Part shown: positions 1-49,982 of the stretch, one piece after another
Layout of the letters: the number at the start of each line of letters is the position of its first letter
How positions within the stretch are numbered: position 1 is the stretch's first letter
Source: Elusimicrobiota bacterium
Lineage (GTDB): Bacteria; Elusimicrobiota; Elusimicrobia; F11
DNA length: 49,982 bases
Direction: 5' to 3'
NCBI GenBank assembly: GCA_046153645.1
Contig: JBJXGI010000089.1
Coordinates: 1-49,982, forward strand
The notes under the pieces: model-generated
Database searches by the model: none
What the model was told of the DNA's origin: nothing
What the model saw: only the letters and a program-made list of their open reading frames with translations
Position numbers and translations under genes: made by a program

Positions 1-6
1 CACACG

Positions 7-420
7 TTGTGCGTCAAGTCCACAAGCTCTTATTCGATGGGCAAAAGTACTCATTCGCTTGCGACCAACGATCACATGCAATGGCAAACATATCAACAGA
101 ATAGATTGATCCAACTCCAAATTGCGACCTTAGAAACAGGTAGTCGAGGTCAACATAGGAAATACTTACCCTTGGCATTTACTGAGCAAGGTGTGGCTAT
201 GCTATCGTCTGTATTAAATTCTCAAAGATCTATAGAAGTAAATATCGCCATCATGCGCACTTTTACTAGGATTAGAGAAATGTTGGTATCTCATAAAAAA
301 TTAGCCTCTAAGCTTTTTCTATTAGAAAAAAAGATTGGAGAACATGGTGTTCATATTCGTTCAATATTTGAGGCAATATACGAATTAACCAAACCAGCAA
401 AAATCGGGTTTAAGCCTTAA
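7..420 (+). pseudogene. ORF6N (KilA-N-like) DNA-binding protein, C-terminal half only; probably truncated
   Basis: [33 protein letters not shown] and C-terminal IGF match ORF6N proteins. The usual N-terminal IRGxKVMLDxDLAxLYGV/RNxxRFP segment is absent upstream, although the frame is open to the window edge. Confidence 0.6.
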
Positions 421-452
421 TCAAAAAAATAATGCCCCAAACTAACACTCCA

Positions 453-1385
453 TCACTCTTTCATTCGACAAAGGGCCCCAGCTTCTGGAAGTGACCCAGA
501 AACGACAGAGGCTACAGATCCATCTTCCCCAAAATGGGAAGCGACTTTAAGGACTCCAATTTCTTTTTCGGTTCTACCAAGAATCATGCCAGTCGTAGGA
601 TCTTTGATTTCTTTTCCTTGAGAAAAAAGAGCGAGTTTTGTACCGACTTCAAGACCAGAGGCATCACCGGCGTTTAAGTAAATTGAACCATCCTCCACAG
701 CAGCCACCCGGCACGACCAAGGTTTCTTATTGACTTGAGAAACGATATTGGTGACAAATTGAACAATCGAAGCTCGAAGAGCTTCTCCCTCGAGAGTTTC
801 GTCGTATTTAGATTGATTGCCCATCCCGAGGAATTTTCCAGTGGCTTTACGCACAACGCCTTTACCAGAATCAGCCAACAATACTTGACCAGTTTCCACA
901 TCAACAACACGCACATCTACCGTGCATTCCACAATTTGTTGTTTGCTTTGGGAGATAATAAAATCTTTTCCTTCTTTTTTAAGGCCGAACTGAGAAACAC
1001 TTCCTGTCACAATGGCATTAAGACCCAAAATTTTTCCAATCTGCGCTGCTGTTCCAGGGTCCACCGCACCAGACTGGCCAAATTTTTGTTCTTCCATAAT
1101 TTTGTCTAACTTAGAACGCTCTACAACAATAAATTTTCCAGACTTGGTGAGCTCGGTAATTAAAATGTCAGTGGCGGTATCCCCAATTCGCTGTTGACCG
1201 TAAGGGGCCTTGTTATCAAAGGCCACAACACCAATTCTTCGCTTAGGTCCCGTTATTTTTGAAACGACTTTTTCAGTCACATCAACAGTGGTGCTTTGTT
1301 TTTGTCGAATTTTTGTTGAGGGTGCACAACCTATATTTGAAAGCGCGACCAAAGCTGCAACTCCGAATGAAATTATTTTATTCAT
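453..1385 (-). CDS. CsgG/HfaB-family lipoprotein with FlgT-C-like C-terminal beta domain
   Basis: Lipobox NIGC; RIGVVAF..LTKSGKFIVVERSKLDKIMEEQ..GKILG..GSVSQF..DVRVVDVETG (CsgG/TolB-N fold); tail IYLNAGDASGLEVG..KDPTTGMILG; SD AAGGAG. Confidence 0.85.
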   Translation of the reverse strand: MNKIISFGVAALVALSNIGCAPSTKIRQKQSTTVDVTEKVVSKITGPKRRIGVVAFDNKAPYGQQRIGDTATDILITELTKSGKFIVVERSKLDKIMEEQKFGQSGAVDPGTAAQIGKILGLNAIVTGSVSQFGLKKEGKDFIISQSKQQIVECTVDVRVVDVETGQVLLADSGKGVVRKATGKFLGMGNQSKYDETLEGEALRASIVQFVTNIVSQVNKKPWSCRVAAVEDGSIYLNAGDASGLEVGTKLALFSQGKEIKDPTTGMILGRTEKEIGVLKVASHFGEDGSVASVVSGSLPEAGALCRMKE

Positions 1386-1397
1386 ATAAATCTCCTT

Positions 1398-2096
1398 TTA
1401 CTTTTTTTCTCTTGAACTTTTTCCAAAATGAAATTCTTTAACTTTTTGGCCATTATTAAACTCTTTAGCAACATAACCAGGCAATGTATTTAAAACGTCG
1501 CTCACTGCCTCTTTTGCTTCACTTTCTAAGGGAAAAGATAACCATTTTTCTAAAGCTTGTTCAGCCACTCGCTCAGCAAATTCTCTCTTAGCTTTTTTGG
1601 GATCAATATTAAAATCCGTGGTCGTTCCTACCCCCTCGTTTTGCCATAATTGTTTACCGGTTAAGGCATCAACTAAAGTTAATTGTATTTTCACTTTTCT
1701 CTGAAAATAAAAACCAATATTTGTTGTATCAAAATTTTCCACATAACCATACAATAAACCTTGCACTCCCAAATCTTTACCTATTTTAACCGGATCCAAA
1801 ACGGGAAGCTGCCCTCCATCAATAATTCCCACCTGGGCCAATTTTTCATTTACATGCGCGATATCAACAGGATTGTAACCAGACCCCTTCAGCGCCTCAT
1901 AAACTATTTTTTGCATGATGTCATCGGCTTTAAGGTCATTGGATTCATTGTCAAATGGAAGAATGGCAATGGATTGTACTAGTGGGGATGCCGGAGGAGA
2001 TATCTGTACAGGGGCGCAAGAAGCAATAAAGATAACAGAAATTAAAATAAGCCCGGTGAAAAATTTTGCGGATGGCAAATTACTTCGGGTTAACAC
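1398..2096 (-). CDS. DUF799/GNA1162-family lipoprotein
   Basis: Lipobox IASC; SIAILPFDNES, LGVQGLLYG, LVDALTGKQLW motifs; GTG start overlaps the upstream gene. Confidence 0.75.
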   Translation of the reverse strand: MLTRSNLPSAKFFTGLILISVIFIASCAPVQISPPASPLVQSIAILPFDNESNDLKADDIMQKIVYEALKGSGYNPVDIAHVNEKLAQVGIIDGGQLPVLDPVKIGKDLGVQGLLYGYVENFDTTNIGFYFQRKVKIQLTLVDALTGKQLWQNEGVGTTTDFNIDPKKAKREFAERVAEQALEKWLSFPLESEAKEAVSDVLNTLPGYVAKEFNNGQKVKEFHFGKSSREKK

Positions 2097-3189
2097 GAAT
2101 AAGCTGACCTTTTATTTCAATAATATTAAGAGGAAGAGACGAACCATTTTGTAAGTGCGTGGCCAATTCGTTTGGTGTTATTCTTCCTAATAACAAATCA
2201 AAAACCGCTTTTCCTTCATAAAAAGATCTCAGTTGTAAATCCTGAACACCAGGCTGAGAAATCAAATGTTTTCGCATCCTTTCTACTTGAGAAAAATCTT
2301 TTGTTTCTTCAGCCCAAATAATAGCTTTGCGACTTTTCCCCCAAGCTTCAATAATTTGAGGCCCTAAATCAGAACCAACAACGAGTCCCACAGAATCTAA
2401 AGCTTTTAAGCCCGCCAATTCATTATTTCCACCAAGACCACTGGCTTCTTTGGCAATGGAAATAAATGAAACTTGAGTGTCTTGCCTAAGTGCTTCAACG
2501 GTTAATCGAGCACGATACGAAACAAAACCACCTAAACCATGCCCCTGAAACGGATAAGCGGTTGCGACTCCTTTTAAAAGAATCTCGGCACCAGAGGTTG
2601 TGGAATCTAAAACTTCAAATCCTTGGGACATCAAAATTTTCTGGAGCGCGCGCGAAGCGGCTTTATCTTCATTTATAACCCCTTCCTGGATATTTTCACT
2701 CATCAACAAAACCAATCGAGGTTTTTGAAAATCTTGTAAATTAAGGAGAGATGAACTGCGTAAATCATCTTCAATATCTTTCAAAGCCACAAGCGCTCTA
2801 ATTTTTGTTTTATAAAAACCGCCTTCAACACTTTGAGATAAAATGTCGAATTTTTTTACGTAACCGTCTGTTTTAGCAAGAATATTATTTTCAATTGCGA
2901 CCGCTTTCTCAACGAAGGTTTTACCTGAAACGAAAACACCAACCGCTTTTTCAACAGCATTCTTTTGCGCATCAACAAGAGAAATTCGTTTGGTTTGAAT
3001 AAGGTCAGCAGAATCATAAGGTGCCAAACCTTCAGCCTCCACAACTTCACCTTGAACAGACTTCCCCACTTTTAAATGAGAACGATGAGTTGAACAAGCA
3101 GACAACAGAAGCAGTGAAGAGAAAACAATAAGAGCCGAATAAAAACCGCCACTCCGGGATGACGGCCGAGATGTAACGCGCTCAATCAT
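2080..3189 (-). CDS. Lipoprotein with FlgT N-terminal-like domain
   Basis: Lipobox LLSAC; VEAEGLA..AQKNAVEKAVGVFVS..ILAKTDGYVKKFDIL..YKTKIRALV, then KPRLVLL. Confidence 0.7.
   Translation of the reverse strand: MIERVTSRPSSRSGGFYSALIVFSSLLLLSACSTHRSHLKVGKSVQGEVVEAEGLAPYDSADLIQTKRISLVDAQKNAVEKAVGVFVSGKTFVEKAVAIENNILAKTDGYVKKFDILSQSVEGGFYKTKIRALVALKDIEDDLRSSSLLNLQDFQKPRLVLLMSENIQEGVINEDKAASRALQKILMSQGFEVLDSTTSGAEILLKGVATAYPFQGHGLGGFVSYRARLTVEALRQDTQVSFISIAKEASGLGGNNELAGLKALDSVGLVVGSDLGPQIIEAWGKSRKAIIWAEETKDFSQVERMRKHLISQPGVQDLQLRSFYEGKAVFDLLLGRITPNELATHLQNGSSLPLNIIEIKGQLIRVNPK
3138..3166 (-). terminator. Intrinsic terminator-like hairpin inside the 5' end of the FlgT-N gene
   Basis: Minus strand GCCGUCAU-CCCGGA-GUGGCGGU followed by UUUUAUU, about 30 nt past the LPP20 stop. 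Confidence 0.5.
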
Positions 3190-3193
3190 GAAT

Positions 3194-3637
3194 TTATTTA
3201 AATTTTATTCCCATCATGTCTTGCAGGCGTTTTTTATCCAAGCGAAGAGTGACCACACAACCATCGTCATTGGTCCATTCATTTTTGACTATTTCAGCGC
3301 CTTTAATAGCCGCATCAATTTTTGTTTGAAGAACAGAATCTGTTTCAATGGCTTTTTCTACGCGAATTCCACCTTCCAAATCGATTCCTTTAATCATAGA
3401 AAGCATTTCGTATTGAGAAGCAACAATGGCCGCATTTCGAGAAGTTGCTCGGCGCTGGGTTCCGTTAGAAAGAGTTGGATCGGCGGCTCCAATACCAATG
3501 GCTTCAATATATTTCTTCGTCACCGCTTCTTGCTCAATGGTTTTTTGAATTTCGCCTTTTTTTACATAAGATTTTTTTCCGCTCCCGCAACCAACCACTA
3601 AAACAGATAATGCCAATAAAAATATTGTCTTTTGCAT
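3194..3637 (-). CDS. LPP20/FlgP-family lipoprotein
   Basis: Lipobox VVGC; IEAIGIGAAD..RNAAIVASQYEM..IKG..IDAAIKGAEIV; SD AAGGAG. Confidence 0.75.
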   Translation of the reverse strand: MQKTIFLLALSVLVVGCGSGKKSYVKKGEIQKTIEQEAVTKKYIEAIGIGAADPTLSNGTQRRATSRNAAIVASQYEMLSMIKGIDLEGGIRVEKAIETDSVLQTKIDAAIKGAEIVKNEWTNDDGCVVTLRLDKKRLQDMMGIKFK

Positions 3638-3658
3638 TTTAACTTCTCCTTTTTTTAG

Positions 3659-4747
3659 TTAAGCGATATTCCCACTTACAACAGATGGGAATGACGACAT
3701 TTCTTGAAAATTTAACACACTCACCCGAGCTGCTACTTGCTCAGCTATATTTGAAAATATTTTGGCGCTTTGAGATTGCGCATGGGAAATCACGACGGGT
3801 TTTCCGTCATCTCCCCCCATAACCACCTGTGGGTCAATGGGAATGGCACCCAAAAATGGAATTTCAAGTCGTTCCGCTTCTTTCTGGGCCCCATTTTTCG
3901 AAAAGATATTGCTTACTTCGTGACAATGGGGGCATGAAAACCCCGACATATTTTCTATTAATCCCAAAACAGGCACATTTAATTTTTGAAACATTCCAAT
4001 TCCCTTGATTCCGTCCAAAAGAGAAACCGCTTGCGGCGTAGAAACAATAACCACTCCAGCCAATGGGACTGTTTGAATCACAGTTAATTGCGCATCACCT
4101 GTTCCGGGGGGATTATCAATAATTAAATAATCTAATTCTCCCCACTCCGTATCCCGAATCAATTGCTGAATGGCTCCGTGAACCATGGGCCCTCGCCAAA
4201 TTTTAGGAGCATCAACATTCATCACATAGGCAATGGACATTAATTTAACACCATGTGCGATAAAAGGCGTTATTTTATTATTATCGGAAACTTCCGCTTT
4301 TCCTGAAGAACCCATCATAAGAGGCACATTAGGACCATGAATATCCGCATCCAAAAGCCCCACCTTCGCACCTTTTTGGGCGAGAGACACAGCTAAATTA
4401 ACAGCCACGGTTGTTTTACCCACCCCGCCTTTACACGCATAAACGGCGATTACATTTTTAACCCCTGGAATGGCAGACTTTGCTGAAACCGGTTTGGCTT
4501 GAATGACCCGGGAAGTAAACTCAATTTGTATAGCTAAAATATCTTTTAATACAGAAAGCGCTTTTTCTATTCGAGCTTTTAATTCGTCTTTCATTGGGCA
4601 AGCGGGAGTGGTGAGTTCAACGACAATCTTAAGGCTCGTTCCATTTAAATGAATCGACTTCACCATATTAAGAGAAACAATATCGCGGTGCAGTTCGGGT
4701 TCTTGAACGGTAGAAAGAAGATCTCTTACTTCTTGAGAGGTTGTCAT
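3659..4747 (-). CDS. mrp: Mrp/ApbC Fe-S cluster carrier ATPase
   Basis: N-terminal FeS_assembly_P domain (LTTPACP), KGGVGKTT, DADIHGP, WRGPM, PPGTGD, ENMSGFSCPHC. Confidence 0.95.
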   Translation of the reverse strand: MTTSQEVRDLLSTVQEPELHRDIVSLNMVKSIHLNGTSLKIVVELTTPACPMKDELKARIEKALSVLKDILAIQIEFTSRVIQAKPVSAKSAIPGVKNVIAVYACKGGVGKTTVAVNLAVSLAQKGAKVGLLDADIHGPNVPLMMGSSGKAEVSDNNKITPFIAHGVKLMSIAYVMNVDAPKIWRGPMVHGAIQQLIRDTEWGELDYLIIDNPPGTGDAQLTVIQTVPLAGVVIVSTPQAVSLLDGIKGIGMFQKLNVPVLGLIENMSGFSCPHCHEVSNIFSKNGAQKEAERLEIPFLGAIPIDPQVVMGGDDGKPVVISHAQSQSAKIFSNIAEQVAARVSVLNFQEMSSFPSVVSGNIA

Positions 4748-4758
4748 TTTACTTTCAT

Positions 4759-5040
4759 TTATTCCATATTCATTGATTCAACTGAAAGAATTTCTGGAAC
4801 TTCCATTTTAATCACACGCTCAATTCCATTTTTTAAAGTCATGGTTGACATCGCGCAACCACCGCACGCTCCAACCAATTGTAAAGTAACAACACCTCTC
4901 TCAGAGATATCAACAATTTCAGCATCACCCCCATCGGCTTGAAGAGCAGGACGCACTCGATCGAGGGCTGCTTCAACCCTCCGACGAGTATCTTCCATAT
5001 TTGTAATAGCGGGGGGAGTCATATCGGTTTTATTTTCCAT
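4759..5040 (-). CDS. NifU C-terminal (Nfu) domain Fe-S carrier
   Basis: VRPALQADGGD..LVGACGGCAMSTMTLKNGIE; SD AAGGAG. Confidence 0.93.
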   Translation of the reverse strand: MENKTDMTPPAITNMEDTRRRVEAALDRVRPALQADGGDAEIVDISERGVVTLQLVGACGGCAMSTMTLKNGIERVIKMEVPEILSVESMNME

Positions 5041-5067
5041 GGGTTTCTCCTTCGTACTGAGATTGGT

Positions 5068-5076
5068 ATTGTATCA
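5068..5076 (-). promoter_or_regulatory. Extended -10 promoter for the nfu-mrp-lipoprotein operon
   Basis: Minus strand TG-A-TACAAT about 28 nt upstream of the nfu start. Confidence 0.5.
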
Positions 5077-5096
5077 CTATTTCCTATAAATATTTA

Positions 5097-6161
5097 TTAG
5101 GAATAAATGTGTTTTTCTTCGATTAAAATATTATCTTTGCGGTGATCTATAATAACGCCCAATACCACTTTGATCATGGCAGCTACTGGAATAGCAAGAA
5201 TTAACCCTACAAATCCAGCCAATTCTGACCCCGCCAATATCGAAAAAACCATAACCAATGGATTCAATTGAACGCTCGATCCCAAAACAAGCGGGATAAA
5301 AAGAAAATCGTCTAATAATCGAATCACCAAATAAAGCAATGCAATGGCAATAAGAATATTTGTCGGAAGCCCCTGAAAATAGGCGGCGATCAAAGCAATG
5401 CCTCCTCCCGCAATAGCTGCCAAAAAAGGAACAAAGTTGAAAAGACCTGTGATAAGACCCATGATAAGAGCGCCTTTAAACCCCAAAAGCCACAACCCCA
5501 CCATGGTGACCCCGCCAACGCAACTGGCTTCTAATAATTGACCACGAACATATCCACCTAAGGTGGTATTAATCTCCGCTAAAAAACTAAGCAAACTTTC
5601 CACATAATGACTGGGAGTGTTATTAAAAAGAATTCGATTCCATTTCTCCCCATCTTTAAGTCCAAAAAAACAAGAGAACGGAATCACAACAATCCAGATG
5701 ACCCAATGAGCAGCATTTAGAATATTCGATAGAAAATTCATTAAAAAACGACCCAAAATTTTCTCAGAATGAAATGAGATGACAAACTGCTTTGCGCTTT
5801 CACCCAAAAAAGGTGAAAGATGGACCTGGGCGCGCTCGTTTACATGCGTGAGTAAATGTTCAAAGCTGGCTTTATAATTTGGAATTTCTTTAAGAATCGA
5901 AAATAATTCCCGCGACAAAAGCGGAATAAAAAAAATCGAGAGCAAAATCATAAAACCAATTAAAAATATAAACATCACAAATACAACTCGGTCTCGTCTC
6001 AAACCCCGCGCCACAAACCGGTTGATGAGAGGATTTAACATATAGGCCAAACCCAGGCCGACCAAAAAAGGAAGAACAATATTCCACACCTGAAAAAGAA
6101 ACACGAGAATTCCGCACAACGCGACACCGACAAAAAATCGACCCCAAAACCGTGTTTCCAT
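5097..6161 (-). CDS. AI-2E (PerM/UPF0118) family transporter
   Basis: Multi-TM; LAYMLNP, GYVRGQLL, FNFVPFL, LNPLVMVFSILAG..GLILAIPVAA. Confidence 0.9.
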   Translation of the reverse strand: METRFWGRFFVGVALCGILVFLFQVWNIVLPFLVGLGLAYMLNPLINRFVARGLRRDRVVFVMFIFLIGFMILLSIFFIPLLSRELFSILKEIPNYKASFEHLLTHVNERAQVHLSPFLGESAKQFVISFHSEKILGRFLMNFLSNILNAAHWVIWIVVIPFSCFFGLKDGEKWNRILFNNTPSHYVESLLSFLAEINTTLGGYVRGQLLEASCVGGVTMVGLWLLGFKGALIMGLITGLFNFVPFLAAIAGGGIALIAAYFQGLPTNILIAIALLYLVIRLLDDFLFIPLVLGSSVQLNPLVMVFSILAGSELAGFVGLILAIPVAAMIKVVLGVIIDHRKDNILIEEKHIYS

Positions 6162-6676
6162 TAAACCAATCCCTTTGTTTTTTGTTCAAGATCCAGATTA
6201 GCCCTTCTAATTAATGAAGAAAGAAAAGCGGCAATATTTTTTAATAGTTTGATTCCAAGCGTCGGATATCGATGGATTAAATCTTCCATGGCCGAAGTGT
6301 AGAGAAAGTAAATTTCACCATTTTTAATTACAGTCGCTGTAGCCGATCTGGGGACTTGTTCCAACAAAGCCATTTCTCCAAACATTTGCCCGGGCTGTGC
6401 AATAGCCAATACTTGTTTATTGCCATCGGTTGTTTTGCGATGCAATTCAACTGCTCCGGATTTCAGAAGGAATACCGCCTTTCCACTTTGTCCTTCAGAA
6501 AAAACGACTTCTCCAACGGCATAATTTCTTTTTTGAAACGCAACAATAAGCCGACTTAATTCACGACTGGAGAATCCGTGAAAAAGAGGAATGGATCTCA
6601 AGAAAAGAACTTCTTGCCGATGTTTTTCATCTCTGAAAAAAAATCGAAACCATCGAGGAAGAGAAGGTTTGATCAT
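6161..6676 (-). CDS. Stand-alone cyclic nucleotide-binding domain protein (no HTH)
   Basis: FLRSIPLF, VFSEGQSG, FGEMALLEQVPRSATA; the protein ends after the C-helix. Confidence 0.9.
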   Translation of the reverse strand: MIKPSLPRWFRFFFRDEKHRQEVLFLRSIPLFHGFSSRELSRLIVAFQKRNYAVGEVVFSEGQSGKAVFLLKSGAVELHRKTTDGNKQVLAIAQPGQMFGEMALLEQVPRSATATVIKNGEIYFLYTSAMEDLIHRYPTLGIKLLKNIAAFLSSLIRRANLDLEQKTKGLV

Positions 6677-6682
6677 GACCAG

Positions 6683-9460
6683 TTACTCCGAAACCAAATT
6701 TACAGTTAAGGATAATTTGGGTGATTTTTGAATAAACTCACGCGTGATAAGCGCTTGGCCGGACGCCAACAAAGTAAATTGAACCTCACATCCGGCTGAA
6801 ATAATATTTTTAATTTTCCATTTGTCTGGTGTGGACTTCTGCAGGTTTCTATAAGTAACACTCACTTCACTTCCCGCAAACCGAATAATCACTGTCGCTT
6901 CATTTTTACGATCAAATTGTTGTGGAACCAATTGAGGATGCAGCAATAAATCTCCCCCCCATCCTCTCACACCAAAAGCTTGCGTTAAAAGAGTTAACAC
7001 ATACCAACTTGCAGAACCCGTTAAATAGGCATATCGACCTCGTCCTTCATTATTAAAATACTCAGGTAATCCAGGATAAATTTGGCTTTTGGCACTATCT
7101 TTGGCCATTTCATGAAGTGAATTTAACGCCCTAAACCCTTCTTTAAAAAAACCTCTTTGATAAAGAGCATTTGAATACATCACAACCATATGACTAAACA
7201 CCGCCCCGTTTTCTTTTTCACCATAAGAGAATGAAAATGCTCTCCCCAAATGAGGCTGAAGGGCCTTGAAATTGGTATTCAAACGATAACCACCAATTTT
7301 TTTATCGAACAAATACTGATCTACCGCTTTGGTTATTTGAAAAACTCTTTCTTTAGAAGCGGTTCCAGACATGATAGGGAAAACCTGCCCTGTTAATGTC
7401 ATTCGAGCTTCACCGTTTTCTCTCAAACCTTCAACGCGGCTCCCCGTGTTGTCATAATATCCATTAAACCACCCAGAACCTTTGCATTCAATCCATTCAG
7501 ATGTGTTAATTTTGGATTTTATCCACTGGGCTTTCGCTCTCAAATCTTGAATAATTTTATTAATACCCCATTTTTTCTTAGTACCACTTACATTTCCCGA
7601 AACAACTTCAAAATATTTTTTTAACCGCGCTTGTTTATCAAAAATATTATCGTAATCAACTTTCACATTAACGGAATCAAGTAAATCGTCTAATTCTTCA
7701 GCCAATTCAATTGTCTCAAGATTGGTTTTTTTCTGAATCATTTCTAAAAGAGAGGCAATCAGTTCTAAATTACTTGCATACAAACCCGTGAAAGTAACGC
7801 TTTCACCTCGAGCATGGGCCAAATCAAGACCATCGTTCCAATCGGCATCTTCCAGGCGAATCATGTTGTGTTCACCCACATTAAAAAACTGAACCAACGT
7901 TTGAACAAGCACATGTTCTAAGACCGTTCCGGTATAAACTGAAGAATTTTGAGAACGCGACTTACATTTTTTCTCTGCTGAAACCAATTCTTCTTCTTTG
8001 GCCCAGGTTGAATTTACTTTTTTGGCTCGATGTGTTAATGCATCTCTAAAATAAGGGACTTGTTCAAATAATAAATCCCAATCTCCAGTTTGATTGAGAT
8101 AAAGCGCCGTTGTCAAAAGCGGCCAAATTCCATGATCCATCCAAGTTCGAGCGATACTATTACGATCAGCGATAAACTCAGGAATCCACTTATATTGGTC
8201 TCCCACTTTTTCTTTTTTCCGAGCAATAATAGTGGCATTAGATCCGTCTAAACGGACCCCACCATAATTGTTCAAAATATCAGGTCGAACTTCTTCTGGG
8301 TTGGCAAGCAAAAGGGCCAAACAATCTTGCCATAAATCTCTCCAGCCGCGGCCACCACGGCCATAATCAAAATCGGGCAAAAACGAACAGCCGAATAACT
8401 TTCGAAAATGAGGTTGCATTTGAACCCATTTGATCCATTGATTGAAGTCTAAATCACCAGATTTAAAAACAATACTTGAAAGTTTATTCTCCCAATATTT
8501 TTTGGTTCGGTTTAATTCCGAAGCCAAACCTGCTCCCTTTAATTTTAGAAGCGGTTTTTCATGAGCAGAACCTTCTCTATCTATACCCAATAATAATGTG
8601 AAAGAGGTCGATTGCCCTGGTTTTAAAGAAATTGGTTTAAATTGCAACGCTGCTATGGCTTCTTTCCCTTGATCAAGAACAGAAATCTTATTGACTGGTG
8701 AGCGACGATTTTTCAGTGCGCCCGGCGTATCTAAATCGCCCCCTTCTTCTATAAACCGCTCTAATGTAGGGAAAAAACCAACCGGAGCATTACCAGCCCC
8801 ATCTATTCCCACAACATAATATTGTGTTGAGTTAACCAGATGCCCCCGCTCATTAAAACTCATCGTTGGTTTTAATGAAATTCCAAATTTCTCTTTTTCC
8901 AATCGATTCAGAAGAGAGGTAACGTGCCTGTGATCTCTTAAATTATCGGCTGAACGTCCATACAATGGAATAGCTGATGTTGCGGTAAAACGAATCGATT
9001 TACGTGAAATGTTTTTAATTTCCACCCTAAAAATCTCATGAGTTCCTTCTGGTGGAATAAAACTTAAAACTTGAGCAGTGAGACCGAGGGAAGGAGCCAC
9101 TCTCGTTAGTTGGTGCCACAAATGGCCCGCTTCAACAATTGATTTTTCCTTATCAGACGGACTGGCTTTCTGCCAAGAAGACATTCCTGTCACTGACCAA
9201 GGTGTTTTAGTTTTATCATCAAAAACCAACCAAAAATTTCGGGAAGAACGGCTCAAATGTAAATCTTCAATAGAAACAGGGATCGTCAAAAAAGTGTGCT
9301 GATCAATTTTAATGTCACCTTGTAATTGCGGACCCACCGCAGAAAGAATTCCATCTTCATTACAAAGAGGAAAGTAAATGGGCGGCAATTGTATTGGATT
9401 TTCAACAATGAACGATGAATCTGAACCTATATAACGATAAACATTCTTATTCGTTTTCAT
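6683..9460 (-). CDS. GH94 glycoside phosphorylase, laminaribiose phosphorylase-like
   Basis: YGRSADNLRDHRHVTSLL, DYGRGGRGWRDLWQDCLAL, WMDHGIWP, DWNDGLD, KENGAVFSH, YLTGSASW; resembles the Paenibacillus laminaribiose phosphorylase as I recall it. Confidence 0.85.
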   Translation of the reverse strand: MKTNKNVYRYIGSDSSFIVENPIQLPPIYFPLCNEDGILSAVGPQLQGDIKIDQHTFLTIPVSIEDLHLSRSSRNFWLVFDDKTKTPWSVTGMSSWQKASPSDKEKSIVEAGHLWHQLTRVAPSLGLTAQVLSFIPPEGTHEIFRVEIKNISRKSIRFTATSAIPLYGRSADNLRDHRHVTSLLNRLEKEKFGISLKPTMSFNERGHLVNSTQYYVVGIDGAGNAPVGFFPTLERFIEEGGDLDTPGALKNRRSPVNKISVLDQGKEAIAALQFKPISLKPGQSTSFTLLLGIDREGSAHEKPLLKLKGAGLASELNRTKKYWENKLSSIVFKSGDLDFNQWIKWVQMQPHFRKLFGCSFLPDFDYGRGGRGWRDLWQDCLALLLANPEEVRPDILNNYGGVRLDGSNATIIARKKEKVGDQYKWIPEFIADRNSIARTWMDHGIWPLLTTALYLNQTGDWDLLFEQVPYFRDALTHRAKKVNSTWAKEEELVSAEKKCKSRSQNSSVYTGTVLEHVLVQTLVQFFNVGEHNMIRLEDADWNDGLDLAHARGESVTFTGLYASNLELIASLLEMIQKKTNLETIELAEELDDLLDSVNVKVDYDNIFDKQARLKKYFEVVSGNVSGTKKKWGINKIIQDLRAKAQWIKSKINTSEWIECKGSGWFNGYYDNTGSRVEGLRENGEARMTLTGQVFPIMSGTASKERVFQITKAVDQYLFDKKIGGYRLNTNFKALQPHLGRAFSFSYGEKENGAVFSHMVVMYSNALYQRGFFKEGFRALNSLHEMAKDSAKSQIYPGLPEYFNNEGRGRYAYLTGSASWYVLTLLTQAFGVRGWGGDLLLHPQLVPQQFDRKNEATVIIRFAGSEVSVTYRNLQKSTPDKWKIKNIISAGCEVQFTLLASGQALITREFIQKSPKLSLTVNLVSE

Positions 9461-9505
9461 GAATTTAAAACTCCGTGGAATGAAATGGTTTCTTATTTTA
9501 CTTTA

Positions 9506-11263
9506 TCAGGAAGGTTTTAACTGGCTTGGCAAGGCGAACAAGAACCCTTGCCCCAGGGAGACTCCCGCTTTGAGGGCCAGAAAACTATCTGAGCGTGACT
9601 CTAATTTTGTACAAATAATTTCTGACCCCATTTGTTTAATTGTAGAAACCACTTCAAAGAATTTTTTTTGTTTATCAAAATCGTCATTCATATCTCTGTA
9701 TTGTGTCATATCAAGTTTCATGTAATCAGGCTTTAAATCTTGCAAATAGTTTATGGTCCCACTGAGATTCAAATATCCCGCATCTAAACAGATCTTTTGT
9801 TCTTGAAGTTTCATTTTCCCGAGAATGTCAAATAATTCGCTCAAATCATTTGACCGGTGTGTACCAGACAACTCAAAAATAATTTTTAGATTTTTTTCTG
9901 CTGCATTTAATGATAATGCTTTTAGAAGAATTTTATCACCCAACAAGGTTTCGGGAAAAATATTAACGAACAATTTAATTCCGGGGTTTATTTCTTGAGC
10001 CGCTTGAATAATTTTCCTTACACATACTAAATCAAGCCTGGGAACCATTCCCGTTGAACGCGCTGTTTGAAAAATCGCATCAGGAAATTCAAGTGGAGAA
10101 CCAGCTGGGCCGCGAATAAGAGCTTCATGAGCAACAACTTCATCTTGCCTCATGTCCAGAATGGGCTGAAAAAGAACACTTATTTTTTCCTGAATAATAA
10201 TATCCTCTAACTGATGAGGAAGAAATTGACTAATAACGGTTGTAATGTTTTCTAACGCCTTGGAAGTTCCTTCAGAAGAACCTGGCCCCCAAGTAAACTC
10301 GGCCAATTGGGCTGCTAAACTACGTCGATCACGAACAAAAGCACTTCCCTGAAAAGACTTCGCGTATTTTTTTAACTGCGTAAGGGAGTGATTGATTTGC
10401 CCAAGATTATCGAATTTTTTCCCCTCATCCGAAACCATCCCGATGGCAACTGACGTGAGAGGGAATTGGGAAATGATTCCTCGACGATCTTCAACAACAA
10501 TAAACCGGTTTTGTTTGTCTTCAGCAGAATAGAAACGTGGCGCTTCCTTATCAAAAGTTTCAGTAATGGTTTGGCATACCTGATTGGCTTTTTCATAATT
10601 ACAGATAAATACAAAATCGTCTCCACCCACGTGCCCCAAAAAATAGTCGTCTGCGGAATATTTCTGGAGTGATTGCAAAATAACATCCGCTGTAAAAAGA
10701 ATGACCTGGTCACCATTAGAAAACCCATACTTGTCGTTATAGGCTTTAAAATTATTCAAATCCGCATAACCCACAGCATAAGGTTTGTCCCGACCGATAT
10801 GAGACTTAATGGCTTTGACAATGGCTTGATTACCAGGAAGTCGAGTTAAAGGATTGGCATCTAAATTAACAAGGGCTCTTTCTAAAAGCAGCTTTGTCCG
10901 TAAAACCAAATCGTCAATATTGATGGGCTTAACAACATACTCGTCTACAATAATATCGAGACTACGCATTTTATCCAGAAAGTCAATTCGAGAAGAGAGA
11001 ACAACCAAAGGAATATGCCGCAACATCATATTTCGTTTTAACTCTTTTGCCACATGAAACCCATCAAGATCGGGCAAATTGATATCTAGCAATATAACGT
11101 CTGGCGGAGATTTGAATACCTCAATAAAAGCTTGCCTTGCTGTTGAGGCAACTTGAATTTGAAACCCCTCCCTCTCAAGACCTTGGCTTACCAAACTCGT
11201 AAGGGGCGCGTCTTCGATAATGAGCAATACTGATGATTGTTTTTCCGATGATGAATCGGTCAT
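9506..11263 (-). CDS. Response regulator REC-GGDEF(GGDDF)-degenerate EAL protein
   Basis: REC domain (LLDINLPDLDG, KP); NPLTRLPGN, DLNNFKAYND, GHVGGDDF; EAL domain FQPI..HEALIR..QGFLF. Confidence 0.9.
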   Translation of the reverse strand: MTDSSSEKQSSVLLIIEDAPLTSLVSQGLEREGFQIQVASTARQAFIEVFKSPPDVILLDINLPDLDGFHVAKELKRNMMLRHIPLVVLSSRIDFLDKMRSLDIIVDEYVVKPINIDDLVLRTKLLLERALVNLDANPLTRLPGNQAIVKAIKSHIGRDKPYAVGYADLNNFKAYNDKYGFSNGDQVILFTADVILQSLQKYSADDYFLGHVGGDDFVFICNYEKANQVCQTITETFDKEAPRFYSAEDKQNRFIVVEDRRGIISQFPLTSVAIGMVSDEGKKFDNLGQINHSLTQLKKYAKSFQGSAFVRDRRSLAAQLAEFTWGPGSSEGTSKALENITTVISQFLPHQLEDIIIQEKISVLFQPILDMRQDEVVAHEALIRGPAGSPLEFPDAIFQTARSTGMVPRLDLVCVRKIIQAAQEINPGIKLFVNIFPETLLGDKILLKALSLNAAEKNLKIIFELSGTHRSNDLSELFDILGKMKLQEQKICLDAGYLNLSGTINYLQDLKPDYMKLDMTQYRDMNDDFDKQKKFFEVVSTIKQMGSEIICTKLESRSDSFLALKAGVSLGQGFLFALPSQLKPS

Positions 11264-11276
11264 AAGTTAATATTTA

Positions 11277-11305
11277 TTGTCTTCATTCATATTGAAATCT
11301 ATACT
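11277..11305 (+). promoter_or_regulatory. Sigma70-like promoter, probably giving a leaderless mRNA
   Basis: TTGTCT-N17-TATACT, then 7 nt to ATG 11313; no SD. Confidence 0.55.
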
Positions 11306-11312
11306 CATTTTA

Positions 11313-14300
11313 ATGCGAATAGCGTATTTTTTCATCCTTTTTATAAATATTGTTATTGGTGGGGTTTCTAAGCAAATTCAAGCAACAGAAAACTCCTCCC
11401 CCTTCTTGAGTGAAAACGAGTTATCAGAATTTTATCGTCTCAGAATTTCTTCAAGCGATCTGACTCTTCCCTCTGGATGGCCAAGGCCCTACACATTGAA
11501 GATAATTGAACAGTTTTTTAAAACCCCCCTTATTGTCCCAGATACAACTCAACATTACCTGGATCAAGTGGACAATGCGTCATCTCTATCTGAAATATTC
11601 AATCTCTCAAAAGCGATTCTTTCTAATGAAGAAAAAGTTTCTGTACCTCCAGTTATTTCAAAGAATTTGATAGTTGAGAAAATAAAATTCCCGCACAATG
11701 TCCCCTTAAAACGTGATTTACAAATAATCATAGAACAGCTTTATATGGGAATTTGGCAAGCCACTCCACTGATAAAAAAATCGTCAGACTCTGTTGGTTT
11801 TGAAAATAAACAAAATTTTCTTTCGCTTAATGAATGGCCCAATTTAAAAACAGGACTTATTAAAGATGAACTTTCAACCCGAAGAATTAAAGCACAATAT
11901 GCCGCGATGGCCTCTTTCGATGAAAAAAGTTTATTGGAAGCCACTAAAATTATTTTTAAGACCATTGATGACAGCCTCCCTTCTCTTGAAAAGATTAGTT
12001 GGAAACACCATAAGTTTAAACCACTTAAAATGAAAACTCCTTTGGGATGGGTGGTTATAAGAGGCTCTGGAAACGATGTTTATAAACCGGAAGATTTAGA
12101 AAATGTGGTATTGCTTATTGATCTGGGAGGACGCAACTCATACGAAGGCTCTGTCGCTTACGCGGAGGATGGGCAAATACGAATAGCTTTAGACTTTGGT
12201 CAAGACATTCAAATAAAAACCAGCAACATCCATAATGCGGGAGTGGGAATTTTCGGAATAGGTATTTTCATAACCCCAAACAATTCAGATAAGAAAGTTA
12301 TTGAAACAGGAACACATTCTCTCGGATGTGGACTTGGTGGAACTGGCGTATTTATCAATAAAGGAAATGGAATATTTAAAGGAAATGTTTACTCACAAGG
12401 CGTCGCAAGTTTTGGAATAGGTATTTTTAAATCAGAACTTTCTAACAATTCCACTTTCACTGTCAATCGCATGGGACAAGGCTTGGGATATGTTAAAGGC
12501 CTGGGCATTTTTTCTTTAAAGGGCGATAAAAACAATATCTCCGGAGGACTCACAGACCCCGACCCCAGAGAACCCAAAGGCGCGGTGAGTCTTTGCCAAG
12601 GGGTGGGATATGGACACCGTAGTTATGTCGGAGGAGGGGTTGGTTTAGCCAGCATCAATGGAAACCAAAATAATATTTCCAGTAGCTACTTTGCGCAAGG
12701 CGTGGGTTATTGGAAATCTTTGGGAGGATTCCGTTTACAGGGTAATGAAAATAAAATTGTGGCTCGCCGCTATGACCAAGGTTCTGGTGTTCACTACGCG
12801 TTCGGATACTTTCACATGAAAGGAAATAAAAACCATCTCTCCAATTGGGGAGTAGGCCCGGCTCATGCCTGGGATCATAGTTTTGCAAGCTCATTAATTG
12901 AAGGAAATGAAAATGTCATTCAAACTGAATGGGGCGCTGGATCGGCGCAAATTGGAAGTATTTCTTTTCCTATCTATCGAGGAGATAACAATAAAATTTC
13001 GCAACTGGGCTTAAGTGATGCCCCCTTTTCAAGGGGAGAATTTTCTTATGTTATTTCAACCATTAAAGGAAAAAACAATAAATTAAAATTTCCCCATTTT
13101 TTAGATGGAACAAATGAAAATAATTACACGCTTTCATACCCTTGGGGAATCGTTAAACTCTCAGGAACCACCATTGATCCAAATTTAGAGCTTCCCAAAC
13201 AAGAATGGCCTGATATTAGGCAAGACGAAGTTCGCGCGCGTGAGCAAACAAATCTTTCCGCTCAAATTAAAGAATCTATTCAAAAACCACCGAAAGAAAA
13301 AATATCTGATCTTCTAGAAGTTGCTGCTGCTTTTAGTATTGATAAAACATCTCCCAGACAAGCACTCAAAAAACTTCTTTCACTCACTTCAGAAGAAGTA
13401 ATAAATCTCGTCGAAGTTCTGGACCCTATTTCAGTTGAACAAATGGTGGTTTTACAATCGGTTCTCCCTTCTTACGGCTCACAAATGGTAAAGGCAATCA
13501 AATACAATTTTGCATCTAGCGACCTCGAGAAAAAAGCAGTTTTGATTAACATGCTTGGTCGCGCTAGACCTTCTGAGTCAATGGAACTATTGAAAAATTT
13601 TGTTTCACAAAAAATATCCTCGGAAGAAGAAAGACGCGTAAAACTTAATGCCATCAGAACTTTGGCTCAACTTCAAAACAAAGACACCGGAATAGAACCA
13701 GGAATAAAAGCGTCCTTGTTGGCGATACTGAATAGCCTAGAGTCTCCTTTTTCGACTAAGAAGAAAAAGATTTTAAGAGATCTCTTGAACCGGATAAGAC
13801 TTTATGACCAAATAGCTCTTTTTTCAATTTCGTTAGAGATCTCACCTGAAATGAGAAACAACATGGGAGAATTATTTCCTGAAGACCTAACAACAAGTTT
13901 TGGTGAAAAAGGAATCACTTATCTTATTGAACAATGGAATAAAAATCGGAGTCAAAGCATCCAAAGGATCAAAACAGAATTAGCTATTTTGTCTCAAAAT
14001 GAAACCTCAACTCGAGAAGAATTAATAACTGTCTTAAAAAGCACACGAACAACAGAACTCGTTATCGCCATAGCGGGCTTAGGCCAAGTTCAAAACGCTC
14101 AAGACTTCAATAAAATAACCCCCTTTCTAGAACACCACAATAGCCTTGTCAGAGAAACAACATCACTCACGCTGGGTAGATTTGGCGATATTGCCATTCC
14201 ATTTTCAGAAAATGCCTTCAACTCTTCTCCTGCTGCGTTGAGAAGACAAATAATGGCTTTTATTCCTCACGCAACAACTGAAAAAGCGCTTCCCTTATTA

Positions 14301-14477
14301 ATGAAAGCACTCGCAGATCCAGAAGCTGATATCAGATTATCTGCCGTCAGTATCATGCGAAGTTTTCCCCCTATATTTTCAAAAAAAATTCCGCATCTTA
14401 AAAAATTTGCGCGGCAAAGACTTAAAACAGAAAAGGACCCCAGCGTAAAAAGGTTACTTGAACTTTTTCTTTTATGA
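11313..14477 (+). CDS. Large secreted protein with Gly-rich beta-repeat region and C-terminal HEAT repeats
   Basis: Signal-like MRIAYFFILFINIVIGGVSKQIQA; repeated QG(V/L)G / GxGxGxF / GNxN units; HEAT-like LVRETTSLTLGRFG, ALADPEADIRLSAV. ATG 11313 is preferred over TTG 11277, which lies in the -35 box. Confidence 0.75.
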   Translation: MRIAYFFILFINIVIGGVSKQIQATENSSPFLSENELSEFYRLRISSSDLTLPSGWPRPYTLKIIEQFFKTPLIVPDTTQHYLDQVDNASSLSEIFNLSKAILSNEEKVSVPPVISKNLIVEKIKFPHNVPLKRDLQIIIEQLYMGIWQATPLIKKSSDSVGFENKQNFLSLNEWPNLKTGLIKDELSTRRIKAQYAAMASFDEKSLLEATKIIFKTIDDSLPSLEKISWKHHKFKPLKMKTPLGWVVIRGSGNDVYKPEDLENVVLLIDLGGRNSYEGSVAYAEDGQIRIALDFGQDIQIKTSNIHNAGVGIFGIGIFITPNNSDKKVIETGTHSLGCGLGGTGVFINKGNGIFKGNVYSQGVASFGIGIFKSELSNNSTFTVNRMGQGLGYVKGLGIFSLKGDKNNISGGLTDPDPREPKGAVSLCQGVGYGHRSYVGGGVGLASINGNQNNISSSYFAQGVGYWKSLGGFRLQGNENKIVARRYDQGSGVHYAFGYFHMKGNKNHLSNWGVGPAHAWDHSFASSLIEGNENVIQTEWGAGSAQIGSISFPIYRGDNNKISQLGLSDAPFSRGEFSYVISTIKGKNNKLKFPHFLDGTNENNYTLSYPWGIVKLSGTTIDPNLELPKQEWPDIRQDEVRAREQTNLSAQIKESIQKPPKEKISDLLEVAAAFSIDKTSPRQALKKLLSLTSEEVINLVEVLDPISVEQMVVLQSVLPSYGSQMVKAIKYNFASSDLEKKAVLINMLGRARPSESMELLKNFVSQKISSEEERRVKLNAIRTLAQLQNKDTGIEPGIKASLLAILNSLESPFSTKKKKILRDLLNRIRLYDQIALFSISLEISPEMRNNMGELFPEDLTTSFGEKGITYLIEQWNKNRSQSIQRIKTELAILSQNETSTREELITVLKSTRTTELVIAIAGLGQVQNAQDFNKITPFLEHHNSLVRETTSLTLGRFGDIAIPFSENAFNSSPAALRRQIMAFIPHATTEKALPLLMKALADPEADIRLSAVSIMRSFPPIFSKKIPHLKKFARQRLKTEKDPSVKRLLELFLL

Positions 14478-15037
14478 GTTATCCAAACCAACTTCTTTCT
14501 CTTCTCAATAAATATCAACCGATAGACGAAAGTGATCTCGCTCATAAAACAAAAATTATTCATTTTGTTGAAAATGAACCTGACTGCTTCAAGAAAAGTT
14601 TATTAAAAGGCCATGTCACTGGATCAGCCTGGGTTGTTGATCCTTCTCATCATAAAGTTTTGCTTACTCTTCATAAGAAATTAAAAAAGTGGCTACAACT
14701 AGGGGGGCATGCTGATGGAGAAAGCGATCTTCTTCAAGTGGCGATACGAGAAGCACAAGAAGAATCTGGCTTAGAAAAGATATTTCCTATTTCGACAGAA
14801 ATCTTCGATTTGGATATTCATTTGATCCCATCCCGACAACAAGAGCCTGAACATTTTCATTACGATATTCGATTTATGCTCGAAGCCTCCCAACCAGAAC
14901 TCATCAAAAAAAGTAGCGAATCAATTGATTTACGCTGGATTGATATAGAGCGCCTAGAAGAATTCTCAAATGAAGATTCTTTACTTCAAATGAAAAAAAA
15001 ATGGTTAAAACTTAAGATGGGGAAAAAATACTACTGA
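14474..15037 (+). CDS. NUDIX hydrolase
   Basis: GHVTGSAWV, WLQLGGHADGE..AIREAQEESGL, HYDIRF. Confidence 0.92.
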   Translation: MSYPNQLLSLLNKYQPIDESDLAHKTKIIHFVENEPDCFKKSLLKGHVTGSAWVVDPSHHKVLLTLHKKLKKWLQLGGHADGESDLLQVAIREAQEESGLEKIFPISTEIFDLDIHLIPSRQQEPEHFHYDIRFMLEASQPELIKKSSESIDLRWIDIERLEEFSNEDSLLQMKKKWLKLKMGKKYY

Positions 15038-16506
15038 ACACTTAACTTTTTTAGAGTTTCTTCCATCCACTCACTTCCGTCAATAGGATGAGAACCGATA
15101 TAGGCTTGAACGACTTCTTTGGCTTTAACATGATCAGGCTTAAAACCAATCAGCGTTAACGAGGCAACAACACGAACTTCTTTTGAAGGACTTGAAATGG
15201 ATTTTTCAAAAGTATCAATGAAAGTCGGAGACGAATATTGCGAAATGAGATAAGCGTCCCGAACTGAGAGCTTAGAACTGGCCACATTTTTCAACAATAA
15301 CTCCATTAAAGGCCGACCCAATGCTGCCAGTTGCGGCGCGGCCATTTCTTTAAACCCGTGAATTTGTGGGTGTTCACCCACCTTTCTAAAAAGAGTCAAA
15401 AATTGGGGATAAAGAACATTAGACATTCGTTCGGTTTTAACCAAACCAATTTTCTGAAGTGCGTAGAATGCTCTTGCGGCAACAAAAAGATCAGTATCAC
15501 TCATTCGTTCGGTCAAAGCCGCCAAATCACCCAAACGAGCTGGCTCTATATTTCCCGCGCGCCAAGCCGCTCGATAACGGAGAACTGAATTTTTCTGTTT
15601 TAAGTCAAACGCAATATCAATGGGTTGTTCTCTCCTTCGGTCAATCTTCAATAAAACCTGAGCTAGGCGAGAGCGCAGATAAAAATCATCCCCATATCCA
15701 TCTTCCGCTTTTAGTAATAACTTACTCAAAGCCGAAGACATGTGATGTGCATCTGCTCCTAAACTTTGAAGCGCCGTTAAGACTTGGGATGATGTTTCCA
15801 CCAATTTCTGGTTATTGGCATTTTTTTCCAAAAACTCCATAAAGGCAGGGGTAACCCCCAAAAACGAGGGCTCCATTTTATGAATGGCCAAAGCCGCTTC
15901 TACTTTTGTTTCCAAGTCAGAATCTCTTAAAAGTGTTTTTAATGGGGGGACTGCTTCAAAAGCAGAAGGTTCTATTGAACGAATAAGTTTCACTAACTCT
16001 AATTTTGATCCAGTCTGCGTAAGAGCATTTAAAATATCAGGAAGAGCCTCTTTCCCCATTTTCTTTAAAATATCAACACTCCCCGATTTTTGAAGAGCCT
16101 GGGAACTATCAACTGTTTTTATTAATAAAGGTATTGATGGTTTTCCAAATTCTTGGAGAGAAACGGCGACTTCTTCACGAACGCTGGCGTCGTCATCGCC
16201 CAATCGACTTATCAAAGCCAACAAAACATTTTGATCTGAAATCCCACTTTTCCGAAGAGAGTAAATGGCAAATCTTTTTGAAATGGGGTTTGTGTCATTC
16301 AGTTTTTCAAGAAGACTTGAAACCAATATTTGTTTTTTATCGAGGGGAAGTTTATTCATTTTTTGGAGTGCAGTGTTACGGGTCATATCATCAGAAGAAA
16401 TAAGGCGATCAACCAAAGGAGTGCGTTGTTCATTCCAAAAAAGAAACCCAGCCACTCCTCCCAAGAAGACCAAAATAACCAAAAGTATTTTTTTCGTTTT
16501 ATTCAT
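15031..16506 (-). CDS. Membrane-anchored HEAT-repeat protein
   Basis: N-terminal TM helix; repeats LGDDDASVREEVAVSL, LLRDSDLETKVEAALAI. Confidence 0.8.
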   Translation of the reverse strand: MNKTKKILLVILVFLGGVAGFLFWNEQRTPLVDRLISSDDMTRNTALQKMNKLPLDKKQILVSSLLEKLNDTNPISKRFAIYSLRKSGISDQNVLLALISRLGDDDASVREEVAVSLQEFGKPSIPLLIKTVDSSQALQKSGSVDILKKMGKEALPDILNALTQTGSKLELVKLIRSIEPSAFEAVPPLKTLLRDSDLETKVEAALAIHKMEPSFLGVTPAFMEFLEKNANNQKLVETSSQVLTALQSLGADAHHMSSALSKLLLKAEDGYGDDFYLRSRLAQVLLKIDRRREQPIDIAFDLKQKNSVLRYRAAWRAGNIEPARLGDLAALTERMSDTDLFVAARAFYALQKIGLVKTERMSNVLYPQFLTLFRKVGEHPQIHGFKEMAAPQLAALGRPLMELLLKNVASSKLSVRDAYLISQYSSPTFIDTFEKSISSPSKEVRVVASLTLIGFKPDHVKAKEVVQAYIGSHPIDGSEWMEETLKKLSVQ

Positions 16507-17786
16507 ATTTCTCCCAAGACTTTTATTAAAAACTGATTCAAATGAAGGGCCTCAATACGCGATTCTTTTTTCTTTAAACCAAATTGAAGTTGATTCAAGC
16601 AAGAAGCGCTACTGGTCACCACCACAGAACATCCAGAATCAATAATAGATTTTATTTTGACTTCTAAAATAGCCTGTGACATTTCAGGGTGAACAAAACT
16701 ATAAGTCCCTCCCCCCCCACAACATTGGTCGGCATCGGTAATCTCAACACGGTGCAAATTTTGAATGGAATCTAATAGCTCTCTGGGCGCTTGGGTTGAT
16801 TTCATCGCATGCTGCGCTTTACAAGGATCGTGATACAACACCAATCCACCTTTCCATGTTTTTTTTCTCAGCAAATCTTTCAACCCTTTTTGAAGAAAAT
16901 AACTCGGCATATCGCGCAGCTTGAGCATTAATTGCTGAGCTTTTTTTAAAGCCAAAGAATCATCTTGTAAATATTTCGAATAATCCTTGAAATGAGACAA
17001 GCAGGAAGAATCATCAACCAATATATTTTCATACTTTGAAATCATCTCAATATTGTTTTTTGCTGACAATTTAACTTGAGACAAATCACCATAACTGGCC
17101 GAAGGAAGCCCACAGCAAGGGAGTGACGGAATGGCAAACGAAATTTGTAGTTTTTCGAGTAATTTTACAGTCGAAATTCCTATCTGAGAATTTAAGTACT
17201 GAGTTCCACATACCGGAATAAGCGCTACTTTTTCAACAGAAAATTCTTGCTCGAGGTGTTTTTTGGCTAAGGCATAATCCATTAAAAATGAAAGTGAAAC
17301 AGGCCCGCTTACCTGATGCGCCGCTTCTAAAGTGGGCGAAATTAATTTCAATAAACCCATCTTTGATAACAACCAAGATATTCCTATTTTTTTTCCAAAA
17401 AACAAAAACCAAATTAACTTCGAAAGTCGAGGAGGATAGGGAATTATTGTTCTCAAAAGAAACTTTTCAATTTTTGATCGACCTTTTTTACTGGCAAGAA
17501 ATTGACGCGCTTGAACCATGAGATCGGCGGTAGGAACCTCAGAAAAACAAACCGTGGTACATTCTCCGCACAACAAACAACTATCAATGCTACTCTGCGC
17601 GTCCAATGGATTGGACAATTTCCCTTCAATAAGAGCTCGAACCAGTTGATTTCGACCTCGAGGAGAATGGGTTTCATTTCCCGTGGCCCGATACGTAGGA
17701 CAATAAGAGGTGCAAAAACCACAACGGTTACAAGCGGCGGTTTTCTCTTCGATGGCCTTTAATGAAAATGAATTATTATTTTCCAT
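16503..17786 (-). CDS. glcF: Glycolate oxidase-type Fe-S subunit
   Basis: CNRCGFCTSYCPTY, SPRGR, CLLCGECTTVC; CCG domains (CCG, YHDPC, CCGGGG). Confidence 0.88.
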   Translation of the reverse strand: MENNNSFSLKAIEEKTAACNRCGFCTSYCPTYRATGNETHSPRGRNQLVRALIEGKLSNPLDAQSSIDSCLLCGECTTVCFSEVPTADLMVQARQFLASKKGRSKIEKFLLRTIIPYPPRLSKLIWFLFFGKKIGISWLLSKMGLLKLISPTLEAAHQVSGPVSLSFLMDYALAKKHLEQEFSVEKVALIPVCGTQYLNSQIGISTVKLLEKLQISFAIPSLPCCGLPSASYGDLSQVKLSAKNNIEMISKYENILVDDSSCLSHFKDYSKYLQDDSLALKKAQQLMLKLRDMPSYFLQKGLKDLLRKKTWKGGLVLYHDPCKAQHAMKSTQAPRELLDSIQNLHRVEITDADQCCGGGGTYSFVHPEMSQAILEVKIKSIIDSGCSVVVTSSASCLNQLQFGLKKKESRIEALHLNQFLIKVLGEI

Positions 17787-17792
17787 ATATTT

Positions 17793-19913
17793 TTAGGAAT
17801 TCCAAAATTTATCTGAAATCTTTTTTAACGCATCAGAACTAATTTCTGACTCAGAAGATTCACCTTCTGGTTTTTGGGCAATTTCTTCATTTGTTAAGGT
17901 TGTTAATCGTGGAGCCATCAAACCAACCGGATCAAAAGCGCTTTTTATTTTTTTATGTATTTCACGAAATACAAAAGGGGTTGTTTTAACGGATTTAGAA
18001 GAAGCTTGGGCAAAAGAATATAAACGAAAGGTGACATCTAAAATAATTCCCAATGTTCCCCATGATCCAATCATGAGTTTGGGAACGTCATAACCTGCCA
18101 CATTTTTCATTGTTTTTGCTCCCAACTGGACAACCTCTCCCGTGGGGAGAAGAACTCGCATTCCAAGAACCAGATCACGTAACGAAGGCGCCACACTCTG
18201 ACGAGTGGCTAAAACCCCGCCAATACTGCCTCCCCCAGCAACCCATAAAAATTGACCCGCGGCCTCAACTTCTCGCCTCGCCTCTGCAAGTAAAGCACCC
18301 GATTGAATTGTTAATGTTAAGTTTCCTTTATCAAAATCAATAATCTTATTGAGTTGTTTCATTGAAACGATCAATGTTTCTTTTAAACGATATCGTGACG
18401 TTGTACCTTGAACACCAAAAGGTGTTTTTTTATGCGCCGCCGATCGAATTGTGTCAATAAGTTCGGGCTCAGTTGCTGGCGAAAATTTCCCTATCGCCAC
18501 CAAATCCGCCGAAGATTCACGAGGAACTTCAGGCGCTACTTTTCCCACCAACGGAATTAACTTATCAGGATTACATAAATTGGCAGGATCAAACGTGTGT
18601 TTAATTCTTCTAAAAAGAGAAAGCGTTTCTCTAGAGAAAAGCCATTTCATGGCTTCTCGTTTATCAATCCCCACGCCATGCTCTCCTGAAATGGTGCCAC
18701 CCAAATCAACGCAGGCTTTTAACATTAAATGCCCGGCTTCTTTTACTCGCTTGGTTTGTTCAATATCTCTTTCATCAAAAATAATTTGTGGGTGGAGATT
18801 TCCGTCTCCGGCATGAAATAAAAGCGCCACTTTAAGTTTAGCGGCCTGAGCAATTTCTTTTATTTTTTTAAGGGCTTCTGGTAATTTTGTTCGTGGCACC
18901 GCCCCATCTTCAACCAATACATTGGGTGCCAACCGTGCCATTGCCGCATAAGAACCGCGGCGCCCTTCCCATAGTTTTTTTCGCTCTTCTTCATCTTTTG
19001 CAAAACGGAATTCTTGTGCCCCATTGTTTTCACACATTTTTTGAATGGTATAAACTTGGGTTTCAAGTGAATCTTCTTTTGAGCCATCCACTTCAATGAG
19101 TAAAACCGCCTCTGCATCAACGGGGTACCCGGCATGAATAAAAGCTTCTACCGCCCTAACAATGGTTTGATCCATTGCTTCTAAGGTTGCGGGGAGAACC
19201 CCTGCTGCAATAATGTCAGATACCGCTTGTATTGCTGATTCAATAGAAGGAAAACTCACCAGCATTGTTTTGACCTGTTCTGGTTGTGGTAGTAATTTCA
19301 ACTTGGCCTTGGTGACAACACCCAATGTCCCTTCTGATCCCACAAAAAGACCAGTTAAATCATAACCAGGGTCATCTAAGCTGGTTTGAATCAAATTTCC
19401 ATTGGGGAGTACGACGTCCAATCCCAAAATGAATTGAGAGGTGACTCCATATTTTAAACAATGCGGGCCCCCGGCATTGGTCGCAATGTTACCACCAATC
19501 GTGCAAGCTTTTTGACTCCCAGGATCGGGTGGATAAAAAAGTTTTGAAGTCGCCACATATTCTTGGATTTTGAGGTTAATAACACCAGGTTCAACAATCA
19601 GTTCTTTTCGTTCTTTGTCTAACTTACCAAACTTATTAAAACGTGCCATCGCAATAACTGCCGCGCCATTTAACGGAATCGGCCCCCCACAAAGACTGGT
19701 AGCAGCCCCTCTCGCCACATAAGGAATTTTATTTTGAACAAAAACTTGAACGACTTTCTGAACCTGGTCCGCATTTTGAGGAATCACAACCACCGAAGGA
19801 ATAGAACGGTCTAATGCCGCGTCAAAGGAATAAGAGAGCAACTCTCCCGATTCGCAAAGCACGTTTTCTTTTCCTAAATACCCAATTAATTTTTGAATGA
19901 TTGATGGATTCAT
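17793..19913 (-). CDS. glcD: FAD-linked oxidase, GlcD fused to a shortened GlcE-like domain
   Basis: PPDPGSQKACTIGGN..GPHCLKYGVT, GSEGTLG, HAGDGNLHP, GEHGVG, FDPANLCNPDK; then a second FAD domain with KNVAGYDVPKLMIGSWGTLG. Confidence 0.88.
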   Translation of the reverse strand: MNPSIIQKLIGYLGKENVLCESGELLSYSFDAALDRSIPSVVVIPQNADQVQKVVQVFVQNKIPYVARGAATSLCGGPIPLNGAAVIAMARFNKFGKLDKERKELIVEPGVINLKIQEYVATSKLFYPPDPGSQKACTIGGNIATNAGGPHCLKYGVTSQFILGLDVVLPNGNLIQTSLDDPGYDLTGLFVGSEGTLGVVTKAKLKLLPQPEQVKTMLVSFPSIESAIQAVSDIIAAGVLPATLEAMDQTIVRAVEAFIHAGYPVDAEAVLLIEVDGSKEDSLETQVYTIQKMCENNGAQEFRFAKDEEERKKLWEGRRGSYAAMARLAPNVLVEDGAVPRTKLPEALKKIKEIAQAAKLKVALLFHAGDGNLHPQIIFDERDIEQTKRVKEAGHLMLKACVDLGGTISGEHGVGIDKREAMKWLFSRETLSLFRRIKHTFDPANLCNPDKLIPLVGKVAPEVPRESSADLVAIGKFSPATEPELIDTIRSAAHKKTPFGVQGTTSRYRLKETLIVSMKQLNKIIDFDKGNLTLTIQSGALLAEARREVEAAGQFLWVAGGGSIGGVLATRQSVAPSLRDLVLGMRVLLPTGEVVQLGAKTMKNVAGYDVPKLMIGSWGTLGIILDVTFRLYSFAQASSKSVKTTPFVFREIHKKIKSAFDPVGLMAPRLTTLTNEEIAQKPEGESSESEISSDALKKISDKFWNS

Positions 19914-19951
19914 AACTAAGATATTGCTTGATCATTATAGCCTTCCAATTG

Positions 19952-19967
19952 AGTGACAGCTATCACC
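19952..19967. promoter_or_regulatory. CRP/FNR-family-like palindrome in the divergent intergenic region
   Basis: AGTGA-CAGCTA-TCACC compared with consensus TGTGA-N6-TCACA. Confidence 0.45.
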
Positions 19968-20037
19968 TTGCTGAAATGACCACCTTCTGTTAGGTTCATA
20001 GTCATAGAACAAACAAGACTTTAACGGGAGTAATAAC

Positions 20038-20265
20038 ATGCCAAAAATTGAATACCAATTTAAACCAGAACTTGAAGAACAGCAGAAGAAAGATGTCATA
20101 GAACAAGTTGAAGGCGCGCTCAGACAAGGAATCTTTAAATATGCCGCCAATGACTCCATTTTAGCCATCATCAACACTGATTCTCTCAATCGCCACTTTT
20201 TAGCGCGTCTTAGCAATGCAAAAGATAAAACCAACCTCTCTGGGAAAATTAAACTCGCCGCTTAA
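20038..20265 (+). CDS. Small hypothetical protein (75 aa) ending in LAA
   Basis: SD GGGAG 7 nt upstream; candidate promoter TTGCTG-N17-TAGGTT (19968-19996); protein-like composition. Confidence 0.7.
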   Translation: MPKIEYQFKPELEEQQKKDVIEQVEGALRQGIFKYAANDSILAIINTDSLNRHFLARLSNAKDKTNLSGKIKLAA

Positions 20266-20307
20266 ACATTTTGAGCTCATAAAAAAAACGTTACAACTCT
20301 TTTTCAA

Positions 20308-20343
20308 AAACTTAAGGGAAACTTAAGAACATTTCTTTATCAT
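20308..20343 (+). promoter_or_regulatory. Direct-repeat operator plus -10 box for the giant gene
   Basis: AAACTTAAG twice at an 11-bp period (CTTAAG-N5-CTTAAG), then N10, TATCAT, and 6 nt to the ATG. Confidence 0.55.
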
Positions 20344-20349
20344 GGCGGG

Positions 20350-23300
20350 ATGTTAAAAAAAATATCTTCGCTTATATTAACGCTTCTCTATACTTTTATG
20401 CAGGTTGTTTCCGCTCACGCGGCGGAAACATCTCTTTGGGCGGAACGTAAAAACCACTTTCAAAATAAAAATTCCGAAGCTCAAACGTCTCCCATTAATC
20501 TAAAAAACCTAACCCTTCCTTTATTTTATAACCAACGTTTTATCAATCTGGGTTTCGCAGAGTCTCACCCCGTTCAAACCATTCCTCAAGACATTGTTTC
20601 TATTCAGGAGATCCATAAGGGCTCTCAAAAAAACTTTGTTTTTCTTATTCAAGACATTCATCAACACACACAAGCGCAAGAAATCATTGCTAAAACCATT
20701 CAAACCATTTCAAAAAATTCAACCCAAGAGATCATGATCGCACTCGAAGGAGCCCATGGTTTATTCGATTTTGAACCATTTAGATATTTAACGACTCCCG
20801 AAATAACAAAAAAAATAGCGAAAAATTTTCTCAATGAAAAAAGAATCTCTGGGGCTGCTTATGCAGGGCTAACCATGGAAGCCCCTTTGCCTCAATTTAT
20901 GGGGGTTGATGACCCTCTTTTATATTCAGACCACGTGAAAGCCGTTCAAGACGTTGAAAAGAACAAAAAGAACTTTGAAAACCAAATTATAAAGTCAAAA
21001 ATTGAACTTACTGAAAACTTCTCTCAACTGAACCCTCATTTACAACAACTCTTAACAATCAAACAAGAATATATGAAAGGGAAGTTATCGCTCTCAGCTT
21101 ATATAAATGAGTTTCACACATATTCAAAAGTTAAAATCCCCGCAGAATTAAATTCTTTTAACCGTACCGCAGAAATCGAGAAAAGCCTTCATTTTCAAAC
21201 CATAGAAAATGAACGAAAAAAGGCTTTTGACCTTTTATTCTCAAAATTAACCGAAGCCGAATCAAAAACGTTTATCCAAAAAATCTGGGGCTTTAAGGAG
21301 GGTAAAATTTCCAGCTCACAATTTTATTCTGATTTTTTTCAACTTCTTAGAAATAAAAACATTAAAAAAGAGAATTACTCAGCACTTCTTCAATACACTG
21401 TTTACTTAGAAAATATTGATTCTCTCCAAATTTCCAAGGTTCTTGAGGAGCTTGATGCTTATCAGACGGCTGTCGTTGAAGAATATGCCACCACTTCATT
21501 TGAGCATGCCTATATTCGAGAAGAAAAAACCGTGTCTTTATTGGAAAAATTATTGAATTTTTCTCTCACAATGAACGAATGGCAACAATACAAAAAAGAG
21601 AAAAATGCACCCTCTTTCCTCATTGAAAATAAGTTTAGCGACGTATCTTTATTTGAAAAGTTTTACGAACTGGCAGATAAACGAAGTGAAAAAATGGCCG
21701 TGAACCTCCTGGCTTCTTCCAAAACAGCCCAAAATGCCATTTTAGTTACGGGCGGATTCCATACTGAAGAAATCTTAAATGAACTAAAAAAACAGGGCAG
21801 CTCCTATGTGATTCTTCAACCAAAAATTTCCCACGTCAACGAAATAAATGGCTCAGATTATTTATCTGTCTTTACACGAGAAAAAACGCCTTTAGATAAA
21901 TTGATGATGGGCGATAAATTATTCTTGACCAATGGGGCAGAGTTAATAGGGTCTCCTAATAATATGGCTCGCCCTGTATCAGTACTTTTTAGATCTATTC
22001 AAATATGGATTTTGGCTCAATCACACAAAGGTATTTTTTCAAGACAGGGGTTTGTCATACGACTATTAAAAACCGGAATTGAAATTACAGATCAATTATT
22101 CCTTTCGGTTCTTTTTCTATCAAAAAACCCCGATAAAAATTCAGAAACCGTACAAACCCCAGAGGGTATTTTGCATGTTAAAGCCGCGCCCTTAACCAGT
22201 GAAAAGACTTATGAATGGGCGGAGAAAAGAGGGTTTTCCAAAAGATTCGCGGAAGTCTGGGTTGCTTTTTGGAAAGAAGCTTATGACGTCTTTACTGCAA
22301 ATTATCTCGATAAAGCTCATAACCATATTAATGACTGGCAAAGAACAAAACGAAGCTGGGGGTTACGACTCATTTGGCTTTCTGGATTCATGGGAGCAGC
22401 ACTAACAGCTTATCTTTTTTCATCTGCACTCAATAATATTACCCAAAACAAATGGTTTACTTACTTAGCTCTTATCGCGATTGCTGAAAATATTTTAATT
22501 GCCTCTGACCTGAGAGCTCGCTTAATAAAAGACAAAAATAATATTCATAAATTTATTTACTATCCGATGAATTTTGTTTTTTCACTTATTGCTCTCCCCG
22601 CTATAATTCCTGGCACCATCGTCCACTTTTTTTGGAACGTTATTTTCAAAAGCGCCCCCTTAACCAGCACCCCTAAATTTGAAATTACCGATAAAACCCG
22701 AGATATCTTTAAAAAATCAATCGGAAATGAAGCGCTCTTTTTTTTAGCGGACTTTATTAACGACGAATTAATGGAAATTGCAGACTCATATTATTCAGGC
22801 GACACAATAAATCAATTAGATAAAGCTTTAGAGAAAATTAAACGCATAAGTGGAAAAAGAAAAAAATTTAACGAGCCTGGAGTCAACATAGGTGATAACA
22901 TGCGCCTCATCTGGGAAGCTCTGCGAGACGCCAAATATCCCATCGGTGATATTATTTTACCGCGATATTCAGGCACCTTAGACCCATTAGTGCAAGAGTG
23001 GATTGATCATTATACACATGAAGAATTTTTAACCCCTAAATTATCCCCGAATTTTCTGGCCACTAACAAGGGAAAAATATTATCCATGATGGGATTAGAT
23101 TTTCCCAAAAAACAGGAGGATTTAGAGCCAAAACACCAAGCATTATTTCCAGAAGTAGTGCCAGAAACCTCAACAGAAGTTTTTGATAAAAAATTAAAAC
23201 CACTCATCAAAAACGGATTGGAAAACCCCAAAAAAGAAAGCGCTCTCTTTATTTATTTTGGCTTGGGCACGGCTTTGCCTTTGGCGGAGACTCTCCTCTC

Positions 23301-26300
23301 TATTGAGAAAGTTACTATTATTGGAATTAGTCGAGAAAACATTTGGTATTTACTTCAATCAATCGATTATCAATACATTCAATGGGGGCTAACAGAAGAA
23401 CAAAGGAAAACAGTTCTTAAAAGACTTACCATAGAAATCAAAGATCCTTTTGGAATCATTGACGCTTTTACCACTAACTTCAAACATGAAATTGTAAATT
23501 TCAAAAAATACCTCGAAGAAGCGGGCAAGAAACCTCAAGCCAAAATAGTAAAAGAAAAAATTAAAAAATTTTATCGAACAAGATTTTTTGAATTGATAAA
23601 AAAACTTGAAGATGTAAGCTGGGAGTTAATTAATTCAAATCAAAAATTTGACTATATTATTTCAGAAAACACTCACTTTTATTTTATATCACTCATAAAA
23701 AATATTTATTCTCAAACCGCAGGGAAAACCTACCCCCAAAATCTACAAGAAGATCAAAATTTTATTGGAACCTTCCTTGGCCCTATTGCGCTTGGAAAAC
23801 TAACTAAACTTTTTCAAGATCATGCGCATGATGAAACAAAAATATTTTTTGCTGAAGCCAATGGGAAAATACAAATAAAGCCACTCACTGATAATTCTGG
23901 ATATGAAATCGGCGATCATTCAACCATAAATGATTTCCTTGGACTCTTGTATCCATTATTTACCATATTCCCTCTCGGTATTTGGCCGTGGCCTTTAGAT
24001 TTAGAAAAATTAACCAAAGAAACCTCTGCCAGTTTAATTAACGGTTTTATTTTTAAAAAAATAAAAGCTGCACCTTCCGATAAAGAAGAAGTGGAAAAGC
24101 CTATTTACAAAGAAAGACAAATTTCCAGAGAAGACAAAACCATGCTTATCTCAGAACTAAAAAAATATAATTTGACCCTTCCTGAGGATATTATTACGGC
24201 TCTTTTAAAACTACCTTACGCTCAAATTTCACTTGAAGGAGTTGATCTGATTGCAAAAACAGAAAGTGGATCCCTAGTCGTAACAAATGAAAATGCCCTT
24301 CAAATTTTATTTGCCCTTCAAAAAGTAGACGATGAAAGATTCAAAAAAGATTTTTATGGTTTAAAGATCCCAAGATACATGGATAACGAAGGAGCCAGAA
24401 TAAGTTTTCACCGCTGGCGCGCTGTTCAAAATCATACAACGCTCATCCCGACACAACGCATCATTCGCCTCCACGAATTAAACCGCCGAAAAGTTATAGA
24501 AAAATTACTGGAAATTGAAACGTCACAGGTAAGAGAACTTGATGAATTATATGATCCACTTTTTTTAAAAGATGCTTCTTTCGGAGATATTGAAAAACAA
24601 AAAAAAGAACTGCGTGAGTTAGCAAAACAATATTTTTCAAATCCAATAGATAAAAAAGTTCTTTTTAATATCTTTGATCAAGATGATTCATTTGCTCTTT
24701 TAGAAGCGGTACTAAAACACAAAGAAGTCCACATTGCCGATTGGAATGATTTGGTTCTCCGTGAAAAAACCATTCCGGAACTTGTTCTTCAAATGAAAGC
24801 CATCGGCTTAAAACCCACGGAAATAAAAACCCTTTTAAAAAGATTGCGTTTTCACATTCAGGATTTAAGTGGTTTTATAACAGAATTCTCAGAAAAGTTA
24901 TCCAAAATTGTAGAGGAAGGAAAAGCGAATTACGACGCCGCGATAAATTCAATTGCATCTGAGCCGAAAGAAAAATCATCCGCGAAAAATACTTATCTTG
25001 GACCAAAACCTAGAAATATGGGCGAAGCCGCAAAATTTTTATTTGATCAAAAAGCCAAAAGCCCTAAACCGCTTTCTCAGGTATCTCCTGAAAAAACCCT
25101 AGAACTAATGAGAGACAAAATATTAGACCTTATTAAAGAAATAAAGTTTTCCGGTTGGGCGCCTGAAGGAACAGAAAAATTTGATCTAGTCATTCATTCT
25201 ACCTATGTAACCCATGTTATGGAGATGATGGGGAAAATAATTGCATTTGAATTAATTTACGATGACACTTTTTCGGAAGAATTATTTGATGACTATCGCC
25301 CCTATATTATGAGCGCGATTAGGAAAAAATTAAAAAACTTTATTGATATTCAAATGGAATTATTCGACAAATTAATGGCCAAAAATGGACGCAGTGTTAT
25401 TTTTGATTATAATGGAAGAGTTACAGTATTTTTAGACGACAATAAATTTAAGATAGTAAAAAACCCAGGGACGGACGAATTTTTCAATGGTTTAAAAAAT
25501 AATTTTAATGTTGAGCAAGTAGATGAGTGGCCCTTTATTCATACAGAAGTATCAAACAAAACCCCCGCCAATGGACTTTCGGCTACAGCATTATTTTTCT
25601 CAAACAAATCCATTGAATCACCACGAATTGAAATTGACGCAGTAAAACCAGAAAATACGGAAGTAAAACCGGTCGAATTAGAAGCGGCCCCCCTCACACC
25701 AAGAGCTCCAAAAACTCCAATACAAACCTCAGGTGGAATAATAAATCCTCTCCCAAGAACATCTGGAAAGGTTAAAGCAATCACTTCAGGAAAACCGGGA
25801 ACACCTCTGAAACCAAAAAGTGTCGGAGATACTTCTCCTGTGGCAGTAAATGAAACTATACCCGAACCAGATCCAGATTATGTTCGAATTGGAAATAATA
25901 GTGAGCCACCTTTTTTCATTATAGAGGGACCAATTCCATTAATCGTTGATGACGGGGCAATTCAAGTGACAGGTCCACTTGCCAATACAGTGACGATTAT
26001 GGGGCCTGTTGTCCTAGGTTTTACTGTTGCCGATGCGACATTAAATGAATCAAAACCACCCACACCCAAACAAGTCAGACAAATACCTGAACTATTTTCA
26101 CCTAATACAGTAGACGATCAAAACTTGCTTTTAAAAATTGCCATAGAAATCATCCCAGACTTTTCCGATTTAATCCCTGGATTTGATTTTTCTTGGGTTT
26201 ATTCTTATGCCGATAAACTCCTGCAAAATGTTGATTTAAAATCACGAGAGAGCGCAGAAGCGGATATTCGAGATTCACTCATGGGAATGCTTGAAACTGC

Positions 26301-29300
26301 CGTTACTTTTTTAGAATTTTACCCTAAAGGTAATTTAACCGAAGCAATTTCAATTCATCTCCAAAAACTTATTGAAGCATGGGAAAAAGTTATTGAAGCG
26401 GGAAAAAATGGAACTGAAATCATCGTTGATCACTACGAAATTACAGAACAGACACTGAGCTCTTTTACTCCTGATTTACCAGAAATATTTATTAACAATT
26501 TTAGTGAGGATGACCAAAATTATTTAAAACATCCACGTCAAAACAATTTAAGAGAACCTCTTGAGAATATTTATTGGAACCTAAAAACACGCGAAGATGA
26601 TGCTGATGACCAAGAAATTTTTAAAGTCTTAAAAGTGTTTATCCAATATCGAGTTGAATCAGGAATGCTGTCAAGTGATGAACGCGTGGTTTACGCCAAT
26701 GAGTTTTTAAGTTTTATCGCTATGAATACGGACCTTTCCATTGATTCTATTCTCTCTATTGCTCAACAATATGAAGAATTTTTAAGGTCCAACTTCAGCG
26801 ATCGAAAACAAATTTACCCCTTGGCTATTTTGGAATCTTTTCGAGAGAATTTGACTCCTGATCCTGAAAAATATTTGGTTCAACTGGAAGATGAAAATTT
26901 TACACCTCCCGAAGAAACGGAAGAAGAAATTCAGAAAAGAATAGACCGAAAAGATATTGAGATTATGGTTCTAAGAAAATTAATTTTCTTTTCCGCACTT
27001 TTCAAGTCAGAAGATGAAACAACCAAATTCACAAATGACTTTGTTCGTTTTATTCAAGAAATAAAAGAGGCCAATAATCGTGATTTAACTAAACCAGAAA
27101 TTGAGTTTTTGGCTGACTTAACCCTTCAATTCATGACACACTTTTTAAAGCATAAAGAATTTTCAGCAACAAGTGTCCCTTATTACATTTTTAAAAAATT
27201 AAAAAATATTATTTTGACTATCAATGAGACCCCAAACTTGGAAACACTCAAACAAGAAACAATAAACAAACATTTTGGCGAATGGGAAATTTCAATACTA
27301 GCCGATATAAAAACAGCCACTGATCGAGCCAATGATTTAATGAGCATTTTAAAACAGGCAACAAACTCGCTCCCTCCCGAACAACAAAAACGTCATATGC
27401 AAGCCATTGTTATAAAAGCTCTCGCTATCATCAACGGCGGTGAAGAAGTGATCTCTTTAGAAAATTCGGATCTCGATTTAGAACTGATACAATCAGCCGC
27501 TCAACAAATGGCGGACTATGTTAAAAATAACATCGAAGGCCAAGGCGACGGTACGCATACGATGCCTCTCGAAATATTTAACCGCCTTTTCAAGAATTGG
27601 TCAGCTGACGATGGGAAAACAGATGTAAAACTCCCAGAAACCACGGAAGAATTAGCTCCGGTTGCGGCTTCTCCAGATAAGGCAGATGAAAAGGCTACTG
27701 TGGATGCAGCCACTCTTCCAAATACAGTCGCAACACTTCCCGTGGTAGAACAAATCATAGAACCTCAAGGACCTGCTGCACCAATACAAGTTCAAACGGA
27801 AACAAACCCGCTGCCACCATTTGAAACTGGAATCATTGCCAAAGTAAATGAAGCCATTGACCAAGTTTCACCCGAAACAGAACTGGGCTTCCGAGATAAC
27901 TTTTCCCAAATCATGATTCAATTTTTAAAGCCATATGCGGATAAAATAAAAATGGATTTGGATTTTGTTGTTCCTCTCTCTCTATATTTATTTGAAATGG
28001 GCGTTTCAGCTGAAAATCAAGGACTGCCTTATATATTGGGTGTCAAAAGAGTTCTCAGAATTACTCACGAATATTTTCAAACTGATTCTTTTACAAGCAA
28101 TGTGGAAAGAATTAAAAACACCACTGATTATTTAGCGGGCAGCTTTTCGAACACTTTTTCGCCCGATATAAAACAATTGTTATCTAGAAATTCACAAACT
28201 TATTTACAAAAAAATGATACTCCACTAGTCACCATTAATAAATTTGAAGAACTTGTTGATACGCTGCTTCAACTTGTTCCCCCTCAGGACCGAAACGAGT
28301 TCAACAAGACCAGATTTATTAATGAAATCACTTCATTGATAAGAAAAACAATAGCTGGTGAAGCTGCCATACCAATGACAGAAGAACAAATAAACTCCCT
28401 GTTTAATTTTGTTTTGTGGGGAATTGCCTTAATGAATAATCCGCCACTACCAAAAGTTGTTGAGTTTATTGCCATCTTAATGCCCAAATTAAAATTGCTC
28501 CCGGAAATTAATGAAGATGCGCTTGAAATATTAATTAGAACAGCTATTGATGAGACAGAAATTGTTTGCGCGCGAATTCTTTATTTAAATACAGAAACAC
28601 GAAAAGCCCTTGATTCTGAAGAAGGAAAGCCATACTTGAATTTTTTCGATTTAATAGGCCAAATCATCTTGAGTAAAACCACAACCCATATAGAAGATCA
28701 AGATCGGATAAAATTTATCACATCTAACTTAATTAACATAAAAGTTCAAAATACTCTCTTAAGAAATAACCCAGAGAAGATGACCTTATTATTAACGGAA
28801 ATCATCGCTGCATTAAATGCTAATCCAAATTCAAAATTGAATGATATTGCGGTGATCGTTATGACGGTATCAATAAAATTGGCTTCTTATTGGAGAGATT
28901 TAAGTGAGATCACATCTTTTAAATCATTAATACAGGAAGGAATTAAAGAGGCAATAAAATATTCTGAAAGTTGGGAACTGCTTAAATCACCAATCAAAAA
29001 AAACCTCTTTCAAATAAATGGTACTCCTGTCATTATGGCGTTATTAAAATTTTTAAAAGAAACATATTCTCATATGCCAAAAAACAACACAGACAAAGCA
29101 AAAGAGGGAATACGCTATTTAACAGTGCACATTTTCGATCAATTCTCTTCAGACAAATCAACACTTCAAGAAGTTCTGGAATTTTTAACAACACAGTTAG
29201 AAACTAACCCGAGAATAGGAACAAAACTTTTCGCTGAAGCCGCAAAGAAATATATAACAGCATTAGCAACCTTGCTTAATGACGGGAAAGGTTTCTCACA

Positions 29301-30399
29301 AATAAATTCAAACGATATATGGTCGGGAGCACTTTCTGATGCCGATAAGGAATTAACTACAAGAAGGCCAAAACCGGGCGAAGATGCCCCTGGATCCATG
29401 TTTGGCTTGCCCCGTATTGACCCCATGTTGGAACTTCCTTTTTATTCAGGAATTTCACTCTCATTTATTTTACCGTGGTTAGCGGCGACATTGAACTTAA
29501 CTGAAAATATCAATGTTCTGTTAACTCTCGGATTTATTGGAGCCATTTTAGGGTTTTTCGTTACAAAACATATTTTTGGTCCTCTTTCATTAGCGCTTCA
29601 CGAAAAATATGGCTTTAAAACTCTTCGAGATAAATATCCACAATTACGAAAATTTGACCTTCGCGAACAATCAAAATTTATTTTCAAAACACTCAACAAA
29701 CTAACACTGCTTTCGCTTTTTATTTTTGTTTCAGTTCCGCTCTTTTTACCACAGATGAGCGACTGGGCCTCTATTTTATTCCCCACTTTTGATGGCAACG
29801 TGCCTCAATTATTTTTGGGTGGTGTTATAAGAGCGCTTATCTTAAATTTCATTGTTCATGAAAGGGGAAATATTAAATTTATTATCAATCAACATGTGAC
29901 CGAATATCGAATTGAAGCCCTTCGTCAAAAATCGCCCCACCGGATGATTTTAATTCCGTCATCTAATTTAAAGAAATTTGCCGAAACCGTAAAACATGTT
30001 TCTGCTTTGTTATCGGCTCAAACAGAAAAATCTCAGGAATTAATGTTATTACTCACTTCTGAACAAAAAGAATGGGAATCTGATTTACAAAAACTTTCTT
30101 TACCTCAACAAATAACCATCGTCTATCAAGAAAATATCAGCGATAAAAAATTATTTGAAAATACTCTTCTTACTGAGGTTTCAGGAGGAAGGACCTTTGT
30201 CACATTTATCCTTCCCCCTGACCCCATTATTTCAGATGAGGTGGCATTAAATATTTCTCATTATTCAGCTGATCCAGTTTATAGCGACAACATCAGAATT
30301 AAATTCTTGAATGTGATTAAAAATGCACTCAAAAACATTCGACCAGGAAAACTAATTGATGTGATTAGGCAATTAACAGCTGGCCAAACAAATGCCTAA
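20350..30399 (+). CDS. Giant (3349 aa) secreted/membrane multidomain protein
   Basis: Uninterrupted 10-kb ORF; signal peptide ending SAHA; QDIH/LEG/KRSEKM/GGFH motif set; two TM clusters; internal duplicated domain; Pro-rich linkers. Confidence 0.9.
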   Translation: MLKKISSLILTLLYTFMQVVSAHAAETSLWAERKNHFQNKNSEAQTSPINLKNLTLPLFYNQRFINLGFAESHPVQTIPQDIVSIQEIHKGSQKNFVFLIQDIHQHTQAQEIIAKTIQTISKNSTQEIMIALEGAHGLFDFEPFRYLTTPEITKKIAKNFLNEKRISGAAYAGLTMEAPLPQFMGVDDPLLYSDHVKAVQDVEKNKKNFENQIIKSKIELTENFSQLNPHLQQLLTIKQEYMKGKLSLSAYINEFHTYSKVKIPAELNSFNRTAEIEKSLHFQTIENERKKAFDLLFSKLTEAESKTFIQKIWGFKEGKISSSQFYSDFFQLLRNKNIKKENYSALLQYTVYLENIDSLQISKVLEELDAYQTAVVEEYATTSFEHAYIREEKTVSLLEKLLNFSLTMNEWQQYKKEKNAPSFLIENKFSDVSLFEKFYELADKRSEKMAVNLLASSKTAQNAILVTGGFHTEEILNELKKQGSSYVILQPKISHVNEINGSDYLSVFTREKTPLDKLMMGDKLFLTNGAELIGSPNNMARPVSVLFRSIQIWILAQSHKGIFSRQGFVIRLLKTGIEITDQLFLSVLFLSKNPDKNSETVQTPEGILHVKAAPLTSEKTYEWAEKRGFSKRFAEVWVAFWKEAYDVFTANYLDKAHNHINDWQRTKRSWGLRLIWLSGFMGAALTAYLFSSALNNITQNKWFTYLALIAIAENILIASDLRARLIKDKNNIHKFIYYPMNFVFSLIALPAIIPGTIVHFFWNVIFKSAPLTSTPKFEITDKTRDIFKKSIGNEALFFLADFINDELMEIADSYYSGDTINQLDKALEKIKRISGKRKKFNEPGVNIGDNMRLIWEALRDAKYPIGDIILPRYSGTLDPLVQEWIDHYTHEEFLTPKLSPNFLATNKGKILSMMGLDFPKKQEDLEPKHQALFPEVVPETSTEVFDKKLKPLIKNGLENPKKESALFIYFGLGTALPLAETLLSIEKVTIIGISRENIWYLLQSIDYQYIQWGLTEEQRKTVLKRLTIEIKDPFGIIDAFTTNFKHEIVNFKKYLEEAGKKPQAKIVKEKIKKFYRTRFFELIKKLEDVSWELINSNQKFDYIISENTHFYFISLIKNIYSQTAGKTYPQNLQEDQNFIGTFLGPIALGKLTKLFQDHAHDETKIFFAEANGKIQIKPLTDNSGYEIGDHSTINDFLGLLYPLFTIFPLGIWPWPLDLEKLTKETSASLINGFIFKKIKAAPSDKEEVEKPIYKERQISREDKTMLISELKKYNLTLPEDIITALLKLPYAQISLEGVDLIAKTESGSLVVTNENALQILFALQKVDDERFKKDFYGLKIPRYMDNEGARISFHRWRAVQNHTTLIPTQRIIRLHELNRRKVIEKLLEIETSQVRELDELYDPLFLKDASFGDIEKQKKELRELAKQYFSNPIDKKVLFNIFDQDDSFALLEAVLKHKEVHIADWNDLVLREKTIPELVLQMKAIGLKPTEIKTLLKRLRFHIQDLSGFITEFSEKLSKIVEEGKANYDAAINSIASEPKEKSSAKNTYLGPKPRNMGEAAKFLFDQKAKSPKPLSQVSPEKTLELMRDKILDLIKEIKFSGWAPEGTEKFDLVIHSTYVTHVMEMMGKIIAFELIYDDTFSEELFDDYRPYIMSAIRKKLKNFIDIQMELFDKLMAKNGRSVIFDYNGRVTVFLDDNKFKIVKNPGTDEFFNGLKNNFNVEQVDEWPFIHTEVSNKTPANGLSATALFFSNKSIESPRIEIDAVKPENTEVKPVELEAAPLTPRAPKTPIQTSGGIINPLPRTSGKVKAITSGKPGTPLKPKSVGDTSPVAVNETIPEPDPDYVRIGNNSEPPFFIIEGPIPLIVDDGAIQVTGPLANTVTIMGPVVLGFTVADATLNESKPPTPKQVRQIPELFSPNTVDDQNLLLKIAIEIIPDFSDLIPGFDFSWVYSYADKLLQNVDLKSRESAEADIRDSLMGMLETAVTFLEFYPKGNLTEAISIHLQKLIEAWEKVIEAGKNGTEIIVDHYEITEQTLSSFTPDLPEIFINNFSEDDQNYLKHPRQNNLREPLENIYWNLKTREDDADDQEIFKVLKVFIQYRVESGMLSSDERVVYANEFLSFIAMNTDLSIDSILSIAQQYEEFLRSNFSDRKQIYPLAILESFRENLTPDPEKYLVQLEDENFTPPEETEEEIQKRIDRKDIEIMVLRKLIFFSALFKSEDETTKFTNDFVRFIQEIKEANNRDLTKPEIEFLADLTLQFMTHFLKHKEFSATSVPYYIFKKLKNIILTINETPNLETLKQETINKHFGEWEISILADIKTATDRANDLMSILKQATNSLPPEQQKRHMQAIVIKALAIINGGEEVISLENSDLDLELIQSAAQQMADYVKNNIEGQGDGTHTMPLEIFNRLFKNWSADDGKTDVKLPETTEELAPVAASPDKADEKATVDAATLPNTVATLPVVEQIIEPQGPAAPIQVQTETNPLPPFETGIIAKVNEAIDQVSPETELGFRDNFSQIMIQFLKPYADKIKMDLDFVVPLSLYLFEMGVSAENQGLPYILGVKRVLRITHEYFQTDSFTSNVERIKNTTDYLAGSFSNTFSPDIKQLLSRNSQTYLQKNDTPLVTINKFEELVDTLLQLVPPQDRNEFNKTRFINEITSLIRKTIAGEAAIPMTEEQINSLFNFVLWGIALMNNPPLPKVVEFIAILMPKLKLLPEINEDALEILIRTAIDETEIVCARILYLNTETRKALDSEEGKPYLNFFDLIGQIILSKTTTHIEDQDRIKFITSNLINIKVQNTLLRNNPEKMTLLLTEIIAALNANPNSKLNDIAVIVMTVSIKLASYWRDLSEITSFKSLIQEGIKEAIKYSESWELLKSPIKKNLFQINGTPVIMALLKFLKETYSHMPKNNTDKAKEGIRYLTVHIFDQFSSDKSTLQEVLEFLTTQLETNPRIGTKLFAEAAKKYITALATLLNDGKGFSQINSNDIWSGALSDADKELTTRRPKPGEDAPGSMFGLPRIDPMLELPFYSGISLSFILPWLAATLNLTENINVLLTLGFIGAILGFFVTKHIFGPLSLALHEKYGFKTLRDKYPQLRKFDLREQSKFIFKTLNKLTLLSLFIFVSVPLFLPQMSDWASILFPTFDGNVPQLFLGGVIRALILNFIVHERGNIKFIINQHVTEYRIEALRQKSPHRMILIPSSNLKKFAETVKHVSALLSAQTEKSQELMLLLTSEQKEWESDLQKLSLPQQITIVYQENISDKKLFENTLLTEVSGGRTFVTFILPPDPIISDEVALNISHYSADPVYSDNIRIKFLNVIKNALKNIRPGKLIDVIRQLTAGQTNA

Positions 30400-30519
30400 T
30401 CTAACTCTAAACAACTCACATCCTTAGTGGAAATTTCTTTACAATAGTTTTACTGACCCCTTTTTTACGCCTGAACGACCCACCATAAAATCTCTCCATT
30501 CAATTTCAAGGAGAGTAAA

Positions 30520-31215
30520 ATGAAATTATTATCTAGAGCCATTATTATTGTATTGGGATTTTCGTCTCTGTGTTATTGCCAAGAAAAGCCGTCTCTTCCA
30601 GAGCGAGAAATATATTTGGGACTCTTGCTGCCCAATGTAGGCCTTAATTCCGATTTTAGCGGAGACAAAGCCTTTATCGGTAGTTATGGAGGACACACGG
30701 TTGATTTTGTCACAACCGTCCCTCGTATTGACCGTTCTTTTGGTTGGGGAGGAACGCTTGGTTTTAAAAAATATGTTGATCCACAGTTCGCCATTGGTGC
30801 CGAAGCCAACTATATCCAAACCAAACACGATACTCGTTGGCTGGATTTAAATGACACGGCCACGTATCAAAATTTTTCAACTGATTTCAAAGCCTATTTT
30901 AACGCGAGTCAAAAAATTCAACCCGTTGCTCGTCTTGGAATTGGATTTAACACGTTATCTTTGAAAAAAGGCTACATTGACCAAAATTCAACTAAAAAGA
31001 TTTCATACTTAGGAATGAACTTCAATTTAGGATTTGGGGTGGCTTATTATCCAAACGATAAATGGGGATTTCAGTTCACAACCATTTACCGGCCAACTAA
31101 ATTCAACAGAATCGATCTTGATGGCGTTCGTGAATTACCTGAAGACTTAAAATCAAACAGCGTAGATTTTGAATTTGGTGTTGTTCGACGATTTGTTATA
31201 GGGAAAAAAAGCTAA
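30520..31215 (+). CDS. Outer-membrane beta-barrel protein (OmpA-like 8-strand type)
   Basis: Signal peptide; alternating beta-strand pattern (FGWGGTLGF, QPVARLGIGF, GMNFNLGFGVAYY, FEFGVVRRF); SD AAGGAG. Confidence 0.8.
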   Translation: MKLLSRAIIIVLGFSSLCYCQEKPSLPEREIYLGLLLPNVGLNSDFSGDKAFIGSYGGHTVDFVTTVPRIDRSFGWGGTLGFKKYVDPQFAIGAEANYIQTKHDTRWLDLNDTATYQNFSTDFKAYFNASQKIQPVARLGIGFNTLSLKKGYIDQNSTKKISYLGMNFNLGFGVAYYPNDKWGFQFTTIYRPTKFNRIDLDGVRELPEDLKSNSVDFEFGVVRRFVIGKKS

Positions 31216-31223
31216 AAAAGAAA

Positions 31224-31334
31224 CCTCACCCACCCCTCTCCTAAAAGGAGAGGAGAAACTATCCTAATTCCCGAAAAGAGAAGAGGAAAGTCTATCCCCT
31301 CTCCCGCTTTAGCGGGAGAGGGTTAGGGTGAGGG
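31224..31334. repeat. Inverted pair of BoxC-like purine/pyrimidine palindromic repeats between convergent genes
   Basis: CCTCACCCACCCCTCTCC-TAAAA-GGAGAGG (from 31224) and CCCCTCTCCCGC-TTTA-GCGGGAGAGGGTTAGGGTGAGGG (31296-31334). Confidence 0.75.
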
Positions 31335-31342
31335 CTATGTAA

Positions 31343-33997
31343 TTATTTATCTCGAAGTGCGACTTTTTGTTTCCCTTCAATCACGGCTTGAGCCGCGGCA
31401 AGTCTGGCAATCGGCACTCGGAAAGGACTGGCTGAGACATAAGAAAATCCTGAACGGTGACAGAATTTCACTGACTCTGGATCTCCGCCATGTTCTCCAC
31501 AGATTCCCACTTTTAAGTCTTTCTTCACTTTACGGGACGTTGTGACCGCATGGTTAATGAGTTTTCCAACTCCGGATTGATCCAGAGTCTGGAACGGATC
31601 TTCTTTAAATATTTTTTTATCAAGATAAACCTTAATGAATCTAGCGGCGTCATCTCGAGAAAAACCAAGTGTCATTTGGGTGAGGTCATTGGTTCCAAAG
31701 GAAAAGAACTGCGCAATTCCCGCCACTTCATCGGCCACCATTGCAGCACGCGGAACTTCAATCATGGTTCCAACGGTATATGCAACTTTGATTCCTTTGT
31801 CTTTCATGACTTGTTGCGCCACGCTATCAATAATGGCTTTCTGATCTTTTAATTCATTGGCGAACCCAACGAGAGGCACCATAATTTCTGGAATACATTT
31901 AATTTTTTCTAGAGCCAATTCTGCGGCAGCGGTAATAATCGCACGCGACTGCATTTCTGTAATTTCAGGATAAGTAATACCCAATCGGCAACCGCGGTGA
32001 CCTAACATGGGATTAAACTCATGTAAGTCTTTGGCTTTATTCCAAATTTTATCTTTAGATACGTTGATTTTTTTGGACAATACTTCCGCGTCTTCTTCGG
32101 TTTTGGGTAAAAACTCATGTAAGGGTGGATCAATCAAACGAATGGTGACTGGCAACCCTTTCATTTCTTTGAATAAACCTTTGAAGTCTTCTTTTTGGAA
32201 GTGGAAAAGCTTATCGAGAGCCACACGACGAGTGGCTTCGTCATCAGCCACAATCATTTCTTGCATGATGGGTAAACGATCTTCAGCAAAAAACATGTGT
32301 TCCGTTCGGCAAAGCCCAATTCCTTCGGCTCCAAAATTCATCGCTTGGACGGCGTCGCGAGGAATATCGGCATTGGCACGAACTTTGAGCGTTCGAATGG
32401 CATCGGCCCATTTCATAAATTCACCAAATTCTCCGGAAAGTTCTGGTTCTTTGAGGAGCACTTTTCCATCAATAACGCGTCCTGTTCCACCATCAATGGT
32501 GAGCCAATCATTTTCTCGAACAATGGTTCCATTAATGCTGAATTGTTTGGCTTCTTCATCCACTCGAATAGATTCACAACCAGACACGCAAGGTTTACCC
32601 ATGCCACGCGCCACAACAGCAGCGTGAGAAGTCATTCCGCCACGAGCGGTTAAAATACCCTTGGCAGCGTCCATTCCATGAATGTCATCGGGATTGGTTT
32701 CGGTTCTTACCAAAATCAAAGGTTCAGTGGTCCCTCTTTCGGCGGCCACATCAGCGGTAAATACCACGCGACCTGTCGCTGCACCTGGAGAAGCGGGGAG
32801 ACCGGAAGTTAACACTTTGAGTTTGGCCGAAGTATCAATAATAGGATGGAGTAATTGATTGATTTGAATGGGATCAACGCGCATGAGCGCTTCTTCTTTG
32901 GTGATGAGCTTTTCTTTGACCATCGCCACTGCAATTTTTACTGCCGATTGCGCGGTGCGTTTACCAGCTCGAGTTTGAAGCATGTAGAGTTTCCCTTTTT
33001 CAAAGGTAAACTCGAAGTCTTGAATATCGCGGTAATGTTTTTCTAAACGAGAAGTAATAGCGCGAAGCTCAGCATAAACTTTGGGCATGTCCTTTTGAAG
33101 CTCATTAATAGGTTTAGGGGTTCTAATACCAGCCACCACATCTTCACCTTGCGCGTTGGTGAGATATTCACCATAGAATTCTTTATCTCCGGTGGATGGA
33201 TTTCGAGTAAAACCAACACCCGTTCCTGAGTCATTACCCATATTTCCGAATACCATTGATTGAACGTTAACAGCGGTTCCTAAATTGTCGTCAATTCTAT
33301 TGAGTCGACGATAGGTAATAGCGCGTTCGTTCATCCAAGATTTAAATACGGCATTCCTTGCACCAACCAATTGTTCCCAGGTATCTTGAGGGAAATCGCG
33401 ACCGGTGGTTTTCTTGAAAAGTGCTTTAAAGCGGGCCACGGCTTCTTTTAAATCGTCAGCGGTTAAATCAGTATCGCCTTGAACCCCTTTGGCCCTTTTA
33501 ATGGCGTCAAGTTCGTGTTCACATTTTTCCTTTGGAACTTCAAACACCACATCGCCGAACATCATGATAAAACGACGGTAAGCGTCCCAAGCAAAACGAG
33601 CATTGCCTGTGGCTTTGGCCAAACCTTCAACGGATTCATCATTAAGACCAAGGTTTAAAATAGTGTCCATCATGCCAGGCATAGAAAATTTTGCACCGGA
33701 TCTGACTGAAACAAGAAGGGGGAAATTTTTATCTCCAAATTTTTTGCCGGCCATTTTTTCTAACTTAATCATGCCTTCTTTCATTTGTCCTTCAAACTCT
33801 TTAGGAAGTTTTTTCCCGTTGGCATAATAATATCGACACACATCAGTCGTAATTGTAAAACCAGGAGGAACAGGAACTCCGGCAGATGACATTTCAGCTA
33901 AACCGGCCCCTTTTCCACCTAACAAATCTTTCATTTTTCCATTTCCGTCGGCTTTTCCGCCTCCGAAAGAGTAAACATATCTCACCTTCTTGGCCAT
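31343..33997 (-). CDS. ppdK: Pyruvate, phosphate dikinase
   Basis: LLGGKGAGLAEM, LVSVRSGA, GGMTSHAAVVARG, GIGLCRTEHMF, SFGTNDLTQ, GICGEHGG. Start placed at ATG 33997 (MAKKV) with SD AAGGAG rather than GTG 34030. Confidence 0.97.
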   Translation of the reverse strand: MAKKVRYVYSFGGGKADGNGKMKDLLGGKGAGLAEMSSAGVPVPPGFTITTDVCRYYYANGKKLPKEFEGQMKEGMIKLEKMAGKKFGDKNFPLLVSVRSGAKFSMPGMMDTILNLGLNDESVEGLAKATGNARFAWDAYRRFIMMFGDVVFEVPKEKCEHELDAIKRAKGVQGDTDLTADDLKEAVARFKALFKKTTGRDFPQDTWEQLVGARNAVFKSWMNERAITYRRLNRIDDNLGTAVNVQSMVFGNMGNDSGTGVGFTRNPSTGDKEFYGEYLTNAQGEDVVAGIRTPKPINELQKDMPKVYAELRAITSRLEKHYRDIQDFEFTFEKGKLYMLQTRAGKRTAQSAVKIAVAMVKEKLITKEEALMRVDPIQINQLLHPIIDTSAKLKVLTSGLPASPGAATGRVVFTADVAAERGTTEPLILVRTETNPDDIHGMDAAKGILTARGGMTSHAAVVARGMGKPCVSGCESIRVDEEAKQFSINGTIVRENDWLTIDGGTGRVIDGKVLLKEPELSGEFGEFMKWADAIRTLKVRANADIPRDAVQAMNFGAEGIGLCRTEHMFFAEDRLPIMQEMIVADDEATRRVALDKLFHFQKEDFKGLFKEMKGLPVTIRLIDPPLHEFLPKTEEDAEVLSKKINVSKDKIWNKAKDLHEFNPMLGHRGCRLGITYPEITEMQSRAIITAAAELALEKIKCIPEIMVPLVGFANELKDQKAIIDSVAQQVMKDKGIKVAYTVGTMIEVPRAAMVADEVAGIAQFFSFGTNDLTQMTLGFSRDDAARFIKVYLDKKIFKEDPFQTLDQSGVGKLINHAVTTSRKVKKDLKVGICGEHGGDPESVKFCHRSGFSYVSASPFRVPIARLAAAQAVIEGKQKVALRDK

Positions 33998-34019
33998 AAC
34001 TTCATTCTCCTTTATAAAT

Positions 34020-34086
34020 AAAAAAACCACCTCTAGCTGGGTGTCCTTCGAACAACGTCTCTTCGAAGAACCCCAACCAGAGGTGG
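34020..34086 (-). terminator. Long hairpin plus U-tract immediately upstream of the ppdK SD
   Basis: CCACCUCUGGUUGGG-G-UUCUUCGAA (9-nt loop) UUCGAAGGA-CA-CCCAGCUAGAGGUGG-UUUUUUU on the minus strand. Confidence 0.65.
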
Positions 34087-34121
34087 GTTTCGACTAAAAC
34101 GATTCGACTAGCTTTAGGCTG

Positions 34122-34820
34122 TTATTTTTTAACCGCGTCTTTGGCTTGGTTGGTTAAGTTTTCAAGCTCTCTACCGAGTTGATCACTTTCTTCACCAAGA
34201 GTATCGGTTGCCGACCCGAGGCTAGACTCAAAATCTGGCAATGAAGGTACATTACCAATTTGTTGCTGCGCTGCAAAGCGGGCAAGTAAACCTAATGTGA
34301 ATAAGAAAGCAAAAAGAATGCCGCAAATAACCCAGGTTCTGACTTTAGGTGTTTCCATGACAACAGTGATTCCATAAATCATAACCAAGGTTGCCCAAAC
34401 ATTAATGATAATCGCAAGAGCTTGACCTACTTTTGGAATCGGAGCCAACAGAGCCGAAAGAGGAGAAAAAGCCGCTAAAACAGCCAAGAGGCGATACGAA
34501 GTTTTATATTGGGAAGCTGTTCCTTTTAAGAAACCATCAACAAGGCCCCAGATAATGAATGCGCCAACAAAACTTCCAAGAACTGAGACAAGCGGAACAA
34601 TCACGACCGCTAACCATGTTGTTGCTTTAGAAGCGGCAACCAGAGGATTTGGGAAAATGGTTCCCATAATCGCTGAAATAAGCCCACTTATTAATCCCAT
34701 CACCAAAACAAAAATAATCGCTGGTTTAATTGAAGTGTCTGCGCCTTGTTGTTTAACTTCTTCCATTGCCGCTTTTGGTTTAAGCCAAGCAGAAATAAAC
34801 TTCCCTATGATGTTGCCCAT
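34122..34820 (-). CDS. Yip1-family membrane protein
   Basis: Five TM helices; WLKPKAAMEEV, GTASQYKTSYRLLA, YGITVV; SD AAGGAG. Confidence 0.8.
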   Translation of the reverse strand: MGNIIGKFISAWLKPKAAMEEVKQQGADTSIKPAIIFVLVMGLISGLISAIMGTIFPNPLVAASKATTWLAVVIVPLVSVLGSFVGAFIIWGLVDGFLKGTASQYKTSYRLLAVLAAFSPLSALLAPIPKVGQALAIIINVWATLVMIYGITVVMETPKVRTWVICGILFAFLFTLGLLARFAAQQQIGNVPSLPDFESSLGSATDTLGEESDQLGRELENLTNQAKDAVKK

Positions 34821-34846
34821 CGTTTTGTCTCCTTATATATGCTTAT

Positions 34847-35536
34847 TTAATTTTCTTTTTTTAAAAAAGTGTGAATTCCACATTCTGTTTTTTGCGTCCC
34901 CGTCCATCTGCCACTTCTTTCTCCCTGATCTCCAGGAAGAGCGGTACAAGGTTCGCAACCAATACTGGTATAACCTTTATCCCAAAGTGGATGAAACGGC
35001 AATCCATGCTGTTTCATGTAATTGAATAAATCTTTGCCGCTCCAATTGGCCAATGGATGAACTTTTAGCAAACCTGAGCCATACAATTCAACAATTTTAA
35101 TATCTTTTCGCATTGAACCTTGCGAGCGTCGGAGGCCAGCCACCCAACAATCAAGACCTTTTAGAGACTGCTCCATCAACGAAACCTTACTGTCATCACA
35201 GCATACACCGGTATAAGACTTATTTTCTAGGTTTTTTTTTGTTTTTTCTATCTGTTCTGGGCTTGCTTTAAACTCTAGCACATTCAAATTGAACTGTTTT
35301 CTCAAATCGTTTACAAATTGGATCGTTTCTTTAAATAGGAAACCTGTATTCAAAAACAAAATAGGGATCTTCGGATCGATCTGAACGGCCATATGAATTA
35401 AAGCCGTACTTTGCCCTCCAAAAGAAGAAGAAAGCGCAATTTGAGGAGAATAAGTTTTAATCGCCCAAGAGAGAATTTCTTGCGGTGTTGACGTTTCAAA
35501 CTTCGTATTTAATTGATCCAACTGATCTTCATTCAT
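34847..35536 (-). CDS. cysH: (Phospho)adenylyl-sulfate reductase, Fe-S type
   Basis: SSSFG, LNTGFLFKET, CC..K, WVAGLRRSQ, GYTSIGCEPCT, ERSGRW, ECGIH. Confidence 0.93.
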   Translation of the reverse strand: MNEDQLDQLNTKFETSTPQEILSWAIKTYSPQIALSSSFGGQSTALIHMAVQIDPKIPILFLNTGFLFKETIQFVNDLRKQFNLNVLEFKASPEQIEKTKKNLENKSYTGVCCDDSKVSLMEQSLKGLDCWVAGLRRSQGSMRKDIKIVELYGSGLLKVHPLANWSGKDLFNYMKQHGLPFHPLWDKGYTSIGCEPCTALPGDQGERSGRWTGTQKTECGIHTFLKKEN

Positions 35537-35540
35537 TAGC

Positions 35541-35680
35541 CAAGCTCCAAATTACAATTGCCAAATATCAAACAAATTCCAAAATACAATCATCATCTCT
35601 CCGATCTTCACCCGAATGACGAATTGTTTTTTCGGGTTTGGTATTTGTTTGTAATTTGTTATTTGTCATTTGATATTTTT
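35541..35680. repeat. Heptamer-repeat inverted element, copy 1
   Basis: Left arm CAAATTACAATTGCCAAATATCAAACAAATTCCAAAATACAA; right arm TTTGGTATTTGTTTGTAATTTGTTATTTGTCATTTGATATTT; central CCCGAA..TTCGGG. Confidence 0.7.
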
Positions 35681-36510
35681 CTTTTACTTAACAGCGGTTC
35701 CAGCAATTCATCGGGCACTGAAAAATTTCCAGCTCCGACACCAATTTTTATTTGAGGCTTATTTTCTCCATGAAAGTCTGAACCACCGGTTCTAATAAAA
35801 TCATATTTGGTGCACATCCGATCGAAAAAGGAAGTTTGATATTCGTTATACATCGGATAAATAGCTTCTAATCCGTCCAAGCCCCATTCTTTCCAAACAG
35901 TTAAACTTTTCTCAAGTTCTTCACCGGAACGCCTTAAAAGGCCTGGGTGAGCCACTGAGGTTACTGCACCCGCCTCCTGGAGCAAGTTAATCCCTTCTTT
36001 TAAAGGAATCTCTTCTTTAGGGAAATACGCACTCCCCGTAGGGCTTAAAAAACGCTCGAAAGCCTCTGGGATACTTTGAACAATGCCTTTATTAAGAAGA
36101 ACTCGTGCAATATGAGGTCGCCCCATGGGCGCATGACCTGAAATAGAAAGCACTTCTTCTTCATTTATCGCAACCCCTACCGATTGTAGTTTGCGAATCA
36201 TTTTTCCATTTCGGACGATTCTCTCTTCTCTCAAATATTTCAATCGTTGCTCTAAGTTCACTTTTGATCCATCTAAAAAATAACCTAACAAATGAACGGT
36301 TTGGCCTTTTTCTTTTGTACTCAACTCAATTCCTGGAATAACCATCGCATTGTTTTTTTTACCCCATGCCTTAATTTCTTCATGGCGGTCTATGGTATCG
36401 TGATCGGTAATAGCAAAAGCTTTGAGTTTCATATCGAGACATGTTTGTAGAACTTTATCCCAAGTCCATGTTCCATCCGAATCGGTTGTATGAAGTTGAA
36501 GATCAATCAT
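35659..36510 (-). CDS. PHP-domain phosphoesterase (TrpH/YciV, COG0613)
   Basis: DLQLHTTDSDG, AITDHD, GIELST, HLLGY, GRPHIAR, AHP, TGGSDFHG. Confidence 0.92.
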   Translation of the reverse strand: MIDLQLHTTDSDGTWTWDKVLQTCLDMKLKAFAITDHDTIDRHEEIKAWGKKNNAMVIPGIELSTKEKGQTVHLLGYFLDGSKVNLEQRLKYLREERIVRNGKMIRKLQSVGVAINEEEVLSISGHAPMGRPHIARVLLNKGIVQSIPEAFERFLSPTGSAYFPKEEIPLKEGINLLQEAGAVTSVAHPGLLRRSGEELEKSLTVWKEWGLDGLEAIYPMYNEYQTSFFDRMCTKYDFIRTGGSDFHGENKPQIKIGVGAGNFSVPDELLEPLLSKRKISNDK

Positions 36511-37040
36511 AATTTAGAGGTAAACTTTTGATCTTCAAGATAACGAATAATTTGATTAAAGCTTTCTTGAACGCTTTGTTTTTCCGAATTCACATGAATT
36601 TCCGGTTTGAGAGGTGGCTCATAAGGATCAGACACCCCTGTAAAATGAGGTATTTCTCCAGCTAAGGCTTTTTTATACAGACCTTTAACATCACGCTCAG
36701 CTAACTTGGTGATGGAACATTCAACATAAATCTCAATAAAATTTTTAATTTGATCTCGATTACAATCTCGAACATCACGGTAAGGAGAGATCGCAGCGGA
36801 AATAGCCCACACCCCATTTCGAGTCAACAACTTACAAATATATCCAATTCGTTTTACATTTATATCTCGGTCTTCTTTAGAAAAGGTGAGCCCTTTACTT
36901 ATGTGGGTTCGAATTTCATCACCGTCTAGAAGCTCAACTTTTTCTCCTCTTTTTAACAATTCCTTATAAACCAATTCAGAGAGCGTTGATTTTCCAGATC
37001 CCGATAAACCGGTAAACCATAATGTTTGAGCTTGAGGCAT
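36507..37040 (-). CDS. cysC: Adenylyl-sulfate kinase
   Basis: WFTGLSGSGKST, LDGDEIR, ISPYR, RDVKGLYKKA, FTGVSDPYEPP. Confidence 0.96.
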   Translation of the reverse strand: MPQAQTLWFTGLSGSGKSTLSELVYKELLKRGEKVELLDGDEIRTHISKGLTFSKEDRDINVKRIGYICKLLTRNGVWAISAAISPYRDVRDCNRDQIKNFIEIYVECSITKLAERDVKGLYKKALAGEIPHFTGVSDPYEPPLKPEIHVNSEKQSVQESFNQIIRYLEDQKFTSKL

Positions 37041-37065
37041 TTTTTAAATTCCTTGGGTGACTCTA

Positions 37066-37134
37066 CGTCACCCCCGAAATTCTCTGTCGGGGGTCTCATT
37101 AATAGATTCCCGATTACAACATTCGGGAATGACG
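37066..37134. repeat. REP-like double-hairpin element of the GTCA..TGAC type in the cysC leader
   Basis: CGTCACCCCCGA..TCGGGGGTCT-CATTAAT-AGATTCCCGA..TTCGGGAATGACG. Confidence 0.7.
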
Positions 37135-37173
37135 AGAGGTGTATTATAGGAGATTTAAAAGATAATAGAAAAA

Positions 37174-38139
37174 CTACTCTGCGAGGGGGTCTTCTACACT
37201 GAGAGACAAACGAGGTGTTTCAGGGTGATCAAACCTTAAAACAAAAGAAAAATAATTGGTATTCCCAAGGTCATCCATGGGTAAAAACGCGTATGAAAAT
37301 TCTTGACCCCAAAGTTCTAGGCCCAATCCCATGGTCATCCCCGCTTGAGAAGAAACATCCTTTGTGGTGCTGGTTCGATATCCCGCTCTTAAGGAAAGCA
37401 GAGGAACAGGACGATATTGGGCTCCAAAATGTCCATTGAGATTATCAGATCTTCGAGAAATTCCTTCTAAAGAAAAAGTCCAAGCTTTATGAGGAATCAC
37501 CGCCATGCCTAGCTTATAAGATAAAGGAAGCGGATCACTTTGATTAATAAATTTTACTGAAGTTCCCAAATTGGTGATGGCGGCCCCAAGCGTAAGGTGG
37601 TTCGACACTTTCCATAACGTCCCCAAATCCATTGCAATGGCATTCGCAGATTCTGTATCCAATTTGCTTCGAATCGTTTTTCCAGTGAGTCCCAAAGAAA
37701 CATTATCTTGGACTTTAAACCCATATGAAAGAGATAACATTCCATCGTAGTTAGAAAAATCATCTGATTTCAAACCATTTTGATCGGTGCGTGTGATTTT
37801 GTCAGACCCCATATATTCAAACGCCACTCCAATTCCGTGTTTTGATTTAAAGGGGATAACCAAAGAAACAAACTCATTATGAAGAGATTCTAAGTACTCC
37901 ACATGTTGTGAGGCCAGCTGGGGCTGAGACAAAAATGGAGCGCCCGCCGGATTATAAAATGAAGCATAAGCGTCTGTGGCCAATGCGGTATAAGCCCCTC
38001 CCATCGAAGAAGGACCCGCGCCGACCGGAACTGTCAAAAATGCTGCCCCTTCTCTCCCAGCGGCGCTATAAACGAATGCGGGGTGAAAAAAAGCGAGGAT
38101 GAAAAAGAAAGAATAAAACTTTAAAAATGTGTTTTTCAT
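37174..38139 (-). CDS. PorV/PorQ (UPF0164/FadL-like) family outer-membrane beta-barrel
   Basis: Signal peptide; GAAFLTVPVGAGPSSMGGAYTA..FYNPAG; DLGTLW; LSLRAGY; DDLGNTNYFSFVLRF. Confidence 0.85.
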   Translation of the reverse strand: MKNTFLKFYSFFFILAFFHPAFVYSAAGREGAAFLTVPVGAGPSSMGGAYTALATDAYASFYNPAGAPFLSQPQLASQHVEYLESLHNEFVSLVIPFKSKHGIGVAFEYMGSDKITRTDQNGLKSDDFSNYDGMLSLSYGFKVQDNVSLGLTGKTIRSKLDTESANAIAMDLGTLWKVSNHLTLGAAITNLGTSVKFINQSDPLPLSYKLGMAVIPHKAWTFSLEGISRRSDNLNGHFGAQYRPVPLLSLRAGYRTSTTKDVSSQAGMTMGLGLELWGQEFSYAFLPMDDLGNTNYFSFVLRFDHPETPRLSLSVEDPLAE

Positions 38140-40094
38140 CGAATGACCACAAACCGGCCACGCTCTTTAAGCCCGCCGCCTTTTTCAACAATATAAAGGT
38201 AGAGTCCAGAAGAAACATCTTCCCCATCGCCATTTTTTAAATCCCACTCTGTGATAGCGCTGCTTGTTTCAATTTTTTTAACCAGCTGACCGGCCACCGT
38301 CAGTATTTTTAATTCGGATTGGGGTTCGATGTTATAAAAACGAATCCCTCCGGTATTTTTTGCGGCGTTCCACGGATTTGGCCCGACTTGGAATCCCTCT
38401 GGTAAAACTGGATCGGGAACTGGACTAGGAACTGGATCAGGAGTTGGATTGGGACCAGGCGGAGGTGCAGGTTTTGGCGTCACAGTGAAAAAACGGCTGA
38501 TTTGCGCACCAGAGGTTGGGTTTGTCACCCCAACGCGAAATGTGCCGGGGTTGGCAATCAGATCATTAGGGATGTTGACCTTTATTTCTCCCCCATGAAT
38601 AAATTGAATCGTTAGGATGTCACGACCATTAAAACGAACAAAACTGGCGGGCTCAAAACCTTCTCCACGAATGGTTAATACAAAAGATTCTGTCCCAGCT
38701 TCCACTGTGTTTGGTTCAAATAAATTAATAACAGGATTCCCCACTACATAAAAATCAAGAGTATTTGACATGTAACCATTTTGAGTCACTGCCACTCGAC
38801 GGGCACCGGGGCGATCAACATTCCTTGAAGAAACAAAAACTTGAAGCTGGGTCGGGCTTACGAATGTTGGAGCAATGGGATTTCCTGCAAATAAAACAAT
38901 GTCAGATGCAGTAAATCCTGAACCATTGATGGTTAATGTTATGTCACTCCCAGGGCTTTTAACGGCAGAAGGCGTCAAACTAGTGATGATGGCCGCTGCC
39001 GGAGGTGTGGGAGGCCCCACTAAAGCAGCACAATCTGTTTTAATCAAAGGTTTAAACCATTCCCATAAGGCAGGGTCTCCGGTATTCAAATTCCATAAAT
39101 CAATGGCTGGAAAATTGATATCCATGAGCTGTTGAATTCTTTTTTTGTGCCCCACCACGTCTTCAAACCAAACCTCATGAAGAACATTTTGATCATCGGT
39201 ATATTGAAAATAAAGCGTATCTTGAACAGGGTCTCTTTGAGGTGTAATGCCTTTGGCATTGGCAATGGCCATCGCCTGATGAAACTGAATTAATTTTCCT
39301 GGTGAGGCAGGTGAAATGGGCCAATCCCATCCATATAAACTAATCAAAATTCGAGCTTTTTCCCTTGGGATACTTTGAGTAGGGCTGTTCAACATATAAT
39401 CTGCTACTTGAGCAAGTTTCGAATAAGTAATGACGGGGCCGGGTGGACTGGTGTTCCAAGAATAATAGTAGGCCATGACACGAAGATAGTCGACATAAGG
39501 CTCAACCCCTCGCCAATCGACTGTGATTCCTTGTTCTCTTCCGCCTTGGGTTTTGGGTTGAACCACCATCCCTAATTTTTTTTCTGTTGGAAGGGCCGCC
39601 CTTAACTCGCCCATGAACTGGGTTAAAAGGACTGTGGTAGAAGACAAAACATGCTCATAATCAATTTCCAGGCCCTGACCGAGTGCACTGATGGCCACCA
39701 AATCGCGAATATGAGCGGCCCGACGATCAGGATCAGACAAAACATAATGAAGCGCTTGGCCGCTTGAGAAATTTCGGCAAGGCCCTGGGGTGCGGTTAAT
39801 TTCATTAACCATGTCGATTAAAATAAGTCGCTTGGGATCATGACGGAATTTTCGAGAAACTTCTTCTACCCAGATGCTTTGAGGCTCAATTTGGCAGCTT
39901 CCATTGAATTGAAAAGCGAAGATGTTAACCCCTTGAAGGTTGGTTCCATCTCGGTCCACCGTTTCTTCCCCTCGGGTTTCGTTGGTGATATAACTGGCGG
40001 AACAAACAGGTTGATCCGCAAGAAGAGTGCCAAAAGAAAATAATGACACGCACAATAGCGCGAAAAATTTGGTTCTCAAGATAAAAGTAAACAT
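38136..40094 (-). CDS. Secreted GH18-family hydrolase with two IPT/TIG domains, Pro-rich linker and T9SS-type-A-like C-terminal domain
   Basis: Signal peptide; GLEIDYE, VMAYYY, PGP, LYGWDW, HEVWFED; ITSLTPS and INLFEPN Ig repeats; PNPW..ILTVAGQLVKKI..WDLKNGDGEDVSSGLYLY..RFVVIR. Confidence 0.85.
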   Translation of the reverse strand: MFTFILRTKFFALLCVSLFSFGTLLADQPVCSASYITNETRGEETVDRDGTNLQGVNIFAFQFNGSCQIEPQSIWVEEVSRKFRHDPKRLILIDMVNEINRTPGPCRNFSSGQALHYVLSDPDRRAAHIRDLVAISALGQGLEIDYEHVLSSTTVLLTQFMGELRAALPTEKKLGMVVQPKTQGGREQGITVDWRGVEPYVDYLRVMAYYYSWNTSPPGPVITYSKLAQVADYMLNSPTQSIPREKARILISLYGWDWPISPASPGKLIQFHQAMAIANAKGITPQRDPVQDTLYFQYTDDQNVLHEVWFEDVVGHKKRIQQLMDINFPAIDLWNLNTGDPALWEWFKPLIKTDCAALVGPPTPPAAAIITSLTPSAVKSPGSDITLTINGSGFTASDIVLFAGNPIAPTFVSPTQLQVFVSSRNVDRPGARRVAVTQNGYMSNTLDFYVVGNPVINLFEPNTVEAGTESFVLTIRGEGFEPASFVRFNGRDILTIQFIHGGEIKVNIPNDLIANPGTFRVGVTNPTSGAQISRFFTVTPKPAPPPGPNPTPDPVPSPVPDPVLPEGFQVGPNPWNAAKNTGGIRFYNIEPQSELKILTVAGQLVKKIETSSAITEWDLKNGDGEDVSSGLYLYIVEKGGGLKERGRFVVIR

Positions 40095-40248
40095 GTTTTT
40101 TCCGTCGATAATATGAATTTGGGTCTATCCCAAAATGAGGGAGTTTGAGATGGGCGGAAGTTTAGCAAAAAACCATCTTTAGCTTCAAATTTAGATAAAA
40201 AATAAAAACTTAAGAATAACGGCCGAAAATGGCATACTTTTATTTAAC

Positions 40249-40515
40249 ATGGAAAACTTTATTCAAAAACTGGGGATGATCGGTGCCATAGCGATGCCCT
40301 TTTGGAATATTCCGTTTATGGTTCGAATTATTAAGCGAAAAACTTCTGAAGATATTAGTTTATTTTGGTTATTTGGGATCTGGGGATGCATAGTGGCGAT
40401 GTTCCCCTCCACCATGAATTCGCCTGACCCGATTCTCAAAGCATTTGGAATTACCAATATGATTATGTTTAGTTTGGTGGTTGTGGTCGTCATGCTTTAT
40501 AGGAAGAAAAAATAA
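40249..40515 (+). CDS. PQ-loop/SemiSWEET-like small transporter
   Basis: 88 aa with 3 TM helices; IPFMVRIIKRKTSEDIS (PF in place of PQ). Confidence 0.7.
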   Translation: MENFIQKLGMIGAIAMPFWNIPFMVRIIKRKTSEDISLFWLFGIWGCIVAMFPSTMNSPDPILKAFGITNMIMFSLVVVVVMLYRKKK

Positions 40516-40608
40516 CCAATCAAATACATCAAAAAGAAACAAAGGGTTTCAGAAAGATCGCGAGTTAAGTATGATGACAGCCAACACATTTAATTTAAGA
40601 GGTTACTT

Positions 40609-41229
40609 ATGATTGTCCCCACAATTTTAGAGAGATGGAACCAAGGCTCAGCTGTTACTTATGATATTTACTCAAGACTGTTAAAAGACCGGATTCTTTT
40701 TATTGGTGGTTTTGGTGGTCAAGTGGATACTGATTCCGCCAATATGATCATTGCGCAGCTCCTTTATCTTGAATCAGAAGATCCTGATAAAGAAATCAAT
40801 TTTTATATTAACTCCCCCGGAGGCATGGTCACAGCCGGCCTTGCTATTTACGACACGATGCAATACATTAAATCGCCCATTACCACCATTTGTATCGGTA
40901 TGGCCATGTCCTTTGGGGCGGTTTTATTGGGAGCGGGAACCAAGGGAAAACGTTTTTGCCTCCCCAACGCTCGCATTATGATTCATCAACCACTTATTTA
41001 TGGTGACGGCATTTCAGGCCAGGTTACTGATATCGAGATTGAAGCCAAAGAAATGTTGCAAACCAAAACTCAACTCAATGAGATTATTGCTCGCCACACC
41101 GGGCAAACCATTCAAAAAGTAACAGAAGATAGTGAAAGAAATCATTACATGTCAGCAGAAGATGCAAAAGCTTATGGTTTGGTGGATGAAATTATTTCCG
41201 CTCGAAAACTGCCTGGCCTTTCAAAGTAA
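40609..41229 (+). CDS. clpP: ClpP protease subunit with Asn at the catalytic Asp position
   Basis: [50 protein letters not shown]. Confidence 0.95.
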
Positions 41230-41237
41230 ATAAACGT

Positions 41238-42035
41238 TTATTCTACTGCGGCTTTGGTGGGGAAAACGCCTTTCATGGCTTTGTAGCAGATATCAATCAC
41301 ATCCTGAGAAAATTGCCGCTCGGGCGAAATGACCCAATGCAAATATTCAGGGTGATCTTTTGTTACCACTTTTAATGAAAGTGATTTGTATTTACCAAAA
41401 TTAAATACAGCCTCTCCGTCTCTCCAAAAAAACTTTCCCTCTGAATCGACAAATCGCTCTTGAGGTCCTTTGCTGATCTTGTGAAGCTCTTCGACGTTAT
41501 GAGGCAAATCAGGATACCGCTGGAGTTGTGCTAAAAAAATCTCATATGTGGCCATGGTGTCAGCATGGGCAGAGTGCGCGCCAACCAAATCTTTATCGCA
41601 ATAAAATTTAAAAGCAGCTGACAAATCTCGTTTCTCTTTTTGATGAAAAATAGCTTGGGCGTCCACAACAAATCTTGAATCCAACTTAAAATCAGAGCCA
41701 GCTCTTTTAAACTCTTCGACCATAACCTTATTATCAAAACGTCCAATATGGTATCCCCCCAAATCAGCATTCTCGAAAAATTTTTCAACTTCTGAAAAAA
41801 TCTGAGCAAAGGTTGGAGCGCTGGCAACATCAGAATTAGAAATCCCCGTTAATTGCTCAACTTCCGCTGGGATCTTCATTTGAGGGTTTACTTTTTTTAG
41901 AAAAGATTCTGAGTCGCCATTCGGTTGAAGTTTATAAGCTCCCAGTTCAATGATTCGATCATATTTAAAATCAAGACCTGTTGTTTCAAGATCGAAAAAA
42001 ATGAGGGGTCGGGAAATTTTAAATGGAAGAGCCAT
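41238..42035 (-). CDS. DEDDh 3'-5' exonuclease (DnaQ-like) with ExoX-like C-terminal domain
   Basis: FFDLETTG, DRIIE, RFD, AHSAHAD; FNFGKYK..PEYLHW. Confidence 0.9.
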   Translation of the reverse strand: MALPFKISRPLIFFDLETTGLDFKYDRIIELGAYKLQPNGDSESFLKKVNPQMKIPAEVEQLTGISNSDVASAPTFAQIFSEVEKFFENADLGGYHIGRFDNKVMVEEFKRAGSDFKLDSRFVVDAQAIFHQKEKRDLSAAFKFYCDKDLVGAHSAHADTMATYEIFLAQLQRYPDLPHNVEELHKISKGPQERFVDSEGKFFWRDGEAVFNFGKYKSLSLKVVTKDHPEYLHWVISPERQFSQDVIDICYKAMKGVFPTKAAVE

Positions 42036-42043
42036 AAATTATT

Positions 42044-42604
42044 TTACTTTAAAAAATCCTTTAACGCATGGTGAGTGCTTCTAAAAGCCAATTCTTTCCA
42101 GGGAATTTGATCGCAAGCGAAAACGGCGACTTCTTGAGATTCTTGTCCGGCCGCGGGCTTTTCGCCTTTTTTGACCTTGGCTGAATAAATAATCGTCACC
42201 GTTCCAGCATCTCGATATGAATAAATTCCAAGCAAGGTTAAGCTTGAAACCTTCACACAAATCTCCTCATAAGTTTCCCGAGCAGCGCATTCTTCCACTG
42301 TTTCTTTCATTTCTTGATACCCGGCGGGAAAAGTCCACTTTCCTTTAGCAGGCTCTATATCTCTCCTAAGCAAAACAATTTTTCCATCAGGCATTATGGG
42401 AATCACACCAGCCACAACTTTCGGATTGGTATAAGTAATTCCCATACATTGATTACACACCAAACGCTTTTTCTTTTCATTGGGAACCCACTTCCCACTC
42501 AATTTTCCTCCACAAAAAGAACAATGTCGAAGCGCCGACATCTGAGCTTGCCACCAAGCACTTCGTAAAGTGGCTTTTCGTTTCGATAACTTTATTTTTT
42601 TCAT
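42044..42604 (-). CDS. Zn-ribbon NUDIX hydrolase
   Basis: CSFCG..CNQC, YTNPKVV, WTFPAGY..AARETYEE, IPWKELAF. Confidence 0.9.
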   Translation of the reverse strand: MKKIKLSKRKATLRSAWWQAQMSALRHCSFCGGKLSGKWVPNEKKKRLVCNQCMGITYTNPKVVAGVIPIMPDGKIVLLRRDIEPAKGKWTFPAGYQEMKETVEECAARETYEEICVKVSSLTLLGIYSYRDAGTVTIIYSAKVKKGEKPAAGQESQEVAVFACDQIPWKELAFRSTHHALKDFLK

Positions 42605-43008
42605 TTTCTTAATAATATGATTATTGGAATTTTCTGCGGATCAAGCTGGACGGAAAACTTTTCTTTATCCGGATGATATCGACCCGGTAACTGGGCTTGA
42701 TCATATGGCAAAACCTCTTTAACACATTCAGTCATATCTTCGATCAATTGTTTTACCGGCAACTCCCAATATATGTCGCCATAGGGAATCAGCAATTCAA
42801 CTCCCCCTTGATACAACAACTTTGTTCCTTTTAAATTAAAAGCTTCAAAATGATGAAGCGCAGTGGCGAACTGTATTAGACCTTGAATAAATTTATGAGG
42901 CTCTCCTAACTCTTGATTCCAAAGATCCTCCCAAACTTCATGAGCATCATAATACTCACGGGAGTTAAAATGTTCAATTCCTTTTAAATAGAGCGGATGC
43001 AAAATCAT
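42601..43008 (-). CDS. DUF309 protein
   Basis: FNSREYYDAHEVWEDLW..QGLIQ..HH. Confidence 0.9.
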   Translation of the reverse strand: MILHPLYLKGIEHFNSREYYDAHEVWEDLWNQELGEPHKFIQGLIQFATALHHFEAFNLKGTKLLYQGGVELLIPYGDIYWELPVKQLIEDMTECVKEVLPYDQAQLPGRYHPDKEKFSVQLDPQKIPIIILLRK

Positions 43009-43020
43009 TTTAAAATCAAA

Positions 43021-43656
43021 CTATAGAACAGGATTGGGGCAATGTTCTTTTATAGGACAAGAAAAACAAGCCGGATTTCGAGCTTTGCAAACCTTTCGTC
43101 CGTGAATAATAAGCGCATGTGAAAACCAAATCCAATCAGATTGGGGTAGTTTTTTTATTAAATCATTTTCAATTCTTTTGGGGTCTTTATGCTTTGTTAA
43201 ACCCAATCTCTGAGACAGACGCATAACATGTGTATCAACCACAACTCCCACTGCAACTTTGAAAGCATTGCCCAGTACAACATTCGCTGTTTTTCTGGCA
43301 ACACCAGGCAACTCTAATAATTCATCCATCGTTCGAGGAACTTGCCCTAAATATTTCTCTAACACCAACTTGGACATTCTCCGAATAGATTTGGCTTTAT
43401 TTCGAAAAAACCCGGTTGACCTAATTTCTCTTTCTAAATCTTCTTGAGAAACCGCTGCTAATTCTTGAGACGAGGGGTATTTTTTAAATAAACCAGGTGT
43501 TACTTTATTCACGCGCTCATCTGTGCATTGAGCAGAAAGAATAGTGGCGACGAGTAATTGGAACGGAGAATGATAATACAAGGCACAATGGGCATCGGAA
43601 TAATATTTTTTTAAAGCCTTAACAAGAAGTGGAACATCGCGGTTCATCTTTGGCAT
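43021..43656 (-). CDS. nth: Endonuclease III
   Basis: LLVATILSAQCTD, HhH LPGVARKTANVV, VDTHV, CKARNPACFSCPIKEHC. Confidence 0.96.
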   Translation of the reverse strand: MPKMNRDVPLLVKALKKYYSDAHCALYYHSPFQLLVATILSAQCTDERVNKVTPGLFKKYPSSQELAAVSQEDLEREIRSTGFFRNKAKSIRRMSKLVLEKYLGQVPRTMDELLELPGVARKTANVVLGNAFKVAVGVVVDTHVMRLSQRLGLTKHKDPKRIENDLIKKLPQSDWIWFSHALIIHGRKVCKARNPACFSCPIKEHCPNPVL

Positions 43657-43676
43657 GAGACGTTAAAAACCTTTGA

Positions 43677-44996
43677 TTAATCTTGACTGAGGGTGGTTAC
43701 TTCTTCAATAAAACTACTTTGTGAAAAAATAGTTACTTTATTGCGCCCTCCCTTTTTGGCGGAGTAAAGTGCTTTGTCGGCAGCCTCAATTAAATCCTGA
43801 TCGCTGGTGACACGCGTATCGGGGTAAGAGGCAACACCAATAGAGACAGTGACTCGTTCACTTCCTTGGGGCCCTGCAAATGGGAAATAATGCTCTTCAA
43901 CGGCGTGCCGAATTTTTTCAGCAACGTTGACACCTGATTCCTGCGGTGTTTCTGGCAATAAGACCACAAATTCTTCTCCGCCATATCGGGCCACAACGTC
44001 TGTTCCTCGAACATTACGAATGAGAATTCGTGCTACTTCTTTTAAAACGATATCCCCAGCGGGGTGTCCATTGCGATCGTTGTAAGATTTGAAGTGGTCC
44101 ACATCAAGCATGAGAAGCGTTAAGGGGCGGCCATACCGCTGAGAACGGGAAAACTCATCTCCCAATTGGACTCTGAAATAACGCATATTAAATAAGCCGG
44201 TTAAGGAATCACTTTGAGATTCCGTTTTGAGACGTTTTCTTTCTAAATCTAATTCTTTAGACATTTCATTAAAAGCTTCTTGTAATTCTCCAAGCTCGTC
44301 TTTTCCTACAGGAGGAATTTGAATATCTGTTTTCCCTCTCGTGAAGTTCCGAATACCCTCAAGCAACAGGGATAATGGTTGAACTAAAAATCTCCACAAA
44401 TAAAGCGCCAGTCCTAAAAAAAATATCAAAATAATAATAGGGAAGTAAAAACCGATTTTCCGATGGCGTTCTAACGTTTGGCGAATTTGTTCTTGTCGAA
44501 CAATGGTCATCCCCTCACGAATTCCTTTCAACTGATCAATAAGCGCCTGAATTCTTTGGAGGAACTCATCACTAGAGCCGACCATTTTTCTTCTTAACTC
44601 ATCTGAAGTGCTTCTGTTTAAGAAAATTTGACGCATCTGATTATCATATTGAACATATAATTCGTCAATCTCAGTGAATCGATCTTTCTCTTCATCTTCA
44701 GTGGCATAACTTCGAGCCTCAGTAAACCAGCGAGCAAAACCCACTCGTTCTCGCTCGCACTGATCCAACCAAATGCGATCTTTTAAAGTGAGGTAACGAT
44801 ACATGGTTTCATCTTGACGAAGAAGCGCCAATTCCATTTGACTAATGGCATGAACCATCGGAAAATGTCGATTAACAACAATACTAGAAGCGTCACCAAC
44901 CGCCTGCGTGCTTCGAGTGCTTGTATAAACAGCCGCAAGCGAAATCAAAGCAAACAGAGTAAAAAAAGCCAATATTCTTGTTCTTACACTTGTCAC
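43677..44996 (-). CDS. Membrane diguanylate cyclase (4-helix periplasmic sensor-HAMP-GGDEF)
   Basis: Two TM helices; HAMP DELGELQEAFNEM; DSLTGLFN; RGTD I-site; RYGGEEF; GTG start. Confidence 0.93.
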   Translation of the reverse strand: MTSVRTRILAFFTLFALISLAAVYTSTRSTQAVGDASSIVVNRHFPMVHAISQMELALLRQDETMYRYLTLKDRIWLDQCERERVGFARWFTEARSYATEDEEKDRFTEIDELYVQYDNQMRQIFLNRSTSDELRRKMVGSSDEFLQRIQALIDQLKGIREGMTIVRQEQIRQTLERHRKIGFYFPIIILIFFLGLALYLWRFLVQPLSLLLEGIRNFTRGKTDIQIPPVGKDELGELQEAFNEMSKELDLERKRLKTESQSDSLTGLFNMRYFRVQLGDEFSRSQRYGRPLTLLMLDVDHFKSYNDRNGHPAGDIVLKEVARILIRNVRGTDVVARYGGEEFVVLLPETPQESGVNVAEKIRHAVEEHYFPFAGPQGSERVTVSIGVASYPDTRVTSDQDLIEAADKALYSAKKGGRNKVTIFSQSSFIEEVTTLSQD

Positions 44997-45000
44997 AGAT

Positions 45001-45726
45001 TTAGTTCTTTTGTGAGGTCATTGGAAGAGGGGCCGGGGGTTGAAACAAATCTTCCATCTGAGAGATCCTGAGAGCTGAAATACTAGGAACAATCAAATCA
45101 GCAGCTGCCAATTCAAAAGCAGGATAGGAAGTCGCCACGGCCACGCATTTCATTCCAGCATTATGTGCAGACTTAATTCCTTCTTTAGAATCTTCAATCA
45201 CGACACATTCTTCAGGTCTAATGGCGCTGTTTCTTTTTCCGTTATTATTGAGCGCGTACAAAGCCTTTATATAACTTTCCGGATCTGGTTTTCCTTTTTC
45301 AACATCATCAGCACTAATAATACTTTCGAAATAGGATCGGATCCCCGCCGTTTCAGTAATAATCTCTAATTCGTGTTTCCGAGCGCCAGAGGCAATAGCC
45401 AATGGATAACGCTGCGAAACGGCCATCACAAACTCAGGAACAGCTGGATAGGGTAAAATTCCTTCGGACGAAACCAATTCTTCAAAATGTTTAGCTTTTT
45501 TTTGCATGAGTATCGCAAGATTTTCTGGTGTTAATGGGTACTTATTATCTTCATAAAAATGAGTGAACGCTCCCTTATCATCATTAGCTAAATATCTTTC
45601 TTTATAAATTTCTTCGGTCAACAGATAACCCGCTTCCTCTAAGGTTTTTTTTAATGCAGAGAAATGCAATGGTTCCGAATCTACCAACACGCCGTCACAA
45701 TCAAAAATAATCGCTCTTAAGGCCAA
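45001..45726 (-). CDS. HAD-superfamily phosphatase (beta-PGM/CbbY-like)
   Basis: FDCDGVLVDSE, KPDPE, IEDS. Start moved to TTG 45726 because AGGAGG lies just upstream (track start 45792). Confidence 0.88.
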   Translation of the reverse strand: MALRAIIFDCDGVLVDSEPLHFSALKKTLEEAGYLLTEEIYKERYLANDDKGAFTHFYEDNKYPLTPENLAILMQKKAKHFEELVSSEGILPYPAVPEFVMAVSQRYPLAIASGARKHELEIITETAGIRSYFESIISADDVEKGKPDPESYIKALYALNNNGKRNSAIRPEECVVIEDSKEGIKSAHNAGMKCVAVATSYPAFELAAADLIVPSISALRISQMEDLFQPPAPLPMTSQKN

Positions 45727-45788
45727 AGTGCGTCCCTCCTGAAAATTAATAGGATATGAAGTCATTTGTTTGGGTTTTAAATATAAGC

Positions 45789-46655
45789 TCATTTGTTTCT
45801 AATAACCTGCCATGTAACCAACACTTTTTCAATCAGATTTAATCGAATTTTCTTATTGAAAACGGGAAAATGATTGGCCTCTAACTTACTTAAAAGGCGT
45901 TCATAAATTTTTCCCATTATTTTGGCCGGCAACAGTTTTCCGTTTAAATGTAGGGGCTTAAGTTCTTCCGCTCTTTGAAAATAAGACCGAGCCACTTTGG
46001 TTTCATACTCAATGAGAGTTTCAAAAGACGAATTGCGCCACTTCTTCAACAATGCCTCCCTATCATACTGAAATTTTTCAAGATGGTCTTGAGGAATATA
46101 AATTCTTCCCATCTGCGCATCAACACCCACATCGCGAATGACATTCACCCATTGAATCGCAATTCCTAATCGAATAGCGTAATCTTTAGCTTCAACCCAC
46201 GGAACGCCAAAAATAGGCAAACATAACACGCCAACTGTTCCGGCAACACCATAACAGTAACTTTCTAAATCCATAGGAGTTTCAAATATATTTTTTTTGA
46301 GATCCACTGCCACACCCTGATCAATAAAGTCAAGTAAATATTGCTTGGGCAACTCAAATTTCCGCATAACTTCTATGAAGTGACTTGCTAACTCGCGGTG
46401 ATGCGTTTGTGTTATCTGATCAATGGTCTCATCTGAAAAAACTTTTTTCCATGATTCTAAAAATGCCTGAGGATCTTCAACATTGCTTTGGTCAACAGCA
46501 TCGTCCAACACCCGAAGAACCGCATATAACGTTTTTAATGCTTGACTACGCTCTGTCGACAAGAAAAAAAAGGCGGGTGCAAAATGACTATTTAAATAGG
46601 CTCTTTTAAGATTCGAAAGCCTTGAAATAAAGAACGTATTTTTAATATCAGACAT
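45789..46655 (-). CDS. Phytoene/squalene synthase family (HpnD-like)
   Basis: SHF..F, LYAVLRVLDDAVD, YCYGVAGTVG, QWVNVIRDVGVD..GRIYIP. Confidence 0.9.
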   Translation of the reverse strand: MSDIKNTFFISRLSNLKRAYLNSHFAPAFFFLSTERSQALKTLYAVLRVLDDAVDQSNVEDPQAFLESWKKVFSDETIDQITQTHHRELASHFIEVMRKFELPKQYLLDFIDQGVAVDLKKNIFETPMDLESYCYGVAGTVGVLCLPIFGVPWVEAKDYAIRLGIAIQWVNVIRDVGVDAQMGRIYIPQDHLEKFQYDREALLKKWRNSSFETLIEYETKVARSYFQRAEELKPLHLNGKLLPAKIMGKIYERLLSKLEANHFPVFNKKIRLNLIEKVLVTWQVIRNK

Positions 46656-46834
46656 AATTTAATATAATTGATAATCAACTATTTTCAAACCTATAAATAA
46701 AAACTAACCCCTCAAGAATACTCGATAACAAAAAGATCTACTAAACCCATACTGCACATACTGCAGATGACAACAAATTACCATTTTCCTAAGTTGACTT
46801 GGGAAACTTGAAAGAAAAAAAGTATTCTTTTTAG

Positions 46835-47374
46835 ATGAGTTCGAAAAAATTCAATTGGATCTTAGCGATTGGTTATGTTTTTTTTATTTATGCCACCCTC
46901 AACATTGCTAGAACTCCGCTGGCGTATTTAAGGGCTCACGGTTATTTAAAATTAACTCTAAACACTTTGTTTTTTCTCAGTGCATTATCAATGACCACTT
47001 ATCTCTTATGGTATAAAACACGTGAATGGTGGAGATATATATTTTTATTTTTCACTTTTTATCTTTATTCTTATTTTTCTAAGTTTACCCAAACACCAGA
47101 AGAACTTGTTCATTTTTTTCAATATGGTTTAGTCGGAGTACTATTCCTTCGAGCATTAGAAAAACATGATTTCAACAAACCATTCTCATGGGTCATGGCT
47201 TTTTTTATCGCAAGCATCGCCGGAATTATTGATGAACTTCTACAGGGACTTCTTCCCAATAGACATTATGATGCCCGCGATATTTTGCTAAATGTGATTT
47301 CCGTAACGCTCGGACTCTGTTCTTATTTTTCTCTCACAGCAACACAAACAAGTAAAAACCAAAATTCTAAATAA
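46835..47374 (+). CDS. VanZ-family membrane protein
   Basis: ELVHFFQYG, IDELLQGLLPNRHYDARDILLN. Confidence 0.85.
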   Translation: MSSKKFNWILAIGYVFFIYATLNIARTPLAYLRAHGYLKLTLNTLFFLSALSMTTYLLWYKTREWWRYIFLFFTFYLYSYFSKFTQTPEELVHFFQYGLVGVLFLRALEKHDFNKPFSWVMAFFIASIAGIIDELLQGLLPNRHYDARDILLNVISVTLGLCSYFSLTATQTSKNQNSK

Positions 47375-47470
47375 CAAAATTCAAACAAATCTCAATATTC
47401 AATTCTTTATTTTATTTTTTGAAAATGTTTGTTATTTGATGCTCTAACCTTGTCTTTTGAGTTGTTTTTT
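47354..47470. repeat. Heptamer-repeat inverted element, copy 2 (degenerate)
   Basis: AAAACCAAAATTCTAAATAACAAAATTCAAACAAATCTCAATATTCAA ... TTTGTTATTTG..TTTTGAGTTGTTTTTT. Confidence 0.55.
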
Positions 47471-47710
47471 AGAAGAAAAATGAATTCCACACAAGAAAAA
47501 TTGATGACAATTAAGCCTTTCTAAATTCACTTCTATTTTACAGCCTGTTTTTTAATATATTAATTGAAATTCAAAAACTCAAACTATTGACTTTATGACA
47601 TTATTCGAGGCATCCTTACATTATTAAGTGATTGGATTTTTAATATGAATTTGACACTTAAACACAATGATCGAAATTAAAAATCGCCTTGGTTTTTCAA
47701 GCAAATCAAA

Positions 47711-47747
47711 CCCCGTTCATTCATCTAAATGGACCGGGATTTTTTTT
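47711..47747 (+). terminator. Intrinsic terminator upstream of the Rrf2 gene
   Basis: CCCGUUCAUU-loop-AAUGGACCGGG-A-UUUUUUUU. Confidence 0.6.
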
Positions 47748-47755
47748 GCCTTTTT

Positions 47756-47776
47756 AATGGACTCTTTTAGTCCATT
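47756..47776. promoter_or_regulatory. Perfect palindrome, candidate Rrf2 operator
   Basis: AATGGACT-CTTTT-AGTCCATT; the GACT-N5-AGTC core matches IscR type-1 sites. Confidence 0.6.
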
Positions 47777-47815
47777 GGCTCAACAGCAAACAGTATTAGA
47801 TAAGGAGGCACACCT

Positions 47816-48169
47816 ATGAAACTAAATCAAAAAATAAATTACGGAGTCGCTTGTTTATTCGAACTTTCCAAACATCCGCATGAATTCATCGACACCGAAA
47901 GCATTAGTCATAAACAAAACATTCCACTGGCCTATGCGCACAAAATCCTTCAACTTCTTGCCCACGATGGGTTGGTCTTTTCACAAAAAGGTTTGGGGTA
48001 TAAATTAGCACGACCTTTATCTGAAGTAACTGCTCTTCACGTTATTGAAATTCTGGGAACAGAATCAAATTCCATTTCCCCTTCTAACAACGTAAGCGAC
48101 TTACTAGAGGCTCGAGTCAATCAAGCTCTCGGCAGTTTCACGTTAAATGACTTGCTTGCACGAGCCTAA
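47816..48169 (+). CDS. Rrf2-family transcriptional regulator, short and lacking the Cys cluster
   Basis: MKLNQKINYGV..L, NIPLAYAHKILQLL..GLVFSQKGLGYKLARP..VT..VIE, FTLNDL; SD AAGGAGG. Confidence 0.88.
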   Translation: MKLNQKINYGVACLFELSKHPHEFIDTESISHKQNIPLAYAHKILQLLAHDGLVFSQKGLGYKLARPLSEVTALHVIEILGTESNSISPSNNVSDLLEARVNQALGSFTLNDLLARA

Positions 48170-48172
48170 AAG

Positions 48173-49982
48173 ATGATCTCGAGAAAAGTTCTCTGTCTTT
48201 TCTCTAGGATTGCGGCTGCTGTTTTGGTGGGCGCGACTCTTCTTTTGTCTCCCATCAAATCATGGGCGGCAGGACTCACTATTTCTAGTGGAACGGTTAC
48301 GATTGCCAATAATGCCACTCTCACAAGTTCAGGCGATATCACCATTAATGGCGGAAACCTCGTCGCCAATGCTTCACAAATTATTGTTCAAGGAACCTGG
48401 ACACTGACGAGCGGATCTTTCTCAGCAGGGACTTCAACTGTAACACTTAGTTCACCCGGAATTAATAAACTTGTTGGGCCAACAACGTTCTATGTTCTAG
48501 AAGCCATCACGGCCGGCTCAACAGTCCAATTCACGGCAGGAGCCACATTCTATGTCACAAACACCCTGCGACTTCAAGATGTTGATTTAAGATCGACCAG
48601 CAATGGGAGCACCTGGTATCTTCGAATGACAGGCAGCAACCAATCCATAACAAGTGTTGATGTGAGAGATTCAAATGCCTCCCTTGGGACCACCATCCAA
48701 GCTCCTAACAGTACTAACTCAGGCAATAACACGAATTGGAACTTTCCAGTTATTGATATTGGTACTAGATATTGGGTTTCAACCATCACAGGTAATTGGA
48801 ATTCAACAAGCAATTGGTCTTTGGCCAGTGGAGGCGCTTCTGGGGCTTCTGTTCCTCTTTCAACTCATACCGTTGTCTTCGATGGAATAGGCGGCTCAAA
48901 TGGAACATGTAACATAAACACAACCATTAACATTGCGACGTTAACCATCTCAGGATACTCAGGGACTCTAAATACCTTGGGATATTCCATTACTGTTTCT
49001 AGCGCAATGAGTCAATCCAGTGGCACAATTGAATTAGGAACAACAACACTCACGCTTCAAGGGAATTTCAGTCGCACAGCAGGAACGTTTAATTCGTCTA
49101 ATTCAACCGTGACATTTTCAGGAAACATCAACCAATCGCTTATAACAGGCGGAGCGTCTTTTAATCACATTCAAATCAATAAATCTGCAAACACTGTAAC
49201 ACTAGGAAGTCATTTAAACTTGAATGGCTCACTCACCTTAACAGCAGGAACACTCAATACAAACGCTGCCAACAACTATTCTATTGCTGTTGGAAGTGAC
49301 GTTGTGATTAACGGCGGAACCTTTGTCATGAACGCTTCCACCATGAGTGTCGCGCTTGATTGGCTTTATCAATCCGGAACATTCACCCCAGGAACCAGTA
49401 CCGTAACATTCACAGGAGTAGAATTAGACACTCTTACGGGGCCAACCACTTTCTACTCTCTTAACGCCCTAACCGCAGGAACAACTTTACAATTTACTCC
49501 TGGCACCACAATTTACGTGACCAATACTTTGGCTCTTTCAAACATAAAATTACAATCAACAAGCCTCGGTGCCACATGGTACTTCAGTTTTTCTGGAACC
49601 AATCAAAATATTTCAAATGTTCAAGTTCAAGATTCCAATGCGCTAGGTGGAAATGTGCTCATCACAACAGGCAGCACAAACTTGGGTAATAATTTAAACT
49701 GGGCTTTCGGTGATGACCGTTATTGGGTGGCCTCAGGAGCCGCCAATTGGAGTGCCACTTCTAGCTGGTCTCGCGCCAGTGGTGGAACAGGCGGGGCTTC
49801 TGTCCCCACTTCAACTCACACTGTTATCTTCGACGGTGTTAATGGGAAAAACGGTACTTGTAATATTAATCTCAACGCTTCTGTTTCTACTCTCACGATT
49901 TCTGGTTACTCAGGCACCATCAACACCTTAGGAAGTACTGTCACCATCGCGAATACTTTTACTCAAACTTCAGGAACTCTCT
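48173..49982 (+). CDS. Large repetitive secreted beta-solenoid/adhesin-like protein, 3' partial and absent from the ORF track
   Basis: My own translation from ATG 48173 is open to the window end (603 codons): signal MISRKVLCLFSRIAAAVLVGATLLLSPIKSWA; rich in T/S/G/N; a unit of about 320 aa recurs (RYWV..NW..SGG..GASVP.STHTV.FDG at 48767 and 49718). Confidence 0.9.
   Translation, partial: MISRKVLCLFSRIAAAVLVGATLLLSPIKSWAAGLTISSGTVTIANNATLTSSGDITINGGNLVANASQIIVQGTWTLTSGSFSAGTSTVTLSSPGINKLVGPTTFYVLEAITAGSTVQFTAGATFYVTNTLRLQDVDLRSTSNGSTWYLRMTGSNQSITSVDVRDSNASLGTTIQAPNSTNSGNNTNWNFPVIDIGTRYWVSTITGNWNSTSNWSLASGGASGASVPLSTHTVVFDGIGGSNGTCNINTTINIATLTISGYSGTLNTLGYSITVSSAMSQSSGTIELGTTTLTLQGNFSRTAGTFNSSNSTVTFSGNINQSLITGGASFNHIQINKSANTVTLGSHLNLNGSLTLTAGTLNTNAANNYSIAVGSDVVINGGTFVMNASTMSVALDWLYQSGTFTPGTSTVTFTGVELDTLTGPTTFYSLNALTAGTTLQFTPGTTIYVTNTLALSNIKLQSTSLGATWYFSFSGTNQNISNVQVQDSNALGGNVLITTGSTNLGNNLNWAFGDDRYWVASGAANWSATSSWSRASGGTGGASVPTSTHTVIFDGVNGKNGTCNINLNASVSTLTISGYSGTINTLGSTVTIANTFTQTSGTL

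Follow-up and report, generated by a model that had tools for sequence, protein, structure and literature searches.

The very long membrane proteins of Omnitrophota are one close comparison for the gene described here. As presented in the pertinent passages of two recent preprints, these giants combine a signal peptide with transmembrane (TM) segments, are at least 10,000 aa long, carry a C39 or S8 peptidase and SecA-DEAD domains, and have an N-terminal peptidase-type domain that, by one suggestion, might split the long chain (West-Roberts et al. 2023, bioRxiv 10.1101/2023.11.21.568195; Nielsen and Lui 2026, bioRxiv 10.64898/2026.06.07.730766). The protein under study resembles them, as characterized in those passages, in being very long and mostly sequence-unique and in having a signal peptide, many TM helices and, in its paralogs, cytoplasm-type enzyme domains; within Elusimicrobiota its family apparently corresponds to the giant membrane proteins of Omnitrophota. 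It differs from them in its length of 3,349 aa, in having no C39, S8 or SecA Pfam domain and, as far as those passages go, in its Tiki head, CPBP-like module, Ala tail and shared upstream element. Tiki, TraB, CPBP and polyprotein are absent from the main text of Nielsen and Lui 2026 (10.64898/2026.06.07.730766), and no Tiki-type head is described in the pertinent passages of West-Roberts et al. 2023 (10.1101/2023.11.21.568195); the literature that we searched held no description of a Tiki-headed giant family. A second comparison is with polymorphic toxin systems, which, in the parts of the source that bear on their architecture (PMC3482391), share with this family a conserved N-terminal part, a variable remainder, many paralogs and rapid divergence. 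Unlike the toxins portrayed there, the family varies over the entire body and not only at a C-terminal tip, and its C-terminal tail is conserved; unlike these toxins and MARTX-type effectors, it has no toxin, trafficking, RTX, CPD or T1SS domain and no immunity gene, and the predicted location of its body is the cytoplasm.

The giant (P0001) is the product of the sole long frame at its position in the window, by which we mean the whole stretch of 49,982 nucleotides analyzed (Table 1). A stop-free frame of 10,050 nt at 35% GC is not expected to arise by chance. Between nt 19900 and 27150 the sequence has zero differing letters, indels or joints relative to short contigs from four DNA runs of one study, which lends weak support to its accuracy over that interval and nothing beyond, because the runs may include the source sample. 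Searches of Pfam and NCBIfam with the whole protein and with eight segments gave no match above any cut-off, and a PDB sequence search gave 0 matches. Each of the 27 database relatives, two of them labeled Omnitrophica/Omnitrophota, covers just 4-16% of the query, corresponding to the head, and no characterized family was found to hold an end-to-end homolog, in keeping with the unfamiliar modular architecture proposed in an earlier, sequence-only reading of this DNA. We favor, tentatively and as somewhat short of probable, a giant inner-membrane protein that is tethered to the membrane and conditionally processed, with a periplasmic Tiki-fold head, a cytoplasmic body and CARF-like end, and two membrane modules that resemble CPBP proteases.

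Table 1. Positions of the giant gene, its modules and the surrounding elements in the window.
Feature	Position (nt)	Strand	Description
Lineage-specific segment, 11.4 kb	19914..31342		Between GlcD-like gene and PPDK
75-aa ORF	20038-20265		Within 11.4-kb segment
Shared upstream element	20290..20343	+	Boxes read from sequence
Boxes GTTACA, TTTTCA, CTTAAG, CTTAAG	20290-20295, 20301-20306, 20311-20316, 20322-20327	+	
-10-like TATCAT	20338-20343	+	6 nt before ATG
Giant gene	20350..30399	+	ATG start, 3,349 codons + stop
Signal peptide or signal anchor	20350..20421	+	aa 1-24: KK, hydrophobic core, AHA; fits family consensus
Tiki/ChaN-fold head	20527..21834	+	aa about 60-495
Helical insert splitting head core	20914-21717	+	aa 189-456; includes PAH-like four-helix part
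Linker, most conserved linear stretch of the family	21814..21939	+	aa 489-530
Membrane module TM1	22210..22659	+	aa 621-770; CPBP/Rce1-like by position
Domains A + B, weakly related alpha/beta	22747..25629	+	A aa 800-1250, B aa 1251-1760
Pro-rich linker	25630..26229	+	aa 1761-1960, 14% Pro
H1 + second Pro-rich linker + H2	26230..29349	+	aa 1961-2420, 2421-2500, 2501-3000
Membrane module TM2	29350..29889	+	aa 3001-3180, four predicted helices
C-terminal alpha/beta domain, CARF-like Rossmann fold	29929..30354	+	aa about 3194-3335
Family tail, ...GKLIDVIRQLTAGQTNA	30349..30396	+	Ends in Ala-COOH
Outer-membrane beta-barrel gene	30520-31215		Within 11.4-kb segment

A search for paralogs sharing the N-terminal module with different middles, as had been advised, found exactly such a family: the head is common to 44 ORFs that together amount to 105,463 aa, or 12.0% of the 2.63-Mb genome. 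Complete copies range from about 0.9 to 10.2 kaa, the shorter ORFs being contig-broken. Among sampled Elusimicrobiota the head was identified in 62 of 201 genomes and 32 of 77 genera, the longest frame running to 11,814 codons. The bodies of the paralogs include sigma-70, SNF2 and SF1 helicase, AAA_5 and SAM methyltransferase domains, and no toxin domain was found among this cargo. The sigma-70 regions lie between TM segments and so could act only after release from the membrane. Downstream, no conserved ORF was found (an ORF of any kind follows in 20 of 32 cases, and among these just 2 pairs are related). At their C-termini the family members have in common only an Ala end and a loose pattern: 30 of 32 3'-complete ORFs end in Ala, vs. 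75 of the 946 ORFs outside the family that reach 300 aa. The tail of the giant has L at -15 and I at -11, as in the family pattern, and is a weak member that fails E = 0.01 against the tail profile; its relatives in genome G009 and in a contig-broken fragment of its own genome (G000:C2) end in VAA and LNA.

The N-terminal motif domain that the sequence-only reading placed at about 20590-21830 holds all five of its motifs (QDIH, aa 101-104; LEG, 132-134; GVDD, 185-188; KRSEKM, 444-449; VTGGFH, 466-471) within nt 20650-21762, and its structural model has the Tiki/ChaN/Ere fold expected of it, with a central parallel beta-sheet, flanking helices and the catalytic positions of the superfamily kept. 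Its best structural matches belong to the Tiki superfamily (ChaN 2G5G, erythromycin esterases, Bcr135/136, Tiki1/2, TraB/PrgY/GumN, RRSP, PMT C2 and HopBA1), with which it shares the helix-flanked parallel sheet and the order (D/E)xH ... E ... R ... GxxH, here D102-x-H104, E133, R445 and G468-G469-x-H471. Each of the 39 paralog heads in the alignment keeps the D-x-H, E133, R445 and GG-x-H471 residues unchanged, a degree of conservation well beyond chance expectation. The catalytic order ExH ... E ... H of the superfamily is thus kept, with Asp in place of the first Glu. According to the section of the source that deals with catalysis, active TIKI enzymes carry a 2His/2Glu set, which in RRSP is E3900/H3902/E3930/H4030, with H85/E113 in Bcr135 (PMC6254334); the H104-E133 spacing of the giant is 29, compared with 28 in both proteins. 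Besides the Asp, the head differs from the superfamily in its 270-residue helical insert with a PAH-like part, in being joined to thousands of residues of variable body, and in its 44 copies per genome. The sequence signal is weaker than the structural one: PF04187 matches 17 of the 39 paralog heads (best E = 6.5e-6), the head of the giant itself has no PF04187, PF05139 or PF01963 match at E up to 10, and the head profile finds no PDB match below E = 0.06.

At the C-terminal edge of the head lies a linker with the family consensus TPKxTKxxxxxGSxYLSVFxQEKTPLDKLFxGxKLFL, in which P491 is invariant and Y504, L505, F508 and L515 are near-invariant in the paralog alignment. It is modeled at low confidence (10-residue pLDDT block means of 28-45 from aa 501 on), and we can only speculate that it serves for docking or cleavage. 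Taken together, the Ala-COOH tail and this conserved, low-confidence linker suggest that the family is recognized by some processing machinery.

The N-terminus of the giant, MLKKISSLILTLLYTFMQVVSAHA, is signal-peptide-like, with a hydrophobic peak at aa 5-23, as had been claimed for it. The PrgY/TraB and Tiki1/2 proteins have an ectodomain-plus-anchor layout, and the order seen here, a signal-led head followed by membrane helices, is like theirs. The body has K/R-rich juxtamembrane segments at either end, and in TM2 the K/R counts alternate, with 4 in the segment before the helices, 0, 8 and 0 in the three loops between them and 5 in the segment after them, which predicts that both its N- and C-terminal sides face inward. 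From this charge distribution the body of the giant is predicted to be cytoplasmic, with export limited to the head, which is predicted to lie outside the cell membrane and face the periplasm. The topology requires one extra crossing between the head and aa about 660, for which the weakly hydrophobic segment aa 572-590 is a candidate. At odds with a cytoplasmic body is the Cys content of the family (0.17% vs. 0.82%, a fivefold depletion; the giant has 1 Cys in 3,349 residues), which would be more typical of exported proteins.

The body between the membrane modules is an orphan: over its 2,200 aa we detected no relative in 1.84 billion representative proteins. Its domains A and B are indeed related to one another, as the earlier reading had it (BLASTP 21% identity over 326 columns, E = 7e-6, with reciprocal phmmer matches), and each finds only itself among the 1.84 billion representatives. 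They have no Pfam match, and in genomes of the same family weak matches were obtained in 2 of 11. In the ESM Atlas, A and B together match a class I SAM methyltransferase with a score of 0.88; as this falls under the 0.9 line of the tool, we treat the assignment as a lead only. The Pro-rich linker noted earlier was confirmed, and a further one, absent from that account, has 13.8% Pro. The long acidic helical region also noted was borne out in its acidity (net charge -34 and 18% D+E over aa 1961-2420), its helical character being that of the earlier reading. Throughout aa 1961-3000 there is no Pfam match, no usable ESM Atlas match and no recognizable family, and no internal repeats were found in H1, the second linker or H2. 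The body also diverges fast, with 22-26% identity in G009 vs. 59% for the adjoining GlcD-like gene.

CARF-type domains are known from cytoplasmic sensors, and Cas10-type proteins are the cyclic-oligoadenylate synthases. The C-terminal domain predicted for the giant proved to be a confidently modeled alpha/beta domain, and the model, built from 3 sequences, has the Rossmann-like fold of CARF domains. By sequence there is no CARF signal from Pfam or PADLOC in the giant or in its G009 and C2 relatives, and among the columns invariant in 3/3 copies, mostly hydrophobic, none of the CARF ligand motifs is evident. CARF domains occur in the ancillary effectors of type III CRISPR systems, including, in the portions of the sources that treat them, the membrane-bound Cam1, Cap1 and Chp1 (PMC10808066, PMC12642688, 10.64898/2026.08.05.743128). 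Unlike in those effectors, the CARF-like fold here ends a 3,349-aa protein, in a genome (99.7% complete) without a match to the Cas10-type synthase models TIGR02578 (Csm1) or TIGR02577 (Cmr2) at E up to 0.01. We also considered whether this domain is common to the whole family and rejected it, as a profile of the domain recruited no further paralog in 5 rounds.

The two membrane modules that the sequence-only reading had pointed out were both recovered, TM1 with three hydrophobic peaks (aa 672-760) and TM2 with four (aa 3029-3169). CPBP/Rce1-like (type II CAAX, Abi) intramembrane glutamic proteases have three motifs, EExxxR (motif 1), a His after the second core helix (motif 2) and HxxxN/D (motif 3); the motif-1 Glu is required by CPBP proteases, and some CPBP-like proteins may be non-catalytic scaffolds. 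Those proteases are free-standing, whereas TM1 and TM2 sit within a giant chain. Both modules have motifs 2 and 3, and neither has motif 1. TM1 keeps H759-FFW-N763 in a conserved family column, with H733 the candidate motif-2 His, but has AYLFSSAL where paralogs have PLLEE/PFLET when 43 post-head modules are aligned. The conserved columns of this alignment include H...HxxxN, and in many of the paralogs PLLFS/PALLS replaces PLLEE. PF02517 was detected at the post-head position of three paralogs (27.9, 22.8 and 13.4 bits, two of them above the cut-off of 22.4 bits), and on neither TM1 nor TM2 of the giant; a paralog profile made with the giant left out scores 12.7 bits on its aa 652-833.

TM2 is known in three copies, those of the giant, the C2 fragment (25% identity over 177 columns, pairwise E = 1e-9) and a collinear relative in G009 (26% identity). 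The copies are otherwise just 22-26% identical to the giant, and all three keep R3005, R3006, P3007, D3024, E3028, H3084, N3166, H3170 and N3174, and with them the series E...H...HxxxN (E3028, H3084, H3170ERGN3174). Compared with PF02517 proteases, TM2 has one Glu, no Arg and longer spacings (56 and 86 residues), and its fold is unconfirmed because the confidence of the model is too low (pLDDT 33-68). In hhalign the module aligns to the post-head module with a probability of 33% and the HxxxN motifs in register. No relatives of aa 2990-3349 were found among proteins of 1,841-5,861 aa. The earlier suggestion that putative peptidase modules sit at either end of the cargo holds to the extent that TM1 and TM2 have protease-like residues, and fails for the C-terminal domain.

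From these features we infer catalysis, ligand binding and cleavage in the giant. In the mechanism that we tentatively propose, the target that the head would hydrolyze or bind is either a peptide or ester ligand in the periplasm or the conserved linker of its own family, and the ligand of the CARF-like domain would be a small molecule of the cytoplasm. Cutting at or close to the membrane modules, and with it the release or turnover of the cytoplasmic body, would depend on one of these inputs or on both. PrgY/TraB-type proteins act as envelope enzymes or ligand sensors, and it is possible, if doubtful, that the giant does likewise as a stable, uncleaved, membrane-anchored multidomain protein, its CPBP-like modules being pseudo-protease anchors and its tethered body, tuned by the CARF-like domain, an in-place scaffold or enzyme that is possibly methyltransferase-like. 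Such a protein would have the same architecture and topology, and the missing motif-1 Glu of TM1, the PLLFS/PALLS of many paralogs and the lack of any Pfam-level CPBP match in the giant are all consistent with it. What leads us to prefer conditional processing is that invariance of the E, H and HxxxN of TM2 at 22-26% identity is hard to explain in a mere anchor, that the sigma-70 modules of paralogs would be useless if tethered permanently, and that tail and linker suggest processing machinery.

Conditional processing could be taken further, to a polyprotein system of bacteria that is gated on either face of the membrane. Each giant would be inserted through its head and cleaved by the CPBP-like modules that it carries, and in this member a CRISPR-independent CARF-like sensor beside the second module would tie release or destruction of the body to a cyclic-nucleotide-type signal; this extended version we consider unlikely.

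The giant gene and the outer-membrane barrel gene share a lineage-specific segment, in place of which PPDK directly adjoins the GlcD-like gene, with neither giant nor barrel, in 5/5 same-family genomes (G011, G004, G003, G005 and G001). The borders of the segment have no direct or inverted repeats of at least 10 nt. An insertion shared with a barrel gene would suit a multi-cargo effector or polymorphic toxin that is exported, processes itself and reaches the surface or other cells for use in competition or predation, as would the 44 paralogs in which a variable remainder follows a conserved N-terminal module, the very fast divergence of the body in comparison with the GlcD-like gene, the Cys depletion, which is as in proteins translocated unfolded, and the presence of the injected effectors RRSP, HopBA1 and PMT C2 in the Tiki superfamily. 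We nevertheless find this decidedly unlikely. The barrel gene and the 75-aa ORF have no paralogs, and no barrel paralog stands beside other family genes; no conserved immunity or companion gene lies downstream; there is no RTX, CPD, T1SS or other secretion-related Pfam domain and no PADLOC match; and the cargo of the family consists of sigma factors, helicases, AAA+ and methyltransferase domains. Moreover, the seven hydrophobic peaks with their positive-inside charges would place the body in the cytoplasm, and because the body is predicted to be inside the cell and the protein ends in a CARF-like fold, the giant is probably not a secreted toxin. The earlier description of it as secreted, and as a surface or effector protein for predation, host interaction or competition, is accordingly not upheld: export is predicted for the head alone, and the K/R-flanked body, the CARF-like end and the cytoplasm-type paralog domains all speak against it. 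That the family is merely fast-evolving and largely functionless or selfish, its bodies having no specific cellular role, would agree with the orphan body, the roughly 1,000 residues devoid of Pfam or Atlas signal and the lineage-specific presence, but is implausible given an open frame of this length at 35% GC, catalytic-type residues invariant in every aligned head, TM2 and tail residues that persist despite low overall identity, two domains that yield confident folded models, and retention of the family in 32 of the 77 sampled genera.

One eighth of the genome of a free-living bacterium is thus made up of 44 giants on one chassis, and this member offers several handles on them, a hydrolase-type head, protease-like residues in TM2 and a CARF-like fold outside a CRISPR context. 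If the processing or ligand gating that we favor is true, it would be a new bacterial way to store cytoplasmic modules at the membrane and release them, and a 350-residue construct would allow a direct test of why giant proteins are made by some bacteria with small genomes.

The family also has an upstream element in common, which we regard as a putative promoter. With its -10-like box this close to the ATG, the mRNA of the giant would be leaderless or near-leaderless. A matching box layout precedes many paralogs: TTAAK-N6-TTAAK occurs within 80 nt upstream of 16 of the 41 5'-complete family genes (123 matches genome-wide, both strands), and a looser four-box pattern precedes 10 of the 41 (33 genome matches).

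The giant gene is real and is one member of a 44-copy family. It is a single open frame, and short contigs from four DNA runs of one study are identical, letter by letter, to nt 19900-27150 of the window. Every feature listed in the sequence-only reading was found on analysis of the ORF, and a second Pro-rich linker can be added to that list. The encoded protein, P0001, has one cysteine among its 3,349 residues, and neither a Pfam/NCBIfam scan (no model at cut-off) nor a PDB sequence search (no matching chain) identified a relative.

Features of the giant protein P0001 and of its locus
Feature	nt	Strand	aa	Details
Giant gene	20350-30399	+		3,349 codons; ATG start
Signal-peptide-like segment				P0001 N-terminus
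QDIH / LEG / GVDD / KRSEKM / VTGGFH	20650-21762	+	101-471	motif string
TM1, first membrane module			672-760	three hydrophobic peaks
Domains A and B				alpha/beta, weakly related (21% identity, 326 columns, E = 7e-6)
Pro-rich linker			1761-1960	14% Pro
Acidic region			1961-2420	net charge -34
Second Pro-rich linker			2421-2500	
TM2, second membrane module			3029-3169	four hydrophobic peaks
C-terminal domain				present
11.4-kb segment	19914-31342			75-aa ORF, giant gene, OM beta-barrel gene
75-aa ORF	20038-20265	+		between GlcD-like and giant genes
OM beta-barrel gene	30520-31215	+		231 aa; PF13505, E = 2.5e-10
GlcD + GlcE-like fusion	17793-19913	-		706 aa; TIGR00387, 560 bits, just below 567.9 cut-off
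GlcF/LdhH-like Fe-S protein	16503-17786	-		next to fusion
HEAT-repeat protein	11277-14477	+		1,066 aa; TTG start
HEAT-repeat protein	15031-16506	-		491 aa
L054 (contig G009:C246)	10-1131	-		sole collinear relative of TM2 + C-domain; ends ...AAAVAA

The first 650 residues of P0001 match 55 places in its own genome (G000; 2.63 Mb, 105 contigs, 99.7% complete), each opening a long frame. Among ORFs of at least 300 residues the head is common to 44 (phmmer E < 1e-3), which sum to 105,463 residues, or 12.0% of the genome, and at the same threshold there were no paralogs of the other eight modules. The longest of the 44 (10,179 residues; G000:C86:11312-41851, minus strand) carries approximately nine regularly spaced five-helix membrane cassettes at aa 4,800-9,500. 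A profile of 39 heads detected the module in 62/201 sampled Elusimicrobiota genomes and 32/77 genera, in frames reaching 11,814 codons, and in none of the 58 genomes of one sampled taxonomic family. The sequence-only reading would have been refuted by homologs collinear from end to end with a characterised family, and none were found: 27 other giants in the public protein database (2,220-5,781 residues) match it in the head alone, over 4-16% of the query. Where a source is named, it belongs to Elusimicrobia or Omnitrophica/Omnitrophota; the Pfam domains precomputed for these giants are diverse (glycolytic enzymes, sigma-70, PP2C, ABC1 kinases, M48 peptidase, helicases).

The head of P0001 is a Tiki fold with conserved catalytic-type residues. 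Its assignment to the Tiki superfamily, proposed in the sequence-only reading, is supported by the residues invariant in the 39-head alignment (D102, H104, Q110, E133, G134, G185, Y352, F438, Y439, A442, R445, G468, G469, H471, and P491), by matches of Pfam PF04187 (ChaN, Tiki superfamily) to 17 of 39 paralog heads (best E = 6.5e-6; none to the head of P0001 itself), and by the order of the catalytic residues. Active TIKI enzymes have a common 2His/2Glu set (E3900, H3902, E3930, and H4030 in RRSP; H85/E113 in Bcr135; PMC6254334), and D102-x-H104, E133, and H471 of P0001 follow it in the same order and at near-same spacing. The Tiki/ChaN fold of the head was thus upheld. The AF2 head model has a mean pLDDT of 76.7, with 10-residue block means over aa 71-490 of 82-97, mostly 87-97, other than two blocks at 77; Foldseek returned no significant match to this model (Bcr135 at rank 10, E = 0.54). 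No other linear stretch of the family is as strongly conserved as aa 489-530 (nt 21814-21939; consensus GSxYLSVFxQEKTPLDKLFxGxKLFL in the 39-head alignment), straight after the head core. It is a candidate peptide for docking or cleavage and is not placed by the model, whose block means fall to 28-45 from aa 501.

The body of P0001, approximately 2,200 residues between TM1 and TM2, is an orphan. Domains A and B (961 residues) had no match beyond themselves among 1.84 billion representative proteins, and within the taxonomic family just two of 11 genomes gave any match, in each case a weak one; in the ESM Atlas they matched class I methyltransferases at 0.88, which we treat as a lead only, and aa 1961-3000 gave no usable match. 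The C-terminal domain, as modeled, is CARF-like in fold. We do not term it a CARF family member because there was no sequence-level CARF signal (Pfam and PADLOC, on the copies of P0001, the relative G009 of another genus in the same taxonomic family, and the paralog fragment G000:C2), no obvious conserved ligand motif in their three-way alignment, and neither Csm1 nor Cmr2 in the G000 genome. Within G000, this type of domain is common to P0001 and the C2 fragment only.

Our leading reading, held tentatively, is that P0001 is a conditionally processed, membrane-tethered device, in which the head and CARF-like domain would sense or act on ligands and the membrane modules would cut or hold the chain. 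PF02517 (Rce1-like/CPBP) matches three G000 paralogs (27.9, 22.8, and 13.4 bits; cut-off 22.4), all at approximately aa 600-770, straight after the head, and the H and HxxxN columns are conserved among 43 aligned post-head modules. In TM1 of P0001, H759FFWN763 occupies the HxxxN column and H733 is a candidate for the H; AYLFSSAL stands at the position of PLLEE in canonical members, so TM1 is without the motif-1 glutamate. A profile of post-head modules built without P0001 matches TM1 at 12.7 bits, a low score. TM2 has one paralog, in the contig-broken C-terminal fragment C2 (25% identity, 177 columns, pairwise E = 1e-9), and one collinear relative, in G009 (26 and 22% identity). Residues invariant across the three include R3005, R3006, P3007, D3024, E3028, H3084, N3166, H3170, and N3174, an E...H...HxxxN pattern that by sequence appears protease-like; hhalign of TM2 with the post-head module gave a probability of 33% with the HxxxN motifs in register, and the AF2 model (pLDDT 33-68) is too uncertain for fold assessment. 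That P0001 is an uncleaved anchored protein is the second-ranked explanation, only a little less likely.

The head is predicted to be outside and the body and C-domain inside. K/R counts across TM2 (pre-TM segment, three loops, post-TM segment) are 4, 0, 8, 0, and 5, predicting a clean four-helix pattern with both ends in, and aa 767-790, following TM1, contain 6 K/R; from these K/R-rich segments both ends of the body look cytoplasmic. The stretch preceding TM1 also looks cytoplasmic, which requires one more crossing between the head and aa ~660, for which the weakly hydrophobic aa 572-590 are a candidate. Pfam matched 8 of the 15 longest fetched paralogs (scanned from 43 other family ORFs) and none of the remaining 7. 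The domains (SNF2 and SF1 helicases, AAA_5, two SAM methyltransferases, sigma-70 regions 2 and 4, metallophosphatase, and one SdiA-regulated propeller) are consistent with cytoplasmic bodies, and the secreted effector proposed in the sequence-only reading, ranked third, is improbable. The cytoplasm-type domains fit poorly with the fivefold cysteine depletion of the family (0.17% in the 44 ORFs vs. 0.82% in 917 others). Glycine is also lower in the family ORFs.

A search of literature on giant genes or proteins, Tiki, and CPBP in Elusimicrobia and Omnitrophota, with preprint supplements and most subscription journals outside its reach, returned no account of the family. The nearest published descriptions are of Omnitrophota giants: in one preprint, a signal peptide or TM helices are present in 94% of 916 long proteins, and "multi-enzyme metabolic clusters" are described (Nielsen and Lui, 2026, bioRxiv 10.64898/2026.06.07.730766).

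Nine of the 11 genomes of the taxonomic family carry the GlcD-like neighbor at 59-68% identity (the other two have contig-cut fragments at 65 and 70%), and the best identity of the P0001 body is 22-26%, in G009 only. PPDK directly adjoins the GlcD-like gene in 5/5 relatives examined, so the 11.4-kb segment is lineage-specific; no terminal repeats were found on it. L054 is 22-26% identical to P0001 vs. 59% for the GlcD-like neighbor in G009, where A/B-like sequence lies on a separate contig, C202; judged by sequence, L054 and the C202 sequence may be two parts of one ortholog that has split and diverged strongly. The co-inserted OM beta-barrel gene, 120 nt 3' of the giant gene, has no G000 paralog and is not a family-wide companion. 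The 75-aa ORF has none either (tblastn, E up to 10) and ends ...GKIKLAA, with an ssrA-like LAA. Beyond the segment, the fusion (GlcE-like second FAD-binding part at aa 483-632) and its Fe-S neighbor together make up a fused oxidase set for glycolate or lactate, and a small NUDIX gene lies between the two HEAT-repeat genes.

Family genes share signatures at both ends. Alanine is last in 30/32 3'-complete family ORFs vs. 75/946 others in G000 (endings AA 9, NA 7, HA 4, QA 4, others), and the preferred Leu at -15 and hydrophobic residue at -11 are both present in P0001 (...KLIDVIRQLTAGQTNA), whose tail matches the family profile weakly. Upstream of P0001 are GTTACA, TTTTCA, CTTAAG, and CTTAAG at 11-nt steps; TATCAT follows, 6 nt ahead of the ATG, and we infer a leaderless start. 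Of the 41 family genes with a complete 5' end, 16 have a strict two-box pattern upstream, and the whole genome has 123 matches to it. That the family is a functionless expansion, the lowest-ranked explanation, is very improbable. Within the signal-peptide codons, approximately 57-81 nt downstream of the predicted leaderless start, is a perfect 10-bp stem (20406-20430, plus strand; 5 G-C pairs, 5-nt loop), which could influence how the giant gene is transcribed or translated.
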